DNA from: Perna viridis
Taxonomy: Eukaryota
DNA length: 64,000 nt
Assembly (NCBI GenBank): GCA_037379345.1
Contig: CM074519.1
Coordinates: 12,874,742 to 12,938,741, forward strand
Direction: 5' to 3'
The position numbers and the translations under genes were made by a program. How positions within the stretch are numbered: position 1 is the stretch's first letter; the number at the start of each line of letters is the position of its first letter. The notes beneath the pieces are model-generated. The model was not told where the DNA came from. It worked only from the letters and a program-made list of their open reading frames with translations, and did no database searches. Positions 1 to 64,000 of the stretch are shown here, one piece after another.

Positions 1-1090
1 AAATTTAAATATACACATTATATACAATGTCTCCGATGTGTATCTGGTCATCAAATGGACTGCAATCAATTGTAACTCAATACAGGATTGCTATGATAAA
101 TATCTATTTAATGATTTTCATATTACCTTTGTCAATCATTACCTACATATTAATCATCCCAACCACTGTTTTATTGTGACAATGGCCATAATTCAACAAT
201 GGACTAATGAATTTTGGAGGTCAGGGACCCATGAACTCAAGCTTTTGAGAACATATTGTCCATATTATCAGCAGAGATCTATGAGATTAACTTCATCATA
301 CTGGGTGAATTTAACACCAAGGTCAGTGATTCTCCGTATACAATTAACAACTCGAATATAAAATGTCACAGCTACGTGGGTGTAACACTTATATTTCACC
401 AAGAAAAAATCCAACTGACACAGTATTTCACTGACAGATATGTATTTAAAACTATGACTTGAGTGTTAGAGAAACAAATGTCCCTGGGTGTGCTGTAATA
501 TCTCAATACAGAATTATATTAAGCATATCAAAGAAATTTGGGATTTCAGATTTTGTTGAAATAAAAATATGGTTTAGTTCCGAACTCTTTAGACCTCCCA
601 AATGCATGGTATGATTACCCAAATAACAAATAATCTCCAGATGTCAAGACTTTAAATCGAACCCAGTTTAAATTAGTCAATAAATAACCTACCGAAGTCA
701 TGAACAGTTTGGGCTAAAACCAACGAAAGCCATCCCAACCTTTGTTATTCTACACAAAACTTTATAGTAAAATTGCATAGAGATCCATACACTTACACTC
801 AAATTATTGTAGTTCCTAAACCAATAGGGTTATAACTCCCAAAATTATTCCCAACCTTCTGTTTGTGATATGATCATTTTTTGTCCCTTTTTGGACCTTA
901 CGTCATTAAGGTTGTTACTGTGTGGAACCTACTTCAACAATTTCAGAGATGAATACACTTATGCTCAAGTTATTGTCCAAACACCTGAGGACAACAGTGA
1001 CATTGCTATACTGTTACCTGACTGCAATTTTTTTAAGTTCTGATAAAAGCATATTTGAAATCAGAAATGTGTAACTGCATCATTTCTTAC

Positions 1091-1201
1091 TTTTTTCCTG
1101 GCTTCGTCAAACAGAGACATAAGACTTTCCCTGGCAGTCAGAAAAGGGTTACTAGCTGCCAAACTTCTCATGTAATAATAAACAGCATCTAATTTTCTTC
1201 T
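1091..1201 (-). CDS. SMG6: SMG6 coding exon 8; gene continues beyond the window start
   Basis: Boundaries tgtag|AGA...AAA|gtaag. Encodes RRKLDAVYYYMRSLAASNPFLTARESLMSLFDEARKK, closely matching SMG6 as I recall it. Confidence 0.95.
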
Positions 1202-2733
1202 CTACAATGAAAAGGAATGTTCCAATCAAAAACTGTTTTGTTACAAAGACAATGAAAAATGACAATTTTAAAATCTAGACCTTCATACACTAGTAAAACA
1301 CATTCAACAATTTAAATTCACAAATTCATTTACTTCATCTTGCTATCTAATCTGAAAGGATGCAATAGTTTGTACAGTCTATTTGTTTACATCATACCAC
1401 ACAGTCTTCCTGTTTACACTTTTTATATTGATTGATAACTTTCAATTACTTAAATAAATGTACATGTATTACACTTCTGTAGTTCAACTGTAATGAAGTA
1501 TCACTTGTATTGAAGTTCGATTTCTTTTTGTACTGGTGAAGTTTTCTTGCTATTATCAGTCTACATGAATTGTTTAACTTAAGTTTGACATCTGTATAGA
1601 TCCATTTTGAGTGGGAACATCAGTGACACCTTGGGGACATACATGTACACCCTTCTGAAGAAATGAGTATTGATATGCATTTTACTTCTTTTGAAATCTT
1701 TTAATGAATTTTTTGGCCCTGTGTTTACCGTTATCTCTGTAAGTAATTACTATTTTCATAAAGGTTATACAGTGGTGTATTTGATGTGTTTCACCATATC
1801 TGTTCCGTTTTCTGTAATATGCTATAAATGACAAAATTATTTTTGTCAAATATTTACTTTCCATTTATACATGTAAATCATCAATTTAATTCATTGTCAC
1901 AGCTAGCCTAAATTATAGAGACAGTGAAATATGTATTGGCCATCATGGGTCAATATCATTCTAATAGGTCAATATTAAGCAAATCGACCTCATCTAATGT
2001 CAATACATATAGATATTCAAACTTTTGAAAAACAACAAAACAAATTCAGAGTTCCATGGCGAAATTGTTTAATACACTGAAGTGTTGTTTTTGGTATTGT
2101 TTTGGTTCTACTGGAGATTCCTTCCTATCGATCTGTTTTACAATCAATAACAAATACAAGACTTGGTTTAACGCACACATGTCTTGTTTTTTTTTTATGT
2201 TTCAGAGGAATTACAAAAAAAAATTAATTCACAATTGTCCCCAATATTTTAAAATCTGTGATTAAGCTCCAAGTCTTTATTTTATGGTTGGATATTGCAA
2301 GTGATTTTGTTATTTTTTTTTCCTTAAACTGACCCTTACTTTTGTGTTTTGTGAAATATGTGTCTTTTACTTAAAATTGGAAAACTTTGAGATGTGTATT
2401 GATAATACCTTGACTTGCTTATTGGATAACTTTTGGCTTTAGGAACTAATTCTTTACTAAGCAGGAAAATTTTACATCTTTCAGGAATTTTGTTTTACAA
2501 ACTAGGAAACATCCTTATTTCAGCAAAAATTAAAGGCAAAACAATATCACTGATTGCTGTTTACAAACTTACAAAAAGAAATATAAAACATCAACCACAA
2601 AGCAGATACATAATTTACATACTATCAGTATATAACAGAAGAGAAAGAAATCACAGAACAAAACAAAACAGTAGTGATTTTGAAGTAGACAATATTACCT
2701 ATCAAACAAAACAGATAATTCTTTTTCACTTAC

Positions 2734-2812
2734 GGTATATAACGCCAATATAGCTAACTGGTTATATGGTCTACCATTCTTTGGTGCCAATGTCTGGGCT
2801 TTAGTGTACCAA
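2734..2812 (-). CDS. SMG6: SMG6 coding exon 7
   Basis: Boundaries tttag|T...ACC|gtaagt. Encodes WYTKAQTLAPKNGRPYNQLAILALYT, containing the conserved PxNGxPYNQLA motif of SMG5/6/7. Confidence 0.95.
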
Positions 2813-3246
2813 CTAAAATACAGCAAACTTATTAAGAAGGTGTCCATGCAAATATCAGGCAATAACTCATCTATATCATATCAAAAATACATCCTTTCTC
2901 AAAGTCGAATGTTAGTTTTTGATTAACTGCAACGTTTAAAGAAAATACATGTAAATTACATTGAAAGCATTTAAATTTATTGAAAAAGGGAGATACATGT
3001 AGCTATATCATTTTGTGCAAAGTTTGGTTGCTTCCTTAGGGAACTTTAAAATAATTTTCTGAGCCTTCCATTGTTGATTAAAAAAAATGTACTATTGGAC
3101 ATACATATGATATAAACATTACATTGGAACAAAAAATTCTGTGAAATAAAATTTACCATGTGCCATATATATAGTATATTACAGGAATTGTCTTGTTTCT
3201 AAATGGACAGTCTCTTAGAAACAACAAAATTAAAAATATCATTCAT

Positions 3247-3807
3247 ACTATACTCGGCGTCACATAAATAACATACTGTTAAAATTTGAATAAAAATATT
3301 TTCTGCGACTTTATTGACACCTACCGTCGTTTAAATTGTCTTAAATGACTTGCTCATTCGTTTAGCCAAACGGCTTCTCCCTAAAGATTGAATCGTTAAA
3401 TTCCGGTCAGATTTTAATTCTCGGTGCCAATATTTACATTGTAAAAAGTCGGCCATATTTACAGTGATCGGGTTGCTAGGAGATGTTGGTTTACGTTTAA
3501 ATGGTTTGTCCAAAAACCGAAGAACCCAAAATGCATTTCGGCGTTATTTCGGATATCTTGGATTTATTTTATGCGAACAACGTACAATACCGAGAAGTTG
3601 ATCAAGCAGACGATTGTCACCGGAGTTCGACGGGAACTTACGAACTTCGTTTGTAAACAAGTCGTCCCGTAAAAACCAACATGGCGGATATTAGTATGGG
3701 ATTTTCCCGTAAGGATTTGTTACGCATGATTTAAGCTAATAAGCGACTTGTTTAGGGAGAAGCTGTTTGGCTAAACGAATGAGCAAGTCATGTAAGACAA
3801 TTTAAAC
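3247..3807. mobile_element. Truncated, rearranged copy of the same MITE family in an SMG6 intron
   Basis: 3247 to ~3745 is collinear and highly similar to 12831 to ~13330. The right end is replaced by an inverted copy (3751-3807) of 3329-3385. Confidence 0.8.
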
Positions 3808-3961
3808 TTTACAACTTTGTCATCATGCAATAAAAGGCTTCGATGAGCAAAACTACATGTAGGTACATATGTCCTACCTGAAACAGTTCAGGTAAGTGTA
3901 GACTCTATATTTATCTTGACTAGAAAATAACATTAAAGTAGAAGTTGGTAACAATACATAC

Positions 3962-4185
3962 TTTCTTGCTCTGCCATAGTTAATTTTTCCCGAGTCATTC
4001 ATCTGTTCCCTGTATCTAGCTATATCTCCCAGACAGATCATATTTCTCTGAGTACTTAGTATTGCAAGCTTCACAAAGCGATGGATATTTTCTGGAGGTA
4101 GACTACTGGTGTCAAGAAAGTCATCTAATTTGTAGCAATATTTTTGTTGAAGTTTCTGGATCAATTTCTCATAAAAGGCTGTACC
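3962..4185 (-). CDS. SMG6: SMG6 coding exon 6 (EST1 domain)
   Basis: Encodes GTAFYEKLIQKLQ...MICLGDIARYREQMNDSGKINYGRAR. LGDIARYREQ is characteristic of SMG6. Confidence 0.93.
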
Positions 4186-4425
4186 CTACAAAGAATGTTT
4201 AGAAATGTAAATAACTGCAATGTAAAGCATTGGTTTGTGTCTTACCACTTCTGCTTTATCATAGAATATTGTTCCATACAATGTGCAGCAAGAGACCTCA
4301 AGTTGAAACTGCAATCTAAATATCAAATAGTGTGTAAAAAGAATAAAAGTTTCAGTCAAACCAATCAAACCAGTGGAAAGCACAAAAATAGAAATCATAA
4401 AAAATATTTTTAAATATTAAAATAC

Positions 4426-4603
4426 CTCATCTAATATTTGAGTCAGCCTGGGTTTGGCATCTTCTTCTTCATTCATGTGTTTCCTGAAGACTTCTATTAC
4501 TTGATAGAACACAGCCTTCCACAGAAGTTGATCAACATTATGCCTTGTGGACAGATCAATATCCCATAGGATGAGGTATTCATATTTCTTCAGCAATTCT
4601 TGT
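4426..4603 (-). CDS. SMG6: SMG6 coding exon 5 (EST1 domain)
   Basis: Encodes QELLKKYEYLILWDIDLSTRHNVDQLLWKAVFYQVIEVFRK, which matches the SMG6 NVDQxLWKxxFYQVIE motif. AG/GT boundaries, phase 2/0. Absent from the ORF track. Confidence 0.92.
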
Positions 4604-5239
4604 CTAAGACAAATAATGCAATAACAAACATAACTAAATAGTACAAAAAATTTAATTATAATAATACAATACCTGTAATGAAAAAAAATACAGTGAGTAA
4701 TATAATTTACTTCAAAGAATGAAATTAGTCTTCCCTTGATTAAATGACAATCACCTGATAAACTTCCTTAAGGAGATAACTGCGCAATTAACAGATTTAA
4801 ACTTTCCATCAAACTTAAATTGAAATACCTAAGAAGTGATAGAAAGTTTAAATCTCCTTGTTCATAGTTCAGTTTACTACCAACAACATTTCATCAGGTA
4901 AAGGATATTAAATCAAGGGGAGACCAACTCTATTCCCTGAAGTAATAACACAAATTATTGATCAACAATTCTAGGCAATAGCCAAAAGGAATCGCCAAAA
5001 AGGAAAGTCTGTATAACTAATCGCAATGTCAAGGTAAAGGAAGTTTGAAATCACCACAAATGTTCTGACTAGATACAGGCATTTCTAATGGAACTGGTGG
5101 GTTAAACCAGGTTTAGTAGCATGCAAAAGAGTAACAATATAAAAATGAAATGTGGGGAAAATGTGCTTTCTTCATAAAGTGCTAGTTTTTTTTATTCAAA
5201 AACAAAAGTCATATAAGTCCTTTAAAATACATGTAATAC

Positions 5240-5362
5240 CTTTTTGAGTCTAATAAAGACATACTTTCTCCATTAAGTCGTCTGGCTACCAGCTTTCCAA
5301 GTTCATTATCTAAAGCAAGACATTCATTCAACATCTTACCAAACATGTCTTCTCTTTGTTTT
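5240..5362 (-). CDS. SMG6: SMG6 coding exon 4 (start of EST1/TPR-like domain)
   Basis: Boundaries ttcag|A...AG|gtatta, phase 2/2. Encodes KQREDMFGKMLNECLALDNELGKLVARRLNGESMSLLDSK. Confidence 0.8.
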
Positions 5363-6638
5363 CTGAAGATACAACAATAAACATACTTCATTGTATATAT
5401 CAAGCATACATGTATCCTGGGAATCTTAAGTTCATACAAGCTAAACATTGTCTTCTTTCAAAATGTGATACAAATGTATATGACTGTTAGAATTTAATCA
5501 AATAAATATAACCTCTATATCATGTTGAAATATGTTTCTTCCCATATGCACAATTATAACTTCTTAGTCTCCTGAACTGTTATCTTACATTTACATCAAT
5601 TACATGTAGGAAAATATATTTGAAAATCTAATTTTGTGATTTTGTGACCCAATGTCTAAAATTTTAATCCATGGAGTATATAGGAATCACCTTGTCATTC
5701 CAATCTCATCTTTGTCCCTTGTAAGCACTATTTGATTTTTTTCATCGTTTTTAAATTTCAATAGTGTCTAAATTTAAATTTATTCATCGATACCTCTTTA
5801 TTTTTTTAAGGGACTCAGACCTTTTTGAACTAATTTTTAGATGCATTTAATTGTGTAATATTTTTTCCACAGTGGTCACATTTAAAAGAGGGATGGTTAT
5901 AATCATGCCAAAGTACTTTAACATTTTTTGCGCCTGTCCCAAAGAAGGAATTTCTGGCCTCTATATGTATTGCTTTGTTTTCACTTACAGTTTACTTTTA
6001 TGCTGTTGGAGTATATATCGGTAGGGCCAACTATTTTGCTGTACCTATGTATAATGTTGTTTTGGGACCAGCTGCAGCCTGCCTTGGGATGTGAGGGTTA
6101 TATTATTGTTCATTGAAGACACATTGGTGGCCTTGAGGTTGTTGTCTTTTTGACATATTCACCATATCCATTCTCATTATATGTATCAAATCTTATTTCC
6201 TTTTGTGATATTCAACATTAAAGTACACATGTACAACATGGAGACTTGCAGACTTTTACTCAAGTCAAAAGAAAAGAAGTTCTAGTCAACTTTTGACCCC
6301 TTAAATCCATTCAAATAGGGTCATAACCCTCATAACTAATCCTAGTTGCACTATTGAGGTATGGAACCTTGTTGTACAATGTACATGAACAATTTCATGG
6401 AAGTACATTCACTTTTACACAAGTAACTGAGCCGAAGTCATATCTAAAAAAAAAATTTTGTGGACGTATAATAAAAGAAAATAGAGTTACAAATATTTCT
6501 CCTTAAATTAAAATGTACCACCACTTAAGATTTTTCACAGCTTATTTTTTTCCATCCATGTATTTTTTTACCAGAAACAAAATATAAATGTATATGGTAA
6601 TACTTAGATAATAACAGATTATTATCTATATTACATAC

Positions 6639-9130
6639 CCTCTAACCATCTCAAGATAGCCAGGTGGTGGTGGATACCCTCCATAAAAAAACCCATGAGG
6701 GGGTATCATCTGAGGTTGAGGTGGTGGAGGTCCCTGGTACATCCCCTGGTCTGGAAACTGTGGGGGGCCGTAAAACTGTCCATACCCCTGGAAAGGTGGA
6801 GTATGTGGATGAGCAGGCGGTGACGGTGAATCAATTCCTTGATCAAAGAATTTTAAGTTAGAAGAACCTTGGACTACAATAGGTTTGTTAGGATTCTTTG
6901 GATCAAATAACTGCTTCTGTCCAGTTAATGGTCGTGTGTTTCCCACAGCTTCTTTAGGTTTTGGTGAATGTGCCTTTTCTTTTTGAATTTTTTCCTCTAT
7001 GTGATCCTCAGAGGTATGGACATTTGGAGGCAGCTTTATTAAACCTCCTCCATGTGTCTTATCATTCTTCACATTTTTTTCATCTCTTTCCTTCTCACTA
7101 TTATTTCTGCTACGATTCCCATACTTATCACTAGATCCATGAACTTCCTTATCATAAGGTCTATCTCTTTTCCATTCATCTGAATCTTTACCTCGCTTGG
7201 GATCTCTGCCTTGATCTCCATGTTTATAACCATGGTGATGAATTTCTTGACGTCTGTCCTGCTTCCAGTCTTTTCTATGTTCATCAGATTCTCTTCTTAT
7301 TCTTTGACCTCTGCCCCCATCAGACTGCCTGGAACCATGGTAATGACCTACTGAATCTTGACCTTTGCGATAATCATCTCTTCCCCAATCCTCTCTACTT
7401 CTATTTCTCCCACCCCTACCTCTGCCAATATTTCTTCCTGAGTCTCTTTCAGAAGACCCTTTATTTTTGTCATCTTTTTTGGTTATGCCTTCAGGTTCCT
7501 CACTGTTACCACGACTACCAACTGTCTGTCCATCTCTGGTGTCATTCCCAGCATGTTGACGTCTTCCCCTTCCTCTTCCACGTCCAATGCTTTTACCATG
7601 AGGCAAGTTATCATTGTGGGGCATTTCAACCTGTCGTTTGTCACCACCAACTGTAACTTTGATGTTCAAACTATCTGGATCATTAAGCCTTTCTCTGCTA
7701 GTTCCTCCTTTCATACTTGAATTACTATTCTGCCTCCTGGGTCTCCTGTAAGACCCATACATATCATCATCACCAAGATTACTTCTAACACTATGTACAC
7801 TTGAAACACTAGAATCCCTACTCCTTCTTCCCCCTGACTCCCTTGACTGCCTTCTCCTATGATGACCTTTAGATCCATCACTCATCCTTCTTTCCCTCCT
7901 TCCACAACCACGGTAATAATCATCCATGTCCTGTCGATTGTCTTTGTTCCATCTTCTGTCCCATGATCCAGCATTGTAATTTGTATTCTGTCCATCAAGA
8001 GCTCTTCCTTGATATCTGTCTCCTGAATTTCTTTTGTTTCTTCTTGGAAAAGTACCTGCACTTTGATAATTTTTCTGTTCATTATTTTCTTTTCTATTTG
8101 AAATCTTATCCAACATATCATGAGAACCAGCCGGTTTAATATTATCCCAGCTTGGGGGCATGTCCTGTGGATCATCTGGAGATACCACTTGGGAAGCCCA
8201 ATCTCCCCAGTCAGAACTTTTGGGCTCTTTTTCCCAATCTATTCCCTCCTCCTGCTTTTCTAAATATTCTTTTAGTTTCTGTGTTTCATTATGAACCTGT
8301 TTAGCCATTTCCATTTCTACCTCTTTGTCCCAAACCAGTATTCTTTCAGTAGTTTCATCATCAATACTGAGGTCACTGCTGGTACTGACATCACTACTAA
8401 AGCTGCCAGTTCTCTGACGTCTCATGTTAGAAGAATACCTTTTAGATCCTGCTTTACCTCCACCACCCTTTGGAGGTTTCTGGGTCAAATTTTCTGCTGT
8501 CAACTTTGAGCCTTGATTATTGCGTCTCTCAAAGACCATGGTCTGTATAACATTATCATTATCAGATGCCTCTTCATCTGTTATATTATGTATATCTGGT
8601 TTGGAGCCTCTTAGATTTCCAAGTCTTCTGTTTGTTCGCTGAGGTTTTGGACTTAACGAGAACCGCTCATTCAAACTACTTGTCATTTGATTGTTTTTAT
8701 TACTACGAACATCTCTATAATCACCTTTACTCTCATGTGATCCCTGATGTTTTATCTTGTTTTTTACATTCGTATCAGATTTTGACCTTGAGGCTTGTTG
8801 GTTATGATCATGTCCAGCCACTTCTCCTGATTTTGATCTTGATACTTGTTTTGAGTCACCATCTTTAGAAACAGTTACTTTAATGTTCATAATGTCATCT
8901 GGTTTTATATCAACTCTTTTTACAGACATGAGTGATTCCTCGTCAATGTAAAGAGAGTTTTTTTCTACTTCACCAGACGACTCTGTTTCTTCATTCTCTT
9001 TTTGTTGCATTTCCAGTATCTTGCCCTTCGGAACATATCTTTGCATTTCTGGTCTTTTCCTTCTTGATTTTGAAGCATCATGTTTTTCATTAACGTGTAA
9101 TTCCTTCAGACTGAATGAAGCATCATCAAC
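6639..9130 (-). CDS. SMG6: SMG6 coding exon 3 (2492 bp), low-complexity N-terminal region with EJC-binding motif 2
   Basis: Boundaries tatag|GTT...GG|gtatgt. Contains most of the 806-aa ORF plus an upstream in-frame extension with RRKRPEMQRYVPK. R/G/S/D-rich; includes GGLIKLP and QLFDPKNPNKP motifs similar to SMG6. Confidence 0.9.
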
Positions 9131-10114
9131 CTATAATGAAGCTACATTTATAACAATGCTTCATAATCATATATTTCCACAATAAAGAACTTGAAACAGC
9201 AGATATCTTTATGCTGTATTTCTAAGGCAATAATTCTTTAATGAAGACTGTTGTGTTATTGCTAGTAGTATGTTATCAACAAAATCAAAACAGTTTCTGA
9301 AGAAGTTATCTAAGGATGCTTGTAACCAAATTTTTGAAGTGAAAAAAAAAAAAAAATTAACTTTACTTTTCAGTTTTCAAGTCATGTAATTTTTTTTAGA
9401 AACTTAGACATGTGCAAAGTACTTAATCCTGTGGAAAAAAATTAATAAGGGAGATTTCATATATCAAAATGAAACTGAACCAAACTCCATTTGTTACAAG
9501 TCCATATTAACAATAAGCTGTATGTTGTACATTTGTATTTTCAATCAAAGCATCATCTAAAATTAATCTTACAATCACTGTCATGTACAATGTATATGAA
9601 GAGCACTATTTTTCTAGAATGTGAGAGCACTCTAAAAAGTCATCTTTTTGACGAACTTATGACCGATTATTAATGAAATGAAAAACCAATGACCAGTGAC
9701 CCAGACATCTGATTCTGTGATTGTGGTTTTGTTATGTAAAATAATGGATGATAGGTTCATGTGAATTTCAGAACTTGAAAATACAAATATAATGCTTTTG
9801 TAAATTTACTTTTGAGTTTTAAATATAAAATTGTGGCTTTGTATCTCATTACAAAAAGCAATACATGTGAAAAACAGAAATGCAAAATAAAAATATTTCA
9901 TAAAAAATATGTACTGATCAGCAGTCAATTTCCGTAAGACACTTTTACAAATCAGTTTGACGGATCGATGACTGATCAGACAATTGATAAATTATAGGTG
10001 TTGGATTGCTATTTTAGTTGCATGGATTAATTCAGGTACTGTACCATTCCATTTCTTGTTGTAGTAACATAATGATGACATGTCTTGTCAAATGCATTAT
10101 AAAATAACATGTAC

Positions 10115-10299
10115 CTCTCTTTCAACACTATTTTCCTTGCTGTTTTCTGTGCTATTTTCCTCTATTTCTTCCTCCCAGTTCTCCCCTTGCTGCCCTCTAA
10201 CATCATCAGCTGTCTCATCTGTTGATGAATGTCTTTGTTTCTGTAAATTAGGAGGCCTATATATCCCTATCTCTGGTCTTTTGAACTTTCTTTGTTTAT
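10115..10299 (-). CDS. SMG6: SMG6 coding exon 2, with EJC-binding motif 1
   Basis: Boundaries tacag|AT...GAG|gtacat. Encodes DKQRKFKRPEIGIYRPP, matching the SMG6/UPF3 EJC-binding motif pattern (RPxxxxYxP). Phases 1 and 0 fit the neighbouring exons. Confidence 0.85.
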
Positions 10300-10926
10300 C
10301 TGTATTATAAAACAAGATAATTTTTTGCCGTGAAGCAGAGTTTGATTTTGTAAGAAGGTACATATGTTTGATGTGACAATGAAAATGACCACCTCGTTTG
10401 ACAAGTCCTTTTATTTCTGAGGCATACAAGGTCATCAAACCTGCTAACAATTCAAGATAGTTTCACAAGTACATGTCCATAAGAAAACATCATTTATGTT
10501 GTGGTTTGCTTAGGCAGCAAAATCGTTTACATGGACATGAAAGTAACAGTCCTGCTGGAAACTTGTTCAGGTGAATAAAAGCAACAGTTCATTAAACAAC
10601 TTTTTTTAGTAACTGCCCATTCCTCTGGTACAAATGTTACAACTTGCATTATTTAGTTGTTCTATTATGATCAATAAAGGTCAACTTGTCCGTGTAGTCC
10701 AGGTGGACAGTGGTCTGTCTCCACAATATGTACTTTTCCCCCCTGACAATGACCATAAGGTGAAAATTTTGGGCCTCGTGTTTTATTACATGTACATTGT
10801 AAGTTTCACGTGTATTTCATTTGAGATTAGTTCCCATTTACCTTTTACATGTAATTGTGCCAACTGTTTGCTTCATTATTATAATATTCTTATTTATGCT
10901 GAACTAAGCCACTTCACAACTTAACA

Positions 10927-11141
10927 GAAAAGCAGAGGACGCTTACCCTACCAGTGCACCTGGTCCATGCTCCCAGTTTTTAGTGGAGTCCTAGTTGCTC
11001 ATTTGCTTTTGAGACTTTGTATGTATGATTTTAGTTACTTTATGTTCTTCGTTGTGTATGTCTGTTTTCCATGTCAGGTCTTTGTCCCTGGATTACATTC
11101 TTTTGATTACCGCTATAACCTTGGTTTTCTTGATTACTCTT
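10927..11141 (+). mobile_element. Short 3'-end copy of the same Penelope-like family in SMG6 intron 1
   Basis: Highly similar to ~16847-17058 (GAAAAGCAGAGGACG...TTACCGCTATAACCTTGG). Confidence 0.8.
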
Positions 11142-12830
11142 GTAAAAAGTAAACATCTCTGTATGTGTAACATCAGACTGTACAGGAAAATTGTTTTACA
11201 TGTTCATTATCTGTGTACTTTAACCCCTTCCCCAGTATAAAATAATTGTTGAAAGGGATAAGCTAGACTTTGAGCCCTGTCAATCTTGTTGTTTTAACTC
11301 TTTGGCAGCAACATTAAGTGCTCAAATCTACACTCAAACATCTTATTTATTTCATTACATGGAAAACAAATACTGAATAACACAGAGTGCATTTCCAAAT
11401 GATTACATTGTATTTGTATAGATCTGGGATATGAAGCATCAATGGACACATACATGTACATGTATGTGTTCCTTTTTTGTTATGAACAACCACATACACA
11501 GGCATTGTACAAAATTATGACTCACCTGATCATTGCTTAATAATTTTCATAATGTTTTGGCAAAACTATAATGATGTTTTAAATTTCATTGCAAACTCAG
11601 CCCACATGTAACTGTTAGTTAAGTTAAAATAGACAATAGTTCAATCAATCTTAATGAAAAAAGGTCAGGGTACTCACTCCTCCCAAAAAATCGCAAGTCC
11701 AAGGACTCCCTTGTCACAAAAATGACAAGTCCTGTAAGGAATTCAGAGGATCACAAGAAAAGTGAATGGTCTTATGTTGTAAGTTTGTACTGCTAATGGT
11801 AGTGGACAGATTTTTTTAGCATCTTTGCAACATGTACAGATAACATGTGTTTGTTCACCTTCTTCCACTTTCCCCAACCACAGAAACGTTTTCAGACATT
11901 ATACACAGAATATTCTAATTTTCTTTTGTGTGCAGGCTGTACAAGAACTAAATTCTTCCTCTGCGTTGTCCAAACGAGGACCAGGCGGCGATCTTGTTAA
12001 ATCATCTTCAGCCGGTCATTTTCGACCACCGAAAAAAGCTTCGAGTATACTCGAAACATTTCTGATTTTAAGTATGTTTAAAATTAAAGTTATATATACC
12101 CTCATTTTAATGATTAGTCGTGTTAAACAATTTTGATCTTTAATGGATGCCAACCAATATTTACTTCAGTATACATAAAAACAAACCCTTTGACAAACCT
12201 AGCACATATATAGTTATCTCCAATATGTGTCTGGTCATAAAATGGATTTCAATTCATTTTAACGCAATACTGGACAGTTAGGAAGTATTAATCAACGCTA
12301 AATAATTATTTTACGATTCCTTTTTCTCAAGTTCTATTTGCCAATCGTTAATACCACACGCTAATTGTCTGAGCCGCTTTTTGGGGGGGGGGCCATCGAC
12401 TTGCATTAAAGTTGGACAAATTAAAAATCAAACCGACTTCATGTTGAGTAATCATATTGCTACTGTTGATTTAGGCAATTGGATTGAGAATTTTCACAAG
12501 TCCCCTGGACTCCCCTGTTGCAATTTTCAAGGGTCCCCAATGAATTTTGAGAGTCAGGGACCTGGAAGCTTGGGTCCCCAGAGAACCCTAGGGTGTTACA
12601 ACATCAGCAGGCAAACTTGTTTAAAACCACTACAAATTTCAAAACTGGAGCATCACTTGTGCTTGATAATAAAATAAACCTTGAAGGTATATTGTATTTG
12701 TAGTAACATTAGGAAAGTTTACATAGTTTTATGATATACATTGGAACATGACAAAAAGAAAACATTAACATACAAAGACAATTACACTTTTATTTAAGAA
12801 CAATACAAAACAAAGTATTTATTATGGAGC

Positions 12831-13475
12831 ACTATACTCGGGGTCACATAAATAAGATACTGTTAAAATTTGAATAAACATATTGTCTACGACTTTATTG
12901 ACACCTACCGTCGTTTAAATTGTCTTAAATGGCTTGCTCATACATTTAGCCAAACGGCTTCTCCCTAAACATTGAATCGTTAAATTCCGGTGAGATTTTA
13001 ATTCTCAGTCCCAATATTTACATTATCAAAAGTTGGCCATGTTTACAGTGATCGGCTTGCTAAGAGATGTTGTTTACGTTTAAATGGTTTGTCCAAAAAC
13101 CGAAGAACCCAGAATGCATTTCGGCGCTAATTTGGATATCTCAGATTTATTCTACGCAAACATCATACAACACCGAGAAGTTGATCAAGCAGACGATTGT
13201 CACCGGAGTTCGACGGGAACTTACGAACTTCCTTTGTAAACAAATCTTCCCGTAGAAACCAACATGGCGGATATTAGTATAGGATTTTCCTGTAAGGATT
13301 TGTTACGCACGATTTCAGCCAATGAACGACTCTTTGCCTTTGGAACTATCACGTCATGCATATGTGCGAACTTTCTTCAGATTAAATAAAAGAGAGACAA
13401 CTCTAGCCGTAAGTCCCGACAGTTTAAAAAATAGAGTTTCAAATCGAAAATGTGCTATGTGACTTCGAGTATAGT
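12831..13475. mobile_element. MITE-like non-autonomous DNA transposon (intact copy) in SMG6 intron 1
   Basis: 20-bp terminal inverted repeats (ACTATACTCGGGGTCACATA / TATGTGACTTCGAGTATAGT, 2 mismatches). No transposase. A second copy lies at 3247. Confidence 0.8.
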
Positions 13476-13756
13476 CATAACAAGCACTGGTCAGGCCCAG
13501 GGTAGTAAAAAAAATCATTACAATCTACTGATTATTTCAGATGAAATATACAAGATATAATCAGTAAAGAGTGGAAGACTTTCACATGCTTTTTTTGTCA
13601 TGAAAGAGACAATTTTGGCTCAAATTTTAATGAATAGACATAAATGTTATTGTTTGTACTTTCATTTTCATGCTATCTTTACAAAGCCATCTCGTAAATT
13701 CAACATAATAAGCCTTATTTCTCCATACACGGTAGTTCAATGTATACAGTTTATAC

Positions 13757-13871
13757 CATTGCTCTTCGAGCTTTCCTTCTGGTGGTGAACGGACTTAAGT
13801 TTTGTCCTATAATCCACAATGTGTTCCAATTCTTCGTATGTGATTTTAACGGTTTTCAATTTGGCAGCCAT
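13757..13871 (-). CDS. SMG6: SMG6/EST1A coding exon 1 (start codon)
   Basis: Translates MAAKLKTVKITYEELEHIVDYRTKLKSVHHQKESSKSN, resembling the vertebrate SMG6 N-terminus (MAEGLERVRISASELRGIL, from memory). Ends G|GTATAA in phase 1, matching the phase-1 acceptor of the next exon. Confidence 0.75.
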
Positions 13872-13887
13872 TTTCAACTGCCGCCAT
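13846..13887 (-). promoter_or_regulatory. Out-of-frame upstream ORF overlapping the SMG6 start; YY1-like ATGGCGGC motif
   Basis: An ATG 16 nt upstream of the main ATG encodes MAAVENGCQIENR*. Whether it lies in the transcript is unknown. Confidence 0.4.
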
Positions 13888-14088
13888 ATCGAATCTCCAC
13901 ACTAAAGAGTTAGTGTGGGATCATCCAAACGAAAGGACGAGTACGAATGGGAACGGAAAATTGGTATGGAAAATAACAACGCGATATTGTTGGGGAAAAA
14001 CATCAGATTTCAACCTGATATGAGCTTCCAAAAACATTTTTCAACAACAGAAATTGATCAAAATTTTTTAAAAATTATAATTTTATAG

Positions 14089-14715
14089 GGTCTAAAATGT
14101 GTAACCCGTACCCGTACCCGTACCAACTTTTCCCCGTACCCAAATAATGGTTAGCCAAAATATTCTTTCTTACGGATATGGATATTAAGAACTGCATGAG
14201 GTGTGGAAAGTCCGTTTCAATTCACGTCTAATCACGAAAATGATGTATATTTTTCTAATGTTTCTTGTTTGATCGGTTTTCTGAAGCCAAAAGGTCTAAA
14301 ATTTGTAACCGGAAGTTGCCATACCAAACTAATTATTGACTATTTCTCACTTTCCTATCCAAATTTTACGGTTTTCTAAAATCATTAAGGAGTTAAAACT
14401 TTACTCTAAGACTTTTGATAAAGTTTTGAAAGATTTAATATTGTTTTAAAAATTAAGTGATTGAATTTGAATTCCGTAGCGTACCTAACGACAATCCCCG
14501 TACCAGCAAAGAATGGATACGATCTTATCCAGAATGAAAAACTAAGTCTCATATACAGAGTCAGATGCGATTTTGATTTTGATTTATCGTCAATGAAAAT
14601 TTTGATAATATCATGATGTTCCATGCATGTCAAATATGCATTCAAATTGTACAGATAACAAAAATAACGGACTTTGATTTTGGGTACGGGAATTTCGGGT
14701 TACACATTTTAGACC
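14089..14715. mobile_element. MITE-like element upstream of the SMG6 start
   Basis: Perfect 20-bp inverted repeats GGTCTAAAATGTGTAACCCG (14089-14108 / 14696-14715). Subterminal CCCGTA repeats and a third degenerate TIR copy near 14292. Confidence 0.75.
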
Positions 14716-15429
14716 ATACCTTATAATTTGTATAAAGACGGGCGTGTCGGGCTTACAGGTCCCCCAACAAGATTTGGATTTTTGGGGACACGATCTCTTG
14801 ATTTTTACAAGGAGTTATGCTATTTATAAATCCTTGATTTTTCACAAATTTATTTATATTAACGCCTCTAAAACCCGAAGTCGCGGACCGCGCTTTTGTA
14901 GTACAATTACCGGGTGGATCCGTAGACTCTAATGTTCATTATGTGATCAAAAGGGTCATGATCATGATGTAAAAATAATTAGGGAAATCAACCATAAAGA
15001 CAGTCCGGCTGTACCAAGAGGCTAGTTAATTATATATTTGGTTAAATGTTAACCATTAACCTCTAAAAGACTACAATTGACTATATCAAACTAAACTTTT
15101 AAAAGCTAGATTTCAATTCAATGCAAAGGAAACAGAAGTAATGAGGCTTCATCGTGTTGGAAACTAAATGTAGACGGGAATGAAATTAAGCGAGGGGACA
15201 AATTAATTTACATAGGAAAACCCTTAATTACTAAATGATTCCACACAGAAAGATATATAAAAACAGATTGACAAATGCGAGAACAGAATTTTACGAGCTG
15301 AGAAACATTAGGTAATAAAAACAGTACATCAGGAAAAACAAAGTAAAACTGTTTAACAGCATCGTAAAATAAGGTCAAGTATTTGGCGACAAGAGTAAAT
15401 TCAAGTTATTTCTACTTATTAGCTGATTT

Positions 15430-17055
15430 CTCTGTCAGAGTGGTTAAAGGCCGTGAGGTCATTAATTTTGAAACGAATGAAAGTTTTAAGTAGGTCAATT
15501 GAGTGCCAAGGCTACATCAGTTTTCAAAGACCCCGATGTAGCAAAAAATATTGTCTACTATACATGACAAATATGTTGTCTTACCAACAGACAAAGCCCA
15601 AAACAACATTGTTTTTGTATGCAAAACGTTTTACATCCAATGTTTATTATCATAGGTAGACGTAGAAAATAATAGCAGTGATATGACCTATACTGCTACC
15701 ACACTCTCCAAAGAAAAGATTGTGGAAAACCATAAATCTTTGCTATCCTCTTTTGGTCTCTCTACCAAGGACGATGATTGTGATTTACCGTCTATGTACT
15801 GGATTCATAAACTCCACCAAAATCCATACAAACAACGTTTCACAGCTGGATCTGCACAATGTACCACCAAACCTCTTTCAAAACTTTTAACTTCTATACT
15901 CACAACTGTCAAAGTGGGTCTGCAGTCCTAACACCGCATTCGTTACTACCGTAGTGGTATTAATTCAATGTGGATCCTGAAAAATTCGAAAGATCTTTTG
16001 GAGACAATCAGTTCAAGACTATTATCTGAATATAATAGCATTAAAACGTATGGTTTTTCTATCCCCATACTCAAACCTCGACTTAAAACATTATACATCG
16101 TTGTTTTTCCAAAAAAGATGGTACACCTAGATACAGATATATAGTTCTTGGTAGAGATTCCGAATACTTTGCAAGAAATAATTCCAAGAACAAATTGTGC
16201 TCCTTTACTTGCTGAATATTCCTTCACTCTTATAAGGCTGACTTTATACCTGATCTGATCCGAAAGAAAGAATATCGTTTGGCTAGATCCTTTAATCTCA
16301 GTTTCTGCAATGTAGATGATGTATTATCTTTAACAATCCTAATTTCGGGGATTTGATACATCGCATCTATCACAAATAACTTGAGATAAAGGATACTACA
16401 GACACTGTGAAGTCAGCCTCATATCTTGACCTACACTTAGAAATCGATGGTAAAGGAAAACTATTGACCAAACTTTACGACAAACGTGATGACTTTTCAT
16501 TCAGAATTGTCAACTTTCCTTTCATCTGTGGCAACATCTCTTCAGCACCTGCGTATGGAGTGTTCATATCACAACTCATACGTTATGCCAGAGCTTGCCG
16601 AAACTACACAGACTTTTTGTATCGCGCTAGAACTCTAACAAATAGGCTTCTGGAACAGGGTTATGTTGCTACAAGATTGAAGTCACCACTACAAAAGTTT
16701 TTTGGTCATCACCATGAACTCGTGGATCGTTATGGTGTATCCATCTGCACCATGAAAACTAATTTATTCAACGTGTCATAGTTTTCCTTTCCTCGTTTGT
16801 CCACCCTGGACTTGACTTTTTATGAGCAACTCGGTGGGTGTTTCTGGAAAAGCAGAGGACGTTTACCCTAACGGTGCACCTGATCAATGCTCCCAGTTTC
16901 TAGTGGAGTCCAAGTTCCTCATTTGCTTTTGTTACTTTGTATGTATGATTTTAGTTACTTTATGTTCTTTGCTGTGTATGTCTGTTTTCCATGTCTGGTC
17001 TTTGTCCCTGGATTACATATTTTATTACCGCTATAACCTTGGTTCCCTGAATTAC
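15430..17055 (+). mobile_element. Decayed, 5'-truncated Penelope-like retroelement (RT pseudogene plus 3' region)
   Basis: Frameshifted fragments in order: LPTDKAQNNIVFVCK, LPSMYWIHKLHQNPYKQRF, MWILKNSKDLL, TNCAPLLA, VDDVLS, YLDL...KLYDKRDDFSFRIVNFPF...PAYGVFISQLIRYARAC. These are typical PLE RT motifs. No C-terminal GIY-YIG is seen. Confidence 0.8.
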
Positions 17056-17340
17056 TATTTCTGTCTGTTGTATTTCTGAAAACAAACTGGTAAGTTATGA
17101 AACATACTATAAAAGTAACAACTCGATATGATGATTACTATACAGAAAAGAAAGTAAATATTGAATATATGAAAAACATATTCTAGTGGTGGTGGTATTA
17201 AAACGTAAATGTCACAGAGACGTAATTTTTTTCCATAAAACAATAAGAACAAATATTTATAAATCTGTATATGAACTCTTATTTATATCATGTATTTTTT
17301 GCGTATGAAAATAATTTGTTTAAATAAATATATAAATGTA

Positions 17341-17865
17341 AACACTTTTAATATCACGGTGGACCCTGCATTGTGACAGACCCAGAGTTATGTGACTCCG
17401 GTAATGCCAGTACTACGAAGAAGGTTGAACTTACAAGTGGTAGGTGCTTGCGCATGATCTAATTCTTTTTAGAACCATTGTGTCACAAACGTTTTATTAG
17501 TATGCATGCACTTTACATCAGCAGTGAGTGCTAAAATAAAGGTGCCAAAAATTTGCCCTCGATATAGTTGCATTTGAAAATTCGACATAGAAGAGCTCTT
17601 CTGTGTGTTTGCTTGATCCAAATGAGCACAGAGTACTAACACTCAGGATGTAGGAATGAATTATCCTTTAAAATAAAAATAAGTGTCAGGAAAACACATG
17701 ATATCACCAAATGTAACATGTATTGCAAAATGTAAACAGAATAAAAACCAAGGAGGAGACAATCAAATCAGTTTTGTAAGCAGATGTAAGGAAAATTGTT
17801 ATAGCCGTCTTTTCTACGGTACGACTAATTTGCATATTGACAACAGTTTCGGTACGTTTCATTTG
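17341..17865 (+). repeat. Old, diverged, internally deleted copy of the 1180-bp array unit
   Basis: Collinear anchors shared with the unit: AACACTTTT, TACTACGAA, TGCTTGA, TTTAAAATAAAA, AACATGTA, CAAAATGTAAA, GAATAAAAACCA, ATCAAATCA, and a block identical at 50/53 positions (17810-17862). Confidence 0.8.
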
Positions 17866-17866
17866 A

Positions 17867-18251
17867 TTTGATATTCAATTAGTTAACAAGTTCAGACGTA
17901 CTGTTATATTGTTCTTAATTTCGTTATTTTGTAAAACGGTTTGGTTGAGCCGTAAAGTAAAAAAGTTTGAAAAGAAATGTGGGACAAGTAAAACTATTTA
18001 TATGAAATTTTTAAATGAACTTAAAGTTCGTATTACTGCTGATTTTTATAGATTTGATAGACTACGATTTAATGAATATTGGAGACAGACTGATCTTTTC
18101 TGTAATGTCAATGATGAAGAATTGAAAATTATTTTTTGTTGATTCTATTAATTGTACAATGTCCTATCTGTGATATATTGATTTTATGAACTTGTTGTAC
18201 AATCGATATTATGATTTGTGGAATAAAATGTTTGAAATATAAAAAAAAAAA
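17867..18251 (+). mobile_element. 5'-truncated Tx1/L1-clade-like non-LTR retrotransposon 3' end with poly(A)
   Basis: Open frame ...ILFLISLFCKTVWLSRK...FLNELKVRITADF...FNEYW...LFCNV..EELKIIFC* resembles Tx1-type ORF2 C-termini. It is followed by a short 3' UTR, AATAAA (~18222) and an A-run (18240-18251). No TSD found. Confidence 0.6.
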
Positions 18252-19450
18252 GAGTATGGCTGAGGTTAAACGACTTCATCATAGCAAACCCAACACTTTT
18301 CTCTATATCTAGGACCACGGGGGGTTCCTCTCTCTAATTTAAAGAATACTATATTCTTACAGACAGATCGGTGAAGCTTGTTTCGCAACTAATTATACTA
18401 CGAACAAGCCTTAATTTGCAAGAATACGGTGTTAGCGCCTCAACAATTTTTTTATCTGTGAACTGTGTTACTAACGGAAGAAAAATGCACATAAACTTGA
18501 TCAGAGGAGTGAATGCGTAAATTCCGCTAGGTTTTCCTCCTCGACGGCGTTCTAGTTACTTTGATGTTTTAACATAAATATATTCTACTGAAAGAGTCAT
18601 TAAGTAGTGTTACCATTATTCAGTCACAAAAATCTGTCTATTTGATGTTTATTCTGTGTCTTGAAACTAACAGCACAGTTAAAGTGAGCACGTGCCTATG
18701 CTTTGAGTACAGAAAAGGTCACTATTTTGTCTTAAACCCTACAGGCCTCCGAATTTTGTATACCTCTATAGTTTATAAGTTATTTGCGACTGCTTAAAGA
18801 ATATTTTAATAGATATTTTTGCTTTTTATACTAGCGTGTCTCTGCTTGACCTACATAAGTATAAAGTACTGAATAAAATGAAAACTACTCGGGACACAAG
18901 AATAAACTGCCTTTTAAAATAAAACTACGCGTAAAGAAAACAGCTGATGGAACATGTACTACAAAATGTAAAAACGAATAAAAACCACAACGTAGATCAT
19001 CAAATCAAAGTAAGCACACGCTGGAAATGCCGTTTTAGTCATATTTAAATGCCATCAATTTCGTAGACACATTTTCTATGGTACGACTAATTTGCATATT
19101 GACAATAGTGTCGGTACGTTTCATATACGTATCCAAATTATTATGTACAGTACTGTTTAAGGAATTATAAAATGCAAAAATGAAGCGAAGCTGAAATGAA
19201 AGTATGGCCAAACGTTTGATGCAAAAGTGGCCAAAATTAACAAGGATTGGACTAATGCAAGGTCCGTTACGGGTAAATATGGTGCAATCATTAATTTTGC
19301 ACTAGAATTGACTTGAACAGACTTCCAGATAGATTAATATTCTTGGTTACATAAGATTGTCTAACTAAAATTGCCAGTGAATATTATTACTCATTTGACT
19401 TAGCCATTGTGATGCAGACGAGCTGCTCAAAGAGTATGGCTGAGGTTAAA
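18249..19450 (+). ncRNA. Putative rod-like, possibly circular, structured RNA encoded by each array unit (first unit shown)
   Basis: About 12 nested helices share an axis near 18780-18805, with many + strand G-U pairs and a hairpin across the unit junction (19394-19450). Manual pairing only; no expression data. Confidence 0.55.
19072..19124. promoter_or_regulatory. Conserved 53-nt block with a perfect octamer ATTTGCAT (19090-19097), present in every unit
   Basis: 50/53 identical to 17810-17862, whereas the flanks are much more diverged. The octamer lies between GTACGAC and GTCGGTAC arms. Confidence 0.5.
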
Positions 19451-22400
19451 CGACTTCATCATAGCAAACCCAACACTTTTCTCTATATCTAGGACCACGG
19501 GGGGTTCCTCTCTCTAATTTAAAGAATACTATATTCTTACAGACAGATCGATGAAGCTTGTTTCGCAACTAATTATACTACGAACAAGCCTTAATTTGCA
19601 AGAATACGGTGTTAGCGCCTCAACAATTTTTTTATCTGTGAACTGTGTTACTAACGGAAGAAAAATGCACATAAACTTGATCAGAGGAGTGAATGCGTAA
19701 ATTCCGCTAGGTTTTCCTCCTCGACGGCGTTCTAGTTACTTTGATGTTTTAACATAAATATATTCTACTGAAAGAGTCATTAAGTAGTGTTACCATTATT
19801 CAGTCACAAAAATCTGTCTATTTGATGTTTATTCTGTGTCTTGAAACTAACAGCACAGTTAAAGTGAGCACGTGCCTATGCTTTGAGTACAGAAAAGGTC
19901 ACTATTTTGTCTTAAACCCTACAGGCCTCCGAATTTTGTATACCTCTATAGTTTATAAGTTATTTGCGACTGCTTAAAGAATATTTTAATAGATATTTTT
20001 GCTTTTTATACTAGCGTGTCTCTGCTTGACCTACATAAGTATAAAGTACTGAATAAAATGAAAACTACTCGGGACACAAGAATAAACTGCCTTTTAAAAT
20101 AAAACTACGCGTAAAGAAAACAGCTGATGGAACATGTACTACAAAATGTAAAAACGAATAAAAACCACAACGTAGATCATCAAATCAAAGTAAGCACACG
20201 CTGGAAATGCCGTTTTAGTCATATTTAAATGCCATCAATTTCGTAGACACATTTTCTATGGTACGACTAATTTGCATATTGACAATAGTGTCGGTACGTT
20301 TCATATACGTATCCAAATTATTATGTACAGTACTGTTTAAGGAATTATAAAATGCAAAAATGAAGCGAAGCTGAAATGAAAGTATGGCCAAACGTTTGAT
20401 GCAAAAGTGGCCAAAATTAACAAGGATTGGACTAATGCAAGGTCCGTTACGGGTAAATATGGTGCAATCATTAATTTTGCACTAGAATTGACTTGAACAG
20501 ACTTCCAGATAGATTAATATTCTTGGTTACATAAGATTGTCTAACTAAAATTGCCAGTGAATATTATTACTCATTTGACTTAGCCATTGTGATGCAGACG
20601 AGCTGCTCAAAGAGTATGGCTGAGGTTAAACGACTTCATCATAGCAAACCCAACACTTTTCTCTATATCTAGGACCACGGGGGGTTCCTCTCTCTAATTT
20701 AAAGAATACTATATTCTTACAGACAGATCGGTGAAGCTTGTTTCGCAACTAATTATACTACGAACAAGCCTTAATTTGCAAGAATACGGTGTTAGCGCCT
20801 CAACAATTTTTTTATCTGTGAACTGTGTTACTAACGGAAGAAAAATGCACATAAACTTGATCAGAGGAGTGAATGCGTAAATTCCGCTAGGTTTTCCTCC
20901 TCGACGGCGTTCTAGTTACTTTGATGTTTTAACATAAATATATTCTACTGAAAGAGTCATTAAGTAGTGTTACCATTATTCAGTCACAAAAATCTGTCTA
21001 TTTGATGTTTATTCTGTGTCTTGAAACTAACAGCACAGTTAAAGTGAGCACGTGCCTATGCTTTGAGTACAGAAAAGGTCACTATTTTGTCTTAAACCCT
21101 ACAGGCCTCCGAATTTTGTATACCTCTATAGTTTATAAGTTATTTGCGACTGCTTAACGAATACTTTAATAGATATTTTTGCTTTTTATACTAGCGTGTC
21201 TCTGCTTGACCTACATAAGTATAAAGTACTGAATAAAATGAAAACTACTCGGGACACAAGAATAAACTGCCTTTTAAAATAAAACTACGCGTAAAGAAAA
21301 CAGCTGATGGAACATGTACTACAAAATGTAAAAACGAATAAAAACCACAACGTAGACCATCAAATCAAAGTAAGCACAGGCTGGAAATGCCGTTTTAGTC
21401 ATATTTAAATGCCATCAATTTCGTAGACACATTTTCTATGGTACGACTAATTTGCATATTGACAATAGTGTCGGTACGTTTCATATACGTATCCAAATTA
21501 TTATGTACAGTACTGTTTAAGGAATTATAAAATGCAAAAATGAAGCGAAGCTGAAATGAAAGTATGGCCAAACGTTTGATGCAAAAGTGGCCAAAATTAA
21601 CAAGGATTGGACTAATGCAAGGTCCGTTATGGGTAAATATGGTGCAATCATTAATTTTGCACTAGAATTGACTTGAACAGACTTCCAGATAGATTAATAT
21701 TCTTGGTTACATAAGATTGTCTAACTAAAATTGCCAGTGAATATTATTATTCATTTGACTTAGCCATTGTGATGCAGACGAGCTGCTCAAAGAGTATGGC
21801 TGAGGTTAAACGACTTCATCATAGCAAACCCAACACTTTTCTCTATATCTAGGACCACGGGGGGTTCCTCTCTCTAATTTAAAGAATACTATATTCTTAC
21901 AGACAGATCGGTGAAGCTTGTTTCGCAACTAATTATACTACGAACAAGCCTTAATTTGCAAGAATACGGTGTTAGCGCCTCAACAATTTTTTTATCTGTG
22001 AACTGTGTTACTAACGGAAGAAAAATGCACATAAACTTGATCAGAGGAGTGAATGCGTAAATTCCGCTAGGTTTTCCTCCTCGACGGCGTTCTAGTTACT
22101 TTGATGTTTTAACATAAATATATTCTACTGAAAGAGTCATTAAGTAGTGTTACCATTATTCAGTCACAAAAATCTGTCTATTTGATGTTTATTCTGTGTC
22201 TTGAAACTAACAGCACAGTTAAAGTGAGCACGTGCCTATGCTTTGAGTACAGAAAAGGTCACTATTTTGTCTTAAACCCTACAGGCCTCCGAATTTTGTA
22301 TACCTCTATAGTTTATAAGTTATTTGCGACTGCTTAACGAATACTTTAATAGATATGTTTGCTTTTTATACTAGCGTGTCTCTGCTTGACCTACATAAGT

Positions 22401-25400
22401 ATAAAGTACTGAATAAAATGAAAACTACTCGGGACACAAGAATAAACTGCCTTTTAAAATAAAACTACGCGTAAAGAAAACAGCTGATGGAACATGTACT
22501 ACAAAATGTAAAAACGAATAAAAACCACAAAGTAGACCATCAAATCAAAGTAAGCACAGGCTGGAAATGCCGTTTTAGTCATATTTAAATGCCATCAATT
22601 TCGTAGACACATTTTCTATGGTACGACTAATTTGCATATTGACAATAGTGTCGGTACGTTTCATATACGTATCCAAATTATTATGTACAGTACTGTTTAA
22701 GGAATTATAAAATGCAAAAATGAAGCGAAGCTGAAATGAAAGTATGGCCAAACGTTTGATGCAAAAGTGGCCAAAATTAACAAGGATTGGACTAATGCAA
22801 GGTCCGTTATGGGTAAATATGGTGCAATCATTAATTTTGCACTAGAATTGACTTGAACAGACTTCCAGATAGATTAATATTCTTGGTTACATAAGATTGT
22901 CTAACTAAAATTGCCAGTGAATATTATTATTCATTTGACTTAGCCATTGTGATGCAGACGAGCTGCTCAAAGAGTATGGCTGAGGTTAAACGACTTCATC
23001 ATAGCAAACCCAACACTTTTCTCTATATCTAGGACCACGGGAGGTTCCTCTCTCTAATTTAAAGAATACTATATTCTTACAGACAGATCGGTGAAGCTTG
23101 TTTCGCAACTAATTATACTACGAACAAGCCTTAATTTGCAAGAATACGGTGTTAGCGCCTCAACAATTTTTTTATCTGTGAACTGTGTTACTAACGGAAG
23201 AAAAATGCACATAAACTTGATCAGAGGAGTGAATGCGTAAATTCCGCTAGGTTTTCCTCCTCGACGGCGTTCTAGTTACTTTGATGTTTTAACATAAATA
23301 TATTCTACTGAAAGAGTCATTAAGTAGTGTTACCATTATTCAGTCACAAAAATCTGTCTATTTGATGTTTATTCTGTGTCTTGAAACTAACAGCACAGTT
23401 AAAGTGAGCACGTGCCTATGCTTTGAGTACAGAAAAGGTCACTATTTTGTCTTAAACCCTACAGGCCTCCGAATTTTGTATACCTCTATAGTTTATAAGT
23501 TATTTGCGACTGCTTAACGAATACTTTAATAGATATTTTTGCTTTTTATACTAGCGTGTCTCTGCTTGACCTACATAAGTATAAAGTACTGAATAAAATG
23601 AAAACTACTCGGGACACAAGAATAAACTGCCTTTTAAAATAAAACTACGCGTAAAGAAAACAGCTGATGGAACATGTACTACAAAATGTAAAAACGAATA
23701 AAAACCACAACGTAGACCATCAAATCAAAGTAAGCACACGCTGGAAATGCCGTTTTAGTCATATTTAAATGCCATCAATTTCGTAGACACATTTTCTATG
23801 GTACGACTAATTTGCATATTGACAATAGTGTCGGTACGTTTCATATACGTATCCAAATTATTATGTACAGTACTGTTTAAGGAATTATAAAATGCAAAAA
23901 TGAAGCGAAGCTGAAATGAAAGTATGGCCAAACGTTTGATGCAAAAGTGGCCAAAATTAACAAGGATTGGACTAATGCAAGGTCCGTTATGGGTAAATAT
24001 GGTGCAATCATTAATTTTGCACTAGAATTGACTTGAACAGACTTCCAGATAGATTAATATTCTTGGTTACATAAGATTGTCTAACTAAAATTGCCAGTGA
24101 ATATTATTATTCATTTGACTTAGCCATTGTGATGCAGACGAGCTGCTCAAAGAGTATGGCTGAGGTTAAACGACTTCATCATAGCAAACCCAACACTTTT
24201 CTCTATATCTAGGACCACGGGAGGTTCCTCTCTCTAATTTAAAGAATACTATATTCTTACAGACAGATCGGTGAAGCTTGTTTCGCAACTAATTATACTA
24301 CGAACAAGCCTTAATTTGCAAGAATACGGTGTTAGCGCCTCAACAATTTTTTTATCTGTGAACTGTGTTACTAACGGAAGAAAAATGCACATAAACTTGA
24401 TCAGAGGAGTGAATGCGTAAATTCCGCTAGGTTTTCCTCCTCGACGGCGTTCTAGTTACTTTGATGTTTTAACATAAATATATTCTACTGAAAGAGTCAT
24501 TAAGTAGTGTTACCATTATTCAGTCACAAAAATCTGTCTATTTGATGTTTATTCTGTGTCTTGAAACTAACAGCACAGTTAAAGTGAGCACGTGCCTATG
24601 CTTTGAGTACAGAAAAGGTCACTATTTTGTCTTAAACCCTACAGGCCTCCGAATTTTGTATACCTCTATAGTTTATAAGTTATTTGCGACTGCTTAACGA
24701 ATACTTTAATAGATATTTTTGCTTTTTATACTAGCGTGTCTCTGCTTGACCTACATAAGTATAAAGTACTGAATAAAATGAAAACTACTCGGGACACAAG
24801 AATAAACTGCCTTTTAAAATAAAACTACGCGTAAAGAAAACAGCTGATGGAACATGTACTACAAAATGTAAAAACGAATAAAAACCACAACGTAGACCAT
24901 CAAATCAAAGTAAGCACACGCTGGAAATGCCGTTTTAGTCATATTTAAATGCCATCAATTTCGTAGACACATTTTCTATGGTACGACTAATTTGCATATT
25001 GACAATAGTGTCGGTACGTTTCATATACGTATCCAAATTATTATGTACAGTACTGTTTAAGGAATTATAAAATGCAAAAATGAAGCGAAGCTGAAATGAA
25101 AGTATGGCCAAACGTTTGATGCAAAAGTGGCCAAAATTAACAAGGATTGGACTAATGCAAGGTCCGTTATGGGTAAATATGGTGCAATCATTAATTTTGC
25201 ACTAGAATTGACTTGAACAGACTTCCAGATAGATTAATATTCTTGGTTACATAAGATTGTCTAACTAAAATTGCCAGTGAATATTATTATTCATTTGACT
25301 TAGCCATTGTGATGCAGACGAGCTGCTCAAAGAGTATGGCTGAGGTTAAACGACTTCATCATAGCAAACCCAACACTTTTCTCTATATCTAGGACCACGG

Positions 25401-28400
25401 GAGGTTCCTCTCTCTAATTTAAAGAATACTATATTCTTACAGACAGATCGGTGAAGCTTGTTTCGCAACTAATTATACTACGAACAAGCCTTAATTTGCA
25501 AGAATACGGTGTTAGCGCCTCAACAATTTTTTTATCTGTGAACTGTGTTACTAACGGAAGAAAAATGCACATAAACTTGATCAGAGGAGTGAATGCGTAA
25601 ATTCCGCTAGGTTTTCCTCCTCGACGGCGTTCTAGTTACTTTGATGTTTTAACATAAATATATTCTACTGAAAGAGTCATTAAGTAGTGTTACCATTATT
25701 CAGTCACAAAAATCTGTCTATTTGATGTTTATTCTGTGTCTTGAAACTAACAGCACAGTTAAAGTGAGCACGTGCCTATGCTTTGAGTACAGAAAAGGTC
25801 ACTATTTTGTCTTAAACCCTACAGGCCTCCGAATTTTGTATACCTCTATAGTTTATAAGTTATTTGCGACTGCTTAACGAATACTTTAATAGATATTTTT
25901 GCTTTTTATACTAGCGTGTCTCTGCTTGACCTACATAAGTATAAAGTACTGAATAAAATGAAAACTACTCGGGACACAAGAATAAACTGCCTTTTAAAAT
26001 AAAACTACGCGTAAAGAAAACAGCTGATGGAACATGTACTACAAAATGTAAAAACGAATAAAAACCACAACGTAGACCATCAAATCAAAGTAAGCACACG
26101 CTGGAAATGCCGTTTTAGTCATATTTAAATGCCATCAATTTCGTAGACACATTTTCTATGGTACGACTAATTTGCATATTGACAATAGTGTCGGTACGTT
26201 TCATATACGTATCCAAATTATTATGTACAGTACTGTTTAAGGAATTATAAAATGCAAAAATGAAGCGAAGCTGAAATGAAAGTATGGCCAAACGTTTGAT
26301 GCAAAAGTGGCCAAAATTAACAAGGATTGGACTAATGCAAGGTCCGTTATGGGTAAATATGGTGCAATCATTAATTTTGCACTAGAATTGACTTGAACAG
26401 ACTTCCAGATAGATTAATATTCTTGGTTACATAAGATTGTCTAACTAAAATTGCCAGTGAATATTATTATTCATTTGACTTAGCCATTGTGATGCAGACG
26501 AGCTGCTCAAAGAGTATGGCTGAGGTTAAACGACTTCATCATAGCAAACCCAACACTTTTCTCTATATCTAGGACCACGGGAGGTTCCTCTCTCTAATTT
26601 AAAGAATACTATATTCTTACAGACAGATCGGTGAAGCTTGTTTCGCAACTAATTATACTACGAACAAGCCTTAATTTGCAAGAATACGGTGTTAGCGCCT
26701 CAACAATTTTTTTATCTGTGAACTGTGTTACTAACGGAAGAAAAATGCACATAAACTTGATCAGAGGAGTGAATGCGTAAATTCCGCTAGGTTTTCCTCC
26801 TCGACGGCGTTCTAGTTACTTTGATGTTTTAACATAAATATATTCTACTGAAAGAGTCATTAAGTAGTGTTACCATTATTCAGTCACAAAAATCTGTCTA
26901 TTTGATGTTTATTCTGTGTCTTGAAACTAACAGCACAGTTAAAGTGAGCACGTGCCTATGCTTTGAGTACAGAAAAGGTCACTATTTTGTCTTAAACCCT
27001 ACAGGCCTCCGAATTTTGTATACCTCTATAGTTTATAAGTTATTTGCGACTGCTTAACGAATACTTTAATAGATATGTTTGCTTTTTATACTAGCGTGTC
27101 TCTGCTTGACCTACATAAGTATAAAGTACTGAATAAAATGAAAACTACTCGGGACACAAGAATAAACTGCCTTTTAAAATAAAACTACGCGTAAAGAAAA
27201 CAGCTGATGGAACATGTACTACAAAATGTAAAAACGAATAAAAACCACAAAGTAGACCATCAAATCAAAGTAAGCACAGGCTGGAAATGCCGTTTTAGTC
27301 ATATTTAAATGCCATCAATTTCGTAGACACATTTTCTATGGTACGACTAATTTGCATATTGACAATAGTGTCGGTACGTTTCATATACGTATCCAAATTA
27401 TTATGTACAGTACTGTTTAAGGAATTATAAAATGCAAAAATGAAGCGAAGCTGAAATGAAAGTATGGCCAAACGTTTGATGCAAAAGTGGCCAAAATTAA
27501 CAAGGATTGGACTAATGCAAGGTCCGTTATGGGTAAATATGGTGCAATCATTAATTTTGCACTAGAATTGACTTGAACAGACTTCCAGATAGATTAATAT
27601 TCTTGGTTACATAAGATTGTCTAACTAAAATTGCCAGTGAATATTATTATTCATTTGACTTAGCCATTGTGATGCAGACGAGCTGCTCAAAGAGTATGGC
27701 TGAGGTTAAACGACTTCATCATAGCAAACCCAACACTTTTCTCTATATCTAGGACCACGGGAGGTTCCTCTCTCTAATTTAAAGAATACTATATTCTTAC
27801 AGACAGATCGGTGAAGCTTGTTTCGCAACTAATTATACTACGAACAAGCCTTAATTTGCAAGAATACGGTGTTAGCGCCTCAACAATTTTTTTATCTGTG
27901 AACTGTGTTACTAACGGAAGAAAAATGCACATAAACTTGATCAGAGGAGTGAATGCGTAAATTCCGCTAGGTTTTCCTCCTCGACGGCGTTCTAGTTACT
28001 TTGATGTTTTAACATAAATATATTCTACTGAAAGAGTCATTAAGTAGTGTTACCATTATTCAGTCACAAAAATCTGTCTATTTGATGTTTATTCTGTGTC
28101 TTGAAACTAACAGCACAGTTAAAGTGAGCACGTGCCTATGCTTTGAGTACAGAAAAGGTCACTATTTTGTCTTAAACCCTACAGGCCTCCGAATTTTGTA
28201 TACCTCTATAGTTTATAAGTTATTTGCGACTGCTTAACGAATACTTTAATAGATATTTTTGCTTTTTATACTAGCGTGTCTCTGCTTGACCTACATAAGT
28301 ATAAAGTACTGAATAAAATGAAAACTACTCGGGACACAAGAATAAACTGCCTTTTAAAATAAAACTACGCGTAAAGAAAACAGCTGATGGAACATGTACT

Positions 28401-31400
28401 ACAAAATGTAAAAACGAATAAAAACCACAACGTAGACCATCAAATCAAAGTAAGCACACGCTGGAAATGCCGTTTTAGTCATATTTAAATGCCATCAATT
28501 TCGTAGACACATTTTCTATGGTACGACTAATTTGCATATTGACAATAGTGTCGGTACGTTTCATATACGTATCCAAATTATTATGTACAGTACTGTTTAA
28601 GGAATTATATAATGCAAAAATGAAGCGAAGCTGAAATGAAAGTATGGCCAAACGTTTGATGCAAAAGTGGCCAAAATTAACAAGGATTGGACTAATGCAA
28701 GGTCCGTTATGGGTAAATATGGTGCAATCATTAATTTTGCACTAGAATTGACTTGAACAGACTTCCAGATAGATTAATATTCTTGGTTACATAAGATTGT
28801 CTAACTAAAATTGCCAGTGAATATTATTATTCATTTGACTTAGCCATTGTGATGCAGACGAGCTGCTCAAAGAGTATGGCTGAGGTTAAACGACTTCATC
28901 ATAGCAAACCCAACACTTTTCTCTATATCTAGGACCACGGGGGTTCCTCTCTCTAATTTAAAGAATACTATATTCTTACAGACAGATCGGTGAAGCTTGT
29001 TTCGCAACTAATTATACTACGAACAAGCCTTAATTTGCAAGAATACGGTGTTAGCGCCTCAACAATTTTTTTATCTGTGAACTGTGTTACTAACGGAAGA
29101 AAAATGCACATAAACTTGATCAGAGGAGTGAATGCGTAAATTCCGCTAGGTTTTCCTCCTCGACGGCGTTCTAGTTACTTTGATGTTTTAACATAAATAT
29201 ATTCTACTGAAAGAGTCATTAAGTAGTGTTACCATTATTCAGTCACAAAAATCTGTCTATTTGATGTTTATTCTGTGTCTTGAAACTAACAGCACAGTTA
29301 AAGTGAGCACGTGCCTATGCTTTGAGTACAGAAAAGGTCACTATTTTGTCTTAAACCCTACAGGCCTCCGAATTTTGTATACCTCTATAGTTTATAAGTT
29401 ATTTGCGACTGCTTAACGAATATTTTAATAGATATTTTTGCTTTTTATACTAGCGTGTCTCTGCTTGACCTACATAAGTATAAAGTACTGAATAAAATGA
29501 AAACTACTCGGGACACAAGAATAAACTGCCTTTTAAAATAAAACTACGCGTAAAGAAAACAGCTGATGGAACATGTACTACAAAATGTAAAAACGAATAA
29601 AAACCACAACGTAGATCATCAAATCAAAGTAAGCACACGCTGGAAATGCCGTTTTAGTCATATTTAAATGCCATCAATTTCGTAGACACATTTTCTATGG
29701 TACGACTAATTTGCATATTGACAATAGTGTCGGTACGTTTCATATACGTATCCAAATTATTATGTACAGTACTGTTTAAGGAATTATAAAATGCAAAAAT
29801 GAAGCGAAGCTGAAATGAAAGTATGGCCAAACGTTTGATGCAAAAGTGGCCAAAATTAACAAGGATTGGACTAATGCAAGGTCCGTTACGGGTAAATATG
29901 GTGCAATCATTAATTTTGCACTAGAATTGACTTGAACAGACTTCCAGATAGATTAATATTCTTGGTTACATAAGATTGTCTAACTAAAATTGCCAGTGAA
30001 TATTATTATTCATTTGACTTAGCCATTGTGATGCAGACGAGCTGCTCAAAGAGTATGGCTGAGGTTAAACGACTTCATCATAGCAAACCCAACACTTTTC
30101 TCTATATCTAGGACCACGGGGGGTTCCTCTCTCTAATTTAAAGAATACTATATTCTTACAGACAGATCGGTGAAGCTTGTTTCGCAACTAATTATACTAC
30201 GAACAAGCCTTAATTTGCAAGAATACGGTGTTAGCGCCTCAACAATTTTTTTATCTGTGAACTGTGTTACTAACGGAAGAAAAATGCACATAAACTTGAT
30301 CAGAGGAGTGAATGCGTAAATTCCGCTAGGTTTTCCTCCTCGACGGCGTTCTAGTTACTTTGATGTTTTAACATAAATATATTCTACTGAAAGAGTCATT
30401 AAGTAGTGTTACCATTATTCAGTCACAAAAATCTGTCTATTTGATGTTTATTCTGTGTCTTGAAACTAACAGCACAGTTAAAGTGAGCACGTGCCTATGC
30501 TTTGAGTACAGAAAAGGTCACTATTTTGTCTTAAACCCTACAGGCCTCCGAATTTTGTATACCTCTATAGTTTATAAGTTATTTGCGACTGCTTAACGAA
30601 TACTTTAATAGATATTTTTGCTTTTTATACTAGCGTGTCTCTGCTTGACCTACATAAGTATAAAGTACTGAATAAAATGAAAACTACTCGGGACACAAGA
30701 ATAAACTGCCTTTTAAAATAAAACTACGCGTAAAGAAAACAGCTGATGGAACATGTACTACAAAATGTAAAAACGAATAAAAACCACAACGTAGACCATC
30801 AAATCAAAGTAAGCACACGCTGGAAATGCCGTTTTAGTCATATTTAAATGCCATCAATTTCGTAGACACATTTTCTATGGTACGACTAATTTGCATATTG
30901 ACAATAGTGTCGGTACGTTTCATATACGTATCCAAATTATTATGTACAGTACTGTTTAAGGAATTATAAAATGCAAAAATGAAGCGAAGCTGAAATGAAA
31001 GTATGGCCAAACGTTTGATGCAAAAGTGGCCAAAATTAACAAGGATTGGACTAATGCAAGGTCCGTTATGGGTAAATATGGTGCAATCATTAATTTTGCA
31101 CTAGAATTGACTTGAACAGACTTCCAGATAGATTAATATTCTTGGTTACATAAGATTGTCTAACTAAAATTGCCAGTGAATATTATTATTCATTTGACTT
31201 AGCCATTGTGATGCAGACGAGCTGCTCAAAGAGTATGGCTGAGGTTAAACGACTTCATCATAGCAAACCCAACACTTTTCTCTATATCTAGGACCACGGG
31301 AGGTTCCTCTCTCTAATTTAAAGAATACTATATTCTTACAGACAGATCGGTGAAGCTTGTTTCGCAACTAATTATACTACGAACAAGCCTTAATTTGCAA

Positions 31401-34400
31401 GAATACGGTGTTAGCGCCTCAACAATTTTTTTATCTGTGAACTGTGTTACTAACGGAAGAAAAATGCACATAAACTTGATCAGAGGAGTGAATGCGTAAA
31501 TTCCGCTAGGTTTTCCTCCTCGACGGCGTTCTAGTTACTTTGATGTTTTAACATAAATATATTCTACTGAAAGAGTCATTAAGTAGTGTTACCATTATTC
31601 AGTCACAAAAATCTGTCTATTTGATGTTTATTCTGTGTCTTGAAACTAACAGCACAGTTAAAGTGAGCACGTGCCTATGCTTTGAGTACAGAAAAGGTCA
31701 CTATTTTGTCTTAAACCCTACAGGCCTCCGAATTTTGTATACCTCTATAGTTTATAAGTTATTTGCGACTGCTTAACGAATACTTTAATAGATATGTTTG
31801 CTTTTTATACTAGCGTGTCTCTGCTTGACCTACATAAGTATAAAGTACTGAATAAAATGAAAACTACTCGGGACACAAGAATAAACTGCCTTTTAAAATA
31901 AAACTACGCGTAAAGAAAACAGCTGATGGAACATGTACTACAAAATGTAAAAACGAATAAAAACCACAAAGTAGACCATCAAATCAAAGTAAGCACAGGC
32001 TGGAAATGCCGTTTTAGTCATATTTAAATGCCATCAATTTCGTAGACACATTTTCTATGGTACGACTAATTTGCATATTGACAATAGTGTCGGTACGTTT
32101 CATATACGTATCCAAATTATTATGTACAGTACTGTTTAAGGAATTATAAAATGCAAAAATGAAGCGAAGCTGAAATGAAAGTATGGCCAAACGTTTGATG
32201 CAAAAGTGGCCAAAATTAACAAGGATTGGACTAATGCAAGGTCCGTTATGGGTAAATATGGTGCAATCATTAATTTTGCACTAGAATTGACTTGAACAGA
32301 CTTCCAGATAGATTAATATTCTTGGTTACATAAGATTGTCTAACTAAAATTGCCAGTGAATATTATTATTCATTTGACTTAGCCATTGTGATGCAGACGA
32401 GCTGCTCAAAGAGTATGGCTGAGGTTAAACGACTTCATCATAGCAAACCCAACACTTTTCTCTATATCTAGGACCACGGGAGGTTCCTCTCTCTAATTTA
32501 AAGAATACTATATTCTTACAGACAGATCGGTGAAGCTTGTTTCGCAACTAATTATACTACGAACAAGCCTTAATTTGCAAGAATACGGTGTTAGCGCCTC
32601 AACAATTTTTTTATCTGTGAACTGTGTTACTAACGGAAGAAAAATGCACATAAACTTGATCAGAGGAGTGAATGCGTAAATTCCGCTAGGTTTTCCTCCT
32701 CGACGGCGTTCTAGTTACTTTGATGTTTTAACATAAATATATTCTACTGAAAGAGTCATTAAGTAGTGTTACCATTATTCAGTCACCAAAATCTGTCTAT
32801 TTGATGTTTATTCTGTGTCTTGAAACTAACAGCACAGTTAAAGTGAGCACGTGCCTATGCTTTGAGTACAGAAAAGGTCACTATTTTGTCTTAAACCCTA
32901 CAGGCCTCCGAATTTTGTATACCTCTATAGTTTATAAGTTATTTGCGACTGCTTAACGAATACTTTAATAGATATTTTTGCTTTTTATACTAGCGTGTCT
33001 CTGCTTGACCTACATAAGTATAAAGTACTGAATAAAATGAAAACTACTCGGGACACAAGAATAAACTGCCTTTTAAAATAAAACTACGCGTAAAGAAAAC
33101 AGCTGATGGAACATGTACTACAAAATGTAAAAACGAATAAAAACCACAACGTAGACCATCAAATCAAAGTAAGCACAGGCTGGAAATGCCGTTTTAGTCA
33201 TATTTAAATGCCATCAATTTCGTAGACACATTTTCTATGGTACGACTAATTTGCATATTGACAATAGTGTCGGTACGTTTCATATACGTATCCAAATTAT
33301 TATGTACAGTACTGTTTAAGGAATTATAAAATGCAAAAATGAAGCGAAGCTGAAATGAAAGTATGGCCAAACGTTTGATGCAAAAGTGGCCAAAATTAAC
33401 AAGGATTGGACTAATGCAAGGTCCGTTATGGGTAAATATGGTGCAATCATTAATTTTGCACTAGAATTGACTTGAACAGACTTCCAGATAGATTAATATT
33501 CTTGGTTACATAAGATTGTCTAACTAAAATTGCCAGTGAATATTATTATTCATTTGACTTAGCCATTGTGATGCAGACGAGCTGCTCAAAGAGTATGGCT
33601 GAGGTTAAACGACTTCATCATAGCAAACCCAACACTTTTCTCTATATCTAGGACCACGGGAGGTTCCTCTCTCTAATTTAAAGAATACTATATTCTTACA
33701 GACAGATCGGTGAAGCTTGTTTCGCAACTAATTATACTACGAACAAGCCTTAATTTGCAAGAATACGGTGTTAGCGCCTCAACAATTTTTTTTATCTGTG
33801 AACTGTGTTACTAACGGAAGAAAAATGCACATAAACTTGATCAGAGGAGTGAATGCGTAAATTCCGCTAGGTTTTCCTCCTCGACGGCGTTCTAGTTACT
33901 TTGATGTTTTAACATAAATATATTCTACTGAAAGAGTCATTAAGTAGTGTTACCATTATTCAGTCACAAAAATCTGTCTATTTGATGTTTATTCTGTGTC
34001 TTGAAACTAACAGCACAGTTAAAGTGAGCACGTGCCTATGCTTTGAGTACAGAAAAGGTCACTATTTTGTCTTAAACCCTACAGGCCTCCGAATTTTGTA
34101 TACCTCTATAGTTTATAAATTATTTGCGACTGCTTAACGAATACTTTAATAGATATTTTTGCTTTTTATACTAGCGTGTCTCTGCTTGACCTACATAAGT
34201 ATAAAGTACTGAATAAAATGAAAACTACTCGGGACACAAGAATAAACTGCCTTTTAAAATAAAACTACGCGTAAAGAAAACAGCTGATGGAACATGTACT
34301 ACAAAATGTAAAAACGAATAAAAACCACAAAGTAGACCATCAAATCAAAGTAAGCACAGGCTGGAAATGCCGTTTTAGTCATATTTAAATGCCATCAATT

Positions 34401-37400
34401 TCGTAGACACATTTTCTATGGTACGACTAATTTGCATATTGACAATAGTGTCGGTACGTTTCATATACGTATCCAAATTATTATGTACAGTACTGTTTAA
34501 GGAATTATAAAATGCAAAAATGAAGCGAAGCTGAAATGAAAGTATGGCCAAACGTTTGATGCAAAAGTGGCCAAAATTAACAAGGATTGGACTAATGCAA
34601 GGTCCGTTATGGGTAAATATGGTGCAATCATTAATTTTGCACTAGAATTGACTTGAACAGACTTCCAGATAGATTAATATTCTTGGTTACATAAGATTGT
34701 CTAACTAAAATTGCCAGTGAATATTATTATTCATTTGACTTAGCCATTGTGATGCAGACGAGCTGCTCAAAGAGTATGGCTGAGGTTAAACGACTTCATC
34801 ATAGCAAACCCAACACTTTTCTCTATATCTAGGACCACGGGAGGTTCCTCTCTCTAATTTAAAGAATACTATATTCTTACAGACAGATCGGTGAAGCTTG
34901 TTTCGCAACTAATTATACTACGAACAAGCCTTAATTTGCAAGAATACGGTGTTAGCGCCTCAACAATTTTTTTATCTGTGAACTGTGTTACTAACGGAAG
35001 AAAAATGCACATAAACTTGATCAGAGGAGTGAATGCGTAAATTCCGCTAGGTTTTCCTCCTCGACGGCGTTCTAGTTACTTTGATGTTTTAACATAAATA
35101 TATTCTACTGAAAGAGTCATTAAGTAGTGTTACCATTATTCAGTCACAAAAATCTGTCTATTTGATGTTTATTCTGTGTCTTGAAACTAACAGCACAGTT
35201 AAAGTGAGCACGTGCCTATGCTTTGAGTACAGAAAAGGTCACTATTTTGTCTTAAACCCTACAGGCCTCCGAATTTTGTATACCTCTATAGTTTATAAGT
35301 TATTTGCGACTGCTTAACGAATACTTTAATAGATATGTTTGCTTTTTATACTAGCGTGTCTCTGCTTGACCTACATAAGTATAAAGTACTGAATAAAATG
35401 AAAACTACTCGGGACACAAGAATAAACTGCCTTTTAAAATAAAACTACGCGTAAAGAAAACAGCTGATGGAACATGTACTACAAAATGTAAAAACGAATA
35501 AAAACCACAAAGTAGACCATCAAATCAAAGTAAGCACAGGCTGGAAATGCCGTTTTAGTCATATTTAAATGCCATCAATTTCGTAGACACATTTTCTATG
35601 GTACGACTAATTTGCATATTGACAATAGTGTCGGTACGTTTCATATACGTATCCAAATTATTATGTACAGTACTGTTTAAGGAATTATAAAATGCAAAAA
35701 TGAAGCGAAGCTGAAATGAAAGTATGGCCAAACGTTTGATGCAAAAGTGGCCAAAATTAACAAGGATTGGACTAATGCAAGGTCCGTTATGGGTAAATAT
35801 GGTGCAATCATTAATTTTGCACTAGAATTGACTTGAACAGACTTCCAGATAGATTAATATTCTTGGTTACATAAGATTGTCTAACTAAAATTGCCAGTGA
35901 ATATTATTATTCATTTGACTTAGCCATTGTGATGCAGACGAGCTGCTCAAAGAGTATGGCTGAGGTTAAACGACTTCATCATAGCAAACCCAACACTTTT
36001 CTCTATATCTAGGACCACGGGAGGTTCCTCTCTCTAATTTAAAGAATACTATATTCTTACAGACAGATCGGTGAAGCTTGTTTCGCAACTAATTATACTA
36101 CGAACAAGCCTTAATTTGCAAGAATACGGTGTTAGCGCCTCAACAATTTTTTTATCTGTGAACTGTGTTACTAACGGAAGAAAAATGCACATAAACTTGA
36201 TCAGAGGAGTGAATGCGTAAATTCCGCTAGGTTTTCCTCCTCGACGGCGTTCTAGTTACTTTGATGTTTTAACATAAATATATTCTACTGAAAGAGTCAT
36301 TAAGTAGTGTTACCATTATTCAGTCACAAAAATCTGTCTATTTGATGTTTATTCTGTGTCTTGAAACTAACAGCACAGTTAAAGTGAGCACGTGCCTATG
36401 CTTTGAGTACAGAAAAGGTCACTATTTTGTCTTAAACCCTACAGGCCTCCGAATTTTGTATACCTCTATAGTTTATAAGTTATTTGCGACTGCTTAACGA
36501 ATACTTTAATAGATATTTTTGCTTTTTATACTAGCGTGTCTCTGCTTGACCTACATAAGTATAAAGTACTGAATAAAATGAAAACTACTCGGGACACAAG
36601 AATAAACTGCCTTTTAAAATAAAACTACGCGTAAAGAAAACAGCTGATGGAACATGTACTACAAAATGTAAAAACGAATAAAAACCACAACGTAGACCAT
36701 CAAATCAAAGTAAGCACAGGCTGGAAATGCCGTTTTAGTCATATTTAAATGCCATCAATTTCGTAGACACATTTTCTATGGTACGACTAATTTGCATATT
36801 GACAATAGTGTCGGTACGTTTCATATACGTATCCAAATTATTATGTACAGTACTGTTTAAGGAATTATAAAATGCAAAAATGAAGCGAAGCTGAAATGAA
36901 AGTATGGCCAAACGTTTGATGCAAAAGTGGCCAAAATTAACAAGGATTGGACTAATGCAAGGTCCGTTATGGGTAAATATGGTGCAATCATTAATTTTGC
37001 ACTAGAATTGACTTGAACAGACTTCCAGATAGATTAATATTCTTGGTTACATAAGATTGTCTAACTAAAATTGCCAGTGAATATTATTATTCATTTGACT
37101 TAGCCATTGTGATGCAGACGAGCTGCTCAAAGAGTATGGCTGAGGTTAAACGACTTCATCATAGCAAACCCAACACTTTTCTCTATATCTAGGACCACGG
37201 GAGGTTCCTCTCTCTAATTTAAAGAATACTATATTCTTACAGACAGATCGGTGAAGCTTGTTTCGCAACTAATTATACTACGAACAAGCCTTAATTTGCA
37301 AGAATACGGTGTTAGCGCCTCAACAATTTTTTTATCTGTGAACTGTGTTACTAACGGAAGAAAAATGCACATAAACTTGATCAGAGGAGTGAATGCGTAA

Positions 37401-40400
37401 ATTCCGCTAGGTTTTCCTCCTCGACGGCGTTCTAGTTACTTTGATGTTTTAACATAAATATATTCTACTGAAAGAGTCATTAAGTAGTGTTACCATTATT
37501 CAGTCACAAAAATCTGTCTATTTGATGTTTATTCTGTGTCTTGAAACTAACAGCACAGTTAAAGTGAGCACGTGCCTATGCTTTGAGTACAGAAAAGGTC
37601 ACTATTTTGTCTTAAACCCTACAGGCCTCCGAATTTTGTATACCTCTATAGTTTATAAGTTATTTGCGACTGCTTAACGAATACTTTAATAGATATGTTT
37701 GCTTTTTATACTAGCGTGTCTCTGCTTGACCTACATAAGTATAAAGTACTGAATAAAATGAAAACTACTCGGGACACAAGAATAAACTGCCTTTTAAAAT
37801 AAAACTACGCGTAAAGAAAACAGCTGATGGAACATGTACTACAAAATGTAAAAACGAATAAAAACCACAAAGTAGACCATCAAATCAAAGTAAGCACAGG
37901 CTGGAAATGCCGTTTTAGTCATATTTAAATGCCATCAATTTCGTAGACACATTTTCTATGGTACGACTAATTTGCATATTGACAATAGTGTCGGTACGTT
38001 TCATATACGTATCCAAATTATTATGTACAGTACTGTTTAAGGAATTATAAAATGCAAAAATGAAGCGAAGCTGAAATGAAAGTATGGCCAAACGTTTGAT
38101 GCAAAAGTGGCCAAAATTAACAAGGATTGGACTAATGCAAGGTCCGTTATGGGTAAATATGGTGCAATCATTAATTTTGCACTAGAATTGACTTGAACAG
38201 ACTTCCAGATAGATTAATATTCTTGGTTACATAAGATTGTCTAACTAAAATTGCCAGTGAATATTATTATTCATTTGACTTAGCCATTGTGATGCAGACG
38301 AGCTGCTCAAAGAGTATGGCTGAGGTTAAACGACTTCATCATAGCAAACCCAACACTTTTCTCTATATCTAGGACCACGGGAGGTTCCTCTCTCTAATTT
38401 AAAGAATACTATATTCTTACAGACAGATCGGTGAAGCTTGTTTCGCAACTAATTATACTACGAACAAGCCTTAATTTGCAAGAATACGGTGTTAGCGCCT
38501 CAACAATTTTTTTATCTGTGAACTGTGTTACTAACGGAAGAAAAATGCACATAAACTTGATCAGAGGAGTGAATGCGTAAATTCCGCTAGGTTTTCCTCC
38601 TCGACGGCGTTCTAGTTACTTTGATGTTTTAACATAAATATATTCTACTGAAAGAGTCATTAAGTAGTGTTACCATTATTCAGTCACAAAAATCTGTCTA
38701 TTTGATGTTTATTCTGTGTCTTGAAACTAACAGCACAGTTAAAGTGAGCACGTGCCTATGCTTTGAGTACAGAAAAGGTCACTATTTTGTCTTAAACCCT
38801 ACAGGCCTCCGAATTTTGTATACCTCTATAGTTTATAAGTTATTTGCGACTGCTTAACGAATACTTTAATAGATATTTTTGCTTTTTATACTAGCGTGTC
38901 TCTGCTTGACCTACATAAGTATAAAGTACTGAATAAAATGAAAACTACTCGGGACACAAGAATAAACTGCCTTTTAAAATAAAACTACGCGTAAAGAAAA
39001 CAGCTGATGGAACATGTACTACAAAATGTAAAAACGAATAAAAACCACAACGTAGACCATCAAATCAAAGTAAGCACAGGCTGGAAATGCCGTTTTAGTC
39101 ATATTTAAATGCCATCAATTTCGTAGACACATTTTCTATGGTACGACTAATTTGCATATTGACAATAGTGTCGGTACGTTTCATATACGTATCCAAATTA
39201 TTATGTACAGTACTGTTTAAGGAATTATAAAATGCAAAAATGAAGCGAAGCTGAAATGAAAGTATGGCCAAACGTTTGATGCAAAAGTGGCCAAAATTAA
39301 CAAGGATTGGACTAATGCAAGGTCCGTTATGGGTAAATATGGTGCAATCATTAATTTTGCACTAGAATTGACTTGAACAGACTTCCAGATAGATTAATAT
39401 TCTTGGTTACATAAGATTGTCTAACTAAAATTGCCAGTGAATATTATTATTCATTTGACTTAGCCATTGTGATGCAGACGAGCTGCTCAAAGAGTATGGC
39501 TGAGGTTAAACGACTTCATCATAGCAAACCCAACACTTTTCTCTATATCTAGGACCACGGGAGGTTCCTCTCTCTAATTTAAAGAATACTATATTCTTAC
39601 AGACAGATCGGTGAAGCTTGTTTCGCAACTAATTATACTACGAACAAGCCTTAATTTGCAAGAATACGGTGTTAGCGCCTCAACAATTTTTTTATCTGTG
39701 AACTGTGTTACTAACGGAAGAAAAATGCACATAAACTTGATCAGAGGAGTGAATGCGTAAATTCCGCTAGGTTTTCCTCCTCGACGGCGTTCTAGTTACT
39801 TTGATGTTTTAACATAAATATATTCTACTGAAAGAGTCATTAAGTAGTGTTACCATTATTCAGTCACAAAAATCTGTCTATTTGATGTTTATTCTGTGTC
39901 TTGAAACTAACAGCACAGTTAAAGTGAGCACGTGCCTATGCTTTGAGTACAGAAAAGGTCACTATTTTGTCTTAAACCCTACAGGCCTCCGAATTTTGTA
40001 TACCTCTATAGTTTATAAGTTATTTGCGACTGCTTAACGAATACTTTAATAGATATGTTTGCTTTTTATACTAGCGTGTCTCTGCTTGACCTACATAAGT
40101 ATAAAGTACTGAATAAAATGAAAACTACTCGGGACACAAGAATAAACTGCCTTTTAAAATAAAACTACGCGTAAAGAAAACAGCTGATGGAACATGTACT
40201 ACAAAATGTAAAAACGAATAAAAACCACAAAGTAGACCATCAAATCAAAGTAAGCACAGGCTGGAAATGCCGTTTTAGTCATATTTAAATGCCATCAATT
40301 TCGTAGACACATTTTCTATGGTACGACTAATTTGCATATTGACAATAGTGTCGGTACGTTTCATATACGTATCCAAATTATTATGTACAGTACTGTTTAA

Positions 40401-43400
40401 GGAATTATAAAATGCAAAAATGAAGCGAAGCTGAAATGAAAGTATGGCCAAACGTTTGATGCAAAAGTGGCCAAAATTAACAAGGATTGGACTAATGCAA
40501 GGTCCGTTATGGGTAAATATGGTGCAATCATTAATTTTGCACTAGAATTGACTTGAACAGACTTCCAGATAGATTAATATTCTTGGTTACATAAGATTGT
40601 CTAACTAAAATTGCCAGTGAATATTATTATTCATTTGACTTAGCCATTGTGATGCAGACGAGCTGCTCAAAGAGTATGGCTGAGGTTAAACGACTTCATC
40701 ATAGCAAACCCAACACTTTTCTCTATATCTAGGACCACGGGAGGTTCCTCTCTCTAATTTAAAGAATACTATATTCTTACAGACAGATCGGTGAAGCTTG
40801 TTTCGCAACTAATTATACTACGAACAAGCCTTAATTTGCAAGAATACGGTGTTAGCGCCTCAACAATTTTTTTATCTGTGAACTGTGTTACTAACGGAAG
40901 AAAAATGCACATAAACTTGATCAGAGGAGTGAATGCGTAAATTCCGCTAGGTTTTCCTTCTCGACGGCGTTCTAGTTACTTTGATGTTTTAACATAAATA
41001 TATTCTACTGAAAGAGTCATTAAGTAGTGTTACCATTATTCAGTCACAAAAATCTGTCTATTTGATGTTTATTCTGTGTCTTGAAACTAACAGCACAGTT
41101 AAAGTGAGCACGTGCCTATGCTTTGAGTACAGAAAAGGTCACTATTTTGTCTTAAACCCTACAGGCCTCCGAATTTTGTATACCTCTATAGTTTATAAGT
41201 TATTTGCGACTGCTTAACGAATACTTTAATAGATATTTTTGCTTTTTATACTAGCGTGTCTCTGCTTGACCTACATAAGTATAAAGTACTGAATAAAATG
41301 AAAACTACTCGGGACACAAGAATAAACTGCCTTTTAAAATAAAACTACGCGTAAAGAAAACAGCTGATGGAACATGTACTACAAAATGTAAAAACGAATA
41401 AAAACCACAACGTAGACCATCAAATCAAAGTAAGCACAGGCTGGAAATGCCGTTTTAGTCATATTTAAATGCCATCAATTTCGTAGACACATTTTCTATG
41501 GTACGACTAATTTGCATATTGACAATAGTGTCGGTACGTTTCATATACGTATCCAAATTATTATGTACAGTACTGTTTAAGGAATTATAAAATGCAAAAA
41601 TGAAGCGAAGCTGAAATGAAAGTATGGCCAAACGTTTGATGCAAAAGTGGCCAAAATTAACAAGGATTGGACTAATGCAAGGTCCGTTATGGGTAAATAT
41701 GGTGCAATCATTAATTTTGCACTAGAATTGACTTGAACAGACTTCCAGATAGATTAATATTCTTGGTTACATAAGATTGTCTAACTAAAATTGCCAGTGA
41801 ATATTATTATTCATTTGACTTAGCCATTGTGATGCAGACGAGCTGCTCAAAGAGTATGGCTGAGGTTAAACGACTTCATCATAGCAAACCCAACACTTTT
41901 CTCTATATCTAGGACCACGGGAGGTTCCTCTCTCTAATTTAAAGAATACTATATTCTTACAGACAGATCGGTGAAGCTTGTTTCGCAACTAATTATACTA
42001 CGAACAAGCCTTAATTTGCAAGAATACGGTGTTAGCGCCTCAACATTTTTTTTATCTGTGAACTGTGTTACTAACGGAAGAAAAATGCACATAAACTTGA
42101 TCAGAGGAGTGAATGCGTAAATTCCGCTAGGTTTTCCTCCTCGACGGCGTTCTAGTTACTTTGATGTTTTAACATAAATATATTCTACTGAAAGAGTCAT
42201 TAAGTAGTGTTACCATTATTCAGTCACCAAAATCTGTCTATTTGATGTTTATTCTGTGTCTTGAAACTAACAGCACAGTTAAAGTGAGCACGTGCCTATG
42301 CCTTGAGTACAGAAAAGGTCACTATTTTGTCTTAAACCCTACAGGCCTCCGAATTTTGTATACCTCTATAGTTTATAAGTTATTTGCGACTGCTTAACGA
42401 ATACTTTAATAGATATTTTTGCTTTTTATACTAGCGTGTCTCTGCTTGACCTACATAAGTATAAAGTACTGAATAAAATGAAAACTACTCGGGACACAAG
42501 AATAAACTGCCTTTTAAAATAAAACTACGCGTAAAGAAAACAGCTGATGGAACATGTACTACAAAATGTAAAAACGAATAAAAACCACAACGTAGACCAT
42601 CAAATCAAAGTAAGCACAGGCTGGAAATGCCGTTTTAGTCATATTTAAATGCCATCAATTTCGTAGACACATTTTCTATGGTACGACTAATTTGCATATT
42701 GACAATAGTGTCGGTACGTTTCATATACGTATCCAAATTATTATGTACAGTACTGTTTAAGGAATTATAAAATGCAAAAATGAAGCGAAGCTGAAATGAA
42801 AGTATGGCCAAACGTTTGATGCAAAAGTGGCCAAAATTAACAAGGATTGGACTAATGCAAGGTCCGTTATGGGTAAATATGGTGCAATCATTAATTTTGC
42901 ACTAGAATTGACTTGAACAGACTTCCAGATAGATTAATATTCTTGGTTACATAAGATTGTCTAACTAAAATTGCCAGTGAATATTATTATTCATTTGACT
43001 TAGCCATTGTGATGCAGACGAGCTGCTCAAAGAGTATGGCTGAGGTTAAACGACTTCATCATAGCAAACCCAACACTTTTCTCTATATCTAGGACCACGG
43101 GAGGTTCCTCTCTCTAATTTAAAGAATACTATATTCTTACAGACAGATCGGTGAAGCTTGTTTCGCAACTAATTATACTACGAACAAGCCTTAATTTGCA
43201 AGAATACGGTGTTAGCGCCTCAACAATTTTTTTATCTTTGAACTGTGTTACTAACGGAAGAAAAATGCACATAAACTTGATCAGAGGAGTGAATGCGTAA
43301 ATTCCGCTAGGTTTTCCTCCTCGACGGCGTTCTAGTTACTTTGATGTTTTAACATAAATATATTCTACTGAAAGAGTCATTAAGTAGTGTTACCATTATT

Positions 43401-46400
43401 CAGTCACAAAAATCTGTCTATTTGATGTTTATTCTGTGTCTTGAAACTAACAGCACAGTTAAAGTGAGCACGTGCCTATGCTTTGAGTACAGAAAAGGTC
43501 ACTATTTTGTCTTAAACCCTACAGGCCTCCGAATTTTGTATACCTCTATAGTTTATAAGTTATTTGCGACTGCTTAACGAATACTTTAATAGATATTTTT
43601 GCTTTTTATACTAGCGTGTCTCTGCTTGACCTACATAAGTATAAAGTACTGAATAAAATGAAAACTACTCGGGACACAAGAATAAACTGCCTTTTAAAAT
43701 AAAACTACGCGTAAAGAAAACAGCTGATGGAACATGTACTACAAAATGTAAAAACGAATAAAAACCACAACGTAGACCATCAAATCAAAGTAAGCACAGG
43801 CTGGAAATGCCGTTTTAGTCATATTTAAATGCCATCAATTTCGTAGACACATTTTCTATGGTACGACTAATTTGCATATTGACAATAGTGTCGGTACGTT
43901 TCATATACGTATCCAAATTATTATGTACAGTACTGTTTAAGGAATTATAAAATGCAAAAATGAAGCGAAGCTGAAATGAAAGTATGGCCAAACGTTTGAT
44001 GCAAAAGTGGCCAAAATTAACAAGGATTGGACTAATGCAAGGTCCGTTATGGGTAAATATGGTGCAATCATTAATTTTGCACTAGAATTGACTTGAACAG
44101 ACTTCCAGATAGATTAATATTCTTGGTTACATAAGATTGTCTAACTAAAATTGCCAGTGAATATTATTATTCATTTGACTTAGCCATTGTGATGCAGACG
44201 AGCTGCTCAAAGAGTATGGCTGAGGTTAAACGACTTCATCATAGCAAACCCAACACTTTTCTCTATATCTAGGACCACGGGAGGTTCCTCTCTCTAATTT
44301 AAAGAATACTATATTCTTACAGACAGATCGGTGAAGCTTGTTTCGCAACTAATTATACTACGAACAAGCCTTAATTTGCAAGAATACGGTGTTAGCGCCT
44401 CAACAATTTTTTTTATCTGTGAACTGTGTTACTAACGGAAGAAAAATGCACATAAACTTGATCAGAGGAGTGAATGCGTAAATTCCGCTAGGTTTTCCTC
44501 CTCGACGGCGTTCTAGTTACTTTGATGTTTTAACATAAATATATTCTACTGAAAGAGTCATTAAGTAGTGTTACCATTATTCAGTCACAAAAATCTGTCT
44601 ATTTGATGTTTATTCTGTGTCTTGAAACTAACAGCACAGTTAAAGTGAGCACGTGCCTATGCTTTGAGTACAGAAAAGGTCACTATTTTGTCTTAAACCC
44701 TACAGGCCTCCGAATTTTGTATACCTCTATAGTTTATAAGTTATTTGCGACTGCTTAACGAATACTTTAATAGATATTTTTGCTTTTTATACTAGCGTGT
44801 CTCTGCTTGACCTACATAAGTATAAAGTACTGAATAAAATGAAAACTACTCGGGACACAAGAATAAACTGCCTTTTAAAATAAAACTACGCGTAAAGAAA
44901 ACAGCTGATGGAACATGTACTACAAAATGTAAAAACGAATAAAAACCACAACGTAGACCATCAAATCAAAGTAAGCACAGGCTGGAAATGCCGTTTTAGT
45001 CATATTTAAATGCCATCAATTTCGTAGACACATTTTCTATGGTACGACTAATTTGCATATTGACAATAGTGTCGGTACGTTTCATATACGTATCCAAATT
45101 ATTATGTACAGTACTGTTTAAGGAATTATAAAATGCAAAAATGAAGCGAAGCTGAAATGAAAGTATGGCCAAACGTTTGATGCAAAAGTGGCCAAAATTA
45201 ACAAGGATTGGACTAATGCAAGGTCCGTTATGGGTAAATATGGTGCAATCATTAATTTTGCACTAGAATTGACTTGAACAGACTTCCAGATAGATTAATA
45301 TTCTTGGTTACATAAGATTGTCTAACTAAAATTGCCAGTGAATATTATTATTCATTTGACTTAGCCATTGTGATGCAGACGAGCTGCTCAAAGAGTATGG
45401 CTGAGGTTAAACGACTTCATCATAGCAAACCCAACACTTTTCTCTATATCTAGGACCACGGGAGGTTCCTCTCTCTAATTTAAAGAATACTATATTCTTA
45501 CAGACAGATCGGTGAAGCTTGTTTCGCAACTAATTATACTACGAACAAGCCTTAATTTGCAAGAATACGGTGTTAGCGCCTCAACAATTTTTTTATCTGT
45601 GAACTGTGTTACTAACGGAAGAAAAATGCACATAAACTTGATCAGAGGAGTGAATGCGTAAATTCCGCTAGGTTTTCCTCCTCGACGGCGTTCTAGTTAC
45701 TTTGATGTTTTAACATAAATATATTCTACTGAAAGAGTCATTAAGTAGTGTTACCATTATTCAGTCACAAAAATCTGTCTATTTGATGTTTATTCTGTGT
45801 CTTGAAACTAACAGCACAGTTAAAGTGAGCACGTGCCTATGCTTTGAGTACAGAAAAGGTCACTATTTTGTCTTAAACCCTACAGGCCTCCGAATTTTGT
45901 ATACCTCTATAGTTTATAAGTTATTTGCGACTGCTTAACGAATACTTTAATAGATATTTTTGCTTTTTATACTAGCGTGTCTCTGCTTGACCTACATAAG
46001 TATAAAGTACTGAATAAAATGAAAACTACTCGGGACACAAGAATAAACTGCCTTTTAAAATAAAACTACGCGTAAAGAAAACAGCTGATGGAACATGTAC
46101 TACAAAATGTAAAAACGAATAAAAACCACAACGTAGACCATCAAATCAAAGTAAGCACAGGCTGGAAATGCCGTTTTAGTCATATTTAAATGCCATCAAT
46201 TTCGTAGACACATTTTCTATGGTACGACTAATTTGCATATTGACAATAGTGTCGGTACGTTTCATATACGTATCCAAATTATTATGTACAGTACTGTTTA
46301 AGGAATTATAAAATGCAAAAATGAAGCGAAGCTGAAATGAAAGTATGGCCAAACGTTTGATGCAAAAGTGGCCAAAATTAACAAGGATTGGACTAATGCA

Positions 46401-49400
46401 AGGTCCGTTATGGGTAAATATGGTGCAATCATTAATTTTGCACTAGAATTGACTTGAACAGACTTCCAGATAGATTAATATTCTTGGTTACATAAGATTG
46501 TCTAACTAAAATTGCCAGTGAATATTATTATTCATTTGACTTAGCCATTGTGATGCAGACGAGCTGCTCAAAGAGTATGGCTGAGGTTAAACGACTTCAT
46601 CATAGCAAACCCAACACTTTTCTCTATATCTAGGACCACGGGAGGTTCCTCTCTCTAATTTAAAGAATACTATATTCTTACAGACAGATCGGTGAAGCTT
46701 GTTTCGCAACTAATTATACTACGAACAAGCCTTAATTTGCAAGAATACGGTGTTAGCGCCTCAACAATTTTTTTATCTGTGAACTGTGTTACTAACGGAA
46801 GAAAAATGCACATAAACTTGATCAGAGGAGTGAATGCGTAAATTCCGCTAGGTTTTCCTCCTCGACGGCGTTCTAGTTACTTTGATGTTTTAACATAAAT
46901 ATATTCTACTGAAAGAGTCATTAAGTAGTGTTACCATTATTCAGTCACAAAAATCTGTCTATTTGATGTTTATTCTGTGTCTTGAAACTAACAGCACAGT
47001 TAAAGTGAGCACGTGCCTATGCTTTGAGTACAGAAAAGGTCACTATTTTGTCTTAAACCCTACAGGCCTCCGAATTTTGTATACCTCTATAGTTTATAAG
47101 TTATTTGCGACTGCTTAACGAATACTTTAATAGATATTTTTGCTTTTTATACTAGCGTGTCTCTGCTTGACCTACATAAGTATAAAGTACTGAATAAAAT
47201 GAAAACTACTCGGGACACAAGAATAAACTGCCTTTTAAAATAAAACTACGCGTAAAGAAAACAGCTGATGGAACATGTACTACAAAATGTAAAAACGAAT
47301 AAAAACCACAACGTAGACCATCAAATCAAAGTAAGCACAGGCTGGAAATGCCGTTTTAGTCATATTTAAATGCCATCAATTTCGTAGACACATTTTCTAT
47401 GGTACGACTAATTTGCATATTGACAATAGTGTCGGTACGTTTCATATACGTATCCAAATTATTATGTACAGTACTGTTTAAGGAATTATAAAATGCAAAA
47501 ATGAAGCGAAGCTGAAATGAAAGTATGGCCAAACGTTTGATGCAAAAGTGGCCAAAATTAACAAGGATTGGACTAATGCAAGGTCCGTTATGGGTAAATA
47601 TGGTGCAATCATTAATTTTGCACTAGAATTGACTTGAACAGACTTCCAGATAGATTAATATTCTTGGTTACATAAGATTGTCTAACTAAAATTGCCAGTG
47701 AATATTATTATTCATTTGACTTAGCCATTGTGATGCAGACGAGCTGCTCAAAGAGTATGGCTGAGGTTAAACGACTTCATCATAGCAAACCCAACACTTT
47801 TCTCTATATCTAGGACCACGGGAGGTTCCTCTCTCTAATTTAAAGAATACTATATTCTTACAGACAGATCGGTGAAGCTTGTTTCGCAACTAATTATACT
47901 ACGAACAAGCCTTAATTTGCAAGAATACGGTGTTAGCGCCTCAACAATTTTTTTTATCTGTGAACTGTGTTACTAACGGAAGAAAAATGCACATAAACTT
48001 GATCAGAGGAGTGAATGCGTAAATTCCGCTAGGTTTTCCTCCTCGACGGCGTTCTAGTTACTTTGATGTTTTAACATAAATATATTCTACTGAAAGAGTC
48101 ATTAAGTAGTGTTACCATTATTCAGTCACAAAAATCTGTCTATTTGATGTTTATTCTGTGTCTTGAAACTAACAGCACAGTTAAAGTGAGCACGTGCCTA
48201 TGCTTTGAGTACAGAAAAGGTCACTATTTTGTCTTAAACCCTACAGGCCTCCGAATTTTGTATACCTCTATAGTTTATAAGTTATTTGCGACTGCTTAAC
48301 GAATACTTTAATAGATATTTTTGCTTTTTATACTAGCGTGTCTCTGCTTGACCTACATAAGTATAAAGTACTGAATAAAATGAAAACTACTCGGGACACA
48401 AGAATAAACTGCCTTTTAAAATAAAACTACGCGTAAAGAAAACAGCTGATGGAACATGTACTACAAAATGTAAAAACGAATAAAAACCACAACGTAGACC
48501 ATCAAATCAAAGTAAGCACAGGCTGGAAATGCCGTTTTAGTCATATTTAAATGCCATCAATTTCGTAGACACATTTTCTATGGTACGACTAATTTGCATA
48601 TTGACAATAGTGTCGGTACGTTTCATATACGTATCCAAATTATTATGTACAGTACTGTTTAAGGAATTATAAAATGCAAAAATGAAGCGAAGCTGAAATG
48701 AAAGTATGGCCAAACGTTTGATGCAAAAGTGGCCAAAATTAACAAGGATTGGACTAATGCAAGGTCCGTTATGGGTAAATATGGTGCAATCATTAATTTT
48801 GCACTAGAATTGACTTGAACAGACTTCCAGATAGATTAATATTCTTGGTTACATAAGATTGTCTAACTAAAATTGCCAGTGAATATTATTATTCATTTGA
48901 CTTAGCCATTGTGATGCAGACGAGCTGCTCAAAGAGTATGGCTGAGGTTAAACGACTTCATCATAGCAAACCCAACACTTTTCTCTATATCTAGGACCAC
49001 GGGAGGTTCCTCTCTCTAATTTAAAGAATACTATATTCTTACAGACAGATCGGTGAAGCTTGTTTCGCAACTAATTATACTACGAACAAGCCTTAATTTG
49101 CAAGAATACGGTGTTAGCGCCTCAACAATTTTTTTATCTGTGAACTGTGTTACTAACGGAAGAAAAATGCACATAAACTTGATCAGAGGAGTGAATGCGT
49201 AAATTCCGCTAGGTTTTCCTCCTCGACGGCGTTCTAGTTACTTTGATGTTTTAACATAAATATATTCTACTGAAAGAGTCATTAAGTAGTGTTACCATTA
49301 TTCAGTCACAAAAATCTGTCTATTTGATGTTTATTCTGTGTCTTGAAACTAACAGCACAGTTAAAGTGAGCACGTGCCTATGCTTTGAGTACAGAAAAGG

Positions 49401-52400
49401 TCACTATTTTGTCTTAAACCCTACAGGCCTCCGAATTTTGTATACCTCTATAGTTTATAAGTTATTTGCGACTGCTTAACGAATACTTTAATAGATATTT
49501 TTGCTTTTTATACTAGCGTGTCTCTGCTTGACCTACATAAGTATAAAGTACTGAATAAAATGAAAACTACTCGGGACACAAGAATAAACTGCCTTTTAAA
49601 ATAAAACTACGCGTAAAGAAAACAGCTGATGGAACATGTACTACAAAATGTAAAAACGAATAAAAACCACAACGTAGACCATCAAATCAAAGTAAGCACA
49701 GGCTGGAAATGCCGTTTTAGTCATATTTAAATGCCATCAATTTCGTAGACACATTTTCTATGGTACGACTAATTTGCATATTGACAATAGTGTCGGTACG
49801 TTTCATATACGTATCCAAATTATTATGTACAGTACTGTTTAAGGAATTATAAAATGCAAAAATGAAGCGAAGCTGAAATGAAAGTATGGCCAAACGTTTG
49901 ATGCAAAAGTGGCCAAAATTAACAAGGATTGGACTAATGCAAGGTCCGTTATGGGTAAATATGGTGCAATCATTAATTTTGCACTAGAATTGACTTGAAC
50001 AGACTTCCAGATAGATTAATATTCTTGGTTACATAAGATTGTCTAACTAAAATTGCCAGTGAATATTATTATTCATTTGACTTAGCCATTGTGATGCAGA
50101 CGAGCTGCTCAAAGAGTATGGCTGAGGTTAAACGACTTCATCATAGCAAACCCAACACTTTTCTCTATATCTAGGACCACGGGAGGTTCCTCTCTCTAAT
50201 TTAAAGAATACTATATTCTTACAGACAGATCGGTGAAGCTTGTTTCGCAACTAATTATACTACGAACAAGCCTTAATTTGCAAGAATACGGTGTTAGCGC
50301 CTCAACAATTTTTTTATCTGTGAACTGTGTTACTAACGGAAGAAAAATGCACATAAACTTGATCAGAGGAGTGAATGCGTAAATTCCGCTAGGTTTTCCT
50401 CCTCGACGGCGTTCTAGTTACTTTGATGTTTTAACATAAATATATTCTACTGAAAGAGTCATTAAGTAGTGTTACCATTATTCAGTCACAAAAATCTGTC
50501 TATTTGATGTTTATTCTGTGTCTTGAAACTAACAGCACAGTTAAAGTGAGCACGTGCCTATGCTTTGAGTACAGAAAAGGTCACTATTTTGTCTTAAACC
50601 CTACAGGCCTCCGAATTTTGTATACCTCTATAGTTTATAAGTTATTTGCGACTGCTTAACGAATACTTTAATAGATATTTTTGCTTTTTATACTAGCGTG
50701 TCTCTGCTTGACCTACATAAGTATAAAGTACTGAATAAAATGAAAACTACTCGGGACACAAGAATAAACTGCCTTTTAAAATAAAACTACGCGTAAAGAA
50801 AACAGCTGATGGAACATGTACTACAAAATGTAAAAACGAATAAAAACCACAACGTAGACCATCAAATCAAAGTAAGCACAGGCTGGAAATGCCGTTTTAG
50901 TCATATTTAAATGCCATCAATTTCGTAGACACATTTTCTATGGTACGACTAATTTGCATATTGACAATAGTGTCGGTACGTTTCATATACGTATCCAAAT
51001 TATTATGTACAGTACTGTTTAAGGAATTATAAAATGCAAAAATGAAGCGAAGCTGAAATGAAAGTATGGCCAAACGTTTGATGCAAAAGTGGCCAAAATT
51101 AACAAGGATTGGACTAATGCAAGGTCCGTTACGGGTAAATATGGTGCAATCATTAATTTTGCACTAGAATTGACTTGAACAGACTTCCAGATAGATTAAT
51201 ATTCTTGGTAACATAAGATTGTCTAACTAAAATTGCCAGTGAATATTATTATTCATTTGACTTAGCCATTGTGATGCAGACGAGCTGCTCAAAGAGTATG
51301 GCTGAGGTTAATCGACTTCATCATAGCAAACCCAACACTTTTCTCTATATCTAGGACCACGGGAGGTTCCTCTCTCTAATTTAAAGAATAATGTATTCTT
51401 ACAGACAGATCGGTGAAGCTTGTTTCGCAACTAATTATACTACGAACAAGCCTTAATTTGCAAGAATACGGTGTTAGCGCCTCAACAATTTTTTTATCTG
51501 TGAACTGTGTTACTAACGGAAGAAAAATGCACATAAACTTGATCAGAGGAGTGAATGCGTAAATTCCGCTAGGTTTTCCTCCTCGAAGGCGTTCTAGTTA
51601 CTTTGATGTTTTAACATAAATATATTCTACTGAAAGAGTCATTAAGTAGTGTTACCATTATTCAGTCACAAAAATATGTCTATTTGATGTTTATTCTGTG
51701 TCTTGAAACTAACAGCACAGTTAAAGTGAGCACGTGCCTATGCTTTGAGTACAGAAAAGGTCACTATTTTGTCTTAAACCCTACAGGCCTCCGAATTTTG
51801 TATACCTTTATAGTTCATAAGTTATTTGCGACTGCTTAACGAATACTTTAATAGATATTTTTGCTTTTTATACTAGCGTGTCTCTGCTTGACCTACATAA
51901 GTATAAAGTACTGAATAAAATGAAAACTACTCGGGACACAAGAATAAACTGCCTTTTAAAATAAAACTACGCGTAAAGAAAACAGCTGATGGAACATGTA
52001 CTACAAAATGTAAAAACGAATAAAAACCACAACGTAGACCATCAAATCAAAGTAAGCACAGGCTGGAAATGCCGTTTTAGTCATATTTAAATGCCATCAA
52101 TTTCGTAGACACATTTTCTATGGTACGACTAATTTGCATATTGACAATAGTGTCGGTACGTTTCATATACGTATCCAAATTATTATGTACAGTACTGTTT
52201 AAGGAATTATAAAATGCAAAAATGAAGCGAAGCTGAAATGAAAGTATGGCCAAACGTTTGATGCAAAAGTGGCCAAAATTAACAAGGATTGGACTAATGC
52301 AAGGTCCGTTATGGGTAAATATGGTGCAATCATTAATTTTGCACCAGAATTGACTTGAACAGACTTCCAGATAGATTAATATTCTTGGTTACATAAGATT

Positions 52401-54978
52401 GTCTAACTAAAATTGCCAGTGAATATTATTATTCATTTGACTTAGCCATTGTGATGCAGACGAGCTGCTCAAAGAGTATGGCTGAGGTTAAACGACTTCA
52501 TCATAGCAAACCCAACACTTTTCTCTATATTTAGGACCACGGGAGGTTCCTCTCTCTAATTTAAAGAATACTATATTCTTACAGACAGATCGGTGAAGCT
52601 TGTTTCGCAACTAATTATACTACGAACAAGCCTTAATTTGCAAGAATACGGTGTTAGCGCCTCAACAATTTTTTTATCTGTGAACTGTGTTACTAACGGA
52701 AGAAAAATGCACATAAACTTGATCAGAGGAGTGAATGCGTAAATTCCGCTAGGTTTTCCTCCTCGACGGCGTTCTAGTTACTTTGATGTTTTAACATAAA
52801 TATATTCTACTGAAAGAGTCATTAAGTAGTGTTACCATTATTCAGTCACAAAAATCTGTCTATTTGATGTTTATTCTGTGTCTTGAAACTAACAGCACAG
52901 TTAAAGTGAGCACGTGCCTATGCTTTGAGTACAGAAAAGGTCACTATTTTGTCTTAAACCCTACAGGCCTCCGAATTTTGTATACCTCTATAGTTTATAA
53001 GTTATTTGCGACTGCTTAACGAATACTTTAATAGATATTTTTGCTTTTTATACTAGCGTGTCTCTGCTTGACCTACATAAGTATAAAGTACTGAATAAAA
53101 TGAAAACTACTCGGGACACAAGAATAAACTGCCTTTTAAAATAAAACTACGCGTAAAGAAAACAGCTGATGGAACATGTACTACAAAATGTAAAAACGAA
53201 TAAAAACCACAACGTAGACCATCAAATCAAAGTAAGCACAGGCTGGAAATGCCGTTTTAGTCATATTTAAATGCCATCAATTTCGTAGACACATTTTCTA
53301 TGGTACGACTAATTTGCATATTGACAATAGTGTCGGTACGTTTCATATACGTATCCAAATTATTATGTACAGTACTGTTTAAGGAATTATAAAATGCAAA
53401 AATGAAGCGAAGCTGAAATGAAAGTATGGCCAAACGTTTGATGCAAAAGTGGCCAAAATTAACAAGGATTGGACTAATGCAAGGTCCGTTATGGGTAAAT
53501 ATGGTGCAATCATTAATTTTGCACTAGAATTGACTTGAACAGACTTCCAGATAGATTAATATTCTTGGTTACATAAGATTGTCTAACTAAAATTGCCAGT
53601 GAATATTATTATTCATTTGACTTAGCCATTGTGATGCAGACGAGCTGCTCAAAGAGTATGGCTGAGGTTAAACGACTTCATCATAGGAAACCCAACACTT
53701 TTCTCTATATCTAGGACCACGGAAGGTTCCTCTCTCTAATTTAAAGAATACTATATTCTTACAGATAGATCGGTGAAGCTTGTTTCGCAACTAATTATAC
53801 TACGAACAAGCCTTAATTTGCAAGAATACGGTGTTAGCGCCTCAACAATTTTTTTATCTGTGAACTGTGTTACTAACGGAAGAAAAATGCACATAAACTT
53901 GATCAGAGGAGTGAATGCGTAAATTCCGCTAGGTTTTCCTCCTCGACGGCGTTCTAGTTACTTTGATGTTTTAACATAAATATATTCTACTGAAAGAGTC
54001 ATTAAGTTGTGTTACCATTATTCAGTCACAAAAATATGTCTATTTGATGTTTATTCTGTGTCTTGAAACTAACAGCACAGTTAAAGTAAGCACGTGCCTA
54101 TGCTTTGAGTACAGAAAAGGTCACTATTTTGTCTTAAACCCTACAGGCCTCCGAATTTTGTATACCTCTATAGTTTATAAGTTATTTGCGACTGCTTAAC
54201 GAATACTTTAATAGATATTTTTGCTTTTTATACTAGCGTGTCTCTGCTTGACCTACATAAGTATAAAGTACTGAATAAAATGAAAACTACTCGGGACACA
54301 AGAATAAACTGCCTTTTAAAATAAAACTACGCGTAAAGAAAACAGCTGATGGAACATGTACTACAAAATGTAAAAACGAATAAAAACCACAACGTAGACC
54401 ATCAAATCAAAGTAAGCACAGGCTGGAAATGCCGTTTTAGTCATATTTAAATGCCATCAATTTCGTAGACACATTTTCTATGGTACGACTAATTTGCATA
54501 TTGACAATAGTGTCGGTACGTTTCATATACGTATCCAAATTATTATGTACAGTACTGTTTAAGGAATTATAAAATGCAAAAATGAAGCGAAGCTGAAATG
54601 AAAGTATGGCCAAACGTTTGATGCAAAAGTGGCCAAAATTAACAAGGATTGGACTAATGCAAGGTCCGTTATGGGTAAATATGGTGCAATCATTAATTTT
54701 GCACTAGAATTGACTTGAACAGACTTCCAGATAGATTAATATTCTTGGTTACATAAGATTGTCTAACTAAAATTGCCAGTGAATATTATTATTCATTTGA
54801 CTTAGCCATTGTGATGCAGACGAGCTGCTCAAAGAGTATGGCTGAGGTTAATCGACTTCATCATAGCAAACCCAACACTTTTCTCTATATTTAGGACCAC
54901 GGGAGGTTCCTCTCTCTAATTTAAAGAATACTATATTCTTACAGACAGATCGGTGAAGCTTGTTTCGCAACTAATTAT

Positions 54979-55445
54979 GGTCTCAGTATCGTATTAATTT
55001 TCCCATAGACTTCTATAGTGAAGTGCATATTTTTAGGATTTTTTAAAAAATATGTAAATTGATTCAATAAAACTTTCACTTATGTAGCATTTCTAAGGAC
55101 ATGTGAAAAAATAATTTCCCGCAAAGAAAATAGGGTGAGTCCACGAAGATCGGACAGAAAAGTAGTCTCGAACTATAAATAGCCATTTTCCCTACTTTCA
55201 CTTTCGTTTTGCACTCACCAAACCAACCTTTTCAGTGGAACATTTTTATGATATTATGTTAGATTTTCTTTTAAAAAAGTTCTTCATCTTACGGTGTGAT
55301 GTTTGCTCTATTTTATAAGTCATTGTTCATATCTTTTGACAAAATATTAGTTTGTAGAGAGGCAAAAAGAAAATGCACTATATTTTTATAACATCCATGT
55401 TTTGACGTACACCTGCTCAGGGATATGCAATACGATACTGGTACC
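54979..55445. mobile_element. 467-bp MITE-like insertion in an array unit (copy 1)
   Basis: 17-bp TIRs GGTCTCAGTATCGTATT / AATACGATACTGGTACC (2 mismatches). Flanks AATTAT / TATTAT indicate a 5-6 bp target duplication relative to empty units. Confidence 0.9.
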
Positions 55446-56622
55446 TATTATACTACGAACAAGAGTTAATTTGCAAGAATACGGTGTTAGCGCCTCAACA
55501 TCTGTGAACTGTGTTACTAACGGAAGAAAAATGCACATAAAGTTGATCAGAGGAGTGAATGCGTAAATTCCGCTAGGTTTTCCTCCTCGACGGCGTTCTA
55601 GTTACTTTGATGTTTTAACATAAATATATTCTACTGAAAGAGTCATTAAGTAGTGTTACCATTATTCAGTCACAAAAATCTGTCTATTTGATGTTTATTC
55701 TGTGTCTTGAAACTAACAGCACAGTTAAAGTGAGCACGTGCCTATGCTTTGAGTACAGAAAAGGTCACTATTTTGTCTTAAACCCTACAGGCCTCCGAAT
55801 TTTGTATACCTCTATAGTTTATAAGTTATTTGCGACTGCTTAACGAATACTTTAATAGATATTTTTGCTTTTTATACTAGCGTGTCTCTGCTTGACCTAC
55901 ATAAGTATAAAGTACTGAATAAAATGAAAACTACTCGGGACACAAGAATAAACTGCCTTTTAAAATAAAACTACGCGTAAAGAAAACAGCTGATGGAACA
56001 TGTACTACAAAATGTAAAAACGAATAAAAACCACAACGTAGACCATCAAATCAAAGTAAGCACACGCTGGAAATGCCGTTTTAGTCATATTTAAATGCCA
56101 TCAATTTCGTAGACACATTTTCTATGGTACGACTAATTTGCATATTGACAATAGTGTCGGTACGTTTCATATACGTATCCAAATTATTATGTACAGTACT
56201 GTTTAAGGAATTATAAAATGCAAAAATGAAGCGAAGCTGAAATGAAAGTATGGCCAAACGTTTGATGCAAAAGTGGCCAAAATTAACAAGGATTGGACTA
56301 ATGCAAGGTCCGTTATGGGTAAATATGGTGCAATCATTAATTTTGCACTAGAATTGACTTGAACAGACTTCCAGATAGATTAATATTCTTGGTTACATAA
56401 GATTGTCTAACTAAAATTGCCAGTGAATATTATTATTCATTTGACTTAGCCATTGTGATGCAGACGAGCTGCTCAAAGAGTATGGCTGAGGTTAAACGAC
56501 TTCATCATAGCAAACCCAACACTTTTCTCTATATTTAGGACCACGGGAGGTTCCTTTCTCTAATTTAAAGAATACTATATTCTTACAGACAGATCGGTGA
56601 AGCTTGTTTCGCAACTAATTAT

Positions 56623-57089
56623 GGTCTCAGTATCGTATTAATTTTCCCATAGACTTCTATAGTGAAGTGCATATTTTTAGGATTTTTTAAAAAATATGTA
56701 AATTGATTCAATAAAACTTTCACTTATGTAGCATTTCTAAGGACATGTGAAAAAATAATTTCCCGCAAAGAAAATAGGGTGAGTCCACGAAGATCGGACA
56801 GAAAAGTAGTCTCGAACTATAAATAGCCATTTTCCCTACTTTCACTTTCGTTTTGCACTCACCAAACCAACCTTTTCAGTGGAACATTTTTATGATATTA
56901 TGTTAGATTTTCTTTTAAAAAAGTTCTTCATCTTACAGTGTGATGTTTGCTCTATTTTATAAGTCATTGTTCATATCTTTTGACAAAATATTAGTTTGTA
57001 GAGAGGCAAAAAGAAAATGCACTATATTTTTATAGCATCCATGTTTTGACGTACACCTGCTCAGGGATATGCAATACGATACTGGTACC
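56623..57089. mobile_element. 467-bp MITE-like insertion in the adjacent array unit (copy 2)
   Basis: Same site and orientation as copy 1. Two substitutions seen between the copies. Confidence 0.9.
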
Positions 57090-60000
57090 TATTATACTAC
57101 GAACAAGACTTAATTTGCAAGAATACGGTGTTAGCGCCTCAACATCTGTGAACTGTGTTACTAACGGAAGAAAAATGCACATAAAGTTGATCAGAGGAGT
57201 GAATGCGTAAATTCCGCTAGGTTTTCCTCCTCGACGGCGTTCTAGTTACTTTGATGTTTTAACATAAATATATTCTACTGAAAGAGTCATTAAGTAGTGT
57301 TACCATTATTCAGTCACCAAAATCTGTCTATTTGATGTTTATTCTGTGTCTTGAAACTAACAGCACAGTTAAAGTGAGCACGTGCCTATGCTTTGAGTAC
57401 AGAAAAGGTCACTATTTTGTCTTAAACCCTACAGGCCTCCGAATTTTGTATACCTCTATAGTTCATAAGTTATTTGCGACTGCTTAACGAATACTTTAAT
57501 AGATATTTTTGCTTTATATACTAGCGTGTCTCTGCTTGACCTACATAAGTATAAAGTACTGAATAAAATGAAAACTACTCGGGACACAAGAATAAACTGC
57601 CTTTTAAAATAAAACTACGCGTAAAGAAAACAGCTGATGGAACATGTACTACAAAATGTAAAAACGAATAAAAACCACAACGTAGACCATCAAATCAAAG
57701 TAAGCACACGCTGGAAATGCCGTTTTAGTCATATTTAAATGCCATCAATTTCGTAGACACATTTTCTATGGTACGACTAATTTGCATATTGACAATAGTG
57801 TCGGTACGTTTCATATACGTATCCAAATTATTATGTACAGTACTGTTTAAGGAATTATAAAATGCAAAAATGAAGCGAAGCTGAAATGAAAGTATGGCCA
57901 AACGTTTGATGCAAAAGTGGCCAAAATTAACAAGGATTGGACTAATGCAAGGTCCGTTATGGGTAAATATGGTGCAATCATTAATTTTGCACTAGAATTG
58001 ACTTGAACAGACTTCCAGATAGATTAATATTCTTGGTTACATAAGATTGTCTAACTAAAATTGCCAGTGAATATTATTATTCATTTGACTTAGCCATTGT
58101 GATGCAGACGAGCTGCTCAAAGAGTATGGCTGAGGTTAAACGACTTCATCATAGCAAACCCAACACTTTTCTCTATATCTAGGACCACGGGAGGTTCCTC
58201 TCTCTAATTTAAAGAATACTATATTCTTACAGACAGATCGGTGAAGCTTGTTTCGCAACTAATTATACTACGAACAAGCCTTAATTTGCAAGAATACGGT
58301 GTTAGCGCCTCAACAACTTTTTTATCTGTGAACTGTGTTACTAACGGAAGAAAAATGCACATAAACTTGATCAGAGGAGTGAATGCGTAAATTCCGCTAG
58401 GTTTTCCTCCTCGACGGCGTTCTAGTTACTTTGATGTTTTAACATAAATATATTCTACTGAAAGAGTCATTAAGTAGTGTTACCATTATTCAGTCACCAA
58501 AATCTGTCTATTTGATGTTTATTCTGTGTCTTGAAACTAACAGCACAGTTAAAGTGAGCACGTGCCTATGCTTTGAGTACAGAAAAGGTCACTATTTTGT
58601 CTTAAACCCTACAGGCCTCCGAATTTTGTATACCTCTATAGTTCATAAGTTATTTGCGACTGCTTAACGAATACTTTAATAGATATTTTTGCTTTTTATA
58701 CTAGCGTGTCTCTGCTTGACCTACATAAGTATAAAGTACTGAATAAAATGAAAACTACTCGGGACACAAGAATAAACTGCCTTTTAAAATAAAACTACGC
58801 GTAAAGAAAACAGCTGATGGAACATGGACTACAAAATGTAAAAACGAATAAAAACCACAACGTAGACCATCAAATCAAAGTAAGCACACGCTGGAAATGC
58901 CGTTTTAGTCATATTTAAATGCCATCAATTTCGTAGACACATTTTCTATGGTACGACTAATTTGCATATTGACAATAGTGTCGGTACGTTTCATATACGT
59001 ATCCAAATTATTATGTACAGTACTGTTTAAGGAATTATAAAATGCAAAAATGAAGCGAAGCTGAAATGAAAGTATGGCCAAACGTTTGATGCAAAAGTGG
59101 CCAAAATTAACAAGGATTGGACTAATGCAAGGTCCGTTATGGGTAAATATGGTGCAATCATTAATTTTGCACTAGAATTGACTTGAACAGACTTCCAGAT
59201 AGATTAATATTCTTGGTTACATAAGATTGTCTAACTAAAATTGTCAGTGAATATTATTATTCATTTGACTTAGCCATTGTGATGCAGACGAGCTGCTCAA
59301 AGAGTATGGCTGAGGTTAAACGACTTCATCATAGCAAACCCAACACTTTTCTCTATATCTAGGACCACGGGAGGTTCCTCTCTCTAATTTAAAGAATATG
59401 ATATTCTTACAGACAGATCGGTGAAGCTTGTTTCGCAACTAATTATACTACGAACAAGCCTTAATTTGCAAGAATACGGTGTTAGCGCCTCAACAATTTT
59501 TTTATCTGTGAACTGTGTTACTAACGGAAGAAAAATGCACATAAACTTGATCAGAGGAGTGAATGCGTAAATTCCGCTAGGTTTTCCTCCTCGACGGCGT
59601 TCTAGTTACTTTGATGTTTTAACATAAATATATTCTACTGAAAGAGTCATTAAGTAGTGTTACCATTATTCAGTCACAAAAATCTGTCTATTTGATGTTT
59701 ATTCTGTGTCTTGAAACTAACAGCACAGTTAAAGTGAGCACGTGCCTATGCTTTGAGTACAGAAAAGGTCACTATTTTGTCTTAAATCCTACAGGCCTCC
59801 GAATTTTGTATACCTCTATAGTTCATAAGTTATTTGCGACTGCTTAACGAATACTTTAATAGATATTTTTGCTTTTTATACTAGCGTGTCTCTGCTTGAC
59901 CTACATAAGTATAAAGTACTGAATAAAATGAAAACTACTCGGGACACAAGAATAAACTGCCTTTTAAAATAAAACTACGCGTAAAGAAAACAGCTGATGG

Positions 60001-63000
60001 AACATGTACTACAAAATGTAAAAACGAATAAAAACCACAACGTAGACCATCAAATCAAAGTAAGCACACGCTGGAAATGCCGTTTTAGTCATATTTAAAT
60101 GCCATCAATTTCGTAGACACATTTTCTATGGTACGACTAATTTGCATATTGACAATAGTGTCGGTACGTTTCATATACGTATCCAAATTATTATGTACAG
60201 TACTGTTTAAGGAATTATAAAATGCAAAAATGAAGCGAAGCTGAAATGAAAGTATGGCCAAACGTTTGATGCAAAAGTGGCCAAAATTAACAAGGATTGG
60301 ACTAATGCAAGGTCCGTTATGGGTAAATATGGTGCAATCATTAATTTTGCACTAGAATTGACTTGAACAGACTTCCAGATAGATTAATATTCTTGGTTAC
60401 ATAAGATTGTCTAACTAAAATTGCCAGTGAATATTATTATTCATTTGACTTAGCCATTGTGATGCAGACGAGCTGCTCAAAGAGTATGGCTGAGGTTAAA
60501 CGACTTCATCATAGCAAACCCAACACTTTTCTCTATATCTAGGACCACGGGAGGTTCCTCTCTCTAATTTAAAGAATACTATATTCTTACAGACAGATCG
60601 GTGAAGCTTGTTTCGCAACTAATTATACTACGAACAAGCCTTAATTTGCAAGAATACGGTGTTAGCGCCTCAACAATTTTTTTATCTGTGAACTGTGTTA
60701 CTAACGGAAGAAAAATGCACATAAACTTGATCAGAGGAGTGAATGCGTAAATTCCGCTAGGTTTTCCTCCTCGACGGCGTTCTAGTTACTTTGATGTTTT
60801 AACATAAATATATTCTACTGAAAGAGTCATTAAGTAGTGTTACCATTATTCAGTCACCAAAATCTGTCTATTTGATGTTTATTCTGTGTCTTGAAACTAA
60901 CAGCACAGTTAAAGTGAGCACGTGCCTATGCTTTGAGTACAGAAAAGGTCACTATTTTGTCTTAAATCCTACAGGCCTCCGAATTTTGTATACCTCTATA
61001 GTTCATAAGTTATTTGCGACTGCTTAACGAATACTTTAATAGATATTTTTGCTTTTTATACTAGCGTGTCTCTGCTTGACCTACATAAGTATAAAGTACT
61101 GAATAAAATGAAAACTACTCGGGACACAAGAATAAACTGCCTTTTAAAATAAAACTACGCGTAAAGAAAACAGCTGATGGAACATGTACTACAAAATGTA
61201 AAAACGAATAAAAACCACAACGTAGACCATCAAATCAAAGTAAGCACACACTGGAAATGCCGTTTTAGTCATATTTAAATGCCATCAATTTCGTAGACAC
61301 ATTTTCTATGGTACGACTAATTTGCATATTGACAATAGTGTCGGTACGTTTCATATACGTATCCAAATTATTATGTACAGTACTGTTTAAGGAATTATAA
61401 AATGCAAAAATGAAGCGAAGCTGAAATGAAAGTATGGCCAAACGTTTGATGCAAAAGTGGCCAAAATTAACAAGGATTGGACTAATGCAAGGTCCGTTAT
61501 GGGTAAATATGGTGCAATCATTAATTTTGCACTAGAATTGACTTGAACAGACTTCCAGATAGATTAATATTCTTGGTTACATAAGATTGTCTAACTAAAA
61601 TTGCCAGTGAATATTATTATTCATTTGACTTAGCCATTGTGATGCAGACGAGCTGCTCAAAGAGTATGGCTGAGGTTAAACGACTTCAGCATAGCAAACC
61701 CAACACTTTTCTCTATATCTAGGACCACGGGAGGTTCCTCTCTCTAATTTAAAGAATACTATATTCTTACAGACAGATCGGTGAAGCTTGTTTCGCAACT
61801 AATTATACTACGAACAAGCCTTAATTTGCAAGAATACGGTGTTAGCGCCTCAACAATTTTTTTATCTGTGAACTGTGTTACTAACGGAAGAAAAATGCAC
61901 ATAAACTTGATCAGAGGAGTGAATGCGTAAATTCCGCTAGGTTTTCCTCCTCGACGGCGTTCTAGTTACTTTGATGTTTTAACATAAATATATTCTACTG
62001 AAAGAGTCATTAAGTAGTGTTACCATTATTCAGTCACCAAAATCTGTCTATTTGATGTTTATTCTGTGTCTTGAAACTAACAGCACAGTTAAAGTGAGCA
62101 CGTGCCTATGCTTTGAGTACAGAAAAGGTCACTATTTTGTCTTAAATCCTACAGGCCTCCGAATTTTGTATACCTCTATAGTTCATAAGTTATTTGCGAC
62201 TGCTTAACGAATACTTTAATAGATATTTTTGCTTTTTATACTAGCGTGTCTCTGCTTGACCTACATAAGTATAAAGTACTGAATAAAATGAAAACTACTC
62301 GGGACACAAGAATAAACTGCCTTTTAAAATAAAACTACGCGTAAAGAAAACAGCTGATGGAACATGTACTACAAAATGTAAAAACGAATAAAAACCACAA
62401 CGTAGACCATCAAATCAAAGTAAGCACACACTGGAAATGCCGTTTTAGTCATATTTAAATGCCATCAATTTCGTAGACACATTTTCTATGGTACGACTAA
62501 TTTGCATATTGACAATAGTGTCGGTACGTTTCATATACGTATCCAAATTATTATGTACAGTACTGTTTAAGGAATTATAAAATGCAAAAATGAAGCGAAG
62601 CTGAAATGAAAGTATGGCCAAACGTTTGATGCAAAAGTGGCCAAAATTAACAAGGATTGGACTAATGCAAGGTCCGTTATGGGTAAATATGGTGCAATCA
62701 TTAATTTTGCACTAGAATTGACTTGAACAGACTTCCAGATAGATTAATATTCTTGGTTACATAAGATTGTCTAACTAAAATTGCCAGTGAATATTATTAT
62801 TCATTTGACTTAGCCATTGTGATGCAGACGAGCTGCTCAAAGAGTATGGCTGAGGTTAAACGACTTCAGCATAGCAAACCCAACACTTTTCTCTATATCT
62901 AGGACCACGGGAGGTTCCTCTCTCTAATTTAAAGAATACTATATTCTTACAGACAGATCGGTGAAGCTTGTTTCGCAACTAATTATACTACGAACAAGCC

Positions 63001-64000
63001 TTAATTTGCAAGAATACGGTGTTAGCGCCTCAACAATTTTTTTATCTGTGAACTGTGTTACTAACGGAAGAAAAATGCACATAAACTTGATCAGAGGAGT
63101 GAATGCGTAAATTCCGCTAGGTTTTCCTCCTCGACGGCGTTCTAGTTACTTTGATGTTTTAACATAAATATATTCTACTGAAAGAGTCATTAAGTAGTGT
63201 TACCATTATTCAGTCACCAAAATCTGTCTATTTGATGTTTATTCTGTGTCTTGAAACTAACAGCACAGTTAAAGTGAGCACGTGCCTATGCTTTGAGTAC
63301 AGAAAAGGTCACTATTTTGTCTTAAATCCTACAGGCCTCCGAATTTTGTATACCTCTATAGTTCATAAGTTATTTGCGACTGCTTAACGAATACTTTAAT
63401 AGATATTTTTGATTTTTATACTAGCGTGTCTCTGCTTGACCTACATAAGTATAAAGTACTGAATAAAATGAAAACTACTCGGGACACAAGAATAAACTGC
63501 CTTTTAAAATAAAACTACGCGTAAAGAAAACAGCTGATGGAACATGTACTACAAAATGTAAAAACGAATAAAAACCACAATGTAGACCATCAAATCAAAG
63601 TAAGCACACACTGGAAATGCCGTTTTAGTCATATTTAAATGCCATCAATTTCGTAGACACATTTTCTATGGTACGACTAATTTGCATATTGACAATAGTG
63701 TCGGTACGTTTCATATACGTATCCAAATTATTATGTACAGTACTGTTTAAGGAATTATAAAATGCAAAAATGAAGCGAAGCTGAAATGAAAGTATGGCCA
63801 AACGTTTGATGCAAAAGTGGCCAAAATTAACAAGGATTGGACTAATGCAAGGTCCGTTATGGGTAAATATGGTGCAATCATTAATTTTGCACTAGAATTG
63901 ACTTGAACAGACTTCCAGATAGATTAATATTCTTGGTTACATAAGATTGTCTAACTAAAATTGCCAGTGAATATTATTATTCATTTGACTTAGCCATTGT

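Follow-up and report, generated by a model that had tools for sequence, protein, structure and literature searches.

On balance, we read the diverged copy of a 1180-bp repeat unit that lies beside a tandem array in Perna viridis (here called the relic) as an old terminal monomer of this same non-coding array, which escaped homogenisation. The relic is colinear with the unit and on the same strand, it carries an internal deletion, and a LINE replaces the last 304 bp of the unit. In the best reading the relic is hence neither a second colonisation of the locus nor proof of a structure. The initial annotation had held that the family occupied the locus more than once; this is not needed, and the geometry fits an end monomer left behind by the same array.

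The window, i.e., the whole stretch of 64,000 nucleotides that was analysed, contains exons of SMG6/EST1A on the reverse strand (3874-10462). These gave 13 matches, all molluscan and headed by Tegillarca, Pecten, Ylistrum and oysters, with best exon identities of only 65-72%. On this basis the host would be a bivalve, probably a pteriomorph, and none of the species matched. The array starts about 8 kb beyond the SMG6 exon at 10097-10462. Relic, LINE and array are arranged as follows:

17363-17410, forward strand: weakly aligned left part of the relic, where the nhmmer alignment starts, equivalent to unit 18346-18395
17411-17537, forward strand: relic block A, equivalent to unit 18396-18522, gap-free with 77/127 positions identical (0.61)
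17599-17782, forward strand: relic block B, equivalent to unit 18832-19016, with 114/154 aligned columns identical
17810-17862, reverse strand: relic block C, equivalent to unit 19072-19124, with 50/53 positions identical (0.94)
17865-18248, forward strand: 3' end of a 5'-truncated LINE with the last 91 ORF2 codons, 3' UTR, AATAAA and A-tail
18249-64000, forward strand: tandem array of the 1180-bp unit, head-to-tail, with 38 unit starts, running off the end of the window

The unit is an AT-rich, non-coding repeat. As the window ends inside the array, its copy number is at least 38. All units are 98.7-99.9% identical to the first one, except two that bear a MITE, and the array is homogenised, with 45 substitution sites in 1162 columns of 38 units. 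Many head-to-tail copies, homogenisation and no protein-coding signal mark it as a satellite-like macro-repeat. Some variants are common to neighbouring units; for example, a variant at 18737 marks the final four units, and variants at 18804 and 18997 mark the first two together with the unit at 28869. Such blocks of neighbouring units with common variants are the pattern of local unequal exchange.

A search of window positions 1-18248 with the unit (nhmmer) returned only two matches, 17599-17864 (E 4.4e-24) and 17363-17590 (E 1.5e-6). Both are colinear with the unit, on the same strand and in the same block order. The relic is thus, as had been proposed, a diverged unit copy beside the array and in its orientation. 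The 17.3-kb flank held no further unit copy. Three segments of the relic, 17400-17545, 17595-17790 and 17800-17870, each aligned better than 200/200 shuffles. The left limit is weak (17335-17400 alone was beaten by 164/200 shuffles, and 17320-17410 gave P=0.19), and for 17545-17600 alone 136/200 shuffles scored as well. The right limit is the insertion point of the LINE and no natural end; an extension of homology to the right of block C was rejected as chance (P=0.44) and is in fact LINE sequence. The relic covers unit positions ~100-876, and about 250 nt of the unit interior have no counterpart in it.

Of the three blocks, the one nearest to the array is the most similar to the unit and the most distant one the least, and the change is not smooth. 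Block B has about 72% identity as a whole and varies by part from 0.63 to 0.88, with indels of 13 nt, 10 nt and smaller sizes relative to the unit. Blocks A and B are 27-39% diverged, compared with ~1% within the array, in line with the earlier statement that the family is old. A uniform neutral decay does not describe these values, as block C is significantly more conserved than block B (Fisher P=0.0014).

The LINE between relic and array was recognised from its open frame (17867-18139), which gave 77 phmmer matches, several at the C-terminus of ~1150-aa proteins. A domain scan took in 8 of these 77 matches; RVT_1 and Exo_endo_phos were present in all six full-length LINE matches scanned, and zf-RVT in five of the six. 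A word-based protein search of the fragment found nothing and Atlas held unnamed clusters only; its identity came from phmmer. ORF2 C-terminus homology, A-tail and 5' truncation make it an APE-type LINE, and from the APE, RT and zf-RVT architecture we take its clade to be L1/Tx1-type. Like such elements, 17865-18248 has a 5'-truncated ORF2 end and an A-tail and is inserted in a multicopy repeat. Unlike them, it lacks a target-site duplication, none being seen at the LINE junctions, and its insertion site has lost 304 bp of the unit. Clear LINE homology begins at 17867, a few bases past block C, and extensions further left cross a stop. The A-tail ends at 18248 and abuts the first array unit, i.e., unit positions 877-1180 (304 bp) are replaced by 386 bp of LINE, after which the first array unit begins with its position 1. 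Over 91 codons the LINE frame is free of stops, which would be the case with a probability of 0.05 after 30% substitution and of 0.48 after 6%. Because the frame is still open, the LINE is probably younger than the divergence of blocks A and B and would therefore not be its cause. Its age is compatible with the age of block C. Protein P0015 is identical to the last 46 residues of the LINE.

For the terminal monomer we propose the following course. Unequal crossing-over and gene conversion would keep interior units ~99% alike and rarely reach the end unit, which may thus have been left out and drifted to 60-75% identity. Block C may owe its identity either to a more recent conversion by array units or to a DNA-binding factor that maintains it. 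A late LINE insertion with loss of 304 bp would have completed the separation. Sections of PMC5139131 and PMC5615363 describe how monomers decay at the ends of arrays, and a passage of PMC7767330 mentions diverged flanking monomers as a loose parallel. Like the terminal monomers of bivalve and other satellites in those sections, the relic adjoins the array, is colinear with the unit and has the same orientation; it is also truncated, interrupted by a mobile element and far more diverged than the interior. Unlike them, its divergence is patchy (61-94% identity) and its LINE junction is abrupt. There is no graded series, because the monomer next to the relic is already ~99% identical.

The Crassostrea gigas satellitome, as given in part of PMC8268682, comprises monomers of 21-3287 bp, many of them Helitron-related. 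Compared by description, the unit resembles the long-monomer bivalve satellites of that part, being non-coding, AT-rich, head-to-tail and >1 kb long. It occurs in at least 38 copies, compared with at most 19 and 13 in the two >2-kb standalone C. gigas families given there, and it differs from the Helitron-related satellites in having no Helentron modules. As a decayed edge monomer the relic would be ordinary but useful, i.e., an internal outgroup for dating the repeat family that also shows which unit bases have been kept.

Another possible origin is by separate insertions. Relic and unit would then be distinct subfamilies of a solo LTR or a non-autonomous transposon, with one copy later amplified in tandem, and block C would be a conserved terminus. 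Bivalve satellites are often TE-related (in the relevant sections of PMC8268682 and PMC7492417), the locus is rich in TE fragments, and a promoter-like layout found in unit and relic (see below) would fit an LTR. We consider this origin improbable, given that relic and unit have no terminal inverted repeats in common and no microsatellite, and that the 17.3-kb flank is devoid of a further copy. Moreover, the one Helitron-type junction motif occurs at chance frequency and lies inside block A, and the right end of block C is the LINE break and no terminus. A solo LTR or TRIM would have TG...CA ends and a target-site duplication; there is no duplication around the relic, but on the right the LINE has truncated it. 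A Helentron HINE, for which part of PMC7492417 gives subTIRs, an adjacent IR, a microsatellite and a 3' palindrome as features, was rejected since neither a microsatellite nor common subterminal repeats were found. A hammerhead retrozyme was also rejected; its core motif is absent from unit and relic, and there was no Rfam ribozyme.

Further left in the window, degenerate reverse-transcriptase-like frames lie at 15656-16781 (region ~15400-17060), the tail of which is repeated at 10925-11150. These frames gave no relevant Pfam match; they presumably belong to a Penelope-like element. An element at 12831-13475 has 20-bp terminal inverted repeats (90%), and its interior resembles an inverted copy at ~3330-3670 with similar translated frames; both are probably members of a MITE family. 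At 14086-14718, an inverted-repeat arm of 23-36 bp is present three times and is accompanied by a short tandem of 6 bp; together they suggest nested ends of non-autonomous DNA transposons.

The preferred reading, a terminal monomer left to decay, also has to account for an inverted-repeat arm, the substitutions of which had been taken to preserve pairing:

17643-17661, forward strand: relic arm, with 7 transitions relative to unit 18889-18907
18889-18907, forward strand: unit arm, unchanged in 38/38 units
18603-18624 and 18647-18664, forward strand: unit partner arms, inside the segment absent from the relic

Exactly 7 of the 19 arm positions differ, as described initially, and all changes are transitions (one G>A, three C>T, three A>G). 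Both partner arms fall inside the ~250-nt unit segment missing from the relic, which agrees with their proposed deletion. The relic arm indeed pairs with all 18 bases of the array partner 18647-18664, with one bulge, on the plus strand; on the minus strand pairing fails (-2.7 kcal/mol). The number of G-U pairs rises from 2 in the unit to 6-7, and the duplex weakens from -20.8 kcal/mol (unit) to -14.1 kcal/mol (relic), i.e., by ~6.7, so the stability of the helix was not retained. This value is the 35th percentile of 3000 random mutants with 7 transitions, 35% of which were as stable or more. The change of ACTAC to ATTGC could likewise be located (18958 versus 17722). It is not in the ACTAC of the inverted repeat, which lies at 18884 and is lost in the relic, and its pairing had a chance of 6/10.

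Whether pairing exceeds transition bias, the test named in the initial annotation, depended on the substitution rates assumed. Given that all changes are transitions, full pairing was found in 8,437 of 50,388 placements of 7 transitions (0.167; P=0.17), and at the transition rate of the flanks (0.9) P was 0.065-0.094. Block-wide transition fractions of 0.45-0.6 yielded P=0.001-0.009, with 0.003 at the B+C rate of 0.56 and 0.001 at the all-block rate of 0.45. In the ~55 aligned columns that include the arm, 16/17 changes are transitions. The flank columns outside the arm contribute 9/10, five of these being T>C or G>A changes, which disrupt plus-strand pairing. The arm is unusual in that 0/119 overlapping 19-nt windows with at least 7 differences were fully compatible with an invented perfect partner. 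In our reading, the arm substitutions remain pairable chiefly owing to the A/C-rich composition of the arm, where A-U and G-C pairs become G-U by A>G and C>T without any need for selection. The argument from pairing adds little, because wobble-tolerant transitions set against the partner of another copy are not covariation; as a hint of structure, pair-compatible substitutions are weak. At the 7 changed sites, the unit partner arm equals the unit arm 6 times and the relic once. Such a pattern would result from an inverted duplication that postdates the split of the relic, or else from a one-sided decay of the relic, and in the former case the relic arm would never have had an array-type partner.

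A plus-strand RNA with the long-range helix 18647-18664/18889-18907, selected in the relic lineage until its partner was lost, would be favoured by the low P under block-wide substitution spectra. Moreover, neither arm holds an array variant (expected 0.7 and 1.5), and among the short duplexes of the unit this helix ranks first, although by energy it is borderline, being equalled by 4/60 shuffles scan-wide and by 0/300 when arm 18889-18907 was held fixed. In the plus-strand fold of 18560-18960 its probability is 0.99, with an overall z of -0.08 for this fold. A helix as good as that of the unit occurred in 34% of 500 shuffles with DNA scoring and in 92% of 400 with wobble-aware scoring. The second inverted repeat, 18603-18624/18868-18889, has a probability of 0.001 on the plus strand. 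Both cannot nest because their arm orders cross, and they do not form together. Nor would one expect six Watson-Crick pairs to become wobbles in a helix under selection.

With the left end of the relic itself, 17365-17376, the relic arm forms a slightly better duplex (11/12 bp, -16.0 kcal/mol; 5/300 shuffles, one of four tests), which would again favour a selected helix. However, had the partner in the relic co-evolved, there would be no need for the arm to fit that of the array. The colinear unit counterpart of 17365-17376 makes only 7/12 pairs, and neighbouring windows scored 4-5/60 in a rerun. An internal unit duplication that would make 17365-17376 a homologue of the array partner looked attractive by eye, with two double changes; it was rejected as 226/500 and 149/500 shuffles were as good. 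In addition, the plus strand has no promoter or terminator layout and many internal T-runs. We therefore hold selection on a plus-strand helix to be very unlikely.

Folding gave little beyond these helices. Whole-fold z ranged from -1.3 to +0.9, and of the sliding 80-nt folds 0/16 relic windows and 2/37 unit windows fell below z -2. The latter are 18339-18418 on the minus strand (z -4.0) and 19239-19318 on the plus strand (z -3.4), neither of which is kept in the relic. RNAalifold produced weak consensus folds of ~-5.7 kcal/mol for block A on both strands. The minus-strand fold has 6 double changes in 22 pairs and a folding term of only -1.75, and we did not count it as evidence. According to a section of PMC8250186, single-sequence folds and low-power alignments are no evidence of conserved structure.

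On the minus strand, block C and a tract between it and the arm resemble promoter elements:

19072-19124, reverse strand: unit block C, with an octamer at 19090-19097
17828-17835, reverse strand: relic octamer, exact, inside block C
17665-17680 (unit 18911-18924), reverse strand: conserved A/T tract, TATA-like, a putative promoter element

This layout raises the possibility, which we judge unlikely but worth weighing, that the unit is a multicopy ncRNA gene on the minus strand with an snRNA-like promoter, the relic being a diverged paralogue or pseudogene. With a start near 18890/17645, octamer block C would lie ~190-205 nt and the TATA-like tract ~30 nt upstream. The arm would then be the untranscribed spacer between TATA and start, and its pairing therefore irrelevant. 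Tandem arrays of snRNA genes, and of type 3 Pol III ones, exist. The exact octamer sits inside the most conserved 53 bp, and a distal element with octamer, like that of type 3 Pol III promoters, is present in unit and relic. Its chance is 0.4% in a random 53-mer of unit composition, a value weakened by the motif having been picked after looking; one other octamer occurs in 17.3 kb of non-array DNA. On the minus strand it lies upstream of the TATA-like tract by 179 nt in the unit and 163 nt in the relic. Like the promoters (SNAPc-dependent snRNA and type 3 Pol III ones) in the section of PMC3499247 that sets out this layout, the unit has an octamer ~200 nt upstream, with a TATA-like tract on that strand as well. 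Unlike these, it has no recognisable PSE or Rfam product, contains internal T-runs and varies in spacing.

Array variants are depleted in blocks B and C, which hold 3 of 45 variant sites where 9.2 would be expected (P=0.01 by the hypergeometric test and 0.06 in a rotation control). Likewise, columns identical in the relic hold 3 compared with 9.4 expected (P=0.008). Block A showed no depletion of array variants. The depletion would suit a gene. However, runs of at least four T on the minus strand begin in the unit at 18884 and 18878 (+7 and +13), where they would stop Pol III, and in the relic first at 17580. In the relic, the TATA-like tract and the candidate PSE block are spaced differently, with a 10-bp insertion separating them. 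A PSE core of the vertebrate type is absent, and we found no published bivalve PSE consensus, snRNA-type promoter or comparable array. An Sm site at a homologous position is also missing; the matches (relic 17553, unit 18634, which is loose, and 19238) lie outside the significantly aligned blocks, and the non-array flank holds 21 strict matches. Conversion from the array explains block C equally well. In bacterial and archaeal genomes the block C pattern had 0 matches; a pattern of the TATA region had 6 loci that match only at the pattern, and we took these as chance.

The second element of the minus-strand gene would be a 7-bp hairpin (B1) just downstream of the candidate start, i.e., the first structure of the RNA:

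17600-17632, no strand assigned: relic B1 hairpin, 17600-17606 with 17626-17632
18825-18865, no strand assigned: unit B1 hairpin, 18825-18831 with 18859-18865

Relic and unit differ by three double changes in B1 if an offset of 6-8 nt is allowed for the 5' strand. As many were reached in 5/300 null runs, the parameters of which were set after seeing the hairpin; in the gap-free alignment the 5' strands are not homologous. The hairpin is favoured on the minus strand, where its pair probability in the unit is ~0.8-0.9, compared with 0.06 on the plus strand; in the relic it is 0.29 on the minus strand. Taken together, the depletion in B and C, the excess identity of block C and the double changes in B1 point to some constraint beyond pure drift, and it is block C together with the B1 hairpin, rather than the arm, that deserves attention. 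If the constraint on the octamer block and B1 were real, the relic would be the footprint of a new multicopy RNA gene and also of a bivalve snRNA-type promoter. We are doubtful of the fuller claim that the unit is a new bivalve multicopy ncRNA gene by SMG6, in at least 38 copies, with a minus-strand octamer and TATA-like promoter and a covarying 5' hairpin, and that the relic is its anciently diverged paralogue with a promoter still under constraint.

Searches for known products did not assist the gene reading. Rfam, at E up to 10, gave 7 and 2 matches, each of them weak and well short of its gathering score, and ARAGORN found no tRNA. Resemblances to 7SK, U2, U7, telomerase RNA and pre-miRNA arrays were dropped for want of Rfam support; these candidates also fail by internal T-runs, by the absence of a template repeat common with the relic, and by hairpins that are too short. 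Pfam scans of 4/4 unit frames had no match below E 0.1. Block A had looked coding by eye and was rejected, since its best synonymous count of 7 equals the column-shuffle null (P=0.46), with no period-3 signal. Short minus-strand ORFs were likewise discarded; in relic and unit alike they begin where block C borders its flank, but 3/3 changes in block C alter residues. This absence of a codon signal also counts against the gene, and we retain the decayed array-end monomer as our reading of the relic.

Within the array, a MITE-like insertion of ~470 bp (473 nt) with 17-bp terminal inverted repeats occurs at 54979-55446 and 56623-57090. It occupies two adjacent units, in the loop of the unit hairpin 18378-18411. 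The two copies are 99.6% alike, and we therefore conclude that the insertion was duplicated together with the unit. Both MITE-bearing units have a common 9-nt deletion and changes in the 3' strand of this hairpin.

Follow-up and report, generated by a model that had tools for sequence, protein, structure and literature searches.

The locus raises the question of why a 53-nt block should be kept almost unchanged between a tandem array and an old copy at the array's edge, and what kind of element, if any, the block represents. The window, that is, the whole stretch of DNA analyzed, comprises 64,000 nt of the Perna viridis contig CM074519.1, and all positions refer to it. A sequence-only reading of this DNA had seen in the block either an internal snRNA-type promoter or an RNA signal. 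The features on which the comparison depends are listed first; where no strand is given here or below, none is assigned.

18252 to 64000: tandem array of 1180-bp units, with 38 unit starts, reaching beyond the end of the window.
19072 to 19124: the 53-nt block as it occurs in the first array unit (unit positions 821-873); all 38 units carry the same sequence.
17810 to 17862: old copy of the block with 3 substitutions, aligned with 19072-19124.
18834 to 19015: left homologous segment, matching 17601-17781 at ~72-75% identity; the alignment contains several indels of lengths not divisible by three.
17601 to 17781: old copy of the left homologous segment.

Inspection of the array reveals units that are 98.7-100% identical to unit 1 (38 unit starts, 18252-64000). 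Alignment of the block with its old copy bears out the identity of 50 of 53 positions reported before, with differences at 19079, 19106 and 19110, and a perfect octamer is indeed present both in the array (19090-19097) and in the old copy (17828-17835). The near-invariance ascribed to the block likewise holds across all 38 array units. Elsewhere in positions 1-17800, the best ungapped match to the block reaches 28 of 53. Identity in the block exceeds that in the other gap-free columns of the homologous segment (50/53 versus 139/194, Fisher p 2e-4); a best 53-column window equally good was obtained in 133 of 20,000 permutations, and a 26-nt identical run arose in 728 of 20,000. That is to say, the excess of identity over the remaining homology is real and moderate. 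Within the array the block holds none of the 45 variable sites (p 0.27), an invariance that is not unusual by itself.

The flanks had been described as heavily diverged. This is accurate for the left flank only, which is nonetheless homologous: 18834-19015 aligns with 17601-17781 at a score of 120, which none of 300 shuffles equalled. To the right of the block, where 101 and 88 of 300 shuffles scored as well as the real sequences, homology could not be detected, because the right flank of the old copy is a different, inserted sequence. Homology further to the left than these segments was not detected by the shuffle test. The comparison rests on two block versions, one array type and one old copy, such that selection is indistinguishable from recent common descent. 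Searches for the exact 26-mer in prokaryotic genomes gave 0 matches, the right half of the unit had no match among plasmids, and a full-text literature search with four block words returned matches through one 11-mer only, all unrelated by title and abstract.

The surroundings of the array contain a gene and several repeats. Exons of SMG6/EST1A occupy 6626-10462 on the minus strand, where the long exon (6626-9130) gives a 56-57% match with Mytilus edulis and M. coruscus, which marks the DNA as probably that of a mytilid mussel other than these two; the array starts ~8 kb upstream of the SMG6 coding sequence. A decayed retrotransposon with a reverse-transcriptase-like C-terminus (15656-17059, plus strand) adjoins the old copy on the left, and its 3' piece recurs at 10927-11141. 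We take this element to be Penelope/Naiad-like; Pfam support for it was not found. A dispersed 500-bp repeat with 92% identity between its copies (3247-3807 and 12831-13331) and an element at 14065-14736 that has inverted ends together with short repeats of CGTACC are probably MITEs.

Two further features define the edges of the block.

19044 to 19071: 28-nt insertion present only in the array, forming the block's left edge and resembling a local duplication.
17863 to 18251, plus strand: poly(A)-tailed LINE-like 3' fragment, forming the right edge of the block in the old copy.

The size of 53 nt is not an element boundary; it is set by an indel on one side and an insertion junction on the other. 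The LINE-like fragment has a 91-codon open frame (17867-18142) that opens 5 nt past the block's end in the old copy, AATAAA at 18222-18227, and A11 at 18241-18251 that abuts unit position 1 directly. An ORF end, a polyadenylation signal and a poly(A) tail, the features sought in an L1/Tx1 3' fragment, are thus all present at 17863-18251, and only this one of the 19 stop-free runs of at least 91 codons in 1-18250 has AATAAA and an A run after it. We presume that the 91-codon peptide is like the tail of L1/Tx1 ORF2 proteins. It found no match in longer proteins, Pfam, PDB sequences, NCBIfam, phages or prokaryotic genomes; its nearest Atlas cluster (0.94) consists of unnamed eukaryotic proteins, with recognition below the reliable level, and a poor single-sequence model (pLDDT 58) led to generic helical matches only in fold searches. 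Tx1 elements occur in bivalves, according to the accessible part of PMC10294476. The 3' junction of the fragment with the array corresponds to lower-strand cleavage between a T and a G where the unit ends, and the old copy lacks ~305 bp (unit positions 874 to ~1178).

The open frame also bears on the age of the insertion. In simulations that applied substitutions without indels, the frame survived in 54% of runs at 3% change, 29% at 6%, 7% at 14% and 1% at 28%. An open frame is therefore likely at 3-6% change and unlikely once divergence reaches the 28% seen in the left segment, which suggests that the insertion is younger than the old duplication; it could date back as far as the three differences in the block. 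Since the 53 nt are a surviving remnant, conservation may extend further to the right. The sequence-only reading overlooked the insertion junction at the block's right edge in the old copy.

Within these limits, two motifs can be recognized.

19087 to 19098: 12-nt extended octamer, a probable POU/Oct site (octamer proper 19090-19097; old copy 17825-17836).
19080 to 19118, plus strand: GGTACG twice in direct orientation, once on each side of the octamer (19080-19085 and 19113-19118); the old copy retains both.

The octamer motif is stronger than had been appreciated, as the extended 12-nt site has a chance expectation of ~5e-4 per unit. The two GGTACG copies are the only ones in the unit, and the three block differences fall outside the 12-mer and both GGTACG words, a weak indication with a probability of ~0.16 by chance. 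A word beside the octamer, which we take to be Sox-like by its consensus, is broken in the old copy. A second octamer with one mismatch and a similar left flank (18411-18421) sits in the variable half of the unit. Binding of the octamer by Oct-1/POU factors is established, as summarized in the available sections of PMC9652321.

To place the 12-mer among mobile elements, the curated bivalve library files of PMC10294476 were scanned over approximately the first 400 nt of each record, which corresponds to their 5' ends. The DNA-transposon file (354,229 characters) contains the 12-mer 9 times against an expectation of 0.16; the LINE file (377,213 characters) does not contain it. The matches belong to Academ, Sola2, Tc1/mariner and other elements, and some are not independent, given that related Academ families are included; the GGTACG flank accompanies 0 of the 9. 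The octamer was not found in the SINE file, block-specific words were absent from 12 of the 33 supplementary files as well as from files 24 and 25, and KolobokP supplements contained none besides two unrelated 10-mer matches. On sequence comparison, the extended octamer is a recurrent motif of bivalve transposon 5' regions. Its frequency in the 5' ends of bivalve DNA transposons means that it does not point to snRNA genes.

Our preferred reading, held tentatively and at somewhat less than even confidence, is that the block works at the DNA level as a cis-element. It would most likely be a POU (Oct) site accompanied by two GGTACG words, lying in the less variable half of the unit (18834-19431), with limits that were set by an indel and by a LINE-like insertion with deletion. 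In this role the block would serve Pol II transcription as a promoter or enhancer module, like those located close to the 5' ends of DNA transposons in bivalves; the unit itself may derive from such a transposon. It would be bounded on the left by the array-only 28-nt insertion and on the right by a 5'-truncated LINE-like copy that would have inserted into a T/G site where the unit ends, with loss of ~305 bp; we infer that this insertion and deletion stranded the block in the edge copy. The locus would then be an ordinary kilobase satellite with a transposon-type promoter motif, and it would record how a retro-insertion freezes an array edge. At least 38 tandem POU sites positioned ~8 kb from the SMG6 coding sequence could, if bound, affect local transcription. 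A TIR DNA transposon or MITE was rejected as the identity of the unit, which has no terminal inverted repeats or target duplication and whose longest close inverted match is an AT-rich 16 nt. A Helitron was rejected as well, with no short GC-rich hairpin before any of the 5 CTAG sites in the unit; perfect stems of at least 6 bp number one in the whole unit.

The main rival to this cis-element reading is that the block is a neutral stub left over from the array's former left edge. Homogenization would have reached left to the 28-nt indel, the LINE-like insertion and deletion would have severed 53 nt, and drift would have supplied the 3 changes, with the octamer inside by coincidence or as a dead inheritance; an old gene-conversion tract is included here. 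A very recent gene-conversion tract, which had been named as the alternative to conservation, can be excluded, since the old copy differs at three positions from every one of the 38 units. The neutral course of events accounts for the coincidence of both block edges with structural events and for identity strata that rise towards the array (~72%, 94%, 100%). It is also consistent with the 3 of 53 differences (95% interval 1.2-15.7%), which fit an insertion young enough to leave 91 codons open, and with the abundance of kilobase satellites in mytilids, where 20 of the 129 Limnoperna fortunei families in the accessible portion of PMC12818792 measure at least 1 kb. Against it, a random 53-nt stub would cover the 12-mer in only 3.6% of placements, and the block's half of the unit is the less variable one. 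We consider a purely neutral stub somewhat unlikely, and yet the foremost of the alternatives.

Variation among the units, which is lower in the half that holds the block, counts in favor of the cis-element reading; it also bears on a different class of explanation, which assigns the array a product.

19125 to 19431: least variable part of the unit, with a diversity of 0.17%, missing from the old copy.
54979 to 55446, plus strand: KolobokP-type solo LTDR, inserted at unit position 140 with a 5-bp target duplication.
56623 to 57090: second KolobokP-type LTDR copy.

The 45 variable sites are distributed as 34 in unit positions 1-582, 5 in 583-873 and 6 in 874-1180, and the contrast between 34 in 1-582 and 11 in 583-1180 was matched by 43 of 5000 random placements after correction for the scan. 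Diversity amounts to 0.59%, 0.41% and 0.17% for the same three intervals, such that 583-873 is not far below 1-582. The bias comes mainly from copies 28-37 (24 versus 6), whose variants are not independent of each other, as compared with 11 versus 7 in copies 0-27. The uneven variation fits either a gene-and-spacer pattern or uneven homogenization. Copies 28-37 (51294-64000) form an older, more variable sub-array with variants mostly in the left half of the unit, and copies 0, 1 and 9 have a distinct haplotype in common. Both LTDR insertions fall in the variable half. The two LTDR copies start with GG, have ~17-bp inverted ends and measure 467-468 bp; they are identical at 465 of 467 positions and lie in adjacent units with a common 9-nt deletion, which indicates a single insertion and tandem duplication afterwards. 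A KolobokP multimer of the (LTDR-INT)n type was rejected, as an LTDR with its 5-bp duplication is found in 2 of 38 units and none at the array's left end, the right end lying beyond the window.

The sequence-only reading had proposed the octamer as the possible distal element of an snRNA-type promoter in each unit. A DNA-level POU-type element remains plausible; the snRNA type finds no support in an Rfam family or in a PSE or SPH. Promoters of the snRNA type require, according to the accessible text of PMC9652321, a PSE that precedes the start by 40-70 bp, and in many cases they also have a distal element between -250 and -170. Consensuses for PSE, SPH and the fly PSEA, as known to us from vertebrates and flies and perhaps not those of a mussel, match the unit no better than shuffles (28, 14 and 27 of 30 as good). 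Among the papers listed in literature searches there was no study of a mollusc PSE, and neither an snRNA gene nor another Rfam family was found in the unit or the window. An snRNA-type promoter is unproven. The sigma-70 promoter scan is inapplicable to an animal.

A related reading has the array as a multicopy gene for an unrecognized small RNA, with the block as distal element and a PSE and transcript in 19125-19431. A transcript running leftward would lie in the most variable half, which is not common to the old copy. The sequence rightward of the block is the least variable of the unit; it contains a TATA-like word (19166) and a hairpin of modest stability (19201-19350, plus strand, z -2.83, 3 of 200 shuffles as stable), and no known RNA. 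This reading would draw on the lowest diversity of the unit, at 874-1180, on the gene-and-spacer pattern of variation, on the hairpin, and on the octamer, whose placement at -250 to -170 (following PMC9652321, as far as its text is available) would put the start at ~19265-19345. Set against these points are the failure of the PSE and SPH consensuses, the Rfam results (no match reaching gathering level anywhere in the window, and none in the unit with E under 0.34), a tRNA scan that returned 0, and the fact that the hairpin is the best of 92 windows scanned and may be due to chance. We judge a gene for such an RNA to be improbable. A broader version, in which the array is either a concerted multicopy small-RNA gene new to molluscs or a selfish unit with its own Oct-dependent promoter, is also doubtful. 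In that version, the promoter would span 18834-19124, with the block as its enhancer core, the product would correspond to 19125-19431, and the old copy would be a paralogue that lost its RNA part through the LINE-like insertion. If real, an RNA of this kind with an Oct promoter would give molluscs a further class of multicopy RNA gene.

Alternatively, a small gene repeated in tandem could contain a 47-nt micro-exon (19067-19113) made up largely of the block. In both copies an AG precedes the block by 5 nt and a GT resembling a splice donor stands at the position of 19114, 2 of the 3 changes are synonymous in one plus-strand frame, and in another the array copy resembles the start of a signal peptide, whose ATG is gone in the old copy. 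Comparable donors, however, arise about once per kb by the splice-site frequencies known to us, the homology of the AG follows from the 28-nt duplication, and a long spliced frame is not apparent, with no protein relatives and no Pfam family. An 88-codon minus-strand frame and a 62-codon plus-strand frame of the old copy had no relatives, and six-frame read-through of the unit and the old copy gave nothing above the Pfam cut-off. A micro-exon is thus very unlikely.

The RNA-level claims fared worst. The side hairpin proposed for the block is no more stable than shuffles (z -0.39, -1.13, +0.78 and -0.05 across both strands of both copies), and one pair of its predicted stem is broken by the substitution at 19110. 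The rod proposed for the unit disappears on circular folding (z +0.23 and +0.45; 12 and 11 of 20 shuffles as stable). A two-copy consensus fold had conservation indices of 0.30 and 0.39 and was equalled by 40 and 19 of 60 column shuffles, and covariation between the two homologous segments was not found. Hammerhead core words are absent from both strands of the unit. Rfam searches at E up to 10 on 1-22000, 18253-19800 and 17550-17950 gave nothing credible. A signal for reverse-transcriptase recognition or cleavage therefore has no structural support in either the block fold or the consensus fold. Newt satellite 2 has an octamer-containing promoter, and the analogy drawn with it and with retrozymes fails on the hammerhead, on unit size and on fold. 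Tandem arrangement and the hammerhead retrozymes of Mytilus (PMC7229834, in its accessible part) would speak for a self-cleavage or reverse-transcriptase recognition signal of a retrozyme-like repeat, but with no hammerhead core word, fold z near zero for block and unit, a consensus fold no better than column shuffles, and 1180 bp instead of 150-450 bp, we hold this to be the least likely identity of all. U7, spliced-leader, miRNA, SECIS, LTR and tyrosine-recombinase readings were dismissed by eye, their defining features being absent.

Comparison with known systems places the cis-element reading in context. Metazoan retrozymes are described in the accessible portion of PMC7229834 as 150-450-bp monomers with type I hammerheads; the array resembles newt satellite 2 and non-LTR retrozymes in being a head-to-tail tandem repeat in an animal genome, and differs in having a unit that is several times longer, with neither hammerhead nor stable fold. 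An snRNA-type promoter, with its DSE octamer and PSE (PMC9652321, sections available), shares the perfect octamer, in contrast to which the unit has no recognized PSE-like match to vertebrate or fly consensuses and no snRNA gene. The 468-bp inserts match KolobokP LTDRs (PMC9587614) in length, ends and the word at position 24; unlike the multimers of that family, they are solo and confined to 2 of 38 units. As a satellite, the array is akin to the kilobase satellites of Limnoperna fortunei, which in the accessible part of PMC12818792 are AT-rich, low-divergence tandem units of 1-3 kb, whereas none is listed there at 1180 bp in a table that carries no sequences and was compared by size. The edge of the array is comparable to an L1-mediated deletion, for which T/G cleavage is recorded in 14 of 90 cases in the available text of PMC7058536. 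The target here consists of three T rather than four and the element is unnamed; the truncated poly(A) insert, the 3' junction at a T/G site and the loss of upstream target without target duplication are alike. Bivalve DNA transposons differ from the unit, which has a GGTACG flank and neither terminal inverted repeats nor transposase remains, while Academ, Sola2 and Tc1/mariner elements (PMC10294476) carry the same 12-13-nt octamer with its flanks.
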